Source of the DNA: an uncultured Planctomycetaceae bacterium
GTDB taxonomy: Bacteria; Planctomycetota; Planctomycetia; Planctomycetales; Planctomycetaceae
Assembly: GCA_963815195.1 (NCBI GenBank)
Contig: CAWFGE010000015.1
Location: forward strand, 96,001 to 160,000
Length of the DNA stretch: 64,000 bases
Reading direction: 5' to 3'
In this document: positions 1 to 64,000 of the stretch, one piece after another
Layout of the letters: every line of letters starts with the position of its first letter
Numbering within the stretch: position 1 is the stretch's first letter
Program-made: the position numbers and the translations under genes
The notes under the pieces: model-generated
Told to the model about the DNA's origin: nothing
Seen by the model: only the letters and a program-made list of their open reading frames with translations
Database searches by the model: none

Positions 1-74
1 TGCGCGGCCGCAAAGCCCGCTGCCCGCAATGCCAAACCAAATTTCGCCTGCCGGAATCGATCTGAGAATCCATG

Positions 75-130
75 AGCCCGAAGCGCAAACGAGGGAAGGA
101 TTCTAAAATCCCTCGCTTGCGCTTCGGGCT
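75..130. repeat. Palindromic REP-like hairpin / possible terminator
   Basis: agcccgaagcgcaaacgaggg...ccctcgcttgcgcttcgggct: 21-bp arms with 1 mismatch, just downstream of the ferredoxin gene. Confidence 0.7.
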
Positions 131-155
131 AATTCGGACAGACCGTAACGGGTTT

Positions 156-773
156 TCAGTCCAGGAAAATCCGCTGGTAACCTTCGTAGACGACATCCAA
201 CACGTCCCGGCCGCGGGGCGTCGTCTTGTAGCGGACGAAATCTTCGTTTCGCGCAGCTTCCTCGACGATGGCCACTTTCACGTCATCGTCGTAGAACCAG
301 ACCGGCGATTTCAGGTGCTCTAAAATCGCGTGCAGGTCTTCTTCGTGCGTCGGCAAAAACACCGTGCCGTCGAGGAAAAACTGGTAGCCGTATTCCTCCA
401 GCTTCGGCCAGGGCAAATCCCCGGCGTTCTCACCCTGGTAATAAGGCAAAAGCACCGACTCGTCGGGCTTTACATTCGGATTGTGCAGCATGTCGATCGC
501 GTTCCACGGGCAGATTTCCAGGTTGTAATGGTCCGTACTCTCTGTGGGGATGCGATAGCACAACTGGCAGCCGATGCACCGGGAGGTGTCCACCTGGTGG
601 AAACTCTCCGACGGAATAGGACTGGGCACCTCGTAAATACAGTCCACCGGGCACTGGGAGGCGCAGGCGTTGCATGAGGTGCAGTTGTCTTTATTGATGA
701 CCGCCAGATACCGCGTTTCCTTTTTGCGGTCGGATTTGCGGGTTTTGAAATACTCATCCACCGAGATGGTCAT
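156..773 (-). CDS. 4Fe-4S dicluster ferredoxin-like protein with C-terminal extension
   Basis: CTSCNACASQCP and CIGCQLC...CPW cluster motifs. Confidence 0.85.
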   Translation of the reverse strand: MTISVDEYFKTRKSDRKKETRYLAVINKDNCTSCNACASQCPVDCIYEVPSPIPSESFHQVDTSRCIGCQLCYRIPTESTDHYNLEICPWNAIDMLHNPNVKPDESVLLPYYQGENAGDLPWPKLEEYGYQFFLDGTVFLPTHEEDLHAILEHLKSPVWFYDDDVKVAIVEEAARNEDFVRYKTTPRGRDVLDVVYEGYQRIFLD

Positions 774-980
774 ATTTACCGCCCGTGGGAAGGGAATCCA
801 AAAAAACCTCTAAAACGTTCGCGTGTATTCTAGTGGTTCTTCCGAGGGAAAAAATGCAAAAACAACGGGGAAACGCGGAAATCCCAAAATCGAGAAATCT
901 TCCCGACGGATTCTTCGTCTCCGGTTCGCTCGCTCCCATTCTCCCCCGTTTCGTCCTTGGCGCCTTGGTGGGTGAACGAA

Positions 981-1448
981 TCAGTCGCCGGCGTTTTCGT
1001 TGGACTTGCTCGGAAATTGGAGCGGTTTGTGGCCGCCCTTGCGGCGGATCCAGTTGACGACCCGTTCCACGGCGGAGCGGTGCAGAATCCAGCATTCCAC
1101 TTCGCGTTTGCGGGGGAAATTGACCATCGACAGCCCCAGCACGATCGTCAGAATGCCCTGGCCTGGGAGAACCAGCATGGCAATCCCCCCCAAAATCAGC
1201 ACCGCTCCCAGCACGTTTTTCCCGATGAGAAACGCCCACCGCAGCACGGGATGCCGGTCTTTGAAATGGTCGCGGTGATGCCCGCGGACAAAATAATCCT
1301 CCGGCAACCGGGAAATGATGTAGGGGACGGCGAGCAAACTGATGATAAATGTCGCTACCGAAAGCCCGCCCAGCCACTCGACCAACTCCGAATGTTCATC
1401 AATCCAATACACTCGGAAGACCACCTTCAACAATTGCCAGCATCTCAA
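981..1448 (-). CDS. PGPGW-type small transmembrane protein
   Basis: Hydrophobic helices around GIAMLVLPGQGILTI; start codon uncertain. Confidence 0.7.
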   Translation of the reverse strand: MRCWQLLKVVFRVYWIDEHSELVEWLGGLSVATFIISLLAVPYIISRLPEDYFVRGHHRDHFKDRHPVLRWAFLIGKNVLGAVLILGGIAMLVLPGQGILTIVLGLSMVNFPRKREVECWILHRSAVERVVNWIRRKGGHKPLQFPSKSNENAGD

Positions 1449-1778
1449 AAATCGGCGGACCGGCCACGAGAACAGGCCCGCGATTCGGCCGCCCGCGCCC
1501 TCTCTGCAAAAGAGAGGGAACGAGGCAACACGGAAATCCTTTGGAGATTGTTCGCCAAAGGCCGCGGCCCTTCAAGGCCGAAAACGTGTTTCGGCGCACT
1601 GGATCACGGAGTCTCCCCAAGTCCCCGATGCGCTGTGTGGGAGATATTGAGACCCTCGCCGCTCGAGAACAAACTTCCCCACAATCAGCCGGAATGCGCT
1701 AGCGTCCGGTTGTTCCAGTGAACCGGAGCGAGCGCCCGCCGGCGAATGAATTGCCTTTGGCGGCACCCAGCGTTTGGG

Positions 1779-3080
1779 CTAAACAAAGGGCGTGATGCCG
1801 GGCATGGCGACGGGCGGGGTGGGCAGCTCGCCCCATTCGTATTTCTTGGGGGTCATGTCCAGTTTCGAGTTCATGGCCTGCTCCCAGGTGATTTCCTTCC
1901 CGGTGTAGGCGGCCATGCGGCCCATGACGGCCATCATCGTGCTTTTCGCCATGTAGTTGCCGTTGTTGATCGGATTCCCGCCGCGAATGCTCGCGAAGAA
2001 CTCGTCGTGCTCGTTCTGGTACATGTTGTCGCCGCGCTCTTTGCGGTGCTTCCAGGTCACGTTGCCTTTGTGGTCGAGCATCGCATGGGCAAACACGTCG
2101 GCCCGGCCTTTGGTGCCGACGATGTGATCGGAGACATCGACCGCGCAGCCGTCCTGCTGCCGGCAGCGGCTGAAGGCTTTGACGCCGTTCGCATATTCGA
2201 AAACGATGGCGAAGTGGTCGAAGATGTTGCCGTAGATGTCGTCCGTGCGGGTTTGCCGGCCGCCGGTGCCGCTGCAGGAGATGGGATATTCATCCTGCAT
2301 CGCCCAGGCCATTTTGTCGAGGCTGTGCACGTGCTGCTCGGCGATGAAATCTCCCGAGAGCCAGGTGTAATAGAGCCAGTTGCGAAGCTGGTACTCCATG
2401 TCGCTCCAACCGTCTTGCCGGGGGTGCTTCCACAGGCCGCGGGTGTTGTAGCTGCACTGCATGGTGACGATGTCGCCGACGGCCCCATCGTGGATTTGAT
2501 CGAAGGTGGCCTGCATGCCGTGGTGATACCGCCAGCACAGGCCGGAGACGATCGACAGGTTTTTCTTTTTGGCGATTTCGCAAGTGTCGAGGATCGATTT
2601 GACCCCCTTGGCATCCACCGCGACGGGTTTTTCCACGAAGACGTGTTTGCCGGCGTCGACCGCGGCTTTCAAATGAGCCGGGCGAAAATGCGGCGGCGTG
2701 GTCAAAAGCACCACATCGCAAATCTCAATCACATCTTTGTAAGCATTGAAGCCGACGAATTTGTGTTCCTCATCGACTTTGACCCGCGGCCCCACGGGAT
2801 TGTTCTTCAGATTGCGGAGACTGCTTTCCAAGCGGTCGGCAAACGCATCGCCCATCGCGACGAGTTCGGTGTTGGCGTCGGCGGTCAATGCCTGGGCCGC
2901 CGCCCCGGTTCCCCGGCCGCCGCACCCGATGAGGCCGACCTTCAGGGTATTGTTCTCCGCGGCATAAGCGCGCTGGGCCACGCCAAGCTGCGTCGCCATC
3001 GCGCCCAAGGTGATCGCGGAGCCGGTCTTGAGGAATTGCCTGCGGTCGGTGCCGGGGTTTGCGGGGGTGTTGTCAGCCAT
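1779..3080 (-). CDS. Gfo/Idh/MocA family oxidoreductase, Tat-exported
   Basis: DRRQFLK Tat motif, VGLIGCGGRG Rossmann motif, HVFVEKP. Confidence 0.92.
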   Translation of the reverse strand: MADNTPANPGTDRRQFLKTGSAITLGAMATQLGVAQRAYAAENNTLKVGLIGCGGRGTGAAAQALTADANTELVAMGDAFADRLESSLRNLKNNPVGPRVKVDEEHKFVGFNAYKDVIEICDVVLLTTPPHFRPAHLKAAVDAGKHVFVEKPVAVDAKGVKSILDTCEIAKKKNLSIVSGLCWRYHHGMQATFDQIHDGAVGDIVTMQCSYNTRGLWKHPRQDGWSDMEYQLRNWLYYTWLSGDFIAEQHVHSLDKMAWAMQDEYPISCSGTGGRQTRTDDIYGNIFDHFAIVFEYANGVKAFSRCRQQDGCAVDVSDHIVGTKGRADVFAHAMLDHKGNVTWKHRKERGDNMYQNEHDEFFASIRGGNPINNGNYMAKSTMMAVMGRMAAYTGKEITWEQAMNSKLDMTPKKYEWGELPTPPVAMPGITPFV

Positions 3081-3249
3081 GAGGCCTCTCCTCAATCAAT
3101 ATCAGGTGGGAAAAACGGTCCAAATCGATGCTTTATGGTAACAGAATCTCCCGCAATCGCGAGCGAACGGCGGAATCAGATCCTGCTCAGGCGTTCGGGG
3201 GATTGCGGGGGCCGGTTGGATGCCGGATAATTGTTTTGAGGAGAATTGG

Positions 3250-4065
3250 ATGTCGAACCTTGCCGCGATCACCTCGCTCCGCACGAATCGGCCGCTGCGA
3301 AATCTTGTGCTCGCGGGCGCCGGGCTCTTCGTCTGGTCGTTTTTATCGCTCGGGTTCGCTCTTGTCGCCGCCAGGGGAAATCTGGCCCAGATCAGCAGCG
3401 GACCGCCCTCGCGGTTTCAGGTGATGTCGGCCTATCTGGAACCCGTTTTGGGGGCCTTGTTTGCGGGAATGCTGGTCCGCGTCGCCCGGCAAGGCGGACA
3501 GACAATCTCGCGCCGGCGGTTTTGGGTCGGCTGCGTCGTGATCGCCGGGGCCGCGGTTTTGGATCTGAGCGTGACCTTTTATTTCAGCCCCGACCTCAAA
3601 AACGAAGGCAATCCCGTCGTCAGGGCCTTGCTCGATTCCGGGCATTCCCTGCCTTGGGTCGTGGCCCATATGCTGCTGACGACGCTGATGGTCGTGGCGA
3701 CGTTCTGCGCCTTCTGGCGAGCATTTTTGGCTCATCAGGCGTTTCTTTTGGAGACCATCCGCGAAGCGAAGCCCGCCAACTGGGTCGGCTTTCTGAAAGC
3801 CTCCACCGGCGGAGCGCATTTGACAACCCGCCAATGGATGTTTCCCTGCCGAGTCTCCGAACTGCCCCGGTTTTATCACGGCATTTGGATGGTGGGCATC
3901 GCGATCGTGTTCGGGATCACGCTGTTCCGGTATTACGTCTCCCTCGAATGGCTTGGCGTCTTTGAACCGGCTCTCTGGCCCCGCTGCATCGCCCTGTTCA
4001 CCGCCGTCACCGGCACGCTCATCCTGTATTTCGCCTGCCTGTTCCGCGATTACCGCACGGTTTGA
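3250..4065 (+). CDS. Multi-pass membrane protein, unknown function
   Basis: About 6 hydrophobic segments, NEGNP motif, GGAG RBS upstream of ATG 3250. Confidence 0.7.
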   Translation: MSNLAAITSLRTNRPLRNLVLAGAGLFVWSFLSLGFALVAARGNLAQISSGPPSRFQVMSAYLEPVLGALFAGMLVRVARQGGQTISRRRFWVGCVVIAGAAVLDLSVTFYFSPDLKNEGNPVVRALLDSGHSLPWVVAHMLLTTLMVVATFCAFWRAFLAHQAFLLETIREAKPANWVGFLKASTGGAHLTTRQWMFPCRVSELPRFYHGIWMVGIAIVFGITLFRYYVSLEWLGVFEPALWPRCIALFTAVTGTLILYFACLFRDYRTV

Positions 4066-4091
4066 ATTTCGAGGACAGAGGGCAGAAAAAC

Positions 4092-4185
4092 GCGGAGAGA
4101 TTTAGAGCGGAGAGTAAAGAGCCAAACCAATTTTCAGGCTCTCCGTCTCTCCGCTGGATTGGCTCTCCGCTCTCCGTCTCTCCGC
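4092..4185. repeat. Imperfect purine/pyrimidine inverted repeat between convergent genes (possible terminator)
   Basis: gcggagaga/gagcggagag versus ctctccgctct/tctctccgc. Confidence 0.45.
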
Positions 4186-7100
4186 TTACTTGCCTCCGTT
4201 CAATCGCGTGAGGTATTCCACGATGTCCAACAGCTCCGCGGGGGCGATGGAAAATGCCAGGCCTTCAGGCATCGAGCTGACTTTGCTGACGGCGCGCTGC
4301 TCGATGTCACCCGCCGGGATCTTGAGGAGCTTGCCGCCGGCGATGCGGAGCGTCAGTGTCTCCTTGGTGTCGGATTCCACAAAGCCGTCGTACACTTTGC
4401 CCTCGGCCGTCAGCACCCGCATCGTTTGATATTGCTTGGCGATGTCCTTGTTCGGTTCGAGGATGGAATAGATGATGTGCGCCCGCAGGTCCTGCGGTTT
4501 GATCTGCTTCTTGATTTGCGTCAAATCGGGGCCGAAATTGATGCCCCGATTCTCGATGCGATGGCACACCGAGCACACCCGGTCGAATACGACCTCCCCG
4601 TTCCGGGCTTTGCCTTTGAGATCGGCGAGAGCCTTCACCGCAACGTCGCGTTTGGTGGAATCCTGCTCGCCCGCGAGCACTTGCAGATGCGGAATCGCCT
4701 TCACGCTTGGCCCCAAAGCTTTCAGGAAGTTTTGGAAATACAACTGCTGAGGCGGCGGGACATCTTTGAGGAACTCCCCTTTGACGTGGCTGGGCAGCCA
4801 ATACGGGCGGAGGGCCAACAGGGCATGTTCGAGCGTGTAATCGATCCAGTAATCGGTCGGATAGTCCATCACGCGGAGGGCAAGCCGGGCTCCATCCGGC
4901 GATGCCAGATAACTCGCGCCGCGGACCGCTTCCAACCGCACGCGGGGATGTTGATCGCGAATCGCCTTGATGAGCATTTCAATGAGCGTACTACGGCTGT
5001 CGGCTTGGGGATTCTGCGTGCGGAGCGTATTTCCACCCAACGCCAGCCCGTTCGAAAGCACATGCACCGCCGCGGCACGGGCGTGGAAATCCTTCGCGGA
5101 GGTGAGCTTGCGAAGCAGGTTCTCATCGACGGCTTCAAAGCTCTCTTCCACCCACAAGGCTTCGCACAAATGGTGCTCGTACTGGCTATCGTTCGGATCA
5201 AGGCCTTTCACCCAGGCATCCACAGCGGCCAAAACCTGGTCGCGGTCCCGGTCGCGAAGTTCCCGGCGGGCGCGGTAACGGGTTCTCGGTTCGTAGGTTT
5301 TGAGTTGCTCCAAAAGCTCGGGAACCGATTTGCCGGCTTGGGTGATCGGTTCCAACAGCGGCTTGTTCTTATAGACCAGCCGATAGATCCGCCCGTGCCG
5401 ATGGTCGCGGTTGGGATCGCGCTGGGAATATTGCATGTGGCCGATCAAGGCGTTGCACCAGTCGCCGAACCATAAGGCTCCGTCCGGCCCGATTTTGGGA
5501 TCGACCGGGCGGAAGGTTTTGTCGTTGGAGACGAGGAGATCCGCGATCCGCTGTCCGGTGAAGCCCGCGCCTTCTTCTTCATCCTCGATCGTAAACCGGG
5601 GCATGCCGTTCATGTTGATCACGCAGGCATAGATGAATTGGCCCTGCACCTCATCCGGGAACTGCCGGGAGACGAGAAAATCATTGCCCACGGCGGGCCG
5701 CATGCCTTCGTTGTCGAAGATGGGTTTGAGCGTGCTGCGGGTTTCGGGGTCGGCTCCCGAAAGCGGGCTGGCCCAGTGCTGCTTGGCGTTCGTGCCGTCG
5801 CCTACGATGCCGTTGCCCCAATGATCGAACACAAAGCACCACGGGTTCCCGTAGCCGGGCGTTTTGAAGCGGCGGATTTTCAGCGACCGCGGATCGAACA
5901 CATAACAGCCGGCGGAGTTTCTATTGCGGAACGGCCCCCAGGGCGTTTCCAACGTCGTCGAAAGCGAAACGCCTTCCAGCATGTGAAGCAATCCGCCGTG
6001 CGACCATTCCCAGGCGCCCATCGTGTGGTGCGTGTCGTCCGTGGCGATGCCGTCGACGATCTGCGTCACCTCGTCGGCTTTGTCGTCGCCGTCCACGTCT
6101 TTGAGGAACAAAATCCGCGGCTCATCGACCACCAGGACGCCGCCGTTCCAGAATTCAAACCCCGTCGGGCAGATCAGCTTGTCGTAGAACACCTTCACTT
6201 TATCGGCTTTGCCGTCTTGGTTCGTGTCCTCGAAGATCAGCAAGCGGTCGTTGGGCCGGGGGTCGCCGGGCCGCCATTGGGGATAGTTGGGCATGCACGC
6301 CGCCCACAATCGGCCTTTGTTGTCGAAGTTGAGCTGGCAGGGATTGGCGAGCACGGGAAATTCCCGCTCGGACGCAAAGGCCTGGACTTCGAAGCCCTCC
6401 GGCACCTGCATGGTCTTGATGCACTCTTCCGGGCTGAGATAGCGGAGTTCCTTGGGTTCCGCGCGGGGAAAATGCCGGCCCAATCCGGTCGGCGGAACGA
6501 TCAACTCGCCGGTATTGCTGTCGTCCGGTTTGTTGGCGACGTTTTTGCCCTGGGCGATGTCCCACACGTAGCGGTCCCGCACCGCGGCCATTTTGCGGAT
6601 TTTCTTGTATTCGAGCGGGAAAGTTTCGGTGTCGTAAGTCCGCCGCCCGCCATAAACGTACCAGCCGTTGAGCATGCGGTAATCGTTCATGTGCACCCAG
6701 GACTTGTCGTTCACCGCGGCTCGGAGTTGCTCGTAATCGCTGCTGCCCACGTGGGCGGGATTTTTGCCGTCGAACAGGGCTTCATCCAGAAGTTGGGCCA
6801 GCAGCAAATCGCCCGACTCGTTCAAATGCACGCCGTCGATCGTGTATTGCAAACCGGGTTTCTCGTGGAAGGGGCCCTTGGTCGGAGCGAACACATCCAC
6901 GAACGGCAGATGGCGGTCCGCGGCGATTTCCTTGATGGCGGTCGTGTAGAGCGCGAGGTTGGCGTTTTCCTGTGTTCCGGCGGGCTGCAAGGGATTTCCC
7001 GAGGGCTCGAACGCGATCGGGGAAATCAGCACGAGCTGCGGGGCTTTTTTGTTTTCGGAAAATCGGCTCGTCAGGTCGTTCAAATATTGCCCGTAGCGCT

Positions 7101-7647
7101 GCTTGAAATAAGGCAGCTCTTTTTCGCCGGCGAACGACTCGTTAAAACCGAAGAAGCAAAAGAACATGTCCGGCGAGTAAATCGTGAGCGGGTCGTCGAG
7201 TTGGGTATAGCTGTTGGGCCGCTGCTGGTTGCCGACTTCATCCGCCGGCCAGCCGAAGTTGCGGATCTTGAGTTCCAACTGCGGAAACCGCGAATGCAGG
7301 AGGGTCTCGAAGTTGCCGAACAGATTCATCCGCTCGGCGAGCGAGTTCCCCACGAAGGCGATCCGCTGGTGCTTTTGCAAAATGAGGCGGGGCTCGGCCT
7401 GGGAATCGCTTTGGGCGGTTGTGGAGACAAACTGCAGACGCTCCAAGGCCGGTTCGTTCGGAGAGGTTTCCGACGGTGTAGACGTCGGCTCCACAGCCTG
7501 GGACGGGGGAGCGGCCGGCTGTCCGCCGCAACCGATCGCCAAGGCAACGAACCAGGGCAGAGACCATTTCCAGGCGGAGGTTTTCCGATGGGTTTGCGAG
7601 TGGGCGAGTTTCATAACAACCTTCTCGAAGGAACGACAATTGAACAT
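4186..7647 (-). CDS. PVC-type heme-binding CxxCH protein (SGNH domain + membrane-bound dehydrogenase propeller + HEAT + cytochrome c)
   Basis: FVGNSLAE and DGVHLN (SGNH), GPDGALWFGDW propeller, CSVCH...GPDLT, SSMPEGL; start may be 7614. Confidence 0.9.
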   Translation of the reverse strand: MFNCRSFEKVVMKLAHSQTHRKTSAWKWSLPWFVALAIGCGGQPAAPPSQAVEPTSTPSETSPNEPALERLQFVSTTAQSDSQAEPRLILQKHQRIAFVGNSLAERMNLFGNFETLLHSRFPQLELKIRNFGWPADEVGNQQRPNSYTQLDDPLTIYSPDMFFCFFGFNESFAGEKELPYFKQRYGQYLNDLTSRFSENKKAPQLVLISPIAFEPSGNPLQPAGTQENANLALYTTAIKEIAADRHLPFVDVFAPTKGPFHEKPGLQYTIDGVHLNESGDLLLAQLLDEALFDGKNPAHVGSSDYEQLRAAVNDKSWVHMNDYRMLNGWYVYGGRRTYDTETFPLEYKKIRKMAAVRDRYVWDIAQGKNVANKPDDSNTGELIVPPTGLGRHFPRAEPKELRYLSPEECIKTMQVPEGFEVQAFASEREFPVLANPCQLNFDNKGRLWAACMPNYPQWRPGDPRPNDRLLIFEDTNQDGKADKVKVFYDKLICPTGFEFWNGGVLVVDEPRILFLKDVDGDDKADEVTQIVDGIATDDTHHTMGAWEWSHGGLLHMLEGVSLSTTLETPWGPFRNRNSAGCYVFDPRSLKIRRFKTPGYGNPWCFVFDHWGNGIVGDGTNAKQHWASPLSGADPETRSTLKPIFDNEGMRPAVGNDFLVSRQFPDEVQGQFIYACVINMNGMPRFTIEDEEEGAGFTGQRIADLLVSNDKTFRPVDPKIGPDGALWFGDWCNALIGHMQYSQRDPNRDHRHGRIYRLVYKNKPLLEPITQAGKSVPELLEQLKTYEPRTRYRARRELRDRDRDQVLAAVDAWVKGLDPNDSQYEHHLCEALWVEESFEAVDENLLRKLTSAKDFHARAAAVHVLSNGLALGGNTLRTQNPQADSRSTLIEMLIKAIRDQHPRVRLEAVRGASYLASPDGARLALRVMDYPTDYWIDYTLEHALLALRPYWLPSHVKGEFLKDVPPPQQLYFQNFLKALGPSVKAIPHLQVLAGEQDSTKRDVAVKALADLKGKARNGEVVFDRVCSVCHRIENRGINFGPDLTQIKKQIKPQDLRAHIIYSILEPNKDIAKQYQTMRVLTAEGKVYDGFVESDTKETLTLRIAGGKLLKIPAGDIEQRAVSKVSSMPEGLAFSIAPAELLDIVEYLTRLNGGK

Positions 7648-7727
7648 GGACAGGCGGAATTGAGCGGAAGCTCAGGTGGCGGGCTTGTCGGCAGGTTCGG
7701 CGACGGGTCGCCATGTTCCACGGTATA

Positions 7728-7770
7728 AAAAAACGGAACCGAGCGAAAGCATACCGCCCGGTTCCGTTTT
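7728..7770 (-). terminator. Rho-independent terminator
   Basis: aaaacggaaccg...cggttccgtttt hairpin with T-run on the minus strand, after the Cys-rich gene. Confidence 0.65.
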
Positions 7771-7799
7771 GAGATGGGTCCCAGCCTGATCTCCTGAGA

Positions 7800-8402
7800 T
7801 TATGTCTCGACCCCTGGTTTTTTGGCTTCGGCGGGGTTGTTCGGTTGGTTTGGGGGATTGGGAGCCGGCTGGTTATTGCCGGGGGGCGCGATCTTTTCCG
7901 CACCATGTCCCGCCCCGCCATCGGGAACGGCTTCATATCCGCCCGCCGGGGCAGAACCGCCGACGCAGGACGAGCACGATCCGCCGGACATCACACGCAT
8001 CCCGCCACAGTAGCCGCCGTAGCAGTTGCCCCGGTTACCGCCGTAATAATAGACCTGGCCGCCGCAGGAATTTCCGTAATACGAGGTTCCGCAGGAGGAG
8101 GTTCCGCAGGAGGAGTACATCACGCGGCCGCCGCAGGAGTTGCCGCAGTTGGAATACTGCATGCCGCCACCGCAGTTGGAATACTGCATGCCGCCACCGC
8201 AGTTGGAATACCTCATCCCCCCGCCGTAGTTTGTGTATTGCATGCCACCGCAGTTGGAGTAGCTGACGTTGCCGCAGTAGCCCGTGCCATACGAGGAGGA
8301 GCCGGAGTAGCATGCGCCCCCCCGGCATTGGGCCTGCAATTGTCCGGGAGAGGCGAGCGCGAATGCCGCCGCCACGATCATGGAACTGAACAGATAGCGC
8401 AT
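7800..8402 (-). CDS. Secreted Cys/Gly/Tyr-rich repeat protein
   Basis: Signal peptide (MRYLFSSMIVAAAFALA...QA), tandem CGGGMQYSN repeats, Pro/Asn-rich tail. Confidence 0.75.
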   Translation of the reverse strand: MRYLFSSMIVAAAFALASPGQLQAQCRGGACYSGSSSYGTGYCGNVSYSNCGGMQYTNYGGGMRYSNCGGGMQYSNCGGGMQYSNCGNSCGGRVMYSSCGTSSCGTSYYGNSCGGQVYYYGGNRGNCYGGYCGGMRVMSGGSCSSCVGGSAPAGGYEAVPDGGAGHGAEKIAPPGNNQPAPNPPNQPNNPAEAKKPGVET

Positions 8403-8668
8403 TTTTTTGATCCTTTCGAGAATCCTTTGAGAACAGCTCAAGTGGAATGTGTCCCTAACTGTCCGACATGTTAGCTGGGGGGATTGGCCTGTAAAGGGAA
8501 ATCAGCGAAATTAGTATAAATGGAAGAAATGGGCGAAGTGTTAGGAATCGTACAGAATGGGCTGACTTTTCACGCTCTTCGGCTTCCGGGCGTGCTTGAC
8601 GGTGATTGGCCCGCGGGGTACGGTCGGTGAAAACCTCAAACGCGACTCGACGTTCCGGGAGAATCTTC

Positions 8669-9592
8669 ATGAAGCTGGGTTTTGTGTCCGCCATTTTGCC
8701 GGAATTGTCGCTCCGCGAGGTTCTGGAGACGGCCGCGGATTTGGGCTACGACTGCGTGGAAGTCATGTGCTGGCCGGTGGGTAAAGCGGAGCGGCGGTAT
8801 GCGGGCGTGACGCATATCGACGTGGACGAGCTTTCGGGCGATCTCGTTGGGGAGATTCAAAGCCTGACCGAAGAAACGGGCGTGAGCATCAGCGGGCTGG
8901 GCTATTATCCGAACCCGCTCTCGCCGGACGCCGAGGAATCCAAAAAAGCCGGGGAGCACATCCGCAAAGTTATCGCCGCGGCCGCGAAGCTGGGCGTCGG
9001 GCGGATGAACACGTTCATCGGCCGGGATTGGACGAGGTCGGTGGAGGACAATTGGCCCCGGTTCCGGGAGGTGTGGTCTCCCATTGTCGAACTGGCCGAC
9101 AGCGAAGGCGTGAAAATCGGCATCGAAAACTGTCCGATGTTCTTCACGAACGACGAATGGCCCGGCGGCAAAAACCTTGCCATCAGCCCCGCCATCTGGC
9201 GGCGGATGTTCGCGGACATCCCCAGCCCGAACTTCGGATTGAATTACGATCCCTCCCATATGGTCTGGCAGCACATGGATTACCTGGCCCCGCTTCGCGA
9301 GTTCGCCGGCCGCATCCACCACGCCCACGCCAAAGACGTGCGGATGGACTACCACCGGCTCAACGATGTGGGCATCCTCGCCAACCCGCTGGAATACCAC
9401 ACCCCCAAGCTGCCGGGCATGGGCGAAGTCGAGTGGGGCAAATTTATCTCCGTCCTGGGCGACGCCGGCTACCAAGGCCCGGTGTGCGTGGAAGTCGAAG
9501 ACCGGGCGTTTGAAGACACCCTCGAATCCCGCATCGCCTCGCTCCAACAGAGCGTGACCTATCTGCGAAATTTCATCCCCAAACGCGGATGA
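8669..9592 (+). CDS. Sugar phosphate isomerase/epimerase (xylose isomerase-like TIM barrel)
   Basis: [26 protein letters not shown] motifs. Confidence 0.9.
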
Positions 9593-9679
9593 CCTTCACC
9601 ACGGATGCGGAAGGGACCACGAAACACGCGAAAAAACTGGCAACGAGGAAAAAAGAAATGAACCTTCCTTTGTCTTCCA

Positions 9680-9868
9680 CCTCGTTCCCAAGCTCCGGCT
9701 TGGGAACGCACTCACGCGAAGCTCCGCTTCGCAACGCGTCGATCCCATCAACCCAGTTGCGAACGCTGGAAGGCGTCACCAATTGGGTGAGAGCCACCCG
9801 ATCCTTCGCACGCTGCCAAGCAGAGCTTGGCGACCAGTGCGTTCCCAAGCTGGAGCTTGGGAACGAGG
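9680..9868. repeat. REPIN/MITE-like element with palindromic terminal inverted repeats
   Basis: cctcgttcccaagctccggcttgggaacgcact at 9680-9712 and its reverse complement (1 mismatch) at 9836-9868; each arm is itself a hairpin. Confidence 0.8.
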
Positions 9869-9913
9869 AAAGAGACCACGAATAACACCGACACGACGGA
9901 TAGAAAGACCGCC

Positions 9914-11032
9914 ATGCCTGACTCGCGTTACCGCATTGTTGATACCTCCGAAATCATTACCCCGGCGCTGGTGGTGTTCCGGGAGATTCTGCTGGAGAAT
10001 ATCAAGCAGATGATCTCCATCGCCGGGGATGTTTCGCGGTTGCGGCCGCATTGCAAGACGCACAAGATGCCGGACGTGACGAAATTGGAGCTTTCCCAGG
10101 GCATCACCAAGCACAAGGCCGCCACGTTTGCCGAGGCGGAAATGCTGGCGGACGCCGGGGTGCCGGATGTGTTCTTGGCCTATAACCTGGTGGGGCCGAA
10201 CATTCGCCGGGCGGCTCTATTTCGCCGGCGGTATCCGCATGTGAAATTTTCCGTAACTGCCGATCATCCGCAGCCGCTCCGGGAACTCGCCGAGGCGATG
10301 CAGGCGGCGGATCTGGAAATCGACGTGCTCCTGGATCTCGACACCGGCCAGCACCGCACCGGCTTGCCGTTGGGGGAAGACGCCAAGCAGCTTTACAAAA
10401 CGATCGCGGAAACGCCCGGCGTGAACGCGGGGGGTCTGCATCTTTATGATGGACAAAATCATCAGCAGGACCTCGCCGAGCGCCAAGCCGCGGTCGATGC
10501 CTGCTGGAACGCCGCGACCTCGTTCCGGGACGACTTGGTGAAGGCGGGCTTGCCGGTGCCGCGGATCGTCGCGGGCGGGACGGGATCGTTTCCGATTTAT
10601 GCGCAGAAAGTCGATCCCACGCTCGAACTCAGCCCCGGCACCTGCGTGTTTCATGATGCGGGCTACGGCGGGGTTTTCCCCGATCTGAAATTCACCCCGG
10701 CCGCGGTGCTGTTGACCCGCGTCATCAGCCGGCCCACGGCGAACCGCGTCACGCTCGACTTGGGTTATAAAGCGGTCGCTTCGGATCCGCCCGCCGGCCG
10801 CCGGCTGGTGTTCCCCGATCTACCAGGTGCCGAGCAGGTCCTGCAGAACGAAGAGCACCTCGTGCTGGAAACCGCGGACGCCGCGAACTACGTGCCGGGC
10901 GATGAACTCATCGCGATCCCCCGCCACGTCTGCCCCACGTCGGCGCTCCATAAGGAAGCCGTAGTCGTCGAAGACGGCCAAATCATCGCCCGCTGGCCCA
11001 TCACCGCCCGCGACCGGCAGCTTACGGTGTAG
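9914..11032 (+). CDS. D-TA family PLP-dependent enzyme (D-threonine aldolase / D-serine dehydratase-like)
   Basis: LRPHCKTHK PLP lysine motif, HLYDG, QNEEH, PRHVCPT. Confidence 0.9.
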   Translation: MPDSRYRIVDTSEIITPALVVFREILLENIKQMISIAGDVSRLRPHCKTHKMPDVTKLELSQGITKHKAATFAEAEMLADAGVPDVFLAYNLVGPNIRRAALFRRRYPHVKFSVTADHPQPLRELAEAMQAADLEIDVLLDLDTGQHRTGLPLGEDAKQLYKTIAETPGVNAGGLHLYDGQNHQQDLAERQAAVDACWNAATSFRDDLVKAGLPVPRIVAGGTGSFPIYAQKVDPTLELSPGTCVFHDAGYGGVFPDLKFTPAAVLLTRVISRPTANRVTLDLGYKAVASDPPAGRRLVFPDLPGAEQVLQNEEHLVLETADAANYVPGDELIAIPRHVCPTSALHKEAVVVEDGQIIARWPITARDRQLTV

Positions 11033-11140
11033 AAATCGGTCTGATAGAATAACCAAAGACCGACTGCCGATTCCCAACCGTGTCGAGGGCGCTTTTCTCG
11101 ATCTCTTTGGGCTTCCTTTAAGAAACGACCCTCCTACTCC

Positions 11141-12028
11141 ATGACGCATCGCCAAAAGACGGGAATTGCGGAATTGGATGAGATGCTCGGCGGCGGATTG
11201 CTGCCGGGGACGCTCACGGTGGTTCTGGGCGCGACCGGCATTGGAAAGACGCAGTTGGGACTTCAGTTCGCCCACGAGGGTCGGAAACAGGAAGGGCAGG
11301 CGGGGATTGTGTTCGATATGACCAGCCGAGGCGATGCGCAGAATCACCACGCCTACGCCCGGCGGTTGTTTGGCTGGGAACTCCGCGATGCCGACCTCAA
11401 TGAAATATCAGGCCCCGACCGCGTCTGGAACGAGGCGTTGGCCCGTTCGGATTACCTGCATCTCTTTCGGCGGAGCGGCCGGCGGGTGACCTTGAGCGAT
11501 TTGGATTTCGATGAGCGGCGGGAATGGAAAATCGAGCTGATGAAAAAGCTCGATCTCGCCATCGGTTGGTTTTACGGCAACTTTATCCACGGCGTCCGGC
11601 GGTGCGTGATCGATGGGATCGAACCCGCGGACAAAGCCAGCGACTCCTTTCAATTGCACACGTTTGATTACATCTATCATCAGATCCTGCACAAGGAAGC
11701 GGATTGGGTCGCCCGCGATTTGTTCCGGGCCAAGTTCCGCGAGCACGCCGGCGAAGTGGTCGCCCATCTTTACGATCACAACGAACTGGGCTGCCTGTTT
11801 TTGGCGACGACGCACGATGTGATGCTCGAACAGCTTCTCAGCCGGCCGATCGAAAGCGGGGACGTGCTGTCCAACGCGAATACGATCCTCCTGATGGGCA
11901 AAATCCGCGAAGGCACGCGAATGGGCCGGGCGCTCTATATTGCCAAGCACCGCGGCAGCGCCTGCGACGACCGGATCGTGCCCTTTGAAATCACGGACAA
12001 GGGCCTCTGGCTCAACATGCCCGACTGA
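11141..12028 (+). CDS. KaiC/RAD55-like RecA-superfamily ATPase
   Basis: [21 protein letters not shown] Walker [12 protein letters not shown]. Confidence 0.85.
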
Positions 12029-12056
12029 CGGAGGTTTTTTCGCCGTCGCGATCGTG

Positions 12057-14525
12057 TTAATCCAAATAAAAAAACTCGTTCGTGTTGAGGGCTAACAGGC
12101 AAAAGTATTTAAGCGCCTCCTCGTCGTTGAGGCCGTGTTTCTCTTTCAGTTTCTTCATCAAGTCCCGGCCGCGCTCGATGTCTGTTTTGGTTGCAGGGCG
12201 GCAGGTCGTCAGGCGGACGGCGAGGGCGATTTGGTCGGCGGGGTTCTGGCCGGCTTCTTTTTTGAGGCGGTCGGCGAACACGGCGGCCTGGGCGTTCGCG
12301 AAATCGCCGTTGAGCATCCCCAATGCCTGCGTGGGCTGCGTCGTGCTGAACCGCACCGGGCAACTGCTGTCGGTGTCGGCCTGGTCGAAATCCTCCAAGA
12401 GCGGCGTGAGCAGCGACCGCTTGACGTGGATGTAAACGCTCCGGCGGGCTTGCTCTTCGGGCGAGCTTTTGCCCCAGCCCGCTCCCGGCCGCGATTGGCC
12501 AGCGAGGACTTCCTGGGAAATCGTGGGATAGATGCTGGGGCCGAACATCTTCGGATTGAGGACGCCCGTGACCGCGTGGATCGAATCGCGGATTTCCTCC
12601 GCCGAGAGCCTCCGCATATCGAACCGCCAGAACAAATTGTTCGCCGGGTCTGTTTTGAGCGCGGCCTCGTTGCCGGCGGACGACATGCGATAAGCATTCG
12701 ACATCATAATGAGCTTATGCAGCGGTTTCAGCCGCCAGCCGCCTGCGATCAGCTGCCGGGCCAGCCAATCTAATAAAAGCGGATGCGTGGGCGGTTCGCC
12801 GAGCTGCCCGAAGTTGTTGGGCGAGCGGACGATGCCCCGGCCGAAGTGATACTGCCAAACGCGGTTGGCCATCACGCGGGCGGTGAGCAGGTTGTCGGGC
12901 GAGGCGATCCAATTCGCGAGGACCAGCCGCCGGCCCGACGAGCGGGCTCCTTCTTTTCGTTCGGGAATGACCGGCTTGGGCGAGGAAAAGATCGCGGGAA
13001 ACCGCGGTTCGACTTTTTCCCCCTTCGATGTGGGGTTGCCCCTTTGGAGGATAAACGTCTCCGGCGGCTGGACGTGGATTTTCGCCACACTGAGGGCCGA
13101 CTTCCGCGGCGGGAGTTTTCCGTACGCCGCTTCAACTTTGCCCCGTTGTTCCCGCAGAGTGGTGTATTCGGTCCATTGCTCCTCATCGAGGTAATTGCGG
13201 AGTTTCTCACGCAACACCCTTTCGCGCTGCCGGCCTTCGGTTTTGCGCTGATCTTCGCCGGGCATTTTGACGATGCCGATTTGCTCGATGTCCCGCATCT
13301 GAGCGGCGAGTTCGTTTTTTTGTTTGTCGAGAGCCTGATATTGGGCGGCGACTTCGGGCGGCGTGATGTCGGTCTGGTTGTTGCTCGTTTGATTGCCCCG
13401 CGTGCCATAGGGCGTCAGTCCGTGGAAGAACGCCAGCATCGAATAGTAGTCGGCCTGCGGGATGGGATCGATCTTGTGGTCGTGGCAGCGGGCACAGTTG
13501 ACCGTCAGCCCCAGAAACACCTGCGAGGTCGTGGTGATGATATCGTCATATTCGTTATACACCGCGAGCAGCGGGTCGGCGGGCTCATCATCCCAGAGGC
13601 CCAGCCGATAGTAGCCCGTGGCGATGATCGAATCCGCCGTCACTTCAGGCAGTTCATCGCCGGCGAGCTGCTCGCGGACAAATTGGTCGTAAGGCTTGTC
13701 GGCATTGAACGAGCGGATGACGTAATCCCGATACCGAAAGGCATTGGGTTTGACGCCGTCACGCTCGAAGCTGTTGGTCTCGGCGAACCGCACCAAATCC
13801 AACCAATGCCGGCCCCACTGCTCGCCATAGTGCGGCGATTCCAACAGATCATCGATCAGCTTTTCGTAAGCCTCGGGGGATTTGTCGCTGACGAAGGCAT
13901 CGACCTGAGCCGGCGTGGGCGGCAAGCCGGTGAGGTCGTAATACGCCCGGCGGATGAGGGCGATCTTGTCCGCAGGCGGGGCAGGCTTGAGTTGGTTCTC
14001 TTCCAGACGATGCAGGATGAAGGCATCGATTGGATTCGCCACCCAGGCTTTATTTTGGACTTCGGGCGGCTCGGGGGCTTTCATCGGCTGAAAGGCCCAA
14101 TGGGTTTCCCACTTCGCGCCCTGGGCGATCCAGCGCTTGAAGGTTTCGATTTCTTCCTTGGAGAGCGGTTTGCCTTCGGGGGGCATCCGCAGGGATTCAT
14201 CGGTTTCGCTGATGCGGGTGATGAGTTCGCTTTTGTCCGGTTTGCCGGGCACGATCGCATAGAGGCCGGAATCCGCCTCGGCGAAGGCGGTCTTTTGGCT
14301 GTTTAATCGCAGGCTGGACTCGGCTTTGTCGGGGCCGTGGCAGTGAAAACATCGCTTCGCCAACACCGGACGAATGTCGCGGCCGAAGTCCACCGGCTCT
14401 TGGGAGGCTTTGGTGGTTTCCGGTTTGGCGGGCTCGGCTGCGTGGGGAGCCTTCCCCAACAGCAGGAAAGCGACCGCCACACCGCCCAACACAACCAAAC
14501 CGATCCGGAATTTTGGGGCAAGCAT
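12057..14525 (-). CDS. DUF1549/DUF1553 (PSD1) planctomycete cytochrome c protein
   Basis: CFHCHG, MPP, HWAF, NPIDAF, CARCHDHK, PTHPLLLDWLA. Confidence 0.92.
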   Translation of the reverse strand: MLAPKFRIGLVVLGGVAVAFLLLGKAPHAAEPAKPETTKASQEPVDFGRDIRPVLAKRCFHCHGPDKAESSLRLNSQKTAFAEADSGLYAIVPGKPDKSELITRISETDESLRMPPEGKPLSKEEIETFKRWIAQGAKWETHWAFQPMKAPEPPEVQNKAWVANPIDAFILHRLEENQLKPAPPADKIALIRRAYYDLTGLPPTPAQVDAFVSDKSPEAYEKLIDDLLESPHYGEQWGRHWLDLVRFAETNSFERDGVKPNAFRYRDYVIRSFNADKPYDQFVREQLAGDELPEVTADSIIATGYYRLGLWDDEPADPLLAVYNEYDDIITTTSQVFLGLTVNCARCHDHKIDPIPQADYYSMLAFFHGLTPYGTRGNQTSNNQTDITPPEVAAQYQALDKQKNELAAQMRDIEQIGIVKMPGEDQRKTEGRQRERVLREKLRNYLDEEQWTEYTTLREQRGKVEAAYGKLPPRKSALSVAKIHVQPPETFILQRGNPTSKGEKVEPRFPAIFSSPKPVIPERKEGARSSGRRLVLANWIASPDNLLTARVMANRVWQYHFGRGIVRSPNNFGQLGEPPTHPLLLDWLARQLIAGGWRLKPLHKLIMMSNAYRMSSAGNEAALKTDPANNLFWRFDMRRLSAEEIRDSIHAVTGVLNPKMFGPSIYPTISQEVLAGQSRPGAGWGKSSPEEQARRSVYIHVKRSLLTPLLEDFDQADTDSSCPVRFSTTQPTQALGMLNGDFANAQAAVFADRLKKEAGQNPADQIALAVRLTTCRPATKTDIERGRDLMKKLKEKHGLNDEEALKYFCLLALNTNEFFYLD

Positions 14526-14740
14526 CAAAGAATGTCCTTGTTGCGCTGATTTAAATCAAAACTTCATTATCGCTTCTGAGAAGAGGCACACAAGGGTAAT
14601 CGGAGAAACCGCGGCCATCGACCGGAACGCACTCGCGTCCGCTTCTCCCGCGAACCGGGGCTCGCGGCCAGCGGCTAATAATTGTGACAACGATTCCTCG
14701 AGTGATCGTCACCAGCCGGCTTACACCGGCCGCTCGCCTT

Positions 14741-15808
14741 TTAAGCATTGGCGGTTTGGCGGAGGGAACGGCCCAGGTCGTCGAACAGGCACTCGAACAC
14801 CATCTGGGCAGGGGCGTTGCGTGCCGTCTGATGCTCGGCCAGCACGCAGCGGTCCAGGCAGGCCATCACCAGTTCCAGGTCTTCGCACAAACCGGGATCG
14901 AACCGCTCCGCGAAGCGGGCGACTTGCGGGATGGGCGAAGTCTTATCCTGGCCGGTGAGAACGAGCAGCGCCCTGCGGAAAAACTCCATTGCAAATCGGA
15001 TCAGCCAGCCGGCGTTGCGGCGCTTCTGGTGCGAATCGCCGCCGAGTTCGTCCAGGCCTTCCAAAAGCGTTTTGGAAAGTTCGAAGGAACGAGACCCTGA
15101 ACCAGCGAGACCGTTGAATAGTGCTTCGCGAAGCTGGCGGATTTCCGGATCGAGCAACTGCTTCGCCAAGGTCAAGCTGCCTTCGGAAAGGGCCGCGACC
15201 GCCTCGGCTTCCTGGGGATTGGCGATGAGATGTTGCTCCACAAGCAACTCCGCCACGGTGTCGTCCGTCAACGGCGAAAACCGCACCGCCTGGCAGCGGG
15301 ATCGAATCGTGGGGAGCAGCGCTTCCGCTTGCGGAGCCAGCAAAAACAGCGTCGCGAACGAGGGCGGTTCTTCCAGAGTTTTGAGAAGCGCGTTCGCGCT
15401 CTCGGCGTTCATGAGGTGGGCGTCATCGATGATCGCAATTCGCCGCTTCGCCGCCATCGGGCGGAGCGTGATGTCGTAACACAACCCCTCCCGGCCCCGG
15501 TGCTCCTTCGAGCCGGCGATCAGTTCGATCGGAAAGATATTCTTGCCTTCCGGACAGCCGACGATGAGCAAATCGGGATGCGAGTCGGCCGCGATTTGCC
15601 GGCATGCGGAGCATCGCCCGCAGGCTTCGAGTTCCTCATCGGGATATTCTTCACAGAACAGACATTGGGCCAGCGTCTTGACGAACAGCCGTTTGCCGAT
15701 GCCTTCCGGCCCTAATAGCAGATAGGCTTGGGAGAACCGGCCCGCACGAATCGACTGCCGAAACATCTCCACCTGCGTCTGATGTCCGCGAACCCGGTTC
15801 CAAATCAT
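14741..15808 (-). CDS. holB: DNA polymerase III subunit delta'
   Basis: GPEGIGK, CGRCSAC zinc site, HPD, ANALLKTLEEP, LPTIRSRC. Confidence 0.92.
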   Translation of the reverse strand: MIWNRVRGHQTQVEMFRQSIRAGRFSQAYLLLGPEGIGKRLFVKTLAQCLFCEEYPDEELEACGRCSACRQIAADSHPDLLIVGCPEGKNIFPIELIAGSKEHRGREGLCYDITLRPMAAKRRIAIIDDAHLMNAESANALLKTLEEPPSFATLFLLAPQAEALLPTIRSRCQAVRFSPLTDDTVAELLVEQHLIANPQEAEAVAALSEGSLTLAKQLLDPEIRQLREALFNGLAGSGSRSFELSKTLLEGLDELGGDSHQKRRNAGWLIRFAMEFFRRALLVLTGQDKTSPIPQVARFAERFDPGLCEDLELVMACLDRCVLAEHQTARNAPAQMVFECLFDDLGRSLRQTANA

Positions 15809-15842
15809 TGTGTGCTCGTCGTAAGGGTGTCTGTCTCGGAAA

Positions 15843-16109
15843 TCAAAGGGACGAAGGGGCGGGTTCGAGCCAGGCCAACGTGTCGCCGGGCAGCACCGCG
15901 CTGTTGGTGGGGCGTTCGATTTTAACGAGCCGGCCGGCGGCCGGGGAAGCCACGCTGAAAGACACGCCGGGGATGAGCACATCCACGAGGCGTTCGCCGA
16001 TTTCGACGGATTCGTCCACATCGACGAGCCAGGTGCTGACGCGGATGGTTTCGCTGCCGGCGCCCAGTTCGGGCAGGAGGATCGGAATGCTGACAGGATC
16101 CTGGGCCAC
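15843..16109 (-). CDS. Stand-alone biotinyl/lipoyl-like domain protein
   Basis: LPELG...WLV..GE.L...SPAAGRL...V.PGD fold pattern. Confidence 0.75.
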   Translation of the reverse strand: MAQDPVSIPILLPELGAGSETIRVSTWLVDVDESVEIGERLVDVLIPGVSFSVASPAAGRLVKIERPTNSAVLPGDTLAWLEPAPSSL

Positions 16110-16370
16110 GGGTTGATGTTCCGGAAAATCTGCGGGGATGTAATTCAGAACGACATCATCTCATGTTACCAGATTGCCGGGCGGGGTGCCGGTGTTCGTC
16201 CCGAAACCAATCGGTCGCGCCGAAAGCGGAAAGAACGGAACTCCCGCGGCTCCGGCGGCGTCTGTTACGGTGCCGTTACGAAACCTGACCGAGTCCCGGT
16301 TAAACTGGTGCATGCCGGCGGTTCATTGAAATCGTGCCCGGGCGTGGCGTTTCATTTTGAGGAGAACGTG

Positions 16371-17432
16371 ATGCAATTCAAACCGTGGAACATCGTTTTG
16401 CTGGGCTGTTGCGGAATGCTGCTTGCGTCGGCGTCGGCGTTTGCGGAGGAACCCGACTGGAAGCTGCGGGTCGACTTGGTGGACGGATCGCGGGTGATCG
16501 GGGCGACGTCCAATACCTCGCTGAAGCTGGACGTGGGCTTCGATGAATTGACGATTCCCCTGGATCGCCTCCGCCGGGTTGAGCAGGGCGAAAAGCCGAA
16601 GACCATGCGGGTGGAACTCAACAACGGCGACATTTTGACGGGGAAATGGCTGGGCGAGCCGCTCAATTTGGAGACCATCTTCGGACCGGTGAAGATCAAA
16701 ACGGAGCAAGTGATTTCGATCGACGTGGTGCCCAACGAGGACCTGGGCTGGCTGCCCACGGAAAAAGGCCTGATGCTGTATTACGCCCTCGACGACGGCG
16801 AGCGGGCGACCAACCACGCGATGGACAAGCACCACGGCCAATGCACGAACGTCAAATGGTTGGAAAAAGGCCGCCGGGGCGGGGCGTTCGAGTTCGACGG
16901 CAGCGGGCGGATCACGGTCGCCCACCACGCGGATCTCTGCCCCGAGCAGTTTACGATGGCCGCGTGGATTTATCCCATCGGCGAAACGTCGAACTATCAG
17001 GTGGTCTGGGCGAAAACGACGCCCGGCGGATGGTCGCCCGGCTATGGTTTGGTCCGGCTGTCGGGGGACGCGAAGCATCTGTATTTCTTCGTCAACAACT
17101 ACTCGGGTTCCGCGGTGAAAGCCGAGATCCCCCACGACAAATGGTCCCATGTCGCCGGCGTGTTTGACGGCTCGACCTTGAGCTTTTACCTTGATGGAAA
17201 AATGGTGGAATCAAAAAACCTGCGGGCGGCCGGCGGCCAACCGGCCGAGACTCCCCTCATCACCCATACGCAGACGCCGCTGACTTTTGGCGGCGACGGG
17301 AACAACTATTACGGGTGGACAGGCAAGCTCGACGAGATCGCGTTTTATAACCGCCCCCTCGACGCGCGAGAAATCCGCCGGCTCTACGAAACCGCCCCCC
17401 GCGAACTCCTGCCCCGTTCGTCTAATGAGTAG
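16371..17432 (+). CDS. Secreted LamG/concanavalin A-like domain protein
   Basis: Signal peptide, FTMAAWI, WSHVAGVFDG, YLDG, GKLDEIAFYNRPL. Confidence 0.85.
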   Translation: MQFKPWNIVLLGCCGMLLASASAFAEEPDWKLRVDLVDGSRVIGATSNTSLKLDVGFDELTIPLDRLRRVEQGEKPKTMRVELNNGDILTGKWLGEPLNLETIFGPVKIKTEQVISIDVVPNEDLGWLPTEKGLMLYYALDDGERATNHAMDKHHGQCTNVKWLEKGRRGGAFEFDGSGRITVAHHADLCPEQFTMAAWIYPIGETSNYQVVWAKTTPGGWSPGYGLVRLSGDAKHLYFFVNNYSGSAVKAEIPHDKWSHVAGVFDGSTLSFYLDGKMVESKNLRAAGGQPAETPLITHTQTPLTFGGDGNNYYGWTGKLDEIAFYNRPLDAREIRRLYETAPRELLPRSSNE

Positions 17433-17482
17433 GACTCCGGACTCATAATCCGGGAATGGAGGTGCAATTCCTCCACGGGGCC
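17411..17482 (+). tRNA. tRNA with CAU anticodon (Met or Ile2), atypical D/T loops
   Basis: Cloverleaf: acceptor GCCCCGT/ACGGGGC, D arm GTCT/GGAC, anticodon arm CCGGA-CTCATAA-TCCGG, T arm GGAGG-TGCAATT-CCTCC; CCA not encoded. Confidence 0.75.
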
Positions 17483-17534
17483 GTTTGGAAGAAACCTGCC
17501 CGACGGGGCAGCGACTTCGAGGCGCAATGAACCA

Positions 17535-18161
17535 TCAGCGGCGTTCGTTCTGGTAGATTTCGCGGATGAGTTCTTCCGTGGATTTGAACTTCTTCTTGCT
17601 GCCCTCGGTCGCGGTTTCGATTTTCTGCCGGGCGTCGCTCGGCGAATGGCCCAACGCGATCAAAGCTTCATAAGTATCGTCGAGCACGCTGCGGTCGGTG
17701 CGATCGTCGGCGGGAACTTCCTTGGCCACCAGGAGCGCAAAGCGGGCCATCTTCCGGCGGAGCTTGGCGACGATCCGCTCGGCGACGGCCGCTCCGACGC
17801 CGGGCAGCGTGGTGAGTTGCTTCACGTCCTGCTCTTCGATCGCGGTCGCGACTTCGCGGACGGGCCGGACCATCGCCCTGAGCGCCTTCTTCACCCCCAC
17901 GCCGTCCACCGAGCAGACCAGCTCGAAAAACTCCCGCTCGGCATCGCTCAGAAACCCCACCAGTCGCGGCGTCAATCGGCCCTGCTGCGGGTTGCCTTCG
18001 AGATACTCGATGGTCCGCAAACTCACATTTTGTCCGATCAGGCTTTGCATCTGCCGCCGGACAAACTCCGGCACAAACACCTGATATTCAAACGCCCCCA
18101 CTTCGAGAGCGGCTTCGTTTTCGTGGAGCGAAACCAGTTTGCCTGTGATTTTTGTGATCAA
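17535..18161 (-). CDS. ruvA: Holliday junction branch migration protein RuvA
   Basis: ITKITGKL start, [19 protein letters not shown] and [12 protein letters not shown]hH motifs, EALIALG C-terminal domain; TTG start. Confidence 0.9.
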
Positions 18162-18522
18162 AGTTCTGTCTCGGTTCTGGATGATCCATTTTCGATGATT
18201 CGCCGCCGTTCGCGGTGGATGATTATGACGCAACGGCCCGAACGCCCGCAAGATCGATGCAAGCCGAGCCGTTCAGCGAGGGTGGGTCTCGCAAAAGTAC
18301 TGGATAATCTTTTGCCCTATTTTCAAGCGGATTGGGTGCCACCCGTGCCACCCGTGCCCTGTGGCTTACAGTCTGAGATTCGGGATTCTTGAAAATCTTT
18401 TGGCCCGGTTTGCGAGCGAGGGAAAAAAGTCGGCAAAAGTCTAGCAGGAACTTTCGCATCGTATGGTATCATCATCCCTGGCAATCTTTTGGACCAGGGC
18501 CACATTGGGCGGGATCACCTCG

Positions 18523-21500
18523 ATGAGCACGATCAAAGCGGATTCGGCAAAGGCTGACGAGCAAGGGCCGGAGTCTTTGGGATTCGGCCGGCGGCTGGCC
18601 CGGCGGTTGGTGGGGCTTTATTACGGTCGGATCGAAGTCAAGGACGCCGACCGCGTCCCGCAAACCGGTCCCGTGCTGTTTTGCGCGAACCACGCCAACT
18701 CGCTGCTCGATCCGGTGCTCGTGGGGATCGCGGCCCGGCGGCCGGTGCGGTTCATGGCGAAGGCGCCGCTGTTCGATTCCCCGGTGCTGGGGCCGCCCAT
18801 GCGGGCGCTCGGCATGATCCCCGCGTTTCGCGGCCAGGACGACCCGTCGCAAGTCCGCCGAAATCTGGAAAGCCTGGATGTCGGGGCGAAAGTTCTCATC
18901 GAAGGCTCCGCGATGGGCATCTTCCCCGAAGGCCGGTCCCACGATTTCAACACCGTGGAGATGATCCGCTCCGGGGCAGCGCGGATGGCGCTCGACGCCG
19001 TCGCCGGCGGCGCCAAGGGGCTTCAAGTCGTGCCGGTGGGAATCAACTACGAAAACAAAGAGCAATTCCGAAGCGCGGTGTGGATTCGCGTGGGCGAGCC
19101 GATCGACGTGGAACGCTGCCTCGCCGACAACGAAGGCAACGAACGCAAAGCCCGCCGCGACCTGACGCTGCGGTTGGAGCAAGGCCTCAAGCAGGTGGTG
19201 ATCCATCTGGACGATCCGCAGTGGCAGCCGTTCTTGGAGGATCTCGAAGTCCTCGTGCCCCGCGATCCGAACGCGAAACGCGAAACCGTCTATCCGCTCA
19301 AGCAGCGGAAGTGGCTGGCCGACGCCATGAACCACTTCCAGCGGGAGGGCAATCCGCAGTCGCAGGAGACCGCCGCGGCCATTCGCGAGTACCGGGAGCA
19401 CGTGCACGGCGCGGGCCTGGAAGTCCATTCCCCGGTGCTCCAGTCGTCGGGCTGGCGGATGGTGCTCACGCTGGTTTGGCAAAGCCTGTGGATGCTGCTG
19501 TTGATGCTGCCCGCGATCGTCGGGACGTTGTTTCATATCGTACCGTTTACCATCGTGCGGGCAATCGCCTCGCGGCTGCAACCGCCGGGCCGGACGACGG
19601 TTTCGTTTTACCGGCTCTGCGTGGGGCTGCCGGTGTATCTGTTGTGGTATGCCGCGGTGGGCTGGTGGCTGCTTTTTGACTTTCACGCAACGACCTGGTT
19701 CGCCGGCGTCTACCTGGGGGCGCTGCCGCTTCTGGGATTGCTTGCGCTGGGTTATTGGCGATCGCTCGAAGCCACGGCGGGGCTGTGGTGGCATCAATGT
19801 CGATTTCTGTTCAATCGCGACCGCCTGAACGAACTCCGCCGGGAGCGGCATCAACTCAGCCAGCGCGTTTCCGCGCTTGGCGACGAGTACCAGAAGATCT
19901 TGCCCCGCCCGGAAACGCCGCCCAAGGCGTCCCCTTTCGAAATCGCCCGCCGATTCGCACCGCACGCGGCCCTGCTCTTGGCGGCTTTGGCGATCTTGTG
20001 GTACGTCCCGCGGATGCTGATCGACCGGCCGCTGATCGCGCGGGAAGGGGGCTTTGACCTGGCGCCTTTATCCGAGAAAAAACTCCACGCCGAAATGCAG
20101 CGCGATGAAGAATCGCTTACATCCATCATTCAAGGCTTGGAGGAACTCGAGACGAAAGCCCACGAGGTCCACGCGGAGTTCGCGGCCGGCACGCGCAACT
20201 ACGACAACGAAGCCGACAACGACGCCGTCCGCCAACTGCTCTTGAGCTACATCAACTTCCGCTCGGCCCTCTTGCGGCTCGTGTGGAAATATCTCAACCA
20301 CGACCAGGTCCGAGCCGAAAAAGACCGGCTGCGGGCGTTTCTGATCGACTATACCGCGGCGACCGTGCTTTGCGAATCGTCGATGAAGTTCGTGCACAAC
20401 TTCAACCGCAGCGAAAAAACGATCGCCCGGCTGAACGAAGGCGAACCCGTGTGGGGCATCCCCGCGGGAATGTACGACACGGTGCAGCGAAACCTCGCCA
20501 GCGAATCGAGCATTCGCCAACTCGCCTTGGCCGGGGAATACTACGAGCGGATGGGGCCGCGGCTCGAGGAATTCGATTTGGGGGACGATTCCCGCTACGC
20601 CTCGTTCCACGCCGCCATCCGCCGGGCCGGCGGCACAATGAAAAAACTCGGCGGCCCGAGTTGGGCTCAGAAATTCGGCGTCGCCTCGAAAGACCTCGAG
20701 CGGCTGATCGCCGACGTCAAATACGAGACGCAATCGGCCGTCTCGACCTGGATCGGCGACGTGAAAATCAGCGAGCCGCGGGAAGGTGTGTCCCTGATCC
20801 CGGCGGAACAGCTCAATCGCTTAAAGCCGATGCTGAAGCCCGGCGATGTGCTCATCGAACGCCGCAACTGGTACGTCTCGAATGCGTTTCTCCCCGGCTA
20901 TTGGCCGCACGCGGCGCTCTATGTGGGATCGGCGGAGGATTTGAAAAACCTCGGGCTTGCGGACGATCCCTATGTGCAAAAGCATCTGGAGGAATTTCGC
21001 AAAACGCGACGAGGAAAACCACCCGCACGTCATCATCGAAGCCATGAGCGAAGGCGTCGTGTTTTCCTCGCTCGAGCATTCCATCGGCGGCGGGGACTCG
21101 GCCGCGGTGCTCCGGCCCCAACTCAGCGAGGAGGAAATCAAAAAGGCCATCACCCTCGCCTTCAGCCATGCCGGCAAACCGTACGATTTTGAGTTCGATT
21201 TCGACAGCCACGACAAACTCGTGTGCACCGAAGTGGTTTACCGGGCCTACGGGGCCAACCAGGGGCCTTTGCAGTTTCCGCTCAAAAAAATCCTCGGCCG
21301 AAGCACGATGCCCGCGATCGAGATCGTCCGCAAGTTCAAGGAGGAGCTCGGCGGCGACGAGGCCCAGTTCGAGCTGGTGGCCTTCATCGACGGGGATGAG
21401 CGGACCGGCGAAACCCGGTTCTCCACCGACTCGGCCGAGTTCGTGGCCACACTCGACCGCCCCGCGTTGACGTTGTTCCAAGACATCGCCCACGAACCGA

Positions 21501-21601
21501 TTCCCGGCTTCGGCCATTTGGGCTGGGGGCTCTTGGGAATGATCGTCGTCGTGACCTTGGGGAACCTCATCCATTACGCCAGAAAGCCGGCCCTTCCCTA
21601 A
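18523..21601 (+). CDS. PlsC-type acyltransferase fused to a permuted papain-like (YiiX/YebB) domain; one frameshift near 21000
   Basis: NHANSLLD and IFPEGRS acyltransferase motifs, TM helices, then GDVLI..WPHAALYVG and, in the next frame, IEAMSEGV, PYDFEFD, LVCTEVV. Confidence 0.75.
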
Positions 21602-22019
21602 AACAGGCTTCACGCCAAGGCGCTCAGGCTGGGACTCGTTGCCTTTGGCTCCCAACTCGTCAACCGCAGCCGCCGGACGCAGATTTGGGATGCCCTCGCC
21701 CCGGTGACAGAGGATCTGGCGCTGACTTTCGCGGCGACGCCCGCGGATTTGGAATCGGCTCCGCCAAAATCGGTGCGCGGCGGACAGGCGAGCGGCCGGT
21801 GTAAGCCGGCTGATCTCGTCCGATCATGACGCGTATCTGAACTTGAAACCATCATGGGGCAGACGCCCGGGCAGACGCCCCACGCTCGCCCCTCGAAAAC
21901 AACCTGCAGCCCGCGAGTTGATTCTTCCAGGGCCTTATTGCAACGCGAACCGGCCCCGACCTATACTCGATCCTGCAAAACAGAACGGACGAACCAACAA
22001 CACCGGCGGCGAGGAAGCC

Positions 22020-23036
22020 ATGACGGGCGATTCAACTTTCGGGCGGTATTTTTTGGGCATCGACCTGGGCGGCACGAACGTCAAGGCGGGCGTGGTCGAT
22101 GACGGCGGGCATTCCCGCTCCAACGTCAGCCGGCCCACGGAAGCCGCCCGAGGCCCCGAGCACGGCATGCGAAACATCTACCGCGTGGCCGACGAAGCCG
22201 TCGCTTTGAGCGGCGTGAACTGGGACGAAATCGCCGCCATCGGGGTCGCCACGCCCGGCACGATGGACATTCCCGCGGGGATGCTCTTGCACCCGCACAA
22301 CCTGCCCGGCTGGGACGATTTGCCCATCAGGCAACTGGTGTCCGACCAGTTCGGCAAGCCCGCCGTTTTGCAAAACGACGCCAACGCCGCCGCCTATGGC
22401 GAGTATTGGGTCGGGGCCGCCCGCGACGTGCCCAGCCTCGTGTTTTGGACGCTCGGCACCGGCATCGGCAGCGGGATTATCGTCAACGACCTGATTATCG
22501 AAGGCGAGCATTCCTGCGGCTCGGAGTGCGGGCACATCATCATCGACATGGACGGCACCCGCACGTGCGCCACCGGGCAATTCGGCACGCTCGAAGCCTA
22601 TGCGAGCGCCAAATCGCTGATGGCCCGCTGCCGGGAAGCCTTGGACGCCGGCCGCGAATCGATCCTCCGCGATTTGCAAAAGCAAGGCACCGAACTCACG
22701 CCGCTGGTCATCGCCAACGCCGCCGAGCATGGCGACGAATTGGCCGAGGAACTCGTCATGGACACCGCCCGCTACATGGGCATCGGCACAGTGACGATCA
22801 TGCACGCCATCAATCCCACGATGTTCCTCATCGGCGGCGCGATGACGTTCGGCCGGCACGAAACGCCGCTCGGCCGGCGGTTTCTGGAACGCATCCGCCA
22901 GGAAGTCAAAGCCCGCGCGTTTCCCATACCCGCCGCCAAAACGCTGATCGACTTCGCCTCGCTCGGCTCCGACGCCGGCTACATCGGCGCCGCCGGCTGC
23001 GCCCGCCAGGCGATTGCAAGCCGCTCCACGACCTAA
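22020..23036 (+). CDS. ROK family sugar kinase (glucokinase-like)
   Basis: GIDLGGT, NDANAAAYGE, TLGTGIGSG, ECGH. Confidence 0.92.
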   Translation: MTGDSTFGRYFLGIDLGGTNVKAGVVDDGGHSRSNVSRPTEAARGPEHGMRNIYRVADEAVALSGVNWDEIAAIGVATPGTMDIPAGMLLHPHNLPGWDDLPIRQLVSDQFGKPAVLQNDANAAAYGEYWVGAARDVPSLVFWTLGTGIGSGIIVNDLIIEGEHSCGSECGHIIIDMDGTRTCATGQFGTLEAYASAKSLMARCREALDAGRESILRDLQKQGTELTPLVIANAAEHGDELAEELVMDTARYMGIGTVTIMHAINPTMFLIGGAMTFGRHETPLGRRFLERIRQEVKARAFPIPAAKTLIDFASLGSDAGYIGAAGCARQAIASRSTT

Positions 23037-23158
23037 CGATGGCCGCGGTTGCGCCACGTCTTTTGCCCGCGAAAAATGGATCCCGCTTCCCCTTGCGCCG
23101 TAGGCTTTGCGGGCTTCATCAATCTGACACGTTTAACTCATCAAACTCGAGTAGCCAG

Positions 23159-23281
23159 GTAGGCTCCACTGTGCGGACCATTTTTACTTCGTGGCGCAAA
23201 AAACATTGCAACAACGGGAACACGATTCTGCAAGGCTTTTATGCGACTACGAAGTAAAAATGGTCCGCTGAGCGGACCCTA
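23159..23281. repeat. GTAG-type REP doublet (REPIN)
   Basis: gtaggctccactgtgcggaccatttttacttcgt ... acgaagtaaaaatggtccgctgagcggacccta inverted arms. Confidence 0.7.
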
Positions 23282-23660
23282 GTGCGCCTGTAATCGCATC
23301 GAGTCGGCGGGGTGAAAGTCCCTGCCAAAGTTTGGTTTGAACTTTGTAATCTATGGTAACTGCGTCCTTGCGAAAGGGGGTGGAGAGCAACCGGAAGTGA
23401 ATGGCTGGTCCGTAGGATGACGAACTCGATTCGGCCTGTTGTCGTGGCGAGCCTGCTAGGGAAAGGCGAAGCCCAACTGACGTCGTGCGAAACCCTGCCG
23501 AGTGGGTGCAACCCCGTGAAAGCGTGGCTGCGACGGTAAGCCCGAGGTTTGAAAGCAAACCAAGAACTCGGGTCGGAAGATTCGACGGAAAGCAGGGAGA
23601 CCTGAGCGAGGCATGAGACGGCGTTCATGTGCCGGATTCCGATGTGTTCGGAACCGACCG
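23282..23660 (+). mobile_element. Group II intron 5' fragment (domain I region, IIC-like), no RT ORF
   Basis: Starts GTGCG; gggtgaaagtccc; gtaactgcgtc...gcaaccgg...ggtccgtaggatgacgaactcgattcggcc; no domain V/VI seen; right boundary approximate. Confidence 0.75.
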
Positions 23661-24397
23661 GTACCGTTTTCTTTCGGGGGCCGGCTTGTCCAATGATCGA
23701 AGAGGGAACGACACCCGTTGAGATCAAGGAAGGCCAGCGGAGTGTCGGCATGGTCTCTCTTCAGAGACTTCACCTGTGACTGTCGCTGCACTTTCGTTGA
23801 TGGTGCGACTCTCTGAGCTCCATCGGTTTCGATAAAGCGGTCGTAAGCATCAAGGGCTTCATGGAATGTCCCGGCCGCAGGGTTTTCCGGGGCTTGAGCC
23901 TTCATCATCCGCGCCTGCCAACGCGCTTGAACGTCGAACATGACCCGCCCAAGTTCGAGGGCGGCATGCCCCGACTTGTCATCGGGCAGAACTCAATTCA
24001 CGCTTGGGTAATGCCGGGAGGAGATCGTGTGGCTCCAGACCATTGCGAACGGTTCGTGGTCGGGCCATTCGGAGTCGTATGGCCCGATGTCGTAGGCTTC
24101 GCCAGCGGCCTCATTGACGTCGTGGGGCGATGGAATGGGAACGTGGGTGAATCCTTGCTGGATGAGCTTGGCGGCGTGGAGGGCCGCATCGGTCCAGCTT
24201 GCCGGTTGGTCGCCGTAGTGCTGCCGGATGGCGACGCTCTCCCGGTAAACCTGTTGGATGCGATCGCGCCTCCGTTCAGCTTCGGCGTGGTCAGAGCCGA
24301 GATTGAAGCGTTGCTGTTTTCCGTCTTTGCGAACGCCGAATTATGGGCGATAATCGCCTCTCGGATCGGGTTTCAGGGTCGTTCGTCGAGTTGCCAC
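23660..24397 (-). pseudogene. N-terminal remnant of a probable tyrosine integrase
   Basis: MATRRTTLKPDPRGDYRP*FGVRKDGKQQRFNLGSDHAEAERR..., internal stop and frameshift, then GTFHEALDAY..STKVQRQSQVK..TPLAFLD; no catalytic domain; adjacent to tRNA att. Confidence 0.55.
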
Positions 24398-24552
24398 CTT
24401 GCACTTCTCCGGTCAGATTGCGAAGGGGATTCTACCGTGATTATCTGACCAAGAGGCAGGGCAATCTGACCCATGCCTGACCGGGTAGCTGGCCAGTCGG
24501 CTTCCTAGAACAGCTGGAAGCAGGGGCGTTTTCGGTGCAAGTGTAAAAAGAA

Positions 24553-24582
24553 ACCCGACTTGAGGTGATCCTCAAATCGGGT
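24553..24582 (-). terminator. Hairpin downstream of the tRNA fragment
   Basis: acccgacttgagg-tgat-cctcaaatcgggt followed by a T-rich run on the minus strand. Confidence 0.55.
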
Positions 24583-24597
24583 AAGTGGAGTCAAGAA

Positions 24598-24620
24598 GTG
24601 GAGGATAGGGGACTCGAACC
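24598..24620 (-). other. tRNA-Ala 3' end remnant (att site of an integrative element)
   Basis: Minus strand GGTTCGAGTCCCCTATCCTCCAC = T-loop, 3' T-stem and Ala-type acceptor end; 5' part of the tRNA absent. Confidence 0.75.
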
Positions 24621-24858
24621 ATCCGGGGAAAACAAGGCAAAAACGCCAATTTCCAAAAAAATGCTGCAAAATCCGATGCAGTTGCGGAGCGTGACGATAA
24701 TCCTCCTATTTCTCGCGCGCCTCTTAAAATCTCCACCTCTGATGCCGCCGAGCAATTCACCACCGTTACCAACGCCTGGCCACATCTCACGGCGGAGATT
24801 CGCTCAGCCATTCTCGCCATCGTCCAATCCGCCGCCCAAGTGGAAAAGGAGCGGACCA

Positions 24859-25870
24859 ATGGCTGAGACTTCCAATTCATCCCGTCGTCCGCTCTCCACC
24901 TGGGAATTCCCGAAACTCGCGACCTCCGTACACAAATATCGAAAGTCGATACCCCGATCGGCAAAAATCCGCGGGCACTACGCAGCCATCCTGGCGTTCG
25001 TTTATCGCAACCGATTCGCAACGGCGAACCAGGTGCAGCGGCGATTCTGCAAGTTCCTTAAATCGGATCGCACCACCCGCCGGCATTTGGCGGAGATGGA
25101 ATTGTTGGGTTTCTTGGATGTCCAGCCCGTGAATTCGATCAGTCCCCTCCTCCCGAAAATCTTCTTCGTCACCGCCAAGGGGCGGCGACATCTGAAGACC
25201 GCATTTGCCAAACAGGGCAAGGCTTGGGAGGAAGCCGCCTTCGATCGGCGGCGAACTGCGGGTCAATCTTTCGTGCACGTTTGGCACGAAATTGCCGCCA
25301 CGGAATTCCTGCTTTCTGTCTGGGAGGCAACTCAATCCCAACCCGTTTGGGAATTAGTGCGCTTTGGAGCGGCGATCGCTAAGAACGCACCCAGCCTTTG
25401 AGATCAACCGGTCTGGGCATCACCGCCTCGTACCGGACGGTCTCATTCTGATCCGTCATCCGAAGGGCATGATTCTCAGCTTCCTGGAAATCGATACGGG
25501 CACGGAAAGTCCTCGTCAATTGGCAAGAAAACTAGAAAGCTATCTGATTTGGGCCGAATCTCCCATTGGCCGAGATTACATCTGCGAAATGTACCGCCAC
25601 GCAGGTGCCGCAAACCCTCAACCAAACTTTCGGCTGCTGTTCGTGATTGCTCCCAAAGTCACCGGGAGCGAAGAAAATCGGCTGGAAACCTTTCATCAAT
25701 TGATAGAAACCGAATCGGCTGCGCTACAACAACGCCTCTGGTACACGCCAGTCGATCATTTGCGAATCACCAACCCGATCAACTTGCTGACGGCACCGAT
25801 TTGGTTTCGTGGTCGAGATGTTCGGGGATTATGCAGCCAGAGTCCCAAACACCCGTTTTTCACGCCGTAG
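24859..25870 (+). CDS. Replication-relaxation (Replic_Relax) family protein; frameshift near 25363
   Basis: wHTH N-terminus (RFATANQV..RRHLAEM), HVWHEI, LVPDG...FLEIDTGTE...KLESY. Confidence 0.75.
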
Positions 25871-25960
25871 CTTGAGGTCGGTTCGAGCGAGCCGAAGACT
25901 TTTGCAGTTTGCACTTCACTTCAACCAACGTCCCCAAACCAAAGTGAAAGGATCCAAGCC

Positions 25961-26188
25961 ATGATGTCTTTACCGGAAATCATCAGTCTCAACGAGAAAG
26001 CGGCTGCATCCGCAAAAATGACCCACCAGCAACGTCCCCGAGAAGCCGTTGTCCAAAGCCAAGACCAAGCCGGTTTTGAAATCATTTGTCCCAACGGCTG
26101 TCGGGTGACGCTTCCGGCGGAGTTTGATCCAACCGTGTTGCAGGGGCTTCTCCGCTTGCTTAGCGAATTGAATTTGACAAGCCCTTAA
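25961..26188 (+). CDS. Small protein resembling the C-terminus of IS66 TnpA (remnant)
   Basis: FEIICPNGCRVTLPAEFDPTVLQGLL; no tnpB/tnpC nearby. Confidence 0.45.
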   Translation: MMSLPEIISLNEKAAASAKMTHQQRPREAVVQSQDQAGFEIICPNGCRVTLPAEFDPTVLQGLLRLLSELNLTSP

Positions 26189-26340
26189 CATGACGAGAAA
26201 GGATCTCGATTGTGAGTTGTCCACGAATTATTTGACGATCAGCCGCTTTCTCTGAAAAAGTGGCTCTGGTGACGAAGCAAACGAATCCGGCCATCTTGGT
26301 CCCGCGCATTGCTTTTTTCTTCTTGAACGCCAACGCCAAC

Positions 26341-29300
26341 TTATTGGGGCTTATCCAGCGCGGCGCGGACTTTTGTGGCGAACTCGGCGGGCGTGAAGGG
26401 TTTTTGCAGATAATTGACTTCGCTGTTGAGCACCCCGTGGCGCAGCACCGTGTCGTCGGTGTAACCGCTGAGGAACAGCACCCGCATGCCGGGGTCGCGG
26501 TTTAACATCCATTCGGCAATTTGGGGGCCGCTCTCCCGCGGCATGACGACGTCCGTGACGAGCAATTGGATCGGCGGACGCGATGTGTCGGCGTGGGATT
26601 CCACGAGCCGCCTCGCCTCCGTTCCATCCGCCGCATCGAGAATGGTGTAGCCCAAGCGTTCCAAGAGATGTTTTTCAAGGCTTCGCACGCCGTCTTCGTC
26701 TTCCACCAAGAGGATGGTCTCCGTGCCCTTGGGCAGATCGTGCGGATCGGCTGGCTCGTCGACGCGCGGCTCTGGGGTATGCAGGCGAGGCAGGAGGATT
26801 TTGAAGGTCGATCCGGCGCCCGGCTCGCTGACCACCTCCAAATGCCCGTCGGATTGCATGACGATGCCGTGCACGACCGACAAGCCCAGTCCCGTTCCGC
26901 CGCCGTCTTTTTTTGTGGTGTAGAAGGGCTCGAAAATCTGCGCTTGCACGTCGGGACTCATGCCGCAGCCCGTGTCCTTCACGCTGAGCATCACATAAGA
27001 ACCAGGTTCACGATCCGGTCGAGTGCGGGCATCCTCTTGGCTCCACTCCACGTTTTGGGTCTCGATGGTCAACTTTCCGCCCGTGGGCATGGCGTCACGG
27101 GCATTGACGGCCAGATTGAGCAGGATTTGCTCGAGTTGCCCGGCGTCCGCCTTCACCGGCCGCAAATCGGGCGCCAGGCTCGCGGCGAATTCAATGTGTT
27201 CGCCGATCAACCGCTTGAGCATCTTTTCCATTTGGGAAACGACGGCGTTCACGTCGAGGACTTCCATCGCGAGCATCTGCCGGCGGCTGAAAGCCAGGAG
27301 TTGCCGGGTGAGATTGGCCGAGCGTTCGCCGGCTTTGCGAATCTCGTCGAGAGGTTCCCAAAACGCATGTTCGGGAGAGGTTTCCTCCAGGAGCACGCTC
27401 GTGTACCCGTTGATGATCGTCAACAGGTTGTTGAAGTCATGTGCAATTCCCCCGGCCAATTGGCCGATGGCTTCCATTTTTTGAGACAACCGGAATTGTT
27501 CTTCCAACTGCCGGCGCTCGGACACGTCATTTTGCACGCCGACGAAATGGGCAAGTTTTCCGTTCTCATCCCGAACCGGGGAAATAGAAAGCCGATTCCA
27601 GAACGGAGTGCCGTCTTTTCGATAATTCAACAATTCGACCGACACAGGCTGACCCACGGCGACGGCTTCGCGGACTCGTTTCCGGGTGTCGGGATCGGTG
27701 TCCGGTCCTTGGAGAAATCGGCAGTTTCGTCCCAGGATTTCCGAGGCGGAATAGCCTGTCAGCCGCTCAAATCCCGGACTGACGTAGATGATGGGGTTAT
27801 CGGGCTGGAGTGGGTCGGTGATGATGATCCCTTCCGTCGCCGCCTGGACGGCCCGGTCCCGCAGCCGCAGCGTCTCTTCGGCCTCTTTCCGTTCGGTGAT
27901 GTCGCGGGAAATTCCGATCAACCCGGCAACGCGGCCCTCGGAATCCCGGAACGGGGCCTTGGTTGCCAAATAAATGCGGCGGACGCCTGCGGCGGTCAAC
28001 GGCTCTTCCTCCGTCTCGGCCTGCCCTGATTCCATGATTCGGCGATCGCGATCCATTACAAACCGGGCGTCTTCCGGTCCGAACAATGCGGTGTCGTCCC
28101 GGCCGATCACCTCTTCGACCGGCCGGCCGACAAACCTTGCCGCCGCCTCGTTGAATAGCAAGTATCGACCCTGCCGGTCTTTCACGAACACGGCATCGGT
28201 CGTGTTCTTCGCCACGGTATTCAAGAGTTCGCCGGTCCGCTTCAGTTTTTCTTCAGAGAGTTTCAGATCGTCGATGTCGGTCCAGGTTCCAATCCACCGC
28301 CGAGTCGACCCATCTTCGCCTCGTAAAGGCAGGGCTTTCGCGAGATACCACCGGTAGCTCTCATCCGCCGTGCGGACGCGATATTCATTCCAGTATTCGC
28401 CGCCGTCCGAGACGATGGCCGCCTGCCAGGCTTCGCGTGCAGTCTCCCGGTCCTCGGGATGCACGAGGTCGAGCCAATTCCAACCGAAGATCGATTTGGC
28501 GGGAATTCCCAAGCGTTCCTCGGCCCGGCTGTTGAGGTAATCCACTTCCCCAGCGGCGTCCGTCATCCAAACCATGTTCGGAATCGATTCGACGAGCATG
28601 CGATAGCGGTGCTCGCTGGCCCTTAGAGTCTCTTCGGCCTGTTTCCGCTCACTAATGTCGTGAGCGATGCCCATGACGCCCAGCACCTGACCTTCACGAT
28701 CGACGATGCGGGACACTCGCGCATCGACCCAAACCCGCGAACCGTCTTTCCGCCAGTCCTGGTATTCTCCGTTCCACTCCCTGCTTTCGGCGATCTTTTG
28801 AATAGTCTCGGCGATCCAGGCGCGTTCGGACTCGGGAAACCGCTCGATCAAAGGCCGGCCCAGCATTTCCTCCACCGTCCATCCGAACACACGCGTGGCC
28901 CCATCATTCCAATACGTGACAATGCCATTGGGATCGGTCACGATCACCGAATCGCGGACGTTGGACAAGAGCAGCGAATCGCGGGCCCGCGTTTGTTCCG
29001 CGCGTTTCTGCTGCGTGAGATCGCGATGGATTCGCGACAAGCCGATGATCTGCCCATCCGCCGAGCAAATGGGAGAGATTTTAACCAGGACGGAGAACCT
29101 GCTGCCGTCCTTGCGAATCCGGACCGATTCGAACTGCTCCGCGCGGCCCGTTCGCAAAATGTGGTCGACTTTCTGCGTATGCTCAGCTTGGTCCTCCGTG
29201 GACATCAGAAGCGAAACGGGATGCCCAACGATTTCGGAGTTGGACCAACCGTAAAGGGCCTGGGCGGCGGGGTTCCAATCCTCGATGATTCCCGCTGGCG

Positions 29301-29742
29301 ACGTTTCAATGAGCGCATCCTCCGTGGATTGGACGATTGGAGCCAATCTCCTGGAAAGACGCCCGCTTTCCGCCTGGCGCAGTTCGCGGCCGACGGCCAG
29401 CGGCAACCGGGCCAGGTTTTGCTTGAGCACAAAATCGCTGGCCCCGCCTCGCATCAGGTCCACCGCGGTTTCCTCCCCGATGGCTCCCGAAACGATAATG
29501 ATCGGCAGATCGGCATCCCAGGCCCGGACAATTTCCAGCACCGCTTCCCCGCTGAAGCCTGGCATCTGGTAATCGGAGATGACAATGTCCCAGGTTTGGA
29601 TTTTCAAGGCCGACTGAAGTGCCGCTCCGCTCTGCACGCGCTTCCAATCCGGGGCAAAGCCTTCCCGGCGAAGGCGATGGATCAGCAGTTCCGCATCGTC
29701 GGCATCGTCCTCAACGAGCAAGAGCCGGATGGGTTGGAACAT
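26341..29742 (-). CDS. Hybrid sensor histidine kinase (REC-5xPAS-HisKA-HATPase-REC), last PAS is LOV-type
   Basis: GGIAHDFNNLL H-box, NARDAM, GTGLGL, GRNCRFLQG LOV motif. Confidence 0.92.
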   Translation of the reverse strand: MFQPIRLLLVEDDADDAELLIHRLRREGFAPDWKRVQSGAALQSALKIQTWDIVISDYQMPGFSGEAVLEIVRAWDADLPIIIVSGAIGEETAVDLMRGGASDFVLKQNLARLPLAVGRELRQAESGRLSRRLAPIVQSTEDALIETSPAGIIEDWNPAAQALYGWSNSEIVGHPVSLLMSTEDQAEHTQKVDHILRTGRAEQFESVRIRKDGSRFSVLVKISPICSADGQIIGLSRIHRDLTQQKRAEQTRARDSLLLSNVRDSVIVTDPNGIVTYWNDGATRVFGWTVEEMLGRPLIERFPESERAWIAETIQKIAESREWNGEYQDWRKDGSRVWVDARVSRIVDREGQVLGVMGIAHDISERKQAEETLRASEHRYRMLVESIPNMVWMTDAAGEVDYLNSRAEERLGIPAKSIFGWNWLDLVHPEDRETAREAWQAAIVSDGGEYWNEYRVRTADESYRWYLAKALPLRGEDGSTRRWIGTWTDIDDLKLSEEKLKRTGELLNTVAKNTTDAVFVKDRQGRYLLFNEAAARFVGRPVEEVIGRDDTALFGPEDARFVMDRDRRIMESGQAETEEEPLTAAGVRRIYLATKAPFRDSEGRVAGLIGISRDITERKEAEETLRLRDRAVQAATEGIIITDPLQPDNPIIYVSPGFERLTGYSASEILGRNCRFLQGPDTDPDTRKRVREAVAVGQPVSVELLNYRKDGTPFWNRLSISPVRDENGKLAHFVGVQNDVSERRQLEEQFRLSQKMEAIGQLAGGIAHDFNNLLTIINGYTSVLLEETSPEHAFWEPLDEIRKAGERSANLTRQLLAFSRRQMLAMEVLDVNAVVSQMEKMLKRLIGEHIEFAASLAPDLRPVKADAGQLEQILLNLAVNARDAMPTGGKLTIETQNVEWSQEDARTRPDREPGSYVMLSVKDTGCGMSPDVQAQIFEPFYTTKKDGGGTGLGLSVVHGIVMQSDGHLEVVSEPGAGSTFKILLPRLHTPEPRVDEPADPHDLPKGTETILLVEDEDGVRSLEKHLLERLGYTILDAADGTEARRLVESHADTSRPPIQLLVTDVVMPRESGPQIAEWMLNRDPGMRVLFLSGYTDDTVLRHGVLNSEVNYLQKPFTPAEFATKVRAALDKPQ

Positions 29743-29753
29743 AAAACTTCGCC

Positions 29754-30194
29754 CTATACCGGCGGGGGTTCGTTGAGGACCAGCCAATACATCTGAAGCT
29801 GGTTCACCGCTTCCACAAATTGTTGGAAGTCCACGGGCTTGCGGATATACGAGTTGGCTCCCAAATCGTAACTCCGCATAAGATCTTCGTCCTCGCGGGA
29901 AGAGGTCAGGATCACAACGGGCAGCCGCCGGGTACGGCTCTCCGAACGCAGCTTTTGCAACACTTCCAGCCCATCGACTTTTGGCAACTTCAAATCGAGA
30001 AGCACCATCTGGGGCAAGGACACGGGATCGCGGTCGGCATATGCCCCGGTCGCAAACAAATAATCCAAGGCCTCGGCCCCGTCCTGGACGACGACGACCT
30101 CGTTCGCGACCTGGCCTTTCTTTAGCGCCAACAGGGCGAGTTCCTCATCGTCGGGATTGTCCTCCACCAATAAGATGACTTGCGGCTTCGCCAT
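29754..30194 (-). CDS. Single-domain response regulator (Rcp1-like)
   Basis: LLVEDNPDD, LLDLKLPKVDG, ANSYIRKPVDF. Confidence 0.92.
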   Translation of the reverse strand: MAKPQVILLVEDNPDDEELALLALKKGQVANEVVVVQDGAEALDYLFATGAYADRDPVSLPQMVLLDLKLPKVDGLEVLQKLRSESRTRRLPVVILTSSREDEDLMRSYDLGANSYIRKPVDFQQFVEAVNQLQMYWLVLNEPPPV

Positions 30195-31332
30195 GTTTCC
30201 TTAATCCGGGAAGGGTGAAATAAAATGTCGCTCCCTGGTTGACAGTCCCTTCAGCCCAAATCTCACCGCCGTGCCGGTGAATGATGCGGTGGACCGTGGC
30301 CAGTCCGATTCCCGTGCCGGCGAATTCCTGCTCCGAGTGCAACCGTTGAAACGCCCCAAACAACTTATGGCGGTATTTCGGGTCGAAACCCACGCCGTTG
30401 TCCCGGACAAAGAATAACGAACGGCCGTTTTGCCTTTCAAGTCCCAGGACGACCGCGGCTGCGGAGCGGCGGCTCGTGAACTTCCAGGCGTTTCCCAGCA
30501 GGTTTTCCAAAGCGACTTGCAGGAGGTCCGGATCCCCCTGGGCTTTGAGTCCCGGTTCGACATCAAAGGCAATCTTCCGGTCGGGCGTTTCGCGTTGCAG
30601 GTCTTCGGCAATGGCATGTGCGAGCGCCGAAAGATCGACCGATTCGCGGGACATCTCCGTCCGGCTGAGACGCGAGAGCTTGAGCAAATCGTCGATGAGC
30701 CGGCCCATGCGTTGGACCCCCGCGCGAATCCGCCGCAGGTAATGCAGGCCCTGTTCATCCAGCCGGTCTGCATAACTTTCCATGAGTTCCTGACTGAACC
30801 CGTCCACGGCCCGCAGCGGGGCACGAAGATCGTGCGAGACGGAATAGCAGAACGCCTCCAATTCCCGGTTCGCCGCCTGCAACCGCTCGTTGGCCGCCTT
30901 CAGTTCAAGGGTTCGCCCGGCGACTTGGCTTTCCAATTCCGCGTGCGATCGTTGGAGCCATTTGTGGTGCTGCCGGTGCTCGGTGTCGTCTTCGATGGCC
31001 AATAAAACCGCAGGCGTCCGATCAGGCGTGTCTGACAAGTAGCGTGCATTGAGCAACATGATTCGCCGGCCCAAGTGCGGGGACTCGTACGCGACTTCCA
31101 AGTCCTCAAAAGATTGACTTTCCTCGATGAGTTTGTCCATCGAGCCGCGGAGTCGGGGGAGATTCCACTTGCCCTCATCCAACTCAAACAGATTCCGGCC
31201 AATAGCGCATTCCGGAGCGATCCGGAAGACGCGGTAATACGGAGAGTTCGCGGAAACCACTTCCAGTTCCGGCGTTAAGACCAAAAGTGGATGACGGACC
31301 GTCTCCACGATGCTTCTGGCAAAATTGAGCAC
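30145..31332 (-). CDS. PAS sensor histidine kinase
   Basis: SVSHDLRAPLR, NAWKFT, DNGVGF, GTGIGLA; 3' end overlaps the regulator gene. Confidence 0.9.
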   Translation of the reverse strand: MLNFARSIVETVRHPLLVLTPELEVVSANSPYYRVFRIAPECAIGRNLFELDEGKWNLPRLRGSMDKLIEESQSFEDLEVAYESPHLGRRIMLLNARYLSDTPDRTPAVLLAIEDDTEHRQHHKWLQRSHAELESQVAGRTLELKAANERLQAANRELEAFCYSVSHDLRAPLRAVDGFSQELMESYADRLDEQGLHYLRRIRAGVQRMGRLIDDLLKLSRLSRTEMSRESVDLSALAHAIAEDLQRETPDRKIAFDVEPGLKAQGDPDLLQVALENLLGNAWKFTSRRSAAAVVLGLERQNGRSLFFVRDNGVGFDPKYRHKLFGAFQRLHSEQEFAGTGIGLATVHRIIHRHGGEIWAEGTVNQGATFYFTLPGLRKHGEAASHLIGGGQSRR

Positions 31333-31694
31333 TCCCTTGCCTCCTTACTGGCGCGAATGCCGTTTCGATGCAGCGTGCAAATCCGCAACGAATTCCGTGA
31401 TGATCGGGAAATACCGTTAAGTTTGTCCACTTCCTGCCACCATTCGGGAGAATTAGCCGAGTCGGGTGTTAGCAAAAATGCTCTCGACCAAAAAACGCGT
31501 TCTCACGAATCCTTTGTGTCCCGGAGGTTGGGCAGGTTCGCCACTCACGAGAGTTATTATCAGAAATATCCAACAACCCTCGCGAATTCTTTTAATGACA
31601 TCCCAGAAAAACACATAATCTCCAGTAAAAGTCCCGATATACAGTAATGCAGGTTTTTTGTAAAGAGACCCCCCGTTGCCGAATCGGGCGCATT

Positions 31695-33447
31695 ATGGCT
31701 GACCACGTTATTGCCTTATTTGTGTCTCAATCCGGCACAAAACCGCAGTTGGCAAACCGGCTGGAATCTCGCGGCCTGAAGGTACTTGCCGCGGAGTCTT
31801 CGGAGCAACTCCACCAGTTCGTCAATACGCAGCGGATTGATGCCGTCGTCGTCGAACAACATTTGGGCGGTTTCTTGACGGGTCTGGAGATTCTCCAGCG
31901 CCTCCGCGAGCAACTCCTCCGCCCTCTCTTGGTGGTCATCGGCGAATTGACGGAATCTGAAAAGGTTCTGGCGTCCGAGTTGCGGATCGACTATGTCTGT
32001 TCGTGGGATGATGGACTCGATCAGATTTGCACTTCCGTTTCGGACTTGCTGAGCTTCGCCCGGCATCATGGGTTCCTGATCCCCGCAGCCGCCCGCCAAC
32101 TCGTGGCGGAGTCCGATCACATCGCCATCATGCCGCAGTTGGTGGTCCAGCTCGATGCGCTATCTCAAAGATGAAAAGGCCAAGGTGAGCGATCTGGCCA
32201 AAGACATTTCCTCCGATGCGGCGGTGACGGCGGAATTGATCAAATTGATTAACAGTTCGGCGTTCGGACTCAAGACGAGAATCACGCACGTCGAGTCGGC
32301 GGTGAAATATCTGGGGATAAGGCGCACCGTGTCGCTGGTGTTCGAACTTTCGTTCCATTCCATTCGTCAGTCTTGGCATGACCGGTTGCCGCCGGAATTG
32401 ATGAACTGGTTCGGGATGCGAAGCGTGGTCAATGCTTGCGTGGCATCGGCCTTTGCCGTTCGGCGGAAGGATGTCCAACCCGATACGGCTTACGTGTTGG
32501 CGCTCCTTCAGGATTTGGGAATTTTGGTGCTTTGCCACAAGTATTACGACCAGTACCAACATCTATTGAGACAGGCCCGTTCGGTTCCGTTGTTGCAATT
32601 GGAGAAGTTGGAGAAAGCCGAATACTCCTTCAGTCATGCCGACGTTTCCGCGGCCCTCTTACAACATTGGGAATTTCCCGCCACGATGATCCAACTCGTG
32701 TTGGATCACCACAATTCCACAGAAGACCTCTCGGAAATGGATCGAAAACTTCTGCATTTGATGAAGTTGGGAGAATCGGTGGCCAATCTCAGGGACATGC
32801 CTTCCCCCCAACGCCACATGCGGTTTCAAGAAATGCTCTCCCACTCCGGCATGACCTCGTCCTCCGACGCGAAAGCCTGCATCGCCTCGGCGATCGCGCA
32901 TTCGCGGGAAGTCACCAGTTATTTCGACTTGGGAATCCCGGACAAAGACGTTTGGTGGAGTCTCGCCCAGAGGATCCAAGCCTTTGTCAGTGAGAACTCA
33001 TCCAATCAACTCGTAAGCCCATTTCTCCGCAAGCCGGCTGCGGTAAAAACCGAGGCAGGGTCCCGCGTCCTGGTCATCGATGATGAGCCAGCCATTGGCA
33101 AGATGCTCAAGTTCTTCCTAAGCGATCTTCCCCTGACCGTCGAATGCCACGAAACTCCGCCCGACCTTTCCCAAGTGGGCCCGGACGTGGGTATGATCCT
33201 CTGCGACGTGCATCTGAATCAGCACAACGGCATCGACTTTGTCCGCGAATTGCGCGCGAGCGGTTTTACCAAACCGGTGATGATGATTAGCGGAGACCGA
33301 ACCCGGAACACCGTCATGCGGTCAATTGATGCTGGGATCATCGAGTATATTGCCAAGCCGTTTACGAAAGAGGTCATCCTCAAAAAGTTTCAAAAGCACG
33401 GTCTGTTAAAACCCCAAACGGCTTCCAAATCTTTACCGGTCGGATGA
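31695..33447 (+). CDS. REC-like-HDOD-REC protein, copy 1; frameshift near 32153
   Basis: INSSAFG, LLQDLG, HADVSAALLQHWEFP; extra G in ctcgatgcgc versus paralog ctcatgcgg. Confidence 0.8.
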
Positions 33448-33492
33448 TTCATACGGGTGGGACCGGCACTTTCTCGATGACGATTCGGATTG

Positions 33493-33732
33493 TCACCTTC
33501 CCACACGCTCCCATCCTTCAACCACCATCTCAATATGTGCCGAATCGCAAGCCAACGCATCCGTGGTAAGATCGCTCGCGGCAACATGCCGCCCCGGTGA
33601 CCTGAGCAATAGCCGGGCCACGGCACCTAATACGCTGCCGGAGTAGGACTTCTCATTTGGTGTATCTTGCCACCAAGCGGCCCAATGGGATTCTGCGTCT
33701 TTTTCTGCAATGATTCGCATGGCCTCCCTCAA
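33493..33732 (-). CDS. Hypothetical protein
   Basis: 79-aa ORF only. Confidence 0.3.
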   Translation of the reverse strand: MREAMRIIAEKDAESHWAAWWQDTPNEKSYSGSVLGAVARLLLRSPGRHVAASDLTTDALACDSAHIEMVVEGWERVGR

Positions 33733-33853
33733 ATGTTCATGCGCTCATGTGGTCTGTTGTCGCAGATGAGAACACATTGCGGCGCATGACTCAAGATGTG
33801 AACAGCTAGTCCTGCACAATCAGCGTTCGATTCTTGCTCCGGCCTCGCCACGG

Positions 33854-34138
33854 TCAGGAGCGGATATTCAGAACCTGCTGCTCGTTTTCCGACAAGCCTT
33901 CCGAAGCCGCGTTCGAACCAACCGGAAGCTGGATCACAGCGACTTTGTCGCCGGGGACAATGTCGCCCTGAAGGAGATTGAGAATATCCCCGGCTGGCAC
34001 GTTCGTTTTTACAATCCAGGTCGAAGAAGAGAACTCCATTGCATAAGGATCGATGCGATTCTGGATGGCAAGGGAGAAGCGATTTGGATTCCGCCCCTCC
34101 TCCGTGACGAGTTTGAAGACGATGAGATGCGTGTTCAC
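33854..34138 (-). CDS. Small ferredoxin-fold (Cas2/VapD-like) protein
   Basis: HLIVFKL...SSTWIVKTN...IVPGDKVAVIQL pattern. Confidence 0.5.
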   Translation of the reverse strand: MNTHLIVFKLVTEEGRNPNRFSLAIQNRIDPYAMEFSSSTWIVKTNVPAGDILNLLQGDIVPGDKVAVIQLPVGSNAASEGLSENEQQVLNIRS

Positions 34139-34646
34139 TGAAAGGCCCTTTGCAGCAATGACATAATTCGTCCCGCCTTGCGAATTGCAGCTTGATAGTC
34201 GAATTCAGGCCTTGGAACCGGGCAGCGAATTTCCCGGAAATTGCGATTTTCCCAAAAGTTTTTGGCTTATCTATATTTTTGTACATAGTGGCATGATTAT
34301 GCAAATCTGCGCAGACATCGCTCCGGCACCCCACGCTAGGGTATTGAACTATCGTATATTAACCAAATTGATGCACGTATTAAATCCCACGAAAATGTCG
34401 ATTAGGCGATTCGATTCTATGGGATGTTTTGGGATCCAATCGAGCATACCTCGGCACGAGTGGAACACTTGAAGGATGGATCAAAGCGGTCGTATCAGAT
34501 CGCGAAACTACAAAGGGTGGAAAGCCGAGCCTGCCAGCATTCGGAGGGGATTTGTCCGAGATCGAGACCCGATAGACAAAATAGCAGTTCGAATGTCAGG
34601 AGGATCTTCTCAAGAAATTGCCCCCCTTCAATCCGAGCCATCTTCC

Positions 34647-36401
34647 ATGAGTGATCACGTTATTGCGGTGTTTGTTTCCCAATCTGGGGGGCAACATCAG
34701 CTTTCAGTGCAGTTAGAATCGCGAGGCCTGAAAGTGCTCGTTGCGCAGTCTTCCGAGCAACTCCACCAGTTTGTCAATACCCACCGCATTGATGCGGTGG
34801 TGGTGCAGCAGAATCTGGGGGGATTTTTGACGGGCCTCGAGATTCTCCAGCGGCTCCGCGAACAGCTTCTTCGGCCCTTGCTCGTGGTGATCGGCGAGTT
34901 GTCGGAAGCCGAAAACCTCCAGGCCGCTGAATTGCGGATCGACCATGTTTGTTCTTGGGATGAAGGGGCTGACCGAATCAGCTCGTCCATTTCGGATTTG
35001 CTGAGCTTAGCCCGGCATCACGGGTTCCTGATTCCCGCGGGGGCGCGGCAACTCGTGGCAGAGTCCGACCACGTCGGCATCATGCCCCAGTTGGTCGTGC
35101 AACTCATGCGGTATCTCCAGGATGAGAATGCCAAAGTGACGGAGTTGGCCAAGGACATTTCCTCTGATGCGGCTGTGACGGCGGAACTGATCAAATTGAT
35201 CAACAGTTCCTCGTTCGGACTCAAGACGAGAATCACCCACGTCGAGTCGGCGGTGAAATATCTGGGGATCCGCCGGACGGTCTCTTTGGTGTTTGAGTTG
35301 TCATTCCACTCCATGCGCCGGTCGTGGCACGATCGATTGCCGCCGGAATTGATGACCTGGTTCGGCATGCGAAGCGTGGTGAGTGCGAGCGTGGCTTCGG
35401 CCTTCGCCGTGCGCCGGAAAAGCGTGCCACCGGATACGGTGTATGTTCTGGCCTTGCTTCAGGATCTGGGGATTCTGGTGTTCTGCCAAGCGTATCAAGA
35501 CCGGTACCGCGGCCTGCTTTCGCAGGCGCAATCCGTGGCCTTGTTGCAACTGGAGAAGGTGGAGAAAGCCGAATACTCGTTCAGTCATGCCGACGTTTCC
35601 GCGGCCCTCCTGCAACACTGGGAATTTCCCGCGTCGATGATCCAGCTTGTCTTGGAGCACCACCATTCCATCGAAAACCTCTCCCAAACGGATCGGAACC
35701 TGCGGCATTTGATGCAACTGGGGGAAGCGGTCGCCAACTTACGGGACGTGCCTTCGCCCCAACGCCACGCGCGGTTTCAAAATCTCCTGTCGGAATCCTC
35801 CGTGACCTCGGCCATCGACGCCAAAGCCTGCATTGCCTCGGCGATCGCGCATTCGCGGGAAGTCACCCGCTACTTTAATTTGGCGGTTCCCGAAAAGGAC
35901 GCTTGGTGGGACCTCAGTCAGCGGATGCAAGAGTTTGTCAACAATGGCTCCCCGAAACCTACTGCGGTCCCGCCGGTTTTCCGCGGACCTGGCTTCCAAC
36001 GCACGAAGCCGTCCGTTGTGATCGTGATTGATGATGAGCCGTATATCGGACAGATCATTACGCAGTACCTAAGCGGGTTCCCCTTGGAAGTGAAATGTTA
36101 CGAATCCCCGCCGGAGGCGTCCCATCTGACTCCAGACGTCGCCACGATCCTGTGCGATGTTCATTTGCAAGGCAAAAGTGGGATTGAGGTGGTTCGCGAA
36201 CTGCGCGCGACTGGCTATACGCGTCCAATCATGATGATCAGCGCGGACCGCACCCGGAATACCGTTCTCAGTTCGATCGAAGCGGGCATCATTGACTACA
36301 TCTCCAAACCGTTGTCGAAAGCGGCCCTTCTCGAAAAGTTCCGAAAGCACGGATTATTACCTCAAACAGCGTCAACTCCATCCCCAGCGAGATCGGATTA
36401 G
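34647..36401 (+). CDS. REC-like-HDOD-REC protein, copy 2 (intact)
   Basis: Close paralog of 31695-33447; HDOD motifs and C-terminal receiver (VIDDE, CDVHL, KP). Confidence 0.88.
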   Translation: MSDHVIAVFVSQSGGQHQLSVQLESRGLKVLVAQSSEQLHQFVNTHRIDAVVVQQNLGGFLTGLEILQRLREQLLRPLLVVIGELSEAENLQAAELRIDHVCSWDEGADRISSSISDLLSLARHHGFLIPAGARQLVAESDHVGIMPQLVVQLMRYLQDENAKVTELAKDISSDAAVTAELIKLINSSSFGLKTRITHVESAVKYLGIRRTVSLVFELSFHSMRRSWHDRLPPELMTWFGMRSVVSASVASAFAVRRKSVPPDTVYVLALLQDLGILVFCQAYQDRYRGLLSQAQSVALLQLEKVEKAEYSFSHADVSAALLQHWEFPASMIQLVLEHHHSIENLSQTDRNLRHLMQLGEAVANLRDVPSPQRHARFQNLLSESSVTSAIDAKACIASAIAHSREVTRYFNLAVPEKDAWWDLSQRMQEFVNNGSPKPTAVPPVFRGPGFQRTKPSVVIVIDDEPYIGQIITQYLSGFPLEVKCYESPPEASHLTPDVATILCDVHLQGKSGIEVVRELRATGYTRPIMMISADRTRNTVLSSIEAGIIDYISKPLSKAALLEKFRKHGLLPQTASTPSPARSD

Positions 36402-36465
36402 TCGCCTCGTCTCGGCGGCCCCAACACATCTCCAGATTCTCCCTGAGCAATGGTCCCTAAATCCA

Positions 36466-37850
36466 ATGAAAAAACTCCCAAACGACACGCCCCCCTTATT
36501 CCCGCAAACCGGTGATCTAGTTCGGAAGGGCAAGTCTCCGGCCGCCGTATTGGCTCTTCTCATATGCATTATCTTGTCGGTGCAGTTATTCGCTGTGCTT
36601 TTCGGGGGGACCTTGCTTTTCGGCTGGTCTTCTGAAGATTTTTTCCTGCATGTGGTCCTTGAGGCGACGGGGGCCGCAATTTCACTGTCTGTCGCCTATG
36701 GCTTGTATGCGAGAACGATCGCGGAAATGAAGCGTTCGGAACGGAGTCTTCGGTTAACGAAGTCGGCCGTCGAGCATGCGAACGAAGCCATGTTCACGAT
36801 CGGCGCGAATGGACGTTTCGTCGATGTCAATCAGATGGCCTGCGAACGACTGGGATATTCCCCGACCGAGTTGCTGTCCCTTTCGATTTGGGACATCAAT
36901 CCGCAATGCTCCCGCGAAAATTGGCCGGCGTTGTGGCAGGATGTCAAACACCAACGACGGCTGCATTATCCCACCGAGCATCGAACAAATGCCGGCGAAC
37001 GGATTCCGGTGGAAGTTTCCAGCTTGTTTGTGGCCTTTGAAAACGAAGAGTACCTCTGCGATTTCGTCCGTGACATCACCGAACGGATGGAAGCGGAAGC
37101 GGAACTGGAAGAGAGCGAAGCCCGCTTCCGGCAGATTGCGGACCATCTGAAGGATGTTTTGTGGATGACGAACGCCGGCGGCGACGAAATCATCTACATC
37201 AGCAAAGCGTATGAATCCATTTGGGGACGAACTTGCGAGAGCCTCTATCAGGTCCCGGAAAGCTGGTGCGAGGGGATTCATCCGGAGGATCGGAACCGCG
37301 TCCAGAGTGCGTTTTACGAACGGGCGGCTCTGGGCGGCTACGATGAGCAATTCCGGGTCATTCGCCCGGACGGCACGGTTTGCCATGTCTCAGCAACCGG
37401 ATATCCGATCCGAAACGAAGCGGGCGAAGTTTACCGCATCGCGGGCGTGGCGCACAACATCACCCGGCAAAAGGATTTTGAAGCGGAATTGGAGAAATCG
37501 AAAGCCGCCGCCGAATCGGCCAACCGCGCCAAGAGTCAATTTCTCGCCAACATGAGCCACGAAATTCGCACGCCCTTAAACAGCATCCTCGGATTCACGG
37601 AAGTGCTCCGCCGGGGCGTCGCCGCGGAAGAAGAGCAAGACACTTGCTTGGAGACGATTTCCACTAGCGGTCGCCACCTGCTCACCTTGATCGACGACAT
37701 TCTCGATTTGTCCAAAGTCGAAGCGGGGCAGATGGAGTTCGAGAGAATCGCCTGCAGTCCCCATGCGATTATCTGCGATGTCCTGTCCACGCTTCGCGTT
37801 CGGGCGCAGGAAAAGTGCCTGCAGTTGGAGGCGGAGTGGGCCACAGTGTG
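36466..37850 (+). pseudogene. TM-PAS-PAS-HisKA sensor kinase truncated before the HATPase domain
   Basis: AKSQFLANMSHEIRTPLN, ILDLSKVEAG; homology ends near AQEKCLQLE with no N/G boxes. Confidence 0.8.
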
Positions 37851-37990
37851 GTCAGATTCGCGTCGTGCTGCTGACGGAGATGGGCGGACCACCTCCTTTT
37901 TGCCAGGTCTGTTACGTTCGCCTTCCCCTGCCTCCCCTTGACCCCAGCGTGGGTGGTGTGCAAATCGTGTTGGACTCCAACACTCCCAAG

Positions 37991-38794
37991 ATGCGGTTGT
38001 GTTGCCCGCATTGTGCCGATTTTCTCACGGTTTCTCCCGAAGTGGCGGGTCACCGCCGCCGTTGTCCCGCTTGCCGAGGATGGTTTCGGTTGGACCTGAT
38101 GAAGGAAGGCGCCCATGCCGATCGCGGAGAGGCTCACTCCCCCGCCGCCGAAGCGGTGACGGCCGGGCCGGTTTTCGTGGATGTTGACAACGAACCTTCA
38201 CTCGTGTCGTCTCCCGCTTCCCAGCCCGAAGCTTTCGAACCAAAACCCAAACGGGCGAAATCGCCCCCACCGCTTCCCTGGCAGAGATCACCGCTGCCGC
38301 CGCGGGAGACGCAGTGGGTGGAAGAAGATGACTTCGAAGCCGATGAGGAAGATGGGTTTCCCGTCCTGGTCGAACCCGACGAGCCACAGTATCACAGGCA
38401 TGAGAGCCGTCATTCCGGCCTGCCGGCGCTTCCCTACCACGTGATCTTTCGCCTGCTGGCTTGGACGCTGTGGATCGGCTTTCCTCTCGGCTGTTTGTTC
38501 ATTGCGGCTTCGCAGAAAAGCGTGTTTTTCGGGCTGTTGGACGCGGCTTCGTGGTTTCTGCCCGGATTGAAGATCCCCGTGCGGTTGGCCAACCTCATTA
38601 TGAGCATTTGTTTTCGCTGGATTCGGTGCGCCGGATGCGGCGAATCCTTTCCCGCCCACACGCGTTGGACGTGCCAGTGTGGATACACCGCGCCGCGGGA
38701 GAGGAACCTGTTTCATTTTCGCTGCCCCATCTGTCGCGATTACCTCCGCGGATTCAATTGCCCGCAGTGCGAATCCACCATTTTGGTGAAGTGA
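37991..38794 (+). CDS. Zn-ribbon membrane protein
   Basis: N-terminal CPHC..CPAC, Pro/acidic linker, TM segment, C-terminal CAGC, CQC, CPIC, CPQC. Confidence 0.7.
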   Translation: MRLCCPHCADFLTVSPEVAGHRRRCPACRGWFRLDLMKEGAHADRGEAHSPAAEAVTAGPVFVDVDNEPSLVSSPASQPEAFEPKPKRAKSPPPLPWQRSPLPPRETQWVEEDDFEADEEDGFPVLVEPDEPQYHRHESRHSGLPALPYHVIFRLLAWTLWIGFPLGCLFIAASQKSVFFGLLDAASWFLPGLKIPVRLANLIMSICFRWIRCAGCGESFPAHTRWTCQCGYTAPRERNLFHFRCPICRDYLRGFNCPQCESTILVK

Positions 38795-38797
38795 ACG

Positions 38798-40557
38798 ATG
38801 CGTCGTCCCGCCCAACTCGCAGAGCAGGTTATCGGGAAAGCCGTGGCGGAAGCCACACGGGGCTGCGGCGTTTGGCCGCTGCAACCGCATGTGGTGGCGT
38901 TGGAGCCGCCGTTCGATCCCTACGATCGATACGAGGTCACGGCGTGGGACTGCTTCGTGAACGGCTGGGACGCCGGATGGGAGAGCAGCCAGATCAGGCG
39001 GTTGCTGCCGACGGAGCCGATCGACGTGTGGAGCGAAGTGACGTTGCCCGCCGACATCGACCAGCTAACTTCAAACACCCGTCGGCTGTCGGTGGCCCGC
39101 TTCCCCGAGGATGAGGCGACGGTGGCTAAAGCCGAGCAGTTGCTGCGGGCCCTGCCCCATCTCACTCAGCCTGTTTCGTTTGAAATCGTGGGGCTGGGGC
39201 CGATGCCGGAATATGACAGCGCAATGATGCAGCAGTTGGCGCGGGACCAAATGCAAGGACGAGCCGTGAATTTACAAACCGCCATCTGCGGTTGGAAACC
39301 GCCCCGGATCGTCACCCAATTCGCGGGCGCCCTCCCGGATATCCGCCGGCTGGAGAGGTTGCTGCTGGCTCATTATCCCAACTCCGCCGTGGTGTTGGAG
39401 GAAATCATGTCGGATGACCCGATGGACAAAGTGGACGTGGGACGGGAGGGCTACGGCGCAAGTTTGGCCTTGCACGGCGGGTATTGTCTGCCCCTGCGCA
39501 CGGTGACGCGGATGGACCCCGATCCTTTGACTGTTCCCATCTCGGCGATGGATCATTTGGGCAAAGAACAGTGGGCGGCGGTGCGGGTTCGGTTTCAGCG
39601 GGCCCTCGCGCCGTGGGAGTCGCTGTTGCGAACGGCCTTGACCGATCCCCACAAGCCAAAGCAGATGCTAATCTCGGATATCAGCGAACGGCACTTGGCC
39701 AGCAAGTTCGCCTCGCCGCTGTACGCCGTGGGCATCACTCTCACGGCCTCGACCAAGAGCGTCTTCCGGCAACTGGTGGGCTGGGCAACGCAGTTCTCCA
39801 CGCCGGACCATGAGTTGTTCTGCAACGACGGCGAATGGGTGAACGGGCAGTTGTCCGACGAAGAGCGGCAAAGCTTGTCCTGGACATTGACGTTCCGGCA
39901 GACCCATCGGCCGGGGATGCTGCTCAACTGCCAGGAACTCTGCGCGCTGGTGCATCTGCCCAATGCCACCGTGGTCAGCCAGCGATTGGAAACCGTCAAA
40001 ACCCGCACCCGGCCCGCTCCCCCGCCCCAGACGCCGCCGGGCGTGATTTTGGGCGAGAACGTCCATCGCGGCAAACGCCGGCTGGCCATCGTCCCGGAAG
40101 AACACCGCCGCCTGCATTGCTACGTGGCGGGAGCAACCGGAACGGGGAAATCGACGCTGCTGCTGAATGGCATTCTGCAGGACATCGAAGCGGGGCACGG
40201 CGTGGGCCTGCTCGATCCGCACGGGGATTTAATCAAGGATGTGCTCTGCCGCATTCCGGATCATCGGGTCGATGATGTCGTTCTGTTTGATCCCTCCGAC
40301 AGGGAGTTTCCGTTCGCTCTCAATATCTTTGAATCGCGGGGCGAACAGGAACGAGATCGGGTGATCGCCGAGTTCTTGATGGCCCTTCAGAAATATTTCC
40401 CGAGCAGTTGGGGGCCGCGATTGCAGCGGACGCTAACCTTTACCCTTCTGGCGGTGATGGAAGCACTCCCCCACCCCACCTTGGACGATGTGGAGCGAAT
40501 GTTGACCAATCCCGCCTTCCGGCGGCAAATCAGCGCAAAACTCACCCGCCAGCGGAT
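38798..40557 (+). pseudogene. Type IV coupling protein / HerA-like ATPase (TraD/TrwB-like), truncated by IS21
   Basis: RRLHCYVAGATGTGKST, LLDPHGDL, WGPRL; interrupted at the IS end at 40558. Confidence 0.8.
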
Positions 40558-40630
40558 TGTTCGGCGTCAATTAGCTCTGCTCTTTAGCGTCAATTAGATT
40601 GACCGTGCAAGAGGGAGAAATCGACGGGCA

Positions 40631-41083
40631 TCAGCCTTTGGAGCCAGGCTTTGACCCGTCCGAATCGGCCGAGTTTTTCTTGTTTTTCTTGGCGGTTTCC
40701 AAGCGGTAGCTGGGGATGTTCAACTCGATGATGATCGAGTGATGGATCAAACGGTCGATGGCCGCCGCGGTCGTCATGGGATCCTTGAAGATTTGCTCCC
40801 ATTGAGAGAAAGGCAGATTGCTGCTGATCAGAAGGCTGCCCCGTTCGTAGCGTTCGGCCAGGAGCGTGAACAGCACTTCCATCTCCTCGCGGCTCTGTTG
40901 AACATAGCCCAAGTCGTCGATGATCAGCGCTTCGTAGCGGCTGAGCTTTTTGATCCACTTCTCCAACCGCAGGTCGCGTTTGGCCCGCAGGAGTTCTTGG
41001 ACCAGCATCTGGCAGGTTGTGAATAACACCGTGCGGCCTTGACGCGCGAGTTGGTCGCCGAGTGCGGATAACAGATTCGTCTT
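40631..41083 (-). pseudogene. istB: IstB 3' half (from Walker A Lys)
   Basis: KTNLLSALG...LIIDDLGY...LISSNLPFSQW...AAIDRLIHH...SYR. Confidence 0.88.
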
Positions 41084-41086
41084 GAC

Positions 41087-43162
41087 TCAGCCATTGTTGT
41101 GCCCCCTTGGGATAGTGATTTGCTCGGTTTCGTGATTTTTGAGTTTTAGCATGGCGTCTTTAACCTCCTCAGTTTTGGGAAACAGATAGCACCGATAAAT
41201 TGGATCGACAGAAACCACGATCTGTCTTTGCTCAATTTTATGATACATCCAGGATATGTTGTGCCCGATTTCCTGAGCCATTTCCGCGGCGGTCCAGGCA
41301 TGGGGCAGGTTCTTTGCACGCGGGCTTTTGATCCGGTAGCGATGTCTTAACTTGTTCACGATTTGCGAGGTGAATTGTTCGCCACGACAGGGATGATGGC
41401 CTTCGCGATTGAGATCCGCCGCGATCATTTCACTCGACCGGCCTTCGCTGGTTTCTTGCCGGATGCGTTCCACGATGTGCTCTTCCAAGTCCGTGTGTTT
41501 CATTGAAAAACGCCGTAGGAGAGCCGACGTTTCGGTCACCGAACCGCCGGCCCAGACCATGCGAATTTGCACCAGCCCATCCGATTGCCGGTGAAGATTG
41601 ACTCCCGTAATCATCGTCCGCAACAACGACTTCTTCGCCTCCCAAGACAACTCGGGCCAGAGTTCGGGAAGCTGCCGCCCGACATCCGCGAAGGCGTCTC
41701 GCAAGGACTTTGGTACGCGGATCGGTTGGGGAATTTCTCGGCGGGCATCCGCCAGGTTTTCTTCGGCTTGCTTTTGCGCCAACAAAGCCGATTCCCATTT
41801 CTCTTCCAGACTGGCCGCAATCAAACGGTTCTTGGGATCGACACAGTCGTATTGTTGCTCGGCCCGATGGGCGGCGTATTGCAAGCGCCCGACGTCTTGC
41901 TCCAAATGCCGAACCACGTCCGCATGCGTGCGAGCCCTTTCGGCGGAGAGTTTCTCCAACACATCGATCTCGGCAGGCCGCAGCACTTCAAAGAAAGCTT
42001 CCGTCACCGCCTCGTCGATCTTGTTGCCGCCCAAGTACTGGCAGGATCGTTGGGCGTAATGCCGATAGCCAGAATTGCATGAGTATTGAAAGCGGTTCTC
42101 CTTGTAATTCACTCCCATCGTTCGACCGCATTTTCCGCAGCGCAATAAGCCCGTTAACAACGCGCAGCCGTTGCGGATGGCTTGCTTGGCGGCGAGTCGT
42201 TGTTGGATGCGGAGGTTGTTTTGAGCGATTCGGCGTTGGTTGTCTTCGTACTGCTCCCAACTGATATAGGCCGGGTAGATGCCGGGAATTAAGACCGACC
42301 ATTCCGCTTGGGGCCGGCGCGTGCGACCCGTGGCAGGACGACCGGGAATTCGTAGCGTGGGATTGACTTGCCGACGCCCATGAGCAAACGCGCCTGCATA
42401 AGCCGGGTTATGCAGGATCGAGCCCAACGAAGCGGCCGTGGCTTCTCTCCAAAACACTTCGCCCGCATAAAGGCCCGAAACTTGGCGCCGGGGAATCTTC
42501 AAATTTTTCTTGGCCAGGAACGTCAAGACTTTTTGAATCGTGCCCAACTCCACGAACTTGTCGAACACCAAATGCAATCGCTTTTGAATGCTCAGATCGG
42601 GATCGAGCATTACCGCCTTGTCCAGATTGCGGACCAAGCCCGTCGGCAAGTTTTGCACCAACTCGCCCCGCGCGGCCTTCGACAATCGACCCGCGTCCAA
42701 TCGCAATCGGAGGCTATGGAGTCTTGCCGAAGACATCGTGCCCTTCAAGCCTAAGAGGAGCCTGTCGTTGAAATCCCGTGGATGATACAACCCATCCACA
42801 TCACCGATGAGTGTGTCAAAGATCGCACACAATTCCAACAGTCGATGCCAATCCACATCGTTGCGGGAAAGCCGTGAAACTTCATAGCCCAGAATGATGC
42901 CGACCTTACCCAAGCCGACGTCGGCGACCATCTGTTGAAAGGCCCCGCGTCCCGCCGTTTGCGTGGCCGATTGCCCTTGATCATCCTCCAGGATGCTGAC
43001 TTGTTCCGGCTTCCACCCCAACTCCAACAACCGGGTTTTCAAGGCTCGCTGGTTGTGGGCACTCTCTTGGTTTTTCTCGACCTGCTTCGTCGTGCTCTGA
43101 CGAAGATATACGATCCCGCGGCGATTCAAATGGCTGGTGCTGACTTTCATCGATCCGTTCAT
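41087..43162 (-). CDS. Large serine recombinase (resolvase + recombinase + Zn ribbon)
   Basis: VYLRQST catalytic Ser, EVSRLSR, DRLLLGLKG, ILHNPAYAG, LLTGLLRCGKCG. Confidence 0.92.
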   Translation of the reverse strand: MNGSMKVSTSHLNRRGIVYLRQSTTKQVEKNQESAHNQRALKTRLLELGWKPEQVSILEDDQGQSATQTAGRGAFQQMVADVGLGKVGIILGYEVSRLSRNDVDWHRLLELCAIFDTLIGDVDGLYHPRDFNDRLLLGLKGTMSSARLHSLRLRLDAGRLSKAARGELVQNLPTGLVRNLDKAVMLDPDLSIQKRLHLVFDKFVELGTIQKVLTFLAKKNLKIPRRQVSGLYAGEVFWREATAASLGSILHNPAYAGAFAHGRRQVNPTLRIPGRPATGRTRRPQAEWSVLIPGIYPAYISWEQYEDNQRRIAQNNLRIQQRLAAKQAIRNGCALLTGLLRCGKCGRTMGVNYKENRFQYSCNSGYRHYAQRSCQYLGGNKIDEAVTEAFFEVLRPAEIDVLEKLSAERARTHADVVRHLEQDVGRLQYAAHRAEQQYDCVDPKNRLIAASLEEKWESALLAQKQAEENLADARREIPQPIRVPKSLRDAFADVGRQLPELWPELSWEAKKSLLRTMITGVNLHRQSDGLVQIRMVWAGGSVTETSALLRRFSMKHTDLEEHIVERIRQETSEGRSSEMIAADLNREGHHPCRGEQFTSQIVNKLRHRYRIKSPRAKNLPHAWTAAEMAQEIGHNISWMYHKIEQRQIVVSVDPIYRCYLFPKTEEVKDAMLKLKNHETEQITIPRGHNNG

Positions 43163-43265
43163 GCTCCAGTTCCTCCGTTAGAATGACGACGATTTGCTGG
43201 ATGATCCGCTGCTGCTCTGGAAGAGTCAGACGGTTCCACACCTGGTCCGTGGCAATGGGTGACAT
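42981..43265 (-). CDS. Small accessory ORF of the recombinase element
   Basis: GGAGG RBS; MSPIATDQVWNRLTLPEQQRIIQQIVVIL helical segment; tail overlaps the recombinase. Confidence 0.5.
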   Translation of the reverse strand: MSPIATDQVWNRLTLPEQQRIIQQIVVILTEELEHERIDESQHQPFESPRDRISSSEHDEAGREKPRECPQPASLENPVVGVGVEAGTSQHPGG

Positions 43266-43560
43266 CGGCTTCCCTCCGAGAAAGAATATCCCGAAAGGTA
43301 GTCACCAAATCCTGGAGCGCGTCCGGGGTCAGACAGGAAGTTTTTTGGGGAGGAGCGGTGGAAAGGTTCGTGCTGCTGACGTCGATGTAGGTCATCTCGT
43401 CAGGAAAAATCTCGACTTGATAATACTGACGATAACCTGGCAGGCGGGCTAAGCCGAACAAATCAAATGTTCGGCCATAAAGCGGATGGGCCGGATCGAT
43501 GACGGTGATCTCACCGCGCGATAACTGAGTGACCAGAGGTGTCTTGTGATGGTCGGACCT
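43159..43560 (-). CDS. Accessory ORF (resembles Y4bD/DUF5372-type) lacking its own start codon in the integrated state
   Basis: ITVIDPAHPLYGRTF motif; frame open from the junction; stop overlaps the recombinase ATG. Confidence 0.6.
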   Translation of the reverse strand, partial: RSDHHKTPLVTQLSRGEITVIDPAHPLYGRTFDLFGLARLPGYRQYYQVEIFPDEMTYIDVSSTNLSTAPPQKTSCLTPDALQDLVTTFRDILSRREADVTHCHGPGVEPSDSSRAAADHPANRRHSNGGTGA

Positions 43561-43919
43561 TTCCCGTCCCCGGTTGGCCGAGAAAACACACATTGAAATG
43601 CTGGGCAATCCACTCCCCGCGGGCCAACTCCAAAATCGTTTGTTTGTGGAGGCCGGGCACCGCTTGGAAGTCGTAATCCTCCAGTCCCTTCTCCACCGGA
43701 AAGTTCGCATTGCGGAATCCGGCTGTTCAAGGCATTGGTCTGCCGGGCCGCGACCTCCAGTTCGGTCAACCGGAGCAGGTACTGCTCGAAGGTCTGGTTC
43801 GAGGCACTCGCTTCGCGGGCCAACTTCTCGTACTCGGCCAGGATTGTCGGCAGCCGGAGTTGCTTGAGGTTGGCCTTGAGGAGCATCTGGTTGGCATCGT
43901 GTTTCGGGTTCGGGGACAT
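43559..43919 (-). pseudogene. istB: IstB 5' half (to Walker A), frameshift near 43715
   Basis: LKANLKQLRLPT..YLLRLTELE; FPVEKGLEDYDF; NVCFLGQPGTGK. Confidence 0.85.
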
Positions 43920-45365
43920 AATCGGAATCTCCTTGGAAGGAGGACAGGAACTGGTCAAAATGGCTCAAGCTCGGACAGGGAACTTGAACCGACAACACGC
44001 CGGGGTGTTCGCACTCGATCGGAGTGGAAATGCCCTCGGACGATGTTTCCGACAGGCGGAGGGCGGAGGCTTCCACGCGGCGAATGATGCGATCGGCATC
44101 GGCTCCTTCGGGGCCGCGAAGTTGCTCGATCGCCGCCTGCACGCGCGAGAGCGGATGCTCGGCCAGCAACTGCAGCACCCGCACGAATTGCCGCACGCCC
44201 GCGTGGGGACCGTGCCGCCTTTCCAAACGCTCGCGGAGTTCGCCGAACACGGCGGGCAGCTTCCAATCGCGATACACGTTCGCATGATCCAAAGCCGCCG
44301 GGCGACGCGTTAATGTGGTCAAATAGTGCAAAGGATCCAGCACATCATCGCCCGCGTGATAGCTCCGTTCATGGACGGCGATGACGGTTTCGTTCAGCAC
44401 AATCTCGACACGATCCACATAGCCTTTGACCGTCACCGTTTGAAACGCGGCGTGGCGAGGCACGCTGTAGTTCACATTGTCGAACCGCGCGAACTGATAC
44501 TTGTTGACCTTCGCCGATTGCCGGATGCAGGGATCAAACCGCGGCACGGGAAGCGGAGCGGATCGCTGTTTTTCCTCCGCGAAGCGTTCCCCGATCGTTT
44601 GCGTCTGGCCGCTGCTGCAGCGAGTCGTGTTCCTTCAAGCAACACTCGCGAAGATAAGCATTGAACTCTTCCATGTCCTTCACGCGAGGCACCGGCGTGG
44701 ACCATTTCCGCTCCAACGTCTTCACGCGGTTTTCCACCACCGGCTTTTCATTGCCCCGCGCGGGCATGCAGAACAGCGGATCGAACACGTAATGACTGGC
44801 GAGCGCCTGGTAACGCGGATTGATCTTCCGCGAACGCCCGGTCAATAACTCGGTGGCCACGGTCGTCGGATTGTCCCACCAGACTTCTTCCGGCACGCAG
44901 CCGAAAAAATCAAACGCCTGCGTCATGCCCTCCAAGATCGCTTCGGTTCGCTGCGTCGGCAGCGCCACCGCGAACGGAGCGTTGGAGTACGACCAGACCA
45001 GGATCAGCACGTTGACCTTCCGGCGGCCGTCGGGGAAGTCCACCGAAATCTCGCCAAAGTCGGCTTCGATTCGCTGGCCGGGCCGATGATCCAAGGGGAT
45101 GAACGTCTCGGCATGGTTTTTCCGATGCCGATTCACGAACCGCCGCACGGCATCATAGCCGCCCGTGTATCCGTCTTCGTCCCGGATCCGCTCGAAGATC
45201 CGCATCCGCGTATGCCGCTGCTTGGGCGGCGCGGATTCATCCTCTTTGAGAATCTCCAGGATGCGATCGTGAAACCGTCCCAATTGGGGAGCCGCTTGCT
45301 GCCGCCGTAAGGCGTCGGCTCGCCCGCGCCTCGCAAGACCTCACGAATCTTTTTTCGCGAGTGAT
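43900..45365 (-). pseudogene. istA: IstA transposase, 5'-truncated and frameshifted
   Basis: HSRKKIR, PGQRIEADFG, VWWDN, GNEKPVVE, RFDNVNYSVP, HERSY. Confidence 0.85.
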
Positions 45366-45479
45366 GAGTTTCGCTGCCGCCAACTTGCGAAGCTCGCCAT
45401 AAACCAGCGGCAGCAGTTGCTCCGCCAACGAGGGATCGCCGGATTGGATTTGCGAGAGGATTCGGGTGACGTCCGACAA
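45366..45479 (-). pseudogene. ECF sigma factor N-terminal fragment fused to istA remnant
   Basis: SDVTRILSQIQSGDPSLAEQLLPLVYGELRKLAAAKL, typical planctomycete ECF start. Confidence 0.75.
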
Positions 45480-45779
45480 GAGAATGGCCTTGAAAGAGGT
45501 GCAAACCAGCACCAGTATAGCATCTCTCCAAAAGGAACACCCGCATCAATTCCAAGCCTCGCGATGCAGGAATGCATCAAAAACAATGGAAGAATTCAAC
45601 GGGACGCCACCAAGTTCACTAGCGCGAGGATCGGCATTGCCCTCCCCGCCCACGGTTGAATGTCCCTACGGGTGTTTCACTCAGATCGCACCAAAAGTGG
45701 AAAACGAATAACCCGCGGGTCCAGAGGGCCTGCAATTCTGGTTCGCCAGTTTGAACGATTCGGGGAAGTGGCCCCCAAG

Positions 45780-45952
45780 CCTGCACCCGCTGACCCTCAA
45801 ATTCCCCATCCCACAACCTCTCCCGACACGCCCTCAGCTGGTTTTTCCACCACGCAAATTGGCGAACTGGTCTTCGTCCCTCAGAAACGGTTCGCCTAAT
45901 CCGTCAGGCTGGCCAACCGAACGCGACACGGGCTAACGTCACGCCACGTGCG
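45780..45952 (+). repeat. Dispersed repeat, copy A
   Basis: Core ggctggccaaccgaacgcgacac...acgccacgtg, also at 50617-50674 and 55976-56120 (both reverse). Confidence 0.7.
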
Positions 45953-45963
45953 ACCGTGAAGAT

Positions 45964-46202
45964 TCAAGAAATCGTCGCCCGATACTGAACCTGCTCCAAC
46001 CGGCACGCCACCCGAAGGGAACCGGTCAAAACGTAAGCCCGCGGCGACCACCCAAAGCTGAAAACGCGGAAAAGATTGAATTGCGGCCCCACATCTTCGG
46101 AACACCGCAGTTCGTTGGCGGTGACGTAGAACGGGGAGTACTTCCCCAGGCCCGTCGTTTTCACTTCGATCAGCAGTTCCGATTCATCGATTTCGTTGAA
46201 GC
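45964..46202 (-). pseudogene. DUF3883-like nuclease C-terminal fragment
   Basis: LLIEVKTT..PFYVTANE..LFRVF; 5' part replaced by the CRISPR array. Confidence 0.7.
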
Positions 46203-46237
46203 CGCGATCTGACGTACCCGGAATACGCCGCGATCCC

Positions 46238-46634
46238 GTTTCCGCGGTTGAATGACCGCGGCCCCATTGAAGCAAAACGGCAAATCGGATAGATAAGTTC
46301 AACCTCATCGTTTCCGCGGTTGAATGACCGCGGCCCCATTGAAGCTCGCGCTGAAACCGTTGGTAAATTCCCGTTGGTCCAGTTTCCGCGGTTGAATGAC
46401 CGCGGCCCCATTGAAGCGCCCGCAGCTCCGCCAACATCCGCAGCCCGCGCGTGCGTTTCCGCGGTTGAATGACCGCGGCCCCATTGAAGCGAGTTCCACG
46501 AAGTGGACCGTGGTGGCGCGGATTAACGTTTCCGCGGTTGAATGACCGCGGCCCCATTGAAGCTAACGGTGCTCTAAGTTGTCCTCCCTTAGTCCTATGT
46601 TTCCGCGGTTGAATGACCGCGGCCCCATTGAAGC
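46238..46634 (+). CRISPR. Orphan CRISPR array, 6 identical 36-bp repeats, 5 spacers of 35-37 bp (type I-G/I-U-like repeat)
   Basis: GTTTCCGCGGTTGAATGACCGCGGCCCCATTGAAGC at 46238, 46310, 46382, 46455, 46528, 46599; partial repeat ttgaagc at 46196-46202. Confidence 0.97.
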
Positions 46635-46871
46635 GGGAGTTGTAATGTCCATTGTCCTGTGGTCCGTTGATGGCGTTGTTTGGTAATTGCATCAATCCGT
46701 GATTTGTTCCGGTCGAACGCGAATGGTAGGATGGACAAACTTGAGACTGCGGTCGGGTGGGTCGATTTTCGATACAACGAGTCCATTCTTCCCCGAAAAT
46801 CCTCCGTGTTTTAGAATCCTGTCAGTTTCCCAGATTATTCAAAGCCTCCCTCGATTGCAGGCGCGGCGGTT

Positions 46872-48326
46872 ATGGTCACGAACCAGCTTTTCATTTCCTA
46901 CTCCCACGTGGACCGGGTATTTGTGGATCAACTCGCGGCGAGGTTGACCCAGGCGGGGTTCCGCGTATGGTACGACCAGAATCTAAAAAAGGGCCTGAGT
47001 TGGTCCCGGCAGGTCGAGAACGAATTGAAAGCTTCCACGGTTTTCCTGGTGGTACTGACGCCTTCCAGCGTCGAATCGGAGGCGGTCCGCAACGAAATTC
47101 ACTACGCCAAAGATCTGCCCCAGATGAAGCGGATCATCCCCTTGCTGCGCGAGGACTGCACCGTCCCGTTGCCTTTGATGGGGATTCACTGGATCGAAGG
47201 CCGGGCCGCGTTGGACCCGTTGATGACCGATCTGGTGAGGTCGCTGCAAACGGCCTCATCCGAAGAGGAAGCTGAGGATGAGGTGTTGATGGCGTCCTCT
47301 GGGACGACGGTTTTTGACAAGACGGTTTTCGAGAAGACGGTTCACGTTCCGCAGTTTCATTTCGGGGGGGTTGTTCCGCCGGAGTATTTCATCGGGCGAA
47401 ACGAAGAGTTGGTGGATGCCGAGAGCATTCTGCGCACCGGGCAGAGTTTTCTGTTGGTGGGCGTCCGCCGGGCCGGCAAGACGAGCTTTTGCAAGAAGCT
47501 GATTCACGACATGATGGGCCGGGAATCCAATTCAATGCTGATGAGCTATTTGAATTTGGAGTCCTGTCGCGATCTAACGATCGACACCTTTCTGACTCAT
47601 ACGATCCTCAATATGACGGGGGAAATCGCCCGGCAGGTGTTTCGCTGCAAGCACGTGGAGTTGAACGCCTCGGACTTGTCGAAGGTGCGTCCCGATTTGC
47701 AGGACGACGCGACGTTTCAACAATTCTACCACCTCAATCGCCTCGTCGTGTCGCGCACGCACTTCCGGGAAGACGCCCCCGTGCCACGGTTTCTGCCACA
47801 GGATTTCGTCGGGTTCACGGCGGATCTCTTGGAGATTATTCGGGCGCGCGGCTGGAGTGGGTACGTCATCCTGTACGATGAAGCCAACCATCTGCCTAAG
47901 GGCTTGTCGGTCGAATTGGTGACGGAAAACGTCGAAGCGTTGGACTCGGCCCAACTCACCAGCTTGTACGCGGCCACGCCGGAAATGATGGATTCGTTCT
48001 GCACGCTGGACGATTTGTTCGGCCACCAAATCCACATCGGACCGTTCGATTCGCGCGAGGACATGCTTCGGCTGTTGGCGCGGTACTACCACGGCGACGA
48101 TGCGAGCCTGGACGATCTGCCCATCACCGAAGACGCCCTGGACGCTGTTTGGAACCGTTCGCAAGGCCGGCCGTTTCAGATGCAGTTTTTGCTGGGCTAC
48201 AGCTTCAAACAAGCCCGCCGCGACTTGGCCTGTCTCGTGGTTCGCGAGCACGTGGACCATGCCTGGGAGAAGTTGGTTCGCCAACGTCCCGAATATTTCG
48301 GCCCTCATGCCGCGGGGAACAAGTGA
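46872..48326 (+). CDS. TIR domain + STAND/AAA-type ATPase
   Basis: FISYSH..VWYD..SVES..VRNEI (TIR); FIGRNEEL, GVRRAGKTS, ILYDEA, GRPF. Confidence 0.85.
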   Translation: MVTNQLFISYSHVDRVFVDQLAARLTQAGFRVWYDQNLKKGLSWSRQVENELKASTVFLVVLTPSSVESEAVRNEIHYAKDLPQMKRIIPLLREDCTVPLPLMGIHWIEGRAALDPLMTDLVRSLQTASSEEEAEDEVLMASSGTTVFDKTVFEKTVHVPQFHFGGVVPPEYFIGRNEELVDAESILRTGQSFLLVGVRRAGKTSFCKKLIHDMMGRESNSMLMSYLNLESCRDLTIDTFLTHTILNMTGEIARQVFRCKHVELNASDLSKVRPDLQDDATFQQFYHLNRLVVSRTHFREDAPVPRFLPQDFVGFTADLLEIIRARGWSGYVILYDEANHLPKGLSVELVTENVEALDSAQLTSLYAATPEMMDSFCTLDDLFGHQIHIGPFDSREDMLRLLARYYHGDDASLDDLPITEDALDAVWNRSQGRPFQMQFLLGYSFKQARRDLACLVVREHVDHAWEKLVRQRPEYFGPHAAGNK

Positions 48327-50425
48327 TGGCCACGCTTCGAATTCTCCAAGGCATTTCCAGCGGGACGGTTTATTCGCTATCGCAGGAACGCACGGTCTTG
48401 GGCCGACATCCCGCGTGCCAGATCGTAATCGACAGCGGAGCCGTCAGCCGCCAGCATGCGCAGATTTTGGAGAACCACGGGCATTTTTACCTGGAAGATT
48501 TGCGCAGCCGCAATTGCACTTATCTCAACGGAATCGCCGTCGAAGGCCGCGCGGAGCTGAAGGAAGGCGATACACTGAAAATCTGCGATACAATATTTGC
48601 GTTTTCCGAGAACGGCTCGGATTCGGTGAGCGCCTGCGATCCGCTGAAAGCCGAGTTTCGCCGCTTGGCGGAGATCCTGCCCGAACAGCATGTGCATTAC
48701 ACCGGACCACTCTTGACGGAGATTCAGGCCGACTTGCTCAAGGAAGAATCCGTGGGCCGACCGATTCTGCAGCCTGGGTTTCAGGGGATCGTGGTCTTGG
48801 ATGCCGCCCATCAGCAATCACTCTTGCAAATCGACGCGTTTCTGCGATACGCCTACGTCTGCATTTGCGAGGCGTTCGGTCATAACACCGACACGGCGGC
48901 GTTTCACCCCGAACAGGTGGCTCAAGTTCTCAAAGACGAATCGACTTCGTTGTTCTGCTTCCTCAACGTGCAACGCTTTTCCGAGGAAGACCTCCATCGG
49001 CTGCGCGGGCTGGGCTTTACGCAGTCCCACCATCAGGTGCTTTATTGCGGCCTCAACGATTACATCGCCGGAAAGTCGCTGGCGTTGATCGAGGATCCCG
49101 CCGACGGCCAAAACACCATGACCATCGATTCCCAACTAGGATTCTCCTATCGCACGGGAATCTCTGCCTTCGAAACCGATTCCTCCATACGCATACCGAT
49201 CCGGCAGACGAGAAAGGAGTTTCAGTTCGACATTCAGCAAGTGTTGGATTCGCGGGACGACCTAGAAGGACTGTGCGGCAAAGTGCTGGAAGCCGTGTTT
49301 TCCATGTTTCCGCAATCGACTGAGGGGCGTGTATTCTACCACGATCCCGACGAGAAATCGTTGCAGCCGCTGGCGGTTCGTTCCCGCGACGTCCCTGCCA
49401 CCGCTCCCGCTACGTTCGATTCCGCGCTGGTCCGCGAAGTGGCCGACACGGGAATCGCCAAGCTCGCCCTGCTGCCGCGAGACAATATAAGCGTTTCGAG
49501 TTTCAATGTTCGATCATTGATGTGCGTACCTTTGGTGAGTCCAGAGGGCGGCACGTTGGGCGCGATTCAACTCGAATGTGACGGCATCCGCCAGCGATTC
49601 ACCGAGGATGACTTGCATTTCTTGACGAATGTGGCCAGGCAAACGGCGCTCGCCTTGGAAAACCACCAGTTGCGGCAGCGGCTCCTTCGTTCGAAGGAGT
49701 TCGAGCGGGAGTTGGAATTTGCCCGGGAGATTCAGTTGGGCATGCTGCCGGACGTTCGTCCCTCGATTCCCGGTTACGAAACCTTCGATTACTACGAATC
49801 GTCATTTCAAGTGGGGGGGGACTATTTCGATTACATTCCGCTTCCCAATGGCAACTTCGCCTTGGCCGTGGCGGATGTGGCGGGCCGCGGCGTGCCGGCG
49901 GCATTGATGATGGCCCGCTTGCAATCCTCCGCGCGGATGGCCTTGCTCACGGTCCCCTCGCCTTCGGACGCCATAAGCCGCCTCAACGCCGAGATCGCCT
50001 CACATGGACTGGGCTATCGGTTCGTGACATTTCTGCTGCTCGTATTGGACCCGCAGCAGCATCACGTGACGGTGGTCAACGCGGGGCATCTTTTGCCCCT
50101 GTTGCGCCGGATGAACGAAGTGACGGAGATTGGAAGCGATATGGTGGGAATTCCCTTGGGTGTGTTGCCTGATCAAGAGTTTCAAGAGCAAACCGTCGAA
50201 CTCGCTCCCGGCGATACGCTGCTCCTTTTGACTGACGGCATCACCGAAGCCATGGATCCGGCGCAAAATCTCTATGGCCGCCATCGCTTGATCCGCTACC
50301 TGGCGAACGGGCCAACTTCCGCCCAGGAACTTGTCGAGGGGTTGATCGGCGATTTGGAACGCTTCTGCCCCGGATTTCCGAAATCGGACGATAGCTGCGT
50401 CGTCTGCCTGAGGCGGCTGCCTTGA
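48326..50425 (+). CDS. FHA - unknown insert - GAF - PP2C/SpoIIE phosphatase
   Basis: LGRHP, VSRQHA, SRNCT (FHA); SLMCVPL (GAF); VGGDYFD, ADVAGRG, NAGH, TDG, DD (PP2C); start overlaps upstream stop (TGATG). Confidence 0.88.
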   Translation: MATLRILQGISSGTVYSLSQERTVLGRHPACQIVIDSGAVSRQHAQILENHGHFYLEDLRSRNCTYLNGIAVEGRAELKEGDTLKICDTIFAFSENGSDSVSACDPLKAEFRRLAEILPEQHVHYTGPLLTEIQADLLKEESVGRPILQPGFQGIVVLDAAHQQSLLQIDAFLRYAYVCICEAFGHNTDTAAFHPEQVAQVLKDESTSLFCFLNVQRFSEEDLHRLRGLGFTQSHHQVLYCGLNDYIAGKSLALIEDPADGQNTMTIDSQLGFSYRTGISAFETDSSIRIPIRQTRKEFQFDIQQVLDSRDDLEGLCGKVLEAVFSMFPQSTEGRVFYHDPDEKSLQPLAVRSRDVPATAPATFDSALVREVADTGIAKLALLPRDNISVSSFNVRSLMCVPLVSPEGGTLGAIQLECDGIRQRFTEDDLHFLTNVARQTALALENHQLRQRLLRSKEFERELEFAREIQLGMLPDVRPSIPGYETFDYYESSFQVGGDYFDYIPLPNGNFALAVADVAGRGVPAALMMARLQSSARMALLTVPSPSDAISRLNAEIASHGLGYRFVTFLLLVLDPQQHHVTVVNAGHLLPLLRRMNEVTEIGSDMVGIPLGVLPDQEFQEQTVELAPGDTLLLLTDGITEAMDPAQNLYGRHRLIRYLANGPTSAQELVEGLIGDLERFCPGFPKSDDSCVVCLRRLP

Positions 50426-50616
50426 CCGGAACTTCGCCTCAGAGATTCTTCAGTGGTGCCCCACAGTGCGCAGGGCTGATTGTGTCGAAGTCTGACATTT
50501 CAATCCGCGCGACCCGGGATCGGAAGGATCTCCGTTCATCACAGCGCGACTTCCGACCATCAGACCAAAATCTGAATTTGCAGGATGCCAACGCTGGCCG
50601 ACGTCGGAATTCGCCA

Positions 50617-50674
50617 CACGTGGCGTGTGGTTGGGCCGTGTCGCGTTCGGTGGGCCAGCCGAACGGATAGGGCG
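50617..50674 (-). repeat. Dispersed repeat, copy B
   Basis: Minus strand atccgttcggctggcccaccgaacgcgacacgg...acgccacgtg. Confidence 0.7.
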
Positions 50675-50740
50675 AAATACCAATTGTTTTGACGGGCGAA
50701 GAACAGTTCAGCCAATCGGCGTCTCCATCGCCGGAGCGAT

Positions 50741-53632
50741 TCATGGTGCGACACTATGTTTTTCTTCGTGGTCGGAGTGTTGTTCCAGGTACAATTCTCT
50801 GCGTCGTTCGATGGCGGACAATTGATTCTCCAGCTTGGCTACTTTTTCTTTGACTTCGGCGCGGGTCTCGTCCGCGAGATCTGGCTCTTCCAGTGCATCT
50901 CGGAAGATGAGCAGTTCTTCCTTGATCTCCTCGCGTTCCGCCTCGATGGCCTTCAAGGAATTTCGGAGAAATTTTTCGCGCCATTCTTCATTCGCGCCAA
51001 TCTCGGAGTGGCGGTTTCCCAAGTGGAGGACGCCCAAGACATCGCCCTGCTTCTCGGCTTCCCGGATCGGGTCGAGGCCGGGTTCGAGCCTGGAAGAGAC
51101 CAACTCGTCCAATGTTTCATTGTTCGAAGCAACGTAAAAGACCTTCGTCACCAGGTTTCCCTGGCTCGCTTGATTTAAGTCTTCGTCTGTAACCTCCACC
51201 GAGATGGAACTGTGTCTTGCGAACAGCTCGGCCGCCGGCGTATTGACGCGATTGGCAAACGTGCCGAAAAACATTTCGCCCGCATGTCCCGACACATTTC
51301 CCAATTCAAACAGGATCCCGTTTGTCTTCGACACGTTGAGCCGCGCCGGCAGGACTACTTTGCTGGGCGCCCCGTCTTCCGTGGTCCACGTGATATGAGG
51401 GACGGCCTTCTCGCTCGATTCGCTGCTGACGGACAACCGGATCTGCACGGAATCTGGCGGAAGCAAAATTGTTTCGGCGGATGACGTGTCGTCGCTAAGC
51501 CGCTTGATGCTGAAATTCTGAAGTTTGACGGTATAGCCTTTTAGATCCGGGTTGAACGGGTCTTTATCGCCTCCCCGAAAGTATCTCTGAAGCCAGGACG
51601 CGTCCGGGGCATTGGGTTTCAGGTCGTTAAATACATACGTGGTCTCACTGTTGCCCGCGGGATCGACCAACTTGACCGCATGCGGCAGATATTGCTGCTT
51701 GTCGAGGATCACCTCGGCACTTCGCCAGTTGGCGGCATCCTCGCGCAAACGGGGGAGCACATGGAGCTTGACATAGTTGGGGGGGAGTTTGGGATCCTTG
51801 ACCAAGGACCACTGATAGCGATGCTTCGCCTCATTCAGCGGCATGCCGAACAGAAATGGCAACGGCCCATCTATCATGTTGCGGCCCTGATTCGGCGGAA
51901 CGGGAAATATCTCGACCTGTTTGTCGGCTTCGTTGATCTGCCAGGTGGAGATCCCATTGCAAATCCAGCGTTCCGCCGCGCCCTGCTTCAGAGTGTAGGC
52001 GACCGTTTTTCCGGTATCGGGATCTCTGTGCTCGATTTTCTCTCCCGGTGTGATGCTTTTGACGGGCTGGATGTCGATGCGTCCTTTGGAGGGGGCTTCG
52101 TAATAAACAGCGCCCGTGGAACGCTTCTCCACCATGAATACTTTGTCATACACGAACCGCAGAAACGTGCCTCGAAGCGTTTGGGTTTTGGAGGATTCGT
52201 GCGACCAATTCCGGAGCAATTCTTCCAACTCCGGCGGCAGGACCGCTTCGTTGGAATTTGCGTTCTCGTCGGCTGGATTGACGGCCTTTGGCAACTCGGT
52301 TCCCACCCGGTCGCCTTTTTGTAAGGGGGTATTAAGCTTAGCTTTGATGATGTGGGCCGCGCATTTGTCTACACCGACATAAGCGACTTTCACTTCGCCG
52401 ACATATCGGTCGCCGCGCCAGACCTGAAGAGTCGTATTGAGTTTGATGCCATCTTTGGCCCCCAAAGAGAGTTCCACCATTTGACGTTTTTCCGAAACGT
52501 CCAGGATGGCACCTCGGGTTTTTGCAGAGGAGGTGCCCAGACCGCGGGGCCAGGAGAGAGTTCCACCAATCGATGGTTCTCCGTTCGCGGGTTCCTGCAA
52601 GACGAGGTCTCCGACTTCGATTCCGCGGCCTTGATCCTGGCGGATAATCCGTGCCAAGCTACTTCGGTTTTGAACTTCGAATACTTCGATTTGCCCGACG
52701 ACTTTGGCCGGCGGTTCGGTGGGATGGGTCACGGTGAACCACATGCCGGGCGCGACAGCATCGCTACTTCCCAAGGAGATTTCTACAGTCTGCTTTGTTG
52801 CATCAACTCCCAGGATCTTACCAATTTGGAATGGCGCTTGGGTCGGATTTGAACGACTTCCTGTACGAAAAGAGATGGACTTCGAATCCTCTCCCTCTTC
52901 CCATCGCCGGTTCGGGTTTTCGAGATCCGCGACGCGGCGGTCGATGATTTCTGATTTGATGCGCTCCCGCGCTTCGAGCAGGTTCTTCATCTTTTTGATC
53001 TTCTGCTCCAGTTGGGCGATCTCCGCGCGGTGGAGAGTTTGGCGATCTTGGAAAGTCTGCCGCACGGCCGCTTCCAAATCCTTATGGAGTTCCTTTAGCC
53101 TCCGATCATCGGATTTTCGCCGCTGGGATTCCTCGCGGTATTGGGCGGCCCATTCCAGGCTCTTTGCATTGGAGACGGCGTACTGTTTTTTTAAGTCCGC
53201 CACGTTGAGTGAAGTAAACGAAATCCTGGTTTGGGGGGAATAATAAATCGTTCCACCCGAAACTTTGCGTGGGGGGGAACTCGTTCCTCCATCATCCGGC
53301 TCCGGTTTTTGATCCAGCTGCGCGACCAGCTTTTCCGCTTTTTCGATCTGGTCCGGTGTTCCAACGAGAGCCACTCGGTTGGTTTTCGGATAAGCCGTCA
53401 CCGCGATCTCATTTTCAAAGAACTGTTTGAGAGTCTCAGCCAACGCCTCCGCTTCGATGTTGTTCAACTTCAGGATCTGAACCCGCTTTTTCTGCGCTGC
53501 ACTTTCGCCTCCGAAAAAACTACCATCCTCGGTTCTTACCGAAGATTTCGAGCCTTCATCTTGCGCGAAGGTGGGCAAAGCACTCCACGTCGCAATCAGA
53601 ATGACCGGGTACACGAATGCGATTCTTTTCAT
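50741..53632 (-). CDS. Secreted multidomain protein (secretin-N/NolW-like repeat, coiled coil, beta domains, LolA-like domain)
   Basis: Signal peptide; ILKLNNIEAEAL..TNRVALVGT..LVAQLD; VEISLGSSD..PG twice; ERWICNG..DGPLPFLFG. Confidence 0.7.
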   Translation of the reverse strand: MKRIAFVYPVILIATWSALPTFAQDEGSKSSVRTEDGSFFGGESAAQKKRVQILKLNNIEAEALAETLKQFFENEIAVTAYPKTNRVALVGTPDQIEKAEKLVAQLDQKPEPDDGGTSSPPRKVSGGTIYYSPQTRISFTSLNVADLKKQYAVSNAKSLEWAAQYREESQRRKSDDRRLKELHKDLEAAVRQTFQDRQTLHRAEIAQLEQKIKKMKNLLEARERIKSEIIDRRVADLENPNRRWEEGEDSKSISFRTGSRSNPTQAPFQIGKILGVDATKQTVEISLGSSDAVAPGMWFTVTHPTEPPAKVVGQIEVFEVQNRSSLARIIRQDQGRGIEVGDLVLQEPANGEPSIGGTLSWPRGLGTSSAKTRGAILDVSEKRQMVELSLGAKDGIKLNTTLQVWRGDRYVGEVKVAYVGVDKCAAHIIKAKLNTPLQKGDRVGTELPKAVNPADENANSNEAVLPPELEELLRNWSHESSKTQTLRGTFLRFVYDKVFMVEKRSTGAVYYEAPSKGRIDIQPVKSITPGEKIEHRDPDTGKTVAYTLKQGAAERWICNGISTWQINEADKQVEIFPVPPNQGRNMIDGPLPFLFGMPLNEAKHRYQWSLVKDPKLPPNYVKLHVLPRLREDAANWRSAEVILDKQQYLPHAVKLVDPAGNSETTYVFNDLKPNAPDASWLQRYFRGGDKDPFNPDLKGYTVKLQNFSIKRLSDDTSSAETILLPPDSVQIRLSVSSESSEKAVPHITWTTEDGAPSKVVLPARLNVSKTNGILFELGNVSGHAGEMFFGTFANRVNTPAAELFARHSSISVEVTDEDLNQASQGNLVTKVFYVASNNETLDELVSSRLEPGLDPIREAEKQGDVLGVLHLGNRHSEIGANEEWREKFLRNSLKAIEAEREEIKEELLIFRDALEEPDLADETRAEVKEKVAKLENQLSAIERRRELYLEQHSDHEEKHSVAP

Positions 53633-53693
53633 GGCGATTCTCCAACGAGTGGTTTTGATTTGTGGGGGCGAATTGAACATTGAGCCGGAACGG

Positions 53694-55148
53694 TCACCAG
53701 AACCTGGAAACCTCCGCTTCTAGTTCCTCCGCTTCCTGACTGAGGGCGTCGAGTTCTCTTTGGGAATGATCCCAGTCGGCAAGAGGCTTTTCGGGGTGTA
53801 TTTGTTTCGGCTGGGTTTGCGGAGCCGAGGCCTCTTGCACAGGATGATGGCTTTCGGGCCATGAACCGCCGCTTAAACCTGCGGAACCCCAGGGCCGGGA
53901 AATGGCCAAACCGATGAGGAGGCTCGTTATCAAGAATCCGGCGGTCATAAGGCGGCTTGAAATCCGTTGGGGCAAATGTTTCCGGGGTCGGCAAAACTCC
54001 GGCAGTGGGGCCGCCAAGGGCTGTTGAACGTGGGCGAGACAGGCTTCCAAGAGTTCGGCCACGTCCTCCGCGGAAGAGAACCGCTCGGCCTGCTTCTTCG
54101 CGAGCAGCTTGAAGATGATCTTTTCCAGCCATTCGGGAACGGCCGGGTTTTGTTCGCGAAGGGAGCGAGGTTCGGAATCGGTGATTCGCCGAAGCGTGCC
54201 GTAGGCCGTCTCAGCCCGGAACGGCGGATGACCGGTGCACATCGCATACATCACGCTGCCCAGGCTGAACAGATCGCTTTGGGCGGCAACCGCCTCGCCG
54301 CGGGATTGTTCGGGCGACATGTAATGCGGCGTGCCGGGTAGGCAACCGGAATGTGTGAGGCTGGCGTCATCACTGGCGCGGGCCAGGCCGAAGTCCGTGA
54401 GCAAAGCCCGCTCGACGCTTTTTTCCAGAAGGATGTTCGAGGGCTTCACATCCCGGTGCACCAGGCCCTGGGCATGGGCGGCCGCCAGTCCCGCCGCCAT
54501 CTGAAACGCGATCCGCAGGATTTCGCAAGTCTCCAAGGGGCCTTGACGATCCAGCCGGGCTTGCAGGGATTCGCCGGCGATATACTGCATCACGAGAAAC
54601 GGCGGATCGTGTTCGGATTCCACGTTGTGAATCGCGACCACGTGCTCGTGGACCACAGCGGCTGCGGCGCGGGCTTCACGGGCGAATCGCTTTCGGGCGG
54701 CCCCGCTCCCCGCCAGATGCGGAGCCAACACTTTTATCGCCACCGGACGGTTGAGTTCCGTGTCGAAGGCTTTGAATACCATTCCCATCCCGCCGGTGCC
54801 GATGAGGCGCTCCACTTCGTAGCGTCCCAATCGGCCCAAGAGTTCCGGATGCGAGGCCGGGGCGAGCATTTGCCGAACCAGCACGTCCATCTCGCTTGAA
54901 TGACGGGACTTCGGCTCAGCCCGCCGCCAGGGCCGCCCGCTCATTTCGCGGTCAAGATCGTCATCGCCAAGGAACCGGCTGATGTCGGTCCATTCGCCCT
55001 CTGAGGCCGCCAATTCCGCGAGTTGGCGCTGGCAATCTCCGCAGTTTTCCACATGGGCGGCGAGGGATTGAAACTCGGGACTGTCCTCGGCGACATTCAA
55101 AAGCATCGGCAGCCGGGTTCCATCGCAGGCGAATTGTTGTGAAGACAT
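53694..55148 (-). CDS. Ser/Thr protein kinase with N-terminal anti-sigma zinc finger
   Basis: HVENCGDC, IGTGGMG, VAIK, HRDVKPSN, DFGLA, YMSPE. Confidence 0.93.
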   Translation of the reverse strand: MSSQQFACDGTRLPMLLNVAEDSPEFQSLAAHVENCGDCQRQLAELAASEGEWTDISRFLGDDDLDREMSGRPWRRAEPKSRHSSEMDVLVRQMLAPASHPELLGRLGRYEVERLIGTGGMGMVFKAFDTELNRPVAIKVLAPHLAGSGAARKRFAREARAAAAVVHEHVVAIHNVESEHDPPFLVMQYIAGESLQARLDRQGPLETCEILRIAFQMAAGLAAAHAQGLVHRDVKPSNILLEKSVERALLTDFGLARASDDASLTHSGCLPGTPHYMSPEQSRGEAVAAQSDLFSLGSVMYAMCTGHPPFRAETAYGTLRRITDSEPRSLREQNPAVPEWLEKIIFKLLAKKQAERFSSAEDVAELLEACLAHVQQPLAAPLPEFCRPRKHLPQRISSRLMTAGFLITSLLIGLAISRPWGSAGLSGGSWPESHHPVQEASAPQTQPKQIHPEKPLADWDHSQRELDALSQEAEELEAEVSRFW

Positions 55149-55748
55149 TTAGCTCGGCTCCTGTTCCTCGAACTGCTGAACCAACTCCCGCAAGCGTGCA
55201 ATCACCCGGCTCCGGGCGAGATAGACGCTGCCCGGCCTCATTTTCAATCGGCCCGCGACTTCCGCGATGGGCACGGCTTCGACACTGGACAACCAGAATG
55301 CCCGCCACGTCTTTTCCGCGACCGCTTGTTTGACTCGTTCCGAAGCCCAGCGAAACAACTCTCGGCGGTATTCGGCCTCGAACCGGGCCGAGGCGCCGCC
55401 GGTCGGGTCCGGCTGGTTCGCAAGAAGCCGGGCCGCCTCTTCGCCGCCGACGGGTTGAAATCTCGATCGCGTCAACACATTCACCGCCGTATTCCTGGCG
55501 ATCCGAAACAGCCACGCTCGAAACCGCCCCCGGTCGGTCCGTTCGAGCCAATCGGAGATGGCCCCCGCCACCGATGCGAAGACTTCCTGCACCAGATCGT
55601 CGGCGTCAGCACTTTGGAGACCCATTCTCCGAGCCACCCGATACACCGACCGTCCATAGATCGTCACAAATTCCTCCCACGCCGCGGCATCCTCCGCATT
55701 CGGCAATCGCCAAAGCAAACTCGCTCGGGTTTCCGGAAGACTCGACAT
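55149..55748 (-). CDS. ECF sigma-70 factor
   Basis: TRASLL, AWEEF, DADDLVQEVF, FRAWLFRIARN, VYLARSRV; start could be 55760 or 55769. Confidence 0.92.
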   Translation of the reverse strand: MSSLPETRASLLWRLPNAEDAAAWEEFVTIYGRSVYRVARRMGLQSADADDLVQEVFASVAGAISDWLERTDRGRFRAWLFRIARNTAVNVLTRSRFQPVGGEEAARLLANQPDPTGGASARFEAEYRRELFRWASERVKQAVAEKTWRAFWLSSVEAVPIAEVAGRLKMRPGSVYLARSRVIARLRELVQQFEEQEPS

Positions 55749-55975
55749 CAGCTTAACCATAGGGACCACATTGACGCCTCTTGTGATGTCCTACCACAAT
55801 GACACACGAGAATGCGAATTCTTTCACGGGATTTTGGAAGAAGTTCCGCCGGTCGAGAAAGAATTTCGCCAAACGTCCCCAATGGCCAAAACCCTTTGCA
55901 CCAATCATTGGCATTGGCGAATGGGCGGGATTGACAATCGGTTTCCATTATTGCATTAAGGTGGCTGACTCAACA

Positions 55976-56120
55976 CACGTGGCGTTGGGCGGTGTCGCGT
56001 TCGGTTCGGTTGGCCAGCCTGAGGATGGTGCAAATTCCAACTGGAAGTGGAAAAATCTGCTACTGCGGACGTGCCGGGAAAAACTGCGGGAGGGCGAAAT
56101 TGAAGGCCAGCGGGTGCCAG
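55976..56120 (-). repeat. Dispersed repeat, copy C
   Basis: Minus strand gcacccgctggccttcaatttc...atcctcaggctggccaaccgaaccgaacgcgacac...acgccacgtg. Confidence 0.7.
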
Positions 56121-56508
56121 AAAATGCACGTCTTCGTTTGCGAATGCAACCCTGCTGGGCGTCTGGGAATGAATCAGGAATTTGGCGAGGGCCGAAGAGA
56201 ATTGTTGAGTTTGCGAGGAAATAAAAAAACGCCACGCCTTGCGGCGTAGCGATTTGAAATGCTCTTTCCCCTGACCTACTTCTTGGGGGTTTCCTTTTTC
56301 TGAGAACCACTTTCTGCTGAGCTGGTTGAAGTTTTTTGCTGCCCTTGAACCGTTTGGAGTTCTTGAACCATCATCGTTGTCAGTTTCACCGCTCCAGTCA
56401 GATCCATTGTTTTTTCCTTCATTTCGAGTCTCCCTAAGCGTAGCGGATCTCACACTTGGAATTCTACACAACCGGAATGTACCCTCTCAAAACCCGCACT
56501 GCAAGCCT

Positions 56509-57797
56509 TGTAACGGCTCAGTTCGAACTGGAATTTCTGGCTGGTTGGGTTAGTCTATTCTTATGAGAGGACCGACCCATGAGCAACAGCAAACGACGTC
56601 ATTTTACGCCCGAGCAGAAAGCCGAGGTTGTCAGGCGGCATCTGTCGGGGAAGGAACCCGTCTCCAAACTCGCTGAGGAGCTTGGGGTGCAGCCGAGCCA
56701 GATTCATGCGTGGGTGAACCTGGTTCTGGCGCAGGCGGAGCGGGCATTCGAGAAGTCTCAGCAGAATGGACGCGCGCGGACGGACAAGGTCAAGGACCGC
56801 CGCATCGAACAGCTCGAAGGTAAGATCGCCGACAAGAACGAAGTGATCGCCGAGTTAATGGAGGCGAACGTTCGCGCAAAAAAAGAGCTTGGGGAACTCT
56901 AAAAGGAGGCTGGGTTCCCCACGACACGCGCGACGAAATCGTGGATTACATCACGTATTGGACGGACCGCGCCGAGATTCCCGCCAAAACCCTTTTGGGT
57001 TGGTTGGAACTGGGCACGAGCAAGTACCACTCGTGGAAAGACCGCTACGGAAAAGCCAACGAGCACAACGGGAAGATTCCCCGGGATCATTGGCTGGAGG
57101 ATTGGGAGAAGGCGGCGATCGTCGACTATTTTGACCAGCATCCCTTGGAAGGCTATCGCCGGCTGACGTTCATGATGCTCGATGATGACATCGTCGCCAC
57201 AAGCCCGGCGACGGTGTATCGCGTGCTCAAAGCGAACCGGCGATTGGACCGCAGGAAGTTCTCGCCGTCCAAGAAAGGCACAGGCTTCGTGCAGCCCTTA
57301 AAACCCCACGAACACTGGCACATCGACGTGTCTTACATCAACGTGGAAGGCACGTTTTACTACCTGACCAGCGTCTTGGATGGCTGCAGCCGGGCCATTT
57401 TGCACTGGGACCTCAAGGAGTCGATGACCGAACAGGACGTGGAAGTTATTCTGCAAAAAGCGATCGAGACCTACCCCGGCGAATCGCCGCGGATCATCTC
57501 GGACAACGGGCCGCAGTTCATCGCGCGGGACTTCAAAGAGTTCATCCGCCTCGTGGGCGCCACACACGTGCGGACCAGTCCGTACTATCCCCAATCGAAC
57601 GGCAAGATCGAACGTTGGCACGGAAGTTTGAAGTCCGAATGTATCCGGCCGAGTTGTCCGGCCAACGTCGAGGAAGCCCGGCGAAAGATTCAAAGCTATG
57701 TGGATCATTACAATAATGTGCGGCTGCATTCGGCCATCGGCTATGTGACGCCCGCCGATAAACTGGCGGGCATCGAACAGGAGATCTTCACCGAACG
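56509..57797 (+). mobile_element. IS3-family element (orfA 56579-56902, orfB by -1 frameshift), right end missing
   Basis: TGTAACGG end; HTH orfA; A7G slippery site at 56878-56885; WHIDVSY, ISDNGPQF, SNGKIER DDE core. Confidence 0.92.
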
Positions 57798-58535
57798 CAA
57801 TCGCCGGTTCGCTTTGAGCACGCGATACACCGTCGCCGGGCTTGTGGCGACGATGTCATCATCGAGCATCATGAACGTCAGCCGGCGATAGCCTTCCAAG
57901 GGATGCTGGTCAAAATAGTCGACGATCGCCGCCTTCTCCCAATCCTCCAGCCAATGATCCCGGGGAATCTTCCCGTTGTGCTCGTTGGCTTTTCCGTAGC
58001 GGTCTTTCCACGAGTGGTACTTGCTCGTGCCCAGTTCCAACCAACCCAAAAGGGTTTTGGCGGGAATCTCGGCGCGGTCCGTCCAATACGTGATGTAATC
58101 CACGATTTCGTCGCGCGTGTCGTGGGGAACCCAGCCTCCTTTTAGAGTTCCCCAAGCTCTTTTTTTGCGCGAACGTTCGCCTCCATTAACTCGGCGATCA
58201 CTTCGTTCTTGTCGGCGATCTTACCTTCGAGCTGTTCGATGCGGCGGTCCTTGACCTTGTCCGTCCGCGCACGTCCATTCTGCTGAGACTTCTCGAATGC
58301 CCGCTCCGCCTGCGCCAGAACCAGGTTCACCCACGCATGAATCTGGCTCGGCTGCACCCCAAGCTCCTCAGTGAGTTTGGAAACAGGTTCCTTCCCCGAC
58401 AGATGCCGCCTGACAACCTCGGCTTTCTGCTCGGGCGTAAAATGACGTCGTTTGCTGTTGCTCATGGGTCGGTCCTCTCATAAGAATAGACTAACCCAAC
58501 CAGCCAGAAATTCCAGTTCGAACTGAGCCGTTACA
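57798..58535 (-). mobile_element. Second, inverted 5'-partial copy of the same IS3 element (738 bp)
   Basis: Reverse complement of 56509-57246 with at least 4 substitutions; orfA 58142-58465. Confidence 0.92.
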
Positions 58536-58750
58536 ATTGGCTGGCATCTTTATCTTGTCTTCCCCCTCCGTGGGATTCTCCGTGTCCTCCGTGCCTCCGC
58601 GGTAAACAAACCCATCCAAAGAACCCAGACTCTAGTTCACAGGCAGACCGGGTTCCGCGTTGGCGGTGCTCCAAGAGCTGATGCTCTTCCGGTCCTGGCG
58701 GTCGATTCGCCGGTAGGCATCGCGATTCTTTCTGGCGGCATACGAGATAA

Positions 58751-59715
58751 TTACGCTGGTTTCATCCCGCTGCATTTCCAGAGCGCCAGATCATAGCCGG
58801 CCTCTGCGAGCAGCCGCTGGCAGTCGTTTTCGTCCCGCTGGAGAAAATGCCAGTCCATCATCCATTGGTATTCCACGGGGTCGTAATAACGGGCATCCTT
58901 GAACGCGACATACACCGCTCCGCCGGGGTTGACGGCTTCCCGCCACGCTCTCAACATGGGAACCAGGTGCTTGTCGGGAATATAATCCGCGAGGCCCACG
59001 CTGTAGATAATGTCGCTCGGTCCAAACGTTTTGAGGATGGCGTCCGCCGATCGCATCCGCAGCGCGTTATGGCGAATGTATTCAAACGCGAACTGCGGAG
59101 GGGCCTGCTTGGAGATGTGCCGGCGAATGTATTCGAGCACCCCCTCGTCGGAATCCACGCACGTCACGATGACAGGCCTGGCGGGCAGATCGTCCGAGCG
59201 GCCGCGAAATTCCCGGCCCGGTCCGCAGGCGATGTCCAACACGCGGACAATTCCCGATCGATGCTCGAGTTCCTCGATCAGAAACGACTGGGCATCCTTC
59301 AAGCGCGCCTTGACGGCGCTTCCCAAGGTCATCTTCAAACACAGCCGATCCAGATAGCCGCCGAGCCCCCGCGCAAGGGGAACGCCGTCGTAAATCGCCG
59401 ACAGCATTTGATAGTCCCCCGGAAACCCGCGCGGCTTGGTCCGCGCCGGTGGATGATCCAACTCTGATTCAACCACGGAGCGGTGGCCTCCTGGAATCGC
59501 GACTGCGCGGTTTTGCGCAGATCTTGATCGCCCGTTAGCGTTTCATCCAATCGGCGGCACGCCCTTAAACCCCGGCCTAGTATCGCCTCGAGTTCGTGAA
59601 GGCGTTCGTCGTTCTCCGGGTAGGCGAGGGGTTCGATGCTCTGTTCAAATTCCGCGAGTTGAGATGTCAACTGGGCGATGTCGCGATTGAAGAAATGATC
59701 GATTTCGGCATGCAT
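58751..59715 (-). CDS. Class I SAM-dependent methyltransferase, PhcB-like; frameshifts near 59445 and probably 58770
   Basis: TKPRGFPGDYQML, VLDIACGPGRE, IYSVGLADY, MDW; true 3' end uncertain. Confidence 0.75.
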
Positions 59716-60123
59716 GGTGAGGTTCCTGTGGTGAGGGGCCGAGGGGAGTTTTGCCGGGCATTAAGCCGTCCGCGCGGAGTGTCGCGAACACCGAGAACGA
59801 CTTAATCCCACAGCAGATGTGAGATTCTCTCCACGGATCCTTCAGGAAACCACCCCAATACTCAGGAAGTTGTAGGACACGACCCGAGAAACTTGAGGCG
59901 CGAACGAATGTTGAAACTAATGATGCAAAGTGCCGCGTATTGCCCGGCTTATCCAACGAGAAAACCTAGAGGTCTTAACAACGAACAGCGGGAAACATCG
60001 TTAGAGGGATCCTTTTCATGAAAAGCGGATTAATCCATCGCATCGGCACTTGCGGAACAGAGGCCCATTTCTCATCAATTCACCCTACTAGATGGGGCTC
60101 AATTTCCGGCACGCGTTGCCCGG

Positions 60124-63100
60124 ATGGCAATTGTGTCCCAAAGTAGAAGTGAGTGGCCGCGCCGATTCCCTTCCCCGGGCGGTCCTTCGACGACAATCGC
60201 TCGAATCGCCAAATCGGACAATAACCGTCAAGATGGAACACCCCAACGCGAATCGATCGCCCCTCGACGGGCCAGAGCCAATGCTCCTCGAAGGAGGCTT
60301 GGGCGCTATGTTCTGAAACGCACCGTGAAAAGCAGTTTCGACGGGATTTCGCGGCTTGGCGTCTGCGTGGAGACGAGCGCCAAAGTCATCGTCAAATCCC
60401 GCCCGATCAGCGCGCTGCCTTCCGGCTATTTAATGCGTTTGCAGCACGAGGTTGCGATTCTCAGCCGCTTGCAAAGCCTATATTACAACTCGCCCCTCGA
60501 GTTGATCGCGGATCAGGACCACGTGCATGTCGTGTTTCCATTCCTGAAAGGGCGGCCTCTTGCCAAATGGATCCGGCGCGGCCCCCTCTCGGTTCAAGAT
60601 GTGGTCGCGGTGGGGTCTTGCCTGCTGACCGCGCTTCGCGACCTGCACGAAAACCATATCATCCATCGCGCGGTCCGGCCGACCAACCTGGTCGTTCCCG
60701 TCGATCGACGGATTTCATCGGCGACGTTAATCGGTGTGGGTTCGACGGCGCTGGTGCTGTCCCAATCCTCGGAGCCCGACCGGTTCCTGAACCAGGCGCA
60801 GTATTACGCCCCGGAACAAGCGGGATCGATCGATCACGACATCACGCAGTCCACCGATCTGTATTCCGCGGGCGTTGTGCTCTTTGAATGCCTCGCCGGT
60901 TATACGCCTTTTTCCGGGACAGACCTCAACTCCGTGTTGTTCAGCCACATGACAACCGCGGTCCCCGAATTGAGATCCCTCGGACTGAAAATCCCGCGAG
61001 CGCTCGATGAACTCATCCAACGTCTGCTGCGGAAGGATCCCAGAGACCGCTACCAGTCGGCTGAAGCGGCGCTCGCGGATCTCGGGGCGATCGAGAAAGG
61101 CCTCGCCGCGGGGAACTCCGAACCGAACGTCGTGATTGGAGCCAGCGACATCCGCCGGACTTTGATCGAACCGGCCTTCGTCTCGCGCGATACGGAACTC
61201 CAGGCCTTCGACGAGCAGATTGCCAGCGTCGAGTTGGGGAACGCGGGACTCGTGTTCCTTGAGGGAGAGTCGGGAGGCGGCAAATCGCGCCTGTTGACCG
61301 AAGCGGCCCAGCGCCACGAAAAGCGGTTTTCGCGTGCTGCGGGGCATCGGTTCCAACGAGGTCGCCCAGCGTCCTTTCAACATTTTCGACGGCGTGTTCG
61401 AGAAGTTTTTGTCCGACTGCAAAACGGAAGCCGGTTTTCTGGAAGGCGTGCGGGACGCTCTGCGCGACGAACTGGACGTCTTGGCCGAGTCCATTCCGGA
61501 GATCTCCGAAGTTCTGGGCACCAAGAAGTCCTCGGTCAATGGACCGGAAGTCACGGGGGAAATGCGGACGGTTCGCGCGTTGGTGCAGTTTTTGAGCGCC
61601 GTGGGAACGAAAGAGAAACCCGCCCTGGTAATCCTCGACGACTGCCAATGGGCGGATGATTTAACCTATAAGCTGATTCGGCAATGGCAGAGCCAGCAGG
61701 CTCAGGAGGCCGAGACCTATGTGCTTTTCGTGGTCGCGTTTCGAAGCGAAGAGGTCGGCCCGGCGCATAGTCTTCGGCAAATTGAGACTTCGACGCACCT
61801 CAGACTCGCGCCGTTTCAAAGCGCCGAGATCCGGCAGTTGACCGAATCGATGGCCGGGCGGATTCCCGAAGAGGCCTTGGAGATCATCGTCCAGCTCAGC
61901 GGGGGCAGCCCGTTTATGTGCTCGGCGGTGCTGCATGGCCTCGTGGAATCGGGGGCCTTGGTCTACGAGCAGGGCCATTGGCGACTCGAGCCGATGGCCC
62001 TGGGGAATATTCATTCCGCGGACCGGGAGGCGGCGTTCTTGATGCGGCGCCTCGATCTGCTTTCGGATTCGGTGCTGGAATACCTCTCGGCCGGGGCGAT
62101 CATTGGAAATGAATTTGACATTCAAATCGCCGCGACGTTGACCGGCTTCCAAGCAGCCGACGCGATTTCCGCCGTGGACCGCGCGGCAGCGACAGTTGAT
62201 TTGGTGCCGGCCCGACGGCGTCACTTGCGTGTTCGTGCACGATAAAATTCGCCAGGCGCTGCTCGATCGTTTGAGCCCGGCGTCCCGGCAGTCGCTGCAC
62301 CTGCGGGCCGCGCATTATTTTCAAGAGCATTTTCCCGATAAGGTCTCCGAGCTCGCCTATCACTTCGATTCCGCCGGCGTCAGTGACAAGGCGTTTCAGT
62401 ATGCGCTGATTGCCGCGGAACAAGCCCGGAATCGCTACGCCTTGGAAACGGCTGAGCAACAATATCAAATCGCGCGTCGCGGCGCGAAAGACGCGGATAT
62501 TCAAGTTCAATACCGCGTTGCGGAGGGGCTCGGCGACGTGCTGATGCTCCGGGGCAAGTACGAGGTCGCGGGGCGGCTGTTTGAGGAGGCATCCCGCCTC
62601 GCCAGCGATCAATACACCAAGGCCCAGATTCGAGGAAAACTCGGGGAACTCTCCTTCAAGCGCGGCGACATGGAACGGGCGGTCGAAGACTACGAGAAAG
62701 CGCTCAGGTCGCTCAGGCGGTGGATCCCGCGAACAAACCTCGTCTTTTTCCTTTGGCTGCTGTGGGAAGTTGTCGTTCAAGTTTTCCATTCCTGGTTCCC
62801 GCGGTTGTTTGTGCATCGCAAACATCAACCGCCGTCGGAGTCCGAACGCTTGACGATTCGGCTGTATAGCGGCTTGGCGCACGGCAACTGGTACTGCCGG
62901 GGCCGGCTCAGCACGCTGTGGGCGCACTTGCGCGGCTTGAACCTGGCGGAACGCTACCCGATCACTCCCGAGCTCGGCAATGCCTATTCCGAGCACGCGC
63001 CGGTGATGTCGCTGTTGGGCATGTTTGGCCGGGCGGTGAACTATGCCGAGAAGTCGCTGCGGATTCGCCGCGAGCTTCAGGATCTGTGGGGGCAGGGGCA

Positions 63101-64000
63101 GTCGCTGCACTATTATGGCGTCGTGCTCTATGCCGCCTCGCGGTACGGCGAATGTATCGAGCGCTGCCGGGATTCGATGCGCCTTTTGGAGCGGATGGGC
63201 GACTATTGGCAGGTGCATATTGCGCGTTACCAAATTGCGGTCTCCTACTATCGGCTGGGCGATTTTGCGATGGCGATCGAGGAATGCCAGCGAAATCATC
63301 AGTCGGGACTCAACCTGGGCGACGAGCAAGCCTCGGGCATCATTCTGGATGTCTGGCGCGGGCCGGCTTGGGGAAGGTTCCTGAAGACCTGATTCAAACC
63401 GAATTGAACCGGGACCGCAGCGATGCGCAAGGGCAGGCTCAAGTGCTGTTTGCTTCCGGAGTGTTTGAACTTTATCGAGGCGATGCCGAACAAGCCTCGC
63501 GGCAATTCGACAAGGCGATCCAGATTGTGCGCCGCGCGGGGATCTGCAATAGCTATACCGTGCCTCTTTTGGCCTGGGCGGTGACAGCCTATCGCCAGCA
63601 GGCGGAACGGCTTTCCGACTATACGCCGAACCGCAGGAAGCGTTTGATTCAACTGGCCGATCGAGCCGCCGGACGGGCTCGCCGCGGGACTTGGATCTTC
63701 AAGAACGACCTGCCCCACGTGTTGCGGGAGCAGGCTTTGATCAAGAGTCTGCAGGGACAGAAGCGTCTCGCCAGAAAACTGTTTTTGAAAAGCCTGCAGA
63801 CGGCGCGGCGTCAAAAGAGCCGCTACGAATACATCCTCACGTTAGACGCCTATACCAAAGTCGGCGAAGAGCTGGGCTGGAAAGTTCACGATCATCATAA
63901 GGAAGAGGCCCAGGCGGTTCTCGCGGAGTTTCAAATCCACACCGACGTCGGAAACTCCTCGGAGCACGTGGATGTGCAGACGCCGAGCTTGTCGCTGATC
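60124..64000 (+). CDS. Large Ser/Thr kinase-like - AAA ATPase - TPR sensor protein; frameshifts near 61320, 62190, 63360; runs off window
   Basis: IIHRAVRPTN (degenerate catalytic loop), YYAPEQ, DLYSAG; FVSRDTEL, GESGGGKS, ILDDCQWAD, FVHDKIR, ELAYHF, TPR-like helices. Confidence 0.8.

Follow-up and report, generated by a model that had tools for sequence, protein, structure and literature searches.

A large serine recombinase mini-element within an IS21 istB gene carries an accessory gene predicted to be complete only when the element ends are joined

The 64,000-nucleotide stretch of DNA analyzed here (the window), which comes from an uncultured Planctomycetaceae bacterium, contains a 2,478-bp element (counting one AA core) that is inserted into an IS21 istB gene, at the codon for the Walker A lysine, and that has its attachment site within the opening codons of one of its own genes, an accessory gene. 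It is best explained as a minimal large serine recombinase (LSR) mobile element, a parasite of insertion sequences that uses conserved codons as its target. Judged from the sequences, the accessory protein is encoded only by the joined ends (attP); integration parts the RBS and start, which stay at the right end, from the body of the gene, which lies at the left end in a frame other than that of the host gene. It is very likely that this accessory gene is real and gated by attP, and through it the element can probably sense whether it is inserted or free. We hypothesize that the product is a recombinase cofactor made only on the circle and favoring re-integration, a model that as a whole has a probability of about 0.5. 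The features are listed in Table 1.

Table 1. Positions of the mini-element, its genes, and the interrupted IS21 in the window
Feature	Position	Strand	Remarks
LSR mini-element	41082..43559	-	Copy comparison and empty allele
attL crossover	43559..43561	-	Walker A Lys codon of istB begins with this AA (43561-43560); the element itself starts at 43559
attR crossover AA	41082..41083	-	Host istB continues after AA; basis, copies and C9 empty allele
Accessory-gene start segment	41083..41108	-	RBS-like purine run 41108-41102, ATG 41094-41092, first four codons; +1 frame of LSR 3' end
Accessory-gene body	43159..43560	-	133 codons; DUF5372-like SH3/KOW barrel and C-terminal helix (predicted)
ORF2	43134..43265	-	Own RBS and ATG (43265); overlaps accessory gene and LSR start; here the frame extends to 42981
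Large serine recombinase, 691 aa	41087..43162	-	Resolvase, recombinase, and zinc-ribbon domains, coiled-coil hairpin, extra C-terminal helical/winged-helix-like extension
IS21 istB 5' half, ends at Walker A lysine	43560..43919	-	One frameshift near 43726
IS21 istB 3' half	40631..41083	-	IstB match; empty allele at C9
IS21 left part, istA frameshifted	43930..45367	-	Sequence matches

An earlier note, made from the sequence alone, had described the element with coordinates that held on re-reading of the sequence, but it had missed the interrupted istB, which was found by Pfam IstB matches; the two halves match adjoining parts of the IstB model (53-106 and 105-236). Nine near-identical copies (99.4-100%) occur in this genome across several different istB genes, and a single AA in the empty allele at C9 indicates conservative insertion without target duplication. 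All nine left ends continue identically after the AA, whereas the bases that follow it in seven right ends are G-A-C-G (two), A-A-C-T (four), or G-A-G-C (one). The core is therefore AA; the AAG that the note had taken to be shared by the ends is ruled out by right ends that diverge directly after the AA, and its AA crossover is confirmed by the copies and the C9 empty allele. Loose ends lie at 43561 (attL) in run X1 and at 41080, 41082, and 41083 (attR). Among 16 elements, the dyad symmetry of the joined ends is highest at the host-defined center (mean of 12.9 of 22 matches, versus 3.7 to 7.0 of 22 at 12 shifted centers), in agreement with the symmetric circle junction proposed earlier. The window element thus combines the conservative exchange at a two-base core and the symmetric attP that characterize LSRs. 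LSR integration proceeds by attP x attB (PMC11722253); given this route, the conservative one-AA insertion, and the nine near-identical copies, the attP form must have existed.

When the ends are joined, the RBS and the ATG at 41094 come into frame with the start-less ORF 43560-43159 to give 137 codons, and this predicted gene was reproduced in 7/7 full-length copies of the genome. The first ATG, GTG, or TTG of the body in the window is at codon 34, beyond the conserved motif. The crossover lies 4 nt past the LSR stop (41089-41087), and the ATG, which had been said to overlap that stop, overlaps the last two LSR sense codons and ends 2 nt before it. The accessory frame is the host +1 frame. 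A -1 frameshift from istB into the accessory ORF was considered and rejected: slipping by -1 at the junction enters the third frame and does not reach this ORF.

A word-based protein search with the accessory ORF gave no matches, and a profile search afterwards recovered the family, which comprises 3,919 clusters at 50% identity. Element ends were set from the interrupted host gene by using host-motif rules written after the sequences had been viewed; host genes were located by Pfam scans plus host motifs because BLASTX against local ORFs had located them at only 4 to 5 loci. Both-end testing was impossible at 34 of 60 distant and 30 of 49 close loci. The 34 distinct elements with host-defined ends, which cover five target classes and include the window element and a sister copy, all form an in-frame fusion: in each, the frame set by a start codon (33 ATG and 1 GTG) 13 to 40 nt before the crossover continues unbroken into the accessory motif. 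Only one of them has a start in a different frame that also remains open. A single junction would be in frame by chance in 1 of 3 cases, and the in-silico circularization of homologous elements that the earlier note had suggested as a check thus exceeded that expectation. As the set clusters into no more than 6 LSR lineages at 60% identity, or 4 at 50%, the chance odds are nearer (1/3)^4 to (1/3)^6 than (1/3)^34. Three of 13 held-out loci fit the unchanged rules, and all three were in frame; 6 of the 13 were not placeable. Five further elements, placed by eye from host-peptide continuity, were also in frame (5/5). The RBS test was permissive (8 tetramers) and counts for little. Indels near the crossover are also restrained by att-site geometry, a circumstance that counts against the frame argument.

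In 25 distinct left ends, the sequence immediately inside the element shows a coding-type pattern of variation up to the crossover: in codons 5 to 16, variation by codon position is 0.08/0.07/0.38. Counted from the crossover, the first 30 codons of the accessory frame contain no stop in 25/25 of these left ends, and the host frame over the same codons contains stops in 24/25. All 25 right ends have an in-frame ATG 4 or 13 codons before the junction (both positions, 8; distal only, 4; proximal only, 13; neither, 0; Fisher p=0.039, with kin non-independent), such that the start codon shifts between two positions and the frame is still kept. Of the earlier proposal that integration turns the gene off and excision turns it on, completion only by end joining is supported by the stop-free codons, the coding-type variation, and the conserved frame.

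The assembly to which the window belongs contains no attP junction, a search of the collected loci with the motif of the close family found none either, and the contigs listed showed no terminal redundancy. Logan contigs of 4 runs gave 2 listed joints, neither of them a circle joint, no viral contig matched a degenerate attP motif, and no small circular record appeared among 60 of 144, or 60 of 420, plasmid rows listed. These searches do not show absence, since contigs drop rare forms. No RNA data set carrying the element was among the matches listed, and the coding strand of the integrated form gave no match to a sigma-70 promoter. In 4/4 four-gene relatives, a TTGAC-led promoter-like site was noted by eye, with no control, downstream of the DUF5372 ORF and ~430 to 440 nt in from the left end; on the circle, this ORF would become the last gene of their operon.

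The recombinase matches PF00239, PF07508, and PF13408, all over cut-off, and residues Y19-R21-S23 and C342/345/362/374 are invariant in 24 rows. Its predicted model (pLDDT 67 to 93 by block) contains a coiled-coil hairpin in the zinc-ribbon domain (helices 397-439 and 446-475), and the enzyme has the catalytic domain, recombinase domain, four-cysteine zinc ribbon, and hairpin that define large serine recombinases. ORF2, a second small ORF overlooked in the earlier note, encodes a conserved, roughly 40-residue W-x2-L helical peptide to which Pfam and Atlas searches assigned no family. Like the LSR, it has its own RBS and ATG, and it is a candidate directionality factor of the integrated state.

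The accessory product is, by profile comparison and structure prediction, a divergent DUF5372-like SH3/KOW barrel plus helix. The ORF in the window does not match DUF5372 (PF17342) above the Pfam gathering cut-off, nor does either of two close homologs, unlike the ORFs of NGR234 and L005, which score 90 and 88 bits. HHalign relates the accessory protein to DUF5372 with a probability of 89% (E of 2.4e-6 over 57 columns), and the best Atlas matches are DUF5372 clusters (0.95, 226/256 features), with recognition under the trusted level. The DUF5372 assignment anticipated earlier is therefore upheld at the profile level and by the same position in the element but not by a match over the Pfam cut-off. 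The predicted fold has a mean pLDDT of 80.5, and its best match (Z of 5.8, rmsd of 3.5 over 60 residues) is a generic SH3/KOW barrel that is uninformative on function. Foldseek returned no structural match at E<=0.001, no RDF was among the 50 VIA structural neighbors listed, and the likeness to solved RDFs consists of generic SH3/KOW matches only (Z of at most 5.8). Relatives that target IS630 and IS4 encode only a short helical peptide and lack the barrel; homology of this peptide to the last helix of the full protein was considered and was not significant (HHalign probability of 5% or less). In a three-chain model of LSR, ORF2, and accessory protein, the accessory chain was placed on the LSR with a score of 0.51 versus 0.00 for the best control, ranked as "weak support," and the control with the LSR replaced also gave 0.00. 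The runs agree in at least 26% of contacts, partner pLDDT is at least 56, and the output defines no interface. The mark was reached by 116/157 solved and 2/215 mismatched pairs, and at that mark only 18/157 solved pairs, plus both mismatches, scored 0.60 or under; these calibration counts are only rough for a three-chain job with custom alignments.

The mechanism that we propose has the inserted element producing only the LSR and ORF2, which together would excise it. On the circle, a transcript leaving the LSR gene would cross attP, and the DUF5372-like protein would be made; it would bind the recombinase and shift the balance to integration, either by opposing an excision factor (candidate ORF2) or by aiding the use of loosely matching targets. 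Integration would then break the accessory gene again, making a self-resetting state switch. We consider it fairly likely that the accessory product acts on the LSR, and its favoring integration is slightly short of an even bet. The direction of its effect is argued purely from logic. A superfamily-wide form of the proposal is more tentative still: IS-parasitizing LSR mini-elements might use attP as a translation switch, with a circle-only DUF5372-like integration-direction factor, or anti-RDF, opposing ORF2 as the RDF. If this is true, the cofactor would be opposite in sign to the known serine-integrase RDFs, within a three-gene self-resetting toggle.

The same gating data, and the same weak LSR-dependent placement in the model, are compatible with a circle-only protein that is a true RDF, blocking immediate re-integration and driving excision of sister copies in trans, so that positive feedback would produce bursts of excision. 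Nine genomic copies could respond in trans, and RDFs are described as having no common structural theme (PMC11795197). We regard this as unlikely, because an RDF is already required at the first excision, when the accessory gene is still start-less; loss would be the likely fate of a circle that does not replicate and produces a blocker of integration; and ORF2, with its own start, is the better-placed RDF candidate. It is also possible, if distinctly unlikely, that the product makes no contact with the LSR and is a transcription or translation regulator or influences target capture via the IS machinery. The tied fold matches (Z of 4.5 to 5.8) include KOW/NusG/Spt5 and ribosomal-protein domains, and the targets are conserved codons in several unrelated IS genes; however, these fold matches are generic and are tied with SH3b and PsaE-like domains, the barrel is missing entirely in the short-peptide relatives, and the modelled placement is lost when the LSR is replaced, although this last point is weak.

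Translation itself, rather than the protein, may be what matters, with ribosomes that cross attP coupling into ORF2 or the LSR and so raising the amount of recombinase on the circle. The accessory stop overlaps the LSR ATG in 14/25 close relatives, the window included, and the closed loop of coupled genes envisaged earlier is borne out to that extent; in the other 11 the stop lies upstream by 2 nt (2), 35 nt (8), or 56 nt (1), so the overlap is not conserved. With the ORF of the four-gene relatives stopping about 190 nt ahead of the next gene, and with a protein that is under coding-type constraint and predicted to fold well, we consider this coupling very unlikely to be the explanation. The least probable reading, to which we give almost no weight, is that the frame match is an inherited accident and that the ORF is read from internal starts or by host read-through or is vestigial. 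The deep lineages are few, RefSeq annotates DUF5372 genes from internal starts, and in one database protein, P0062, istB reads in frame into the accessory ORF. Internal starts in the homologs, which the earlier note had named as evidence against its proposal, are a divided matter: 13/25 left ends have no ATG, GTG, or TTG within the first 23 codons, but 12 homologs have a GTG at codon 10, 13, or 18, and L115 and this genome's second family have an internal ATG. Against an accident stand the coding-type constraint on codons upstream of any internal start, an accessory frame out of reach of a -1 slip, the many antisense targets, which make host read-through impossible, and a start codon that moves between two positions yet stays in frame.

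The circle-only cofactor that we favor would belong to an element with a known relative. Plasmid pNGR234a of Sinorhizobium fredii carries a four-gene LSR repeat of about 3.3 kb (DUF5372, HTH, small gene, recombinase), which we take to be NGRRS-1, with gene names y4bA-D (Perret et al. 1997). The two share a related LSR (39% identity), a start-less DUF5372 ORF at the left end, an RBS and start at the right end, an in-frame join, and insertion into an IS gene. The window element differs in having three genes in 2.48 kb, with ORF2 and no HTH gene, and is thus of the same superfamily but another architecture; it targets the istB Walker A codon in sense, whereas the NGR234 repeat targets DDE transposase codons in antisense.

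State-dependent completion of genes has precedents in the SSV1 integrases, the BPs repressor, and the TnpX promoter. In Tn4451/Tn4453, the circle junction reportedly builds a promoter for the gene of TnpX, a large serine recombinase. Promoters are likewise made at the junction of the joined ends in ICEclc and ICEKp1 (PMC13023037). These systems resemble the predicted behavior of the window element in that joined ends turn on expression in the circular state, but their control is transcriptional and acts on the recombinase gene, whereas here it would act on the frame and initiation signal of a separate gene. The "suicidal" archaeal integrases of SSV1, pTN3, and pT26-2 have an att site within their own gene, which is intact only as an episome (PMC8371274). 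They share with the window element an att site in the element's own gene, whole only in the episomal form, but there a tyrosine integrase is split, whereas here the enzyme is a serine recombinase that stays intact, with the crossover past its stop, and only the RBS and first four codons are cut off from the accessory gene. In the integration-dependent immunity of mycobacteriophage BPs, attP also lies in a non-integrase gene, whose product is set by the integration state (PMC4557955). That product has two C-terminal forms, of which the integrated one, a shorter repressor that keeps its start, is active; the integrated window gene is start-less and is predicted to be off, with the free form on. 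Large serine integrases of phages that work with RDFs, such as that of SPbeta, share the domain order, two-base crossover, symmetric attP, and small partners (PMC11722253, PMC12286644), but the window element has no phage genes, uses loose targets in mobile elements, and has an extra C-terminal extension and a partner that is possible only after excision. A search of largely open-access literature turned up no paper in which an accessory gene of an LSR is gated through its start codon or in which attP assembles a start codon. The same search listed no paper on DUF5372 or on IS-targeting LSR elements, although elements of this kind may be among the entries in the target tables of PMC10083194.

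A three-gene element without a repressor could set the direction of recombination from the state of its own DNA, and DUF5372 gains a testable role. Serine integrases are widely used in genome engineering, and a product that favors integration or broadens target choice would be a new control part for them. The split gene also explains the arbitrary N-termini that gene callers give to the family: database calls have no common N-terminus, and the motif begins at residue 1 to 350 in 149/150 proteins. Insertion of these elements at conserved codons inactivates IS21, IS630, IS3, IS4, and IS66 genes and may bring IS halves into new combinations; the istB 3' half in the window, for which C9 holds the empty allele, appears to derive from a different IS21 than the 5' half.

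The element (minus strand, 43559-41082) interrupts an IS21 istB gene at its Walker A lysine and is flanked by the two halves (53-106 and 105-236 of the model), a target gene overlooked in the earlier note, whose coordinates for the element and its open reading frames (ORFs) were correct. Joining the element ends in silico yields a 137-codon ORF starting at the ATG at 41094. This ATG is indeed present at the 3' end of the large serine recombinase (LSR) gene but lies 2 nt upstream of the LSR stop rather than overlapping it, as had been claimed.

Features of the element and its surroundings in the window
Feature	Position	Strand	Basis or remark
Start-less accessory ORF	43560-43159	minus	ORF within 43559-41082
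ORF2	from 43265	minus	small ORF
LSR, 691 aa	43162-41087	minus	ORF and domain match
LSR C-terminal extension	41090-41500		~140 residues
Hybrid IS21 around the element	40557-45367
P-loop ATPase gene, cut by an outer IS21 end	38798-40597		weak HerA/TrwB-like matches
Putative ECF sigma factor, start cut by the other IS21 end	45367-45512		by eye
CRISPR-like array	46238-46634		six identical 36-nt repeats, spacing 71-73 nt

The source genome (8.87 Mb, 25 contigs) carries nine copies of the element at 99.4 to 100% identity (seven full, one cut by a contig end, and one partial) and one further 98-nt relic. All nine left ends are preceded by the Walker A G-K, in three istB types, and 7/7 right ends split apart directly past the AA; empty istB alleles on contigs C9 and C23 hold a single AA without duplication. 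Contigs from three public runs leave the window sequence at positions 41080, 41082, 41083, and 43561 and continue in the same alternative istB flanks, and metagenome contig L040 terminates exactly at the right-end AA and begins 3 nt ahead of the left one. The predicted symmetry of the circle junction was borne out, being centered on the host-defined crossover: the joined ends of 16 Walker A elements averaged 12.9/22 matches versus 3.7 to 7.0 at shifted centers. For 11 IS630/IS5-type elements the values were 11.5 versus 4.2 to 6.5, and the peak was weak in four antisense istA-type elements (8.0 versus 2.0 to 6.8). The fused 137-codon ORF occurs in all seven full copies and the LSR frame is unbroken in three; the broken frames in the others represent decay or assembly errors.

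LSR matches were found at 106 loci, 49 of them at least 50% identical (the close set), where host genes placed 30 left ends (25 distinct), 30 right ends (25 distinct), and both ends at 19 loci. The first 30 codons of the accessory frame past the crossover were free of stops in 25/25 distinct left ends, with stops in the host frame in 24/25 and in the third frame in 7/25, and codons 5 to 16, upstream of the conserved motif, varied by 0.08, 0.07, and 0.38 at the three codon positions. Internal starts in homologs, named in the earlier note as evidence against its proposal, were absent from 13 of the 25 (no ATG, GTG, or TTG within the first 23 codons); a GTG stands at codon 10, 13, or 18 in 12 cases. 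Right ends have an in-frame ATG 4 codons (13 cases), 13 codons (4 cases), or at both distances (8 cases) ahead of the junction; the two positions are never both empty (p=0.039, among kin that are not independent). The last 45 nt contain 34 ATGs, every one in the accessory frame, a count biased by overlap with the LSR frame. Two close relatives appear by eye to lie outside istB, in a tyrosine-recombinase gene (L007, right end) and another serine-recombinase gene (L056, left end). At a further locus, L024 (3585-3700), the LSR 3' end is duplicated in tandem with its ribosome-binding site and start.

Distant LSRs (32 to 46% identity) come in three layouts: four genes including a true DUF5372 gene, three genes as in the window, and a minimal one carrying a short helical ORF. 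Their flanks are for the most part insertion sequence genes. With crossovers placed by host motifs, 26/60 distant loci were testable (16 had no two-sided host match, 10 no recognized motif, and 8 no LSR 3' end); together with the 19 close loci, and excluding L007, they gave 34 distinct elements. In-silico circularization, a check suggested in the earlier note, restored the frame in 34/34, from an ATG in 33 and a GTG in 1: 16 in istB Walker A, 1 in istB after Walker B, 4 antisense in istA/ISNCY, 11 sense in IS630/IS5, and 2 antisense in IS4-type genes. The motif rules were drawn up after the sequences had been inspected; applied unchanged to 13 new loci, they matched 3, all in frame. Host-peptide continuity (IS3-like, IS66 tnpB, and istA, by eye) placed 4 more of these and 1 earlier locus, 5/5 in frame; 6/13 were unplaceable, and no counter-example was found among placed loci. 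Copies on the NGR234 plasmid confirm the ends independently of host motifs: all of four left ends part at one place, and among the matches listed query 4-3337 is repeatedly covered. The RefSeq start of the NGR234 DUF5372 gene is an internal GTG.

In a minimal lineage of ~2.3 kb (L069-L106), the target is the catalytic-glutamate codon of IS630, IS5, and IS4-type transposases, and the split gene encodes no more than a short peptide. A TTGAC hexamer lies 29 to 38 nt inside the left end in several members. A second LSR family in the source genome (34% identity; C21:190-2790, also C14, C19, C18, and C16) is inserted just past Walker B in istB genes of the same type, within their 3' half, and likewise fuses in frame; some istB genes thus hold two different elements.

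The accessory protein had no match in Pfam or NCBIfam, and the expected DUF5372/Y4bD relationship appeared only at the profile level (probability 89%; Atlas concurs weakly). A profile search gave 3,919 clusters (50% identity), of which 719 reached E<=1e-10, and the called N-termini of database members are unrelated to one another. Its model (pLDDT 80.5) combines a four-strand barrel and a C-terminal helix, with generic SH3/KOW fold matches only. In the database proteins P0062 and P0004, the accessory ORF is reached in one frame from an istB-like N-terminus; these joins are frameshift mutations or assembly errors. ORF2 is conserved, its own start included, in the three-gene and minimal layouts; no family was found for it. 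The LSR extension, past the usual zinc-ribbon domain, has two helical domains, the last winged-helix-like; it had no family match and might serve as an additional module for DNA binding or as an integral one for directionality.

The sequence shows that the accessory gene is whole at attP (the joined ends) only, and that the host cannot provide its start because the accessory frame is the host +1 frame or the host gene is antisense. A frame match by accident is very improbable; the tested set comprises only 32/13/6/4 LSR clusters at 90/70/60/50% identity and so amounts to few independent trials, and the codon-level signal and shifting start codon weigh more than the raw 34/34. The closed loop of coupled genes that had been proposed, with the accessory stop overlapping the LSR ATG, holds in 14/25 close relatives but not in the remainder, and translational coupling as the explanation of the layout seems unlikely.

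LSRs integrate from attP, according to the accessible text of PMC11722253. Repeated conservative insertions need this substrate, and the joined form must therefore have existed, although none was seen directly. We infer that the circle-only product, a candidate LSR binder, would favor integration, with excision left to ORF2 or to the LSR by itself. A three-chain prediction (LSR, ORF2, and accessory protein) gave a placement of 0.51 versus 0.00 in three controls, one with the LSR replaced (contact agreement at least 26%, partner pLDDT 56 or higher). Of the 157 solved complexes, 18 passed with a score at or below 0.60; of the 215 mismatched pairs, 2 passed, both in that range. This weakly supports a place for the accessory protein on the LSR. 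A regulator making no LSR contact is unlikely, as is, slightly less so, a recombination directionality factor acting in trans.

TnpX reportedly has a promoter formed on the circle. The split layout itself is real and conserved, apparently new in its particulars with a known underlying principle. In the accessible text of the respective papers, attP splits a gene in SSV1-type integrases (PMC8371274) and likewise in the BPs repressor (PMC4557955), and a promoter forms on the circle in ICEclc/ICEKp1 (PMC13023037); that of a large LSR survey (PMC10083194) mentions neither insertion sequence targets nor a split accessory gene. No description of the layout was found in the literature covered, which was thin for subscription papers and did not extend to the 1997 NGR234 paper.

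The surrounding IS21 is a hybrid. The empty istB on C9 agrees with its 3' half and has a 5' half that matches the copy at C7:79180 and not the window. In a comparison that took in contigs C7, C8, C9, C12, C16, C18, and C23, mismatched halves occur in ~3/7 full copies, and the outer flanks in the window are pieces of two different genes, the other halves of which were not located. The cause is recombination among copies of the element or else misassembly over the 2.5-kb repeat. No cas gene was noticed near the CRISPR-like array in the ORF list of 34000-52000. A ~120-nt REP- or MITE-like repeat recurs at dozens of genome sites, on C7 (near 81700-81950) and on many further contigs.

Follow-up and report, generated by a model that had tools for sequence, protein, structure and literature searches.

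A minimal serine-recombinase element that probably parasitises IS21 transposons through the Walker A lysine codon of istB

The window, the whole 64,000-nucleotide stretch of DNA analysed here, comes from the genome of an uncultured Planctomycetaceae bacterium (G000). It contains an IS21-type locus that is read on the minus strand in the order istA, istB 5′ half, a 691-residue open reading frame and istB 3′ half. The gene order of the host IS21, an istA DDE transposase followed by an istB AAA+ ATPase, is present in the window, and the features of the locus are as follows.

38798..40557, plus strand: VirD4/TraD-like ATPase gene, truncated by the IS21 right end (weak TraD and HerA matches)
40558..40598, minus strand: right terminal repeat of IS21 type B, identical at C15, C9 and C7, with the CA end on the minus strand
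40631..41081, minus strand: istB 3′ half of IS21 type B, starting at the third base of the Walker A Lys codon (IstB_IS21 profile 105-236; IS21_help_AAA)
41082..41083, minus strand: AA crossover core of the right junction (attR-like); only AA is common to the right flanks of seven copies, as also in relatives
41084..43559, minus strand: element, 2476 bp between two AA cores, with copies elsewhere in the genome
41087..43162, minus strand: large serine recombinase, 691 aa, stop codon 3 bp from the right core (Resolvase, Recombinase, Zn_ribbon_recom)
41092..41108, minus strand: ribosome-binding-like purine run (41102-41108) and ATG (41092-41094) of orfA, within the last recombinase codons
42981..43265, minus strand: orfB, a small open reading frame that overlaps the recombinase start in another frame (no Pfam or NCBIfam match)
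43159..43559, minus strand: body of orfA (possibly DUF5372-like; 137 aa when joined to its start), stop codon overlapping the recombinase ATG
43560..43561, minus strand: AA crossover core of the left junction (attL-like), bases 1-2 of the Walker A Lys codon
43562..43919, minus strand: istB 5′ half of IS21 type A, up to GQPGTG, with an extra base at 43716 (IstB_IS21 2-53 and 61-106)
43920..45367, minus strand: istA of IS21 type A, without its 5′ end and left terminal repeat, with an extra base at 44624 (transpos_IS21 over cut-off, rve, Mu-transpos_C_2)

The N-terminal part of istB ends in GQPGTGK at the left junction, where AAG occupies 43559-43561, and the gene resumes with K-T-N-L-L at the right junction, where AAG occupies 41081-41083. 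The two AAG codons are spaced 2478 bp apart. The Pfam IstB_IS21 profile covers positions 61-106 in the left piece and 105-236 in the right piece, which places the split at the P-loop. The preliminary description, which had istB cut at the Walker A lysine with AAG at both junctions, is confirmed by the sequence. A matching pair of terminal repeats from one IS21 is absent from the window; the right end belongs to type B and the left end of type A is lost, with an ECF sigma fragment fused to the truncated type-A istA. Copies C8a and C7a do not have the extra base at 43716, nor do read contigs of runs X1 and X4. Two other type-A copies likewise lack the one at 44624, as do read contigs; both single-base insertions are probably assembly errors. 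A 462-aa frame joining istA to orfA was ruled out because it depends on the extra base at 43716. None of nine CRISPR spacers has a match elsewhere in the genome.

Eight full-length or nearly full-length copies of the element and one truncated copy were found in the genome, and they are 99.4-99.9% identical. Among these near-identical copies, all nine left junctions lie at the Walker A lysine codon of istB, as do all seven readable right junctions, the eighth running off contig C23. Clustering at one codon in this genome is far beyond chance. The left junctions fall in three host istB genes, type A (GQPGTGK, five copies), type B (GAPGSGK, one copy) and type C (GPPGTGK, three copies), whose C-terminal halves are only about 43% alike; with three IS21 types occupied, the multicopy target proposed earlier is in use. 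Read contigs join the element to IS21-C at both ends (run X1) and to IS21-A on the right (run X2). The left junctions all read AAG and the right flanks read AAG in three of seven copies and AAA in the other four. The crossover core is therefore AA, and the G at 43559 is the first base of the element. AAG stands at both junctions of the window, as first described, but not as the common core of the copies.

The recombinase has a resolvase domain (PF00239) at residues 17-167, and PF07508 and PF13408 also match over their cut-offs, whereas DUF4368 gives no match at E ≤ 0.01. The Y-x-R-x-S motif (Y19, R21, S23) and the zinc cysteines C342, C345, C362 and C374 are invariant across 36 homologues. As assembled, the recombinase is frameshifted in five of the eight copies. 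The recombinase and the two small open reading frames fill the 2476 bp and no relaxase was matched, whereas conjugative mobilisation of an IME calls for a relaxase and/or an oriT. The first ~40 codons of orfB resemble, by eye, equally placed small open reading frames in L003, L036, L038 and L047. Read-through of the recombinase stop codon into the in-frame istB half was considered and rejected; its sole hint is the frame, itself a consequence of the att geometry.

The start of orfA is located at the opposite end of the element from its body. In an in-silico circle, the start codon at the right end comes into frame with orfA, and it does so only after circularisation, in six of six elements (ATG in five, CTG in one). 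In the integrated state the same codon reads out of frame into istB. The joined ends form an imperfect dyad in all six elements, with 6-10 of the first 12 bases matching their own reverse complement. The circle joint was not seen in read contigs of four runs, which carries no weight in either direction because contigs drop rare variants. The motif D-P-x-H-P-L-x-G is invariant in an alignment of seven orfA products. Comparison with Pfam DUF5372 (PF17342) gave E = 0.11 in one of the seven, and among atlas look-alikes at 0.93 the share of members with DUF5372 is 12-33%, with a low recognition score, so orfA is at best weakly indicated to be DUF5372-like. Both orfA and orfB are candidate recombination directionality factors.

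Six istB alleles with an uninterrupted P-loop are present in the genome, one each of types B and C and two each of types D and E. Empty-site alleles, which had been suggested as a check, thus exist for two of the three occupied types. An empty type-A allele was not found in the assembly, where the element occupies each of the five IS21-A left halves that extend to the P-loop. In the empty type-B allele on C9 the sequence GAPGSGK precedes T-N-L-L, likewise in read contigs of runs X1 and X3, and the type-B istB 3′ half in the window is 96% identical to this allele. Type-A istB continues with T-H-I-S-I-G in C8a and C7a, which have matching terminal repeats, and a near-identical stretch occurs in the related genome G001. 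The copy in the window is made of a type-A left half and a type-B right half. Flanks are matched in four of the seven complete copies with both flanks and mismatched in three, the window (A/B), C16 (A/C) and C12 (C/A). Because the flanks in the window come from two IS21s, excision there would yield a hybrid istB and not the original. The earlier expectation that removal restores the host gene fails at this locus, where the left IS21 also lacks its 5′ end. At C12 the tail of IS21-C comes after a type-A right end, an arrangement expected from a deletion between nested copies. An attempt to pair IS ends gave a clear target duplication only at the empty IS21-C on C23, and the SNP patterns among copies are mosaic and give no date for the chimeras.

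The window chimera probably arose by real recombination between element copies. If a copy in IS21-A recombined with one in IS21-B, the intervening DNA would be lost and the A-left/B-right arrangement would remain. Alternatively, the assembler may have crossed between 2.5-kb repeat copies and produced the mismatched flanks, in which case the targeting would still be real. Contigs C23, C21, C14 and C19 end at element repeats, single-base indels are present in the assembly, and the short-read contigs cannot span a 2.5-kb repeat, so that none covers the whole locus. A mis-join predicts a reciprocal partner, however, and the 3′ half of the interrupted VirD4/TraD-like ATPase gene has no match in the 94.6% complete assembly, although its orthologue in G001 extends a further ~250 aa. 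Scattered indels and an error-rich stretch on C6 also resemble a long-read assembly, which would normally span 2.5 kb. An assembly artefact is accordingly the less probable origin, though one that carries appreciable weight. To the right of 45368, G001-G003 show no synteny with the window.

The five type-A copies bear on the number of insertions. Their host halves differ by 1.3-3.7% over 1.5 kb in nine of ten pairs, one pair being identical, and the elements within type-A pairs differ by 0.12-0.29%. In nine of ten pairs the host half is 5 to 13 times more divergent than the element. Host halves that are more divergent than their elements mean that insertion postdates host divergence, and the pattern suggests repeated independent insertion, about seven events and at least three. 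Gene conversion could also produce young-looking element copies. A history of few insertions, with a single entry of the element into each IS21 type followed by multiplication of the loaded IS21 as a unit with IstB supplied in trans, would fit the identical host left halves of C7a/C8b and C18/C12 (0/1500 differences), the intact istB genes of other types in the genome and the missing empty IS21-A allele. Co-transposition does not predict the 5- to 13-fold gap between host and element unless conversion homogenised the elements, and three IS types still require at least three insertions, which makes such hitch-hiking an unlikely account of the copies.

Of 8000 proteins scored in a protein search, at least 6941 reached E ≤ 1e-50, with identities of 54-63% for the best 119, and loci were gathered from genomes (7), metagenomes (80), viral contigs (3) and related genomes. 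Seven loci outside this genome exceed 52% identity (53-63%) and form a clade with the window protein with a support of 100 in a quick tree of 37 rows. Their sources are Planctomycetota, Chloroflexota and metagenomes. The right junction lies at the istB Walker A lysine in six of the seven (L001-L004, L036, L037), and the three readable left junctions are all in istB. In the exception, L007, the right junction falls within a tyrosine-integrase gene adjoining an IS91-type zinc domain. The genomes of L001-L004 and L007 have one copy each with a C-terminal query, and the multicopy state is seen only in G000. In the sister group (39-50% identity), both ends of L038 and of L047 lie in istB, four of the six readable loci (L039, L041, L048, L053) are outside istB, and L042 is unreadable. 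These loci, with the three occupied IS21 types, bear out the initial identification of a minimal serine-recombinase element aimed at the istB Walker A codon. The proposed check on homologue flanks comes out positive for six of seven close relatives and two of six sister loci, and negative for L007 and the other four, and targeting is not absolute.

More distant relatives use other targets. Right flanks of 200 bp or more were available for 52 loci (L019 being left out as a duplicate of L016); 21 flanks match a transposase or reverse-transcriptase family, 3 match other families, 28 match nothing and none matches IstB. Plasmid relatives at about 37% identity often overlap IS66 tnpB annotations. 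These flanks show that the wider family favours mobile-element genes and that Walker A targeting is the mark of one branch. A degenerate right-end pattern had nine matches outside the own genome in 401 genomes of the phylum against eight in a reversed control and was dropped as chance; no recombinase lies upstream of these nine matches or of one viral match. The C-terminal query over the 401 genomes of the phylum of G061 found G061 alone.

Sequence preference was measured with a weight matrix built from relatives only (5 left and 8 right arms, L007 excluded) and applied to the 496 P-loop-like sites in the genome, defined as G-x4-GK[ST] in long open frames. The four occupied host sites rank 13th, 23rd, 42nd and 62nd among the 496, and two empty type-D istB alleles are among the top ranks, as are non-IS ATPases. 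Local sequence therefore narrows the choice of site and does not explain istB-only targeting. Confinement to istB would come mainly from the purging of insertions in host P-loop genes, which we prefer over active homing. Guidance by protein would require that the circle-made orfA product or the C-terminal extension of the recombinase recognise IS21 or IstB-bound DNA. It would account for junctions that are all in istB although 12 to 61 of the 496 sites outscore the occupied ones, and for an orfA that is built only in the integrating form. Selection against host-gene insertions predicts the same pattern, the four alleles of istB types D and E are untouched and relatives that share the orfA type insert at unrelated targets, and guidance of this kind appears improbable.

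Taken together, the element is probably a minimal integrative element that parasitises IS21 transposons via the Walker A codon of istB, an assignment drawn from sequence comparison. The recombinase would cut the element out as a circle by the usual serine-integrase mechanism. The circle would allow expression of orfA, whose product may act as a recombinase cofactor at this stage, and would integrate at the 2-bp AA core of the Walker A lysine codon, with the glycine-rich P-loop codons that surround the core presumably serving as the recognised sequence. Insertions in host P-loop genes would be purged, whereas a disabled transposon would cost the cell nothing. The several near-identical copies then likely serve as portable homology. 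The points against parasitism are the close relative in a tyrosine-integrase gene, the sister subclade with only two of six readable loci in istB, and the modest matrix ranks of the occupied sites, with two better-scoring type-D alleles left empty. The Walker A lysine is essential for function. The available part of a study of IS21 reports that IstB is essential for integration in vitro (PMC10122671). Each insertion should thus disable the host IS in cis.

The preliminary description also raised a reversible off-switch, in which the cell or the IS would restore istB by controlled excision of a domesticated element. Matched copies could excise seamlessly thanks to the 2-bp core, and the full occupancy of IS21-A also speaks for a switch. 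Beyond this clean core the proposal finds no support. Three of the seven complete copies are mismatched, five of eight recombinase genes are frameshifted as assembled, the element occurs in one of 61 related genomes searched, its own included (best other match 44%), and relatives drift to other mobile-element genes. This distribution is the pattern of a selfish element and not of a fixed switch, and domestication is highly improbable. In a more far-reaching form of the parasite reading, the element would belong to an as yet undescribed, hyperparasitic class of mini-elements, for which a protein motif serves as an address in the DNA. Their circle-assembled gene would drive active homing on IS21 helpers, and whole IS21 families would be extinguished (5/5 for type A). 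In-register homology would shuffle the N- and C-terminal halves of IstB and the IS ends between unrelated IS21s, giving new transposon variants on excision. Such a class is conceivable, though doubtful as a whole.

If the element is the parasite that we favour, it places a layer of parasitism below insertion sequences in 2.5 kb, and its answer to the safe-harbour problem would be to target, within another mobile element, the least mutable codon. Because the copies are in register, recombination between them would fuse different istB halves in frame and rearrange the genome; we found no earlier description of IS21 domain shuffling by such recombination. New from this genome are an IS21 family that is saturated, a recombinase with three hosts and the probable in-register shuffling of IS21 halves. 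With one recombinase, three natural targets, empty alleles and many relatives, the rules of specificity are directly testable, and the circle-only gene orfA may encode a novel type of cofactor for directionality or targeting.

The SPbeta, skin and fdxN elements are LSR elements that interrupt sporulation or heterocyst genes. Like them, the present element would restore a reading frame by seamless excision, but the gene it interrupts is a transposon helper, it is multicopy and no developmental control is evident. Its recombinase has a weak XisF match far below cut-off. The circle junction of Tn4451 builds a promoter. In the present element the junction instead builds a gene start, unlike Tn4451/Tn4453. 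The 2-bp core and the circular intermediate, the latter inferred here, are shared with Tn4451/Tn4453 (TnpX) and the multi-targeting LSR clade, as presented in the accessible portions of PMC5704250 and PMC10083194. Multi-targeting LSRs have low specificity and mostly carry DUF4368, whereas this recombinase has no DUF4368 match and 16 of 16 own junctions at one codon.

No published description of such IS21-istB elements, judged by titles and the beginnings of abstracts, and no mention of DUF5372 was found in the literature searched, to which subscription journals and bioRxiv supplements did not belong. In the LSR survey, the terms IS21, istB and "insertion sequence" are absent from the main text, and IstB, IS21 and DUF5372 are absent from eight of its supplements (PMC10083194). 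The main text of the survey reports that diverse recombinases converge on single conserved coding sites, and its 50%-identity rule would count the three istB targets as separate gene clusters although all are one motif. The nearest precedents, according to the accessible sections of a review (PMC5704250), are the serine-recombinase IMEs that sit inside conserved genes (traG/VirD4, Maff2-like, SNF2-like) of Tn5252-type ICEs, most IMEs being single-copy. The element resembles these in its serine recombinase and its very short direct repeat, and in disrupting, at a specific site, a conserved gene that belongs to another mobile element. It differs from them in having neither relaxase nor cargo, in its size of 2.5 kb, in its target, an insertion-sequence helper gene, in its nine copies in one genome and in a first gene that is split across the att site. 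The enzyme class is ordinary and the lifestyle is unusual.

Besides the element in the window (41084-43559, minus strand, 2476 bp), the same genome (G000) holds a second one built alike, with a recombinase that is ~34% identical, at C21:185-2788 and on contigs C14, C19, C16 and C18 (loci L030, L031 and L035). Its site is in istB of IS21-C, immediately past the Walker B motif, and has a CC core. Some IS21-C copies therefore hold two different parasites.

The related genome G001 contains a relative of this second element at C20:200-2610 (L150 and L015), the two recombinases being 55% identical. The relative lies in reverse orientation in the proline codon of the IS21-A P-loop, ~10 bp away from the site used by the window's element. 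A 7-base word located 17 bp from the junction is common to both of its known targets. The IS21-A P-loop is also the break point of two G001 contigs.

A trace of the right end of the window's element, 80% identical and AT-shifted, precedes a type-A istB half at G000 C6:1454-1554, and looks like either a decayed copy or an error-rich stretch of the assembly. Past the truncated 5' end of istA, the window holds the following features.

45368-45512: 5' part of a gene for an ECF sigma factor, joined directly to the truncated istA
45964-46230: NOV_C (DUF3883-like) domain fragment, directly adjoining the CRISPR array
46238-46634: CRISPR array whose 36-bp repeat occurs six times

Read contigs from sequencing runs X1 and X2 lead into a normal IS left end and not into the ECF sigma fragment. 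No cas-sized ORF directly adjoins the window array among the ORFs in the range listed. On C7, a second CRISPR array, with five repeats, lies directly against the left terminus of a different IS21-A copy. Comparison of the CRISPR spacers with the rest of the genome gave no match elsewhere.

In two relatives of the window's element, an additional helix-turn-helix ORF separates the recombinase from the right end.

L047:2888-3400: extra helix-turn-helix ORF
L048:3038-3520: extra helix-turn-helix ORF

G000 also encodes large serine recombinases of other types (C8:119084, C8:411206, C9:18980, C14:123839, C6:10383 and C15:274716), and IS21 copies lie near several of them.
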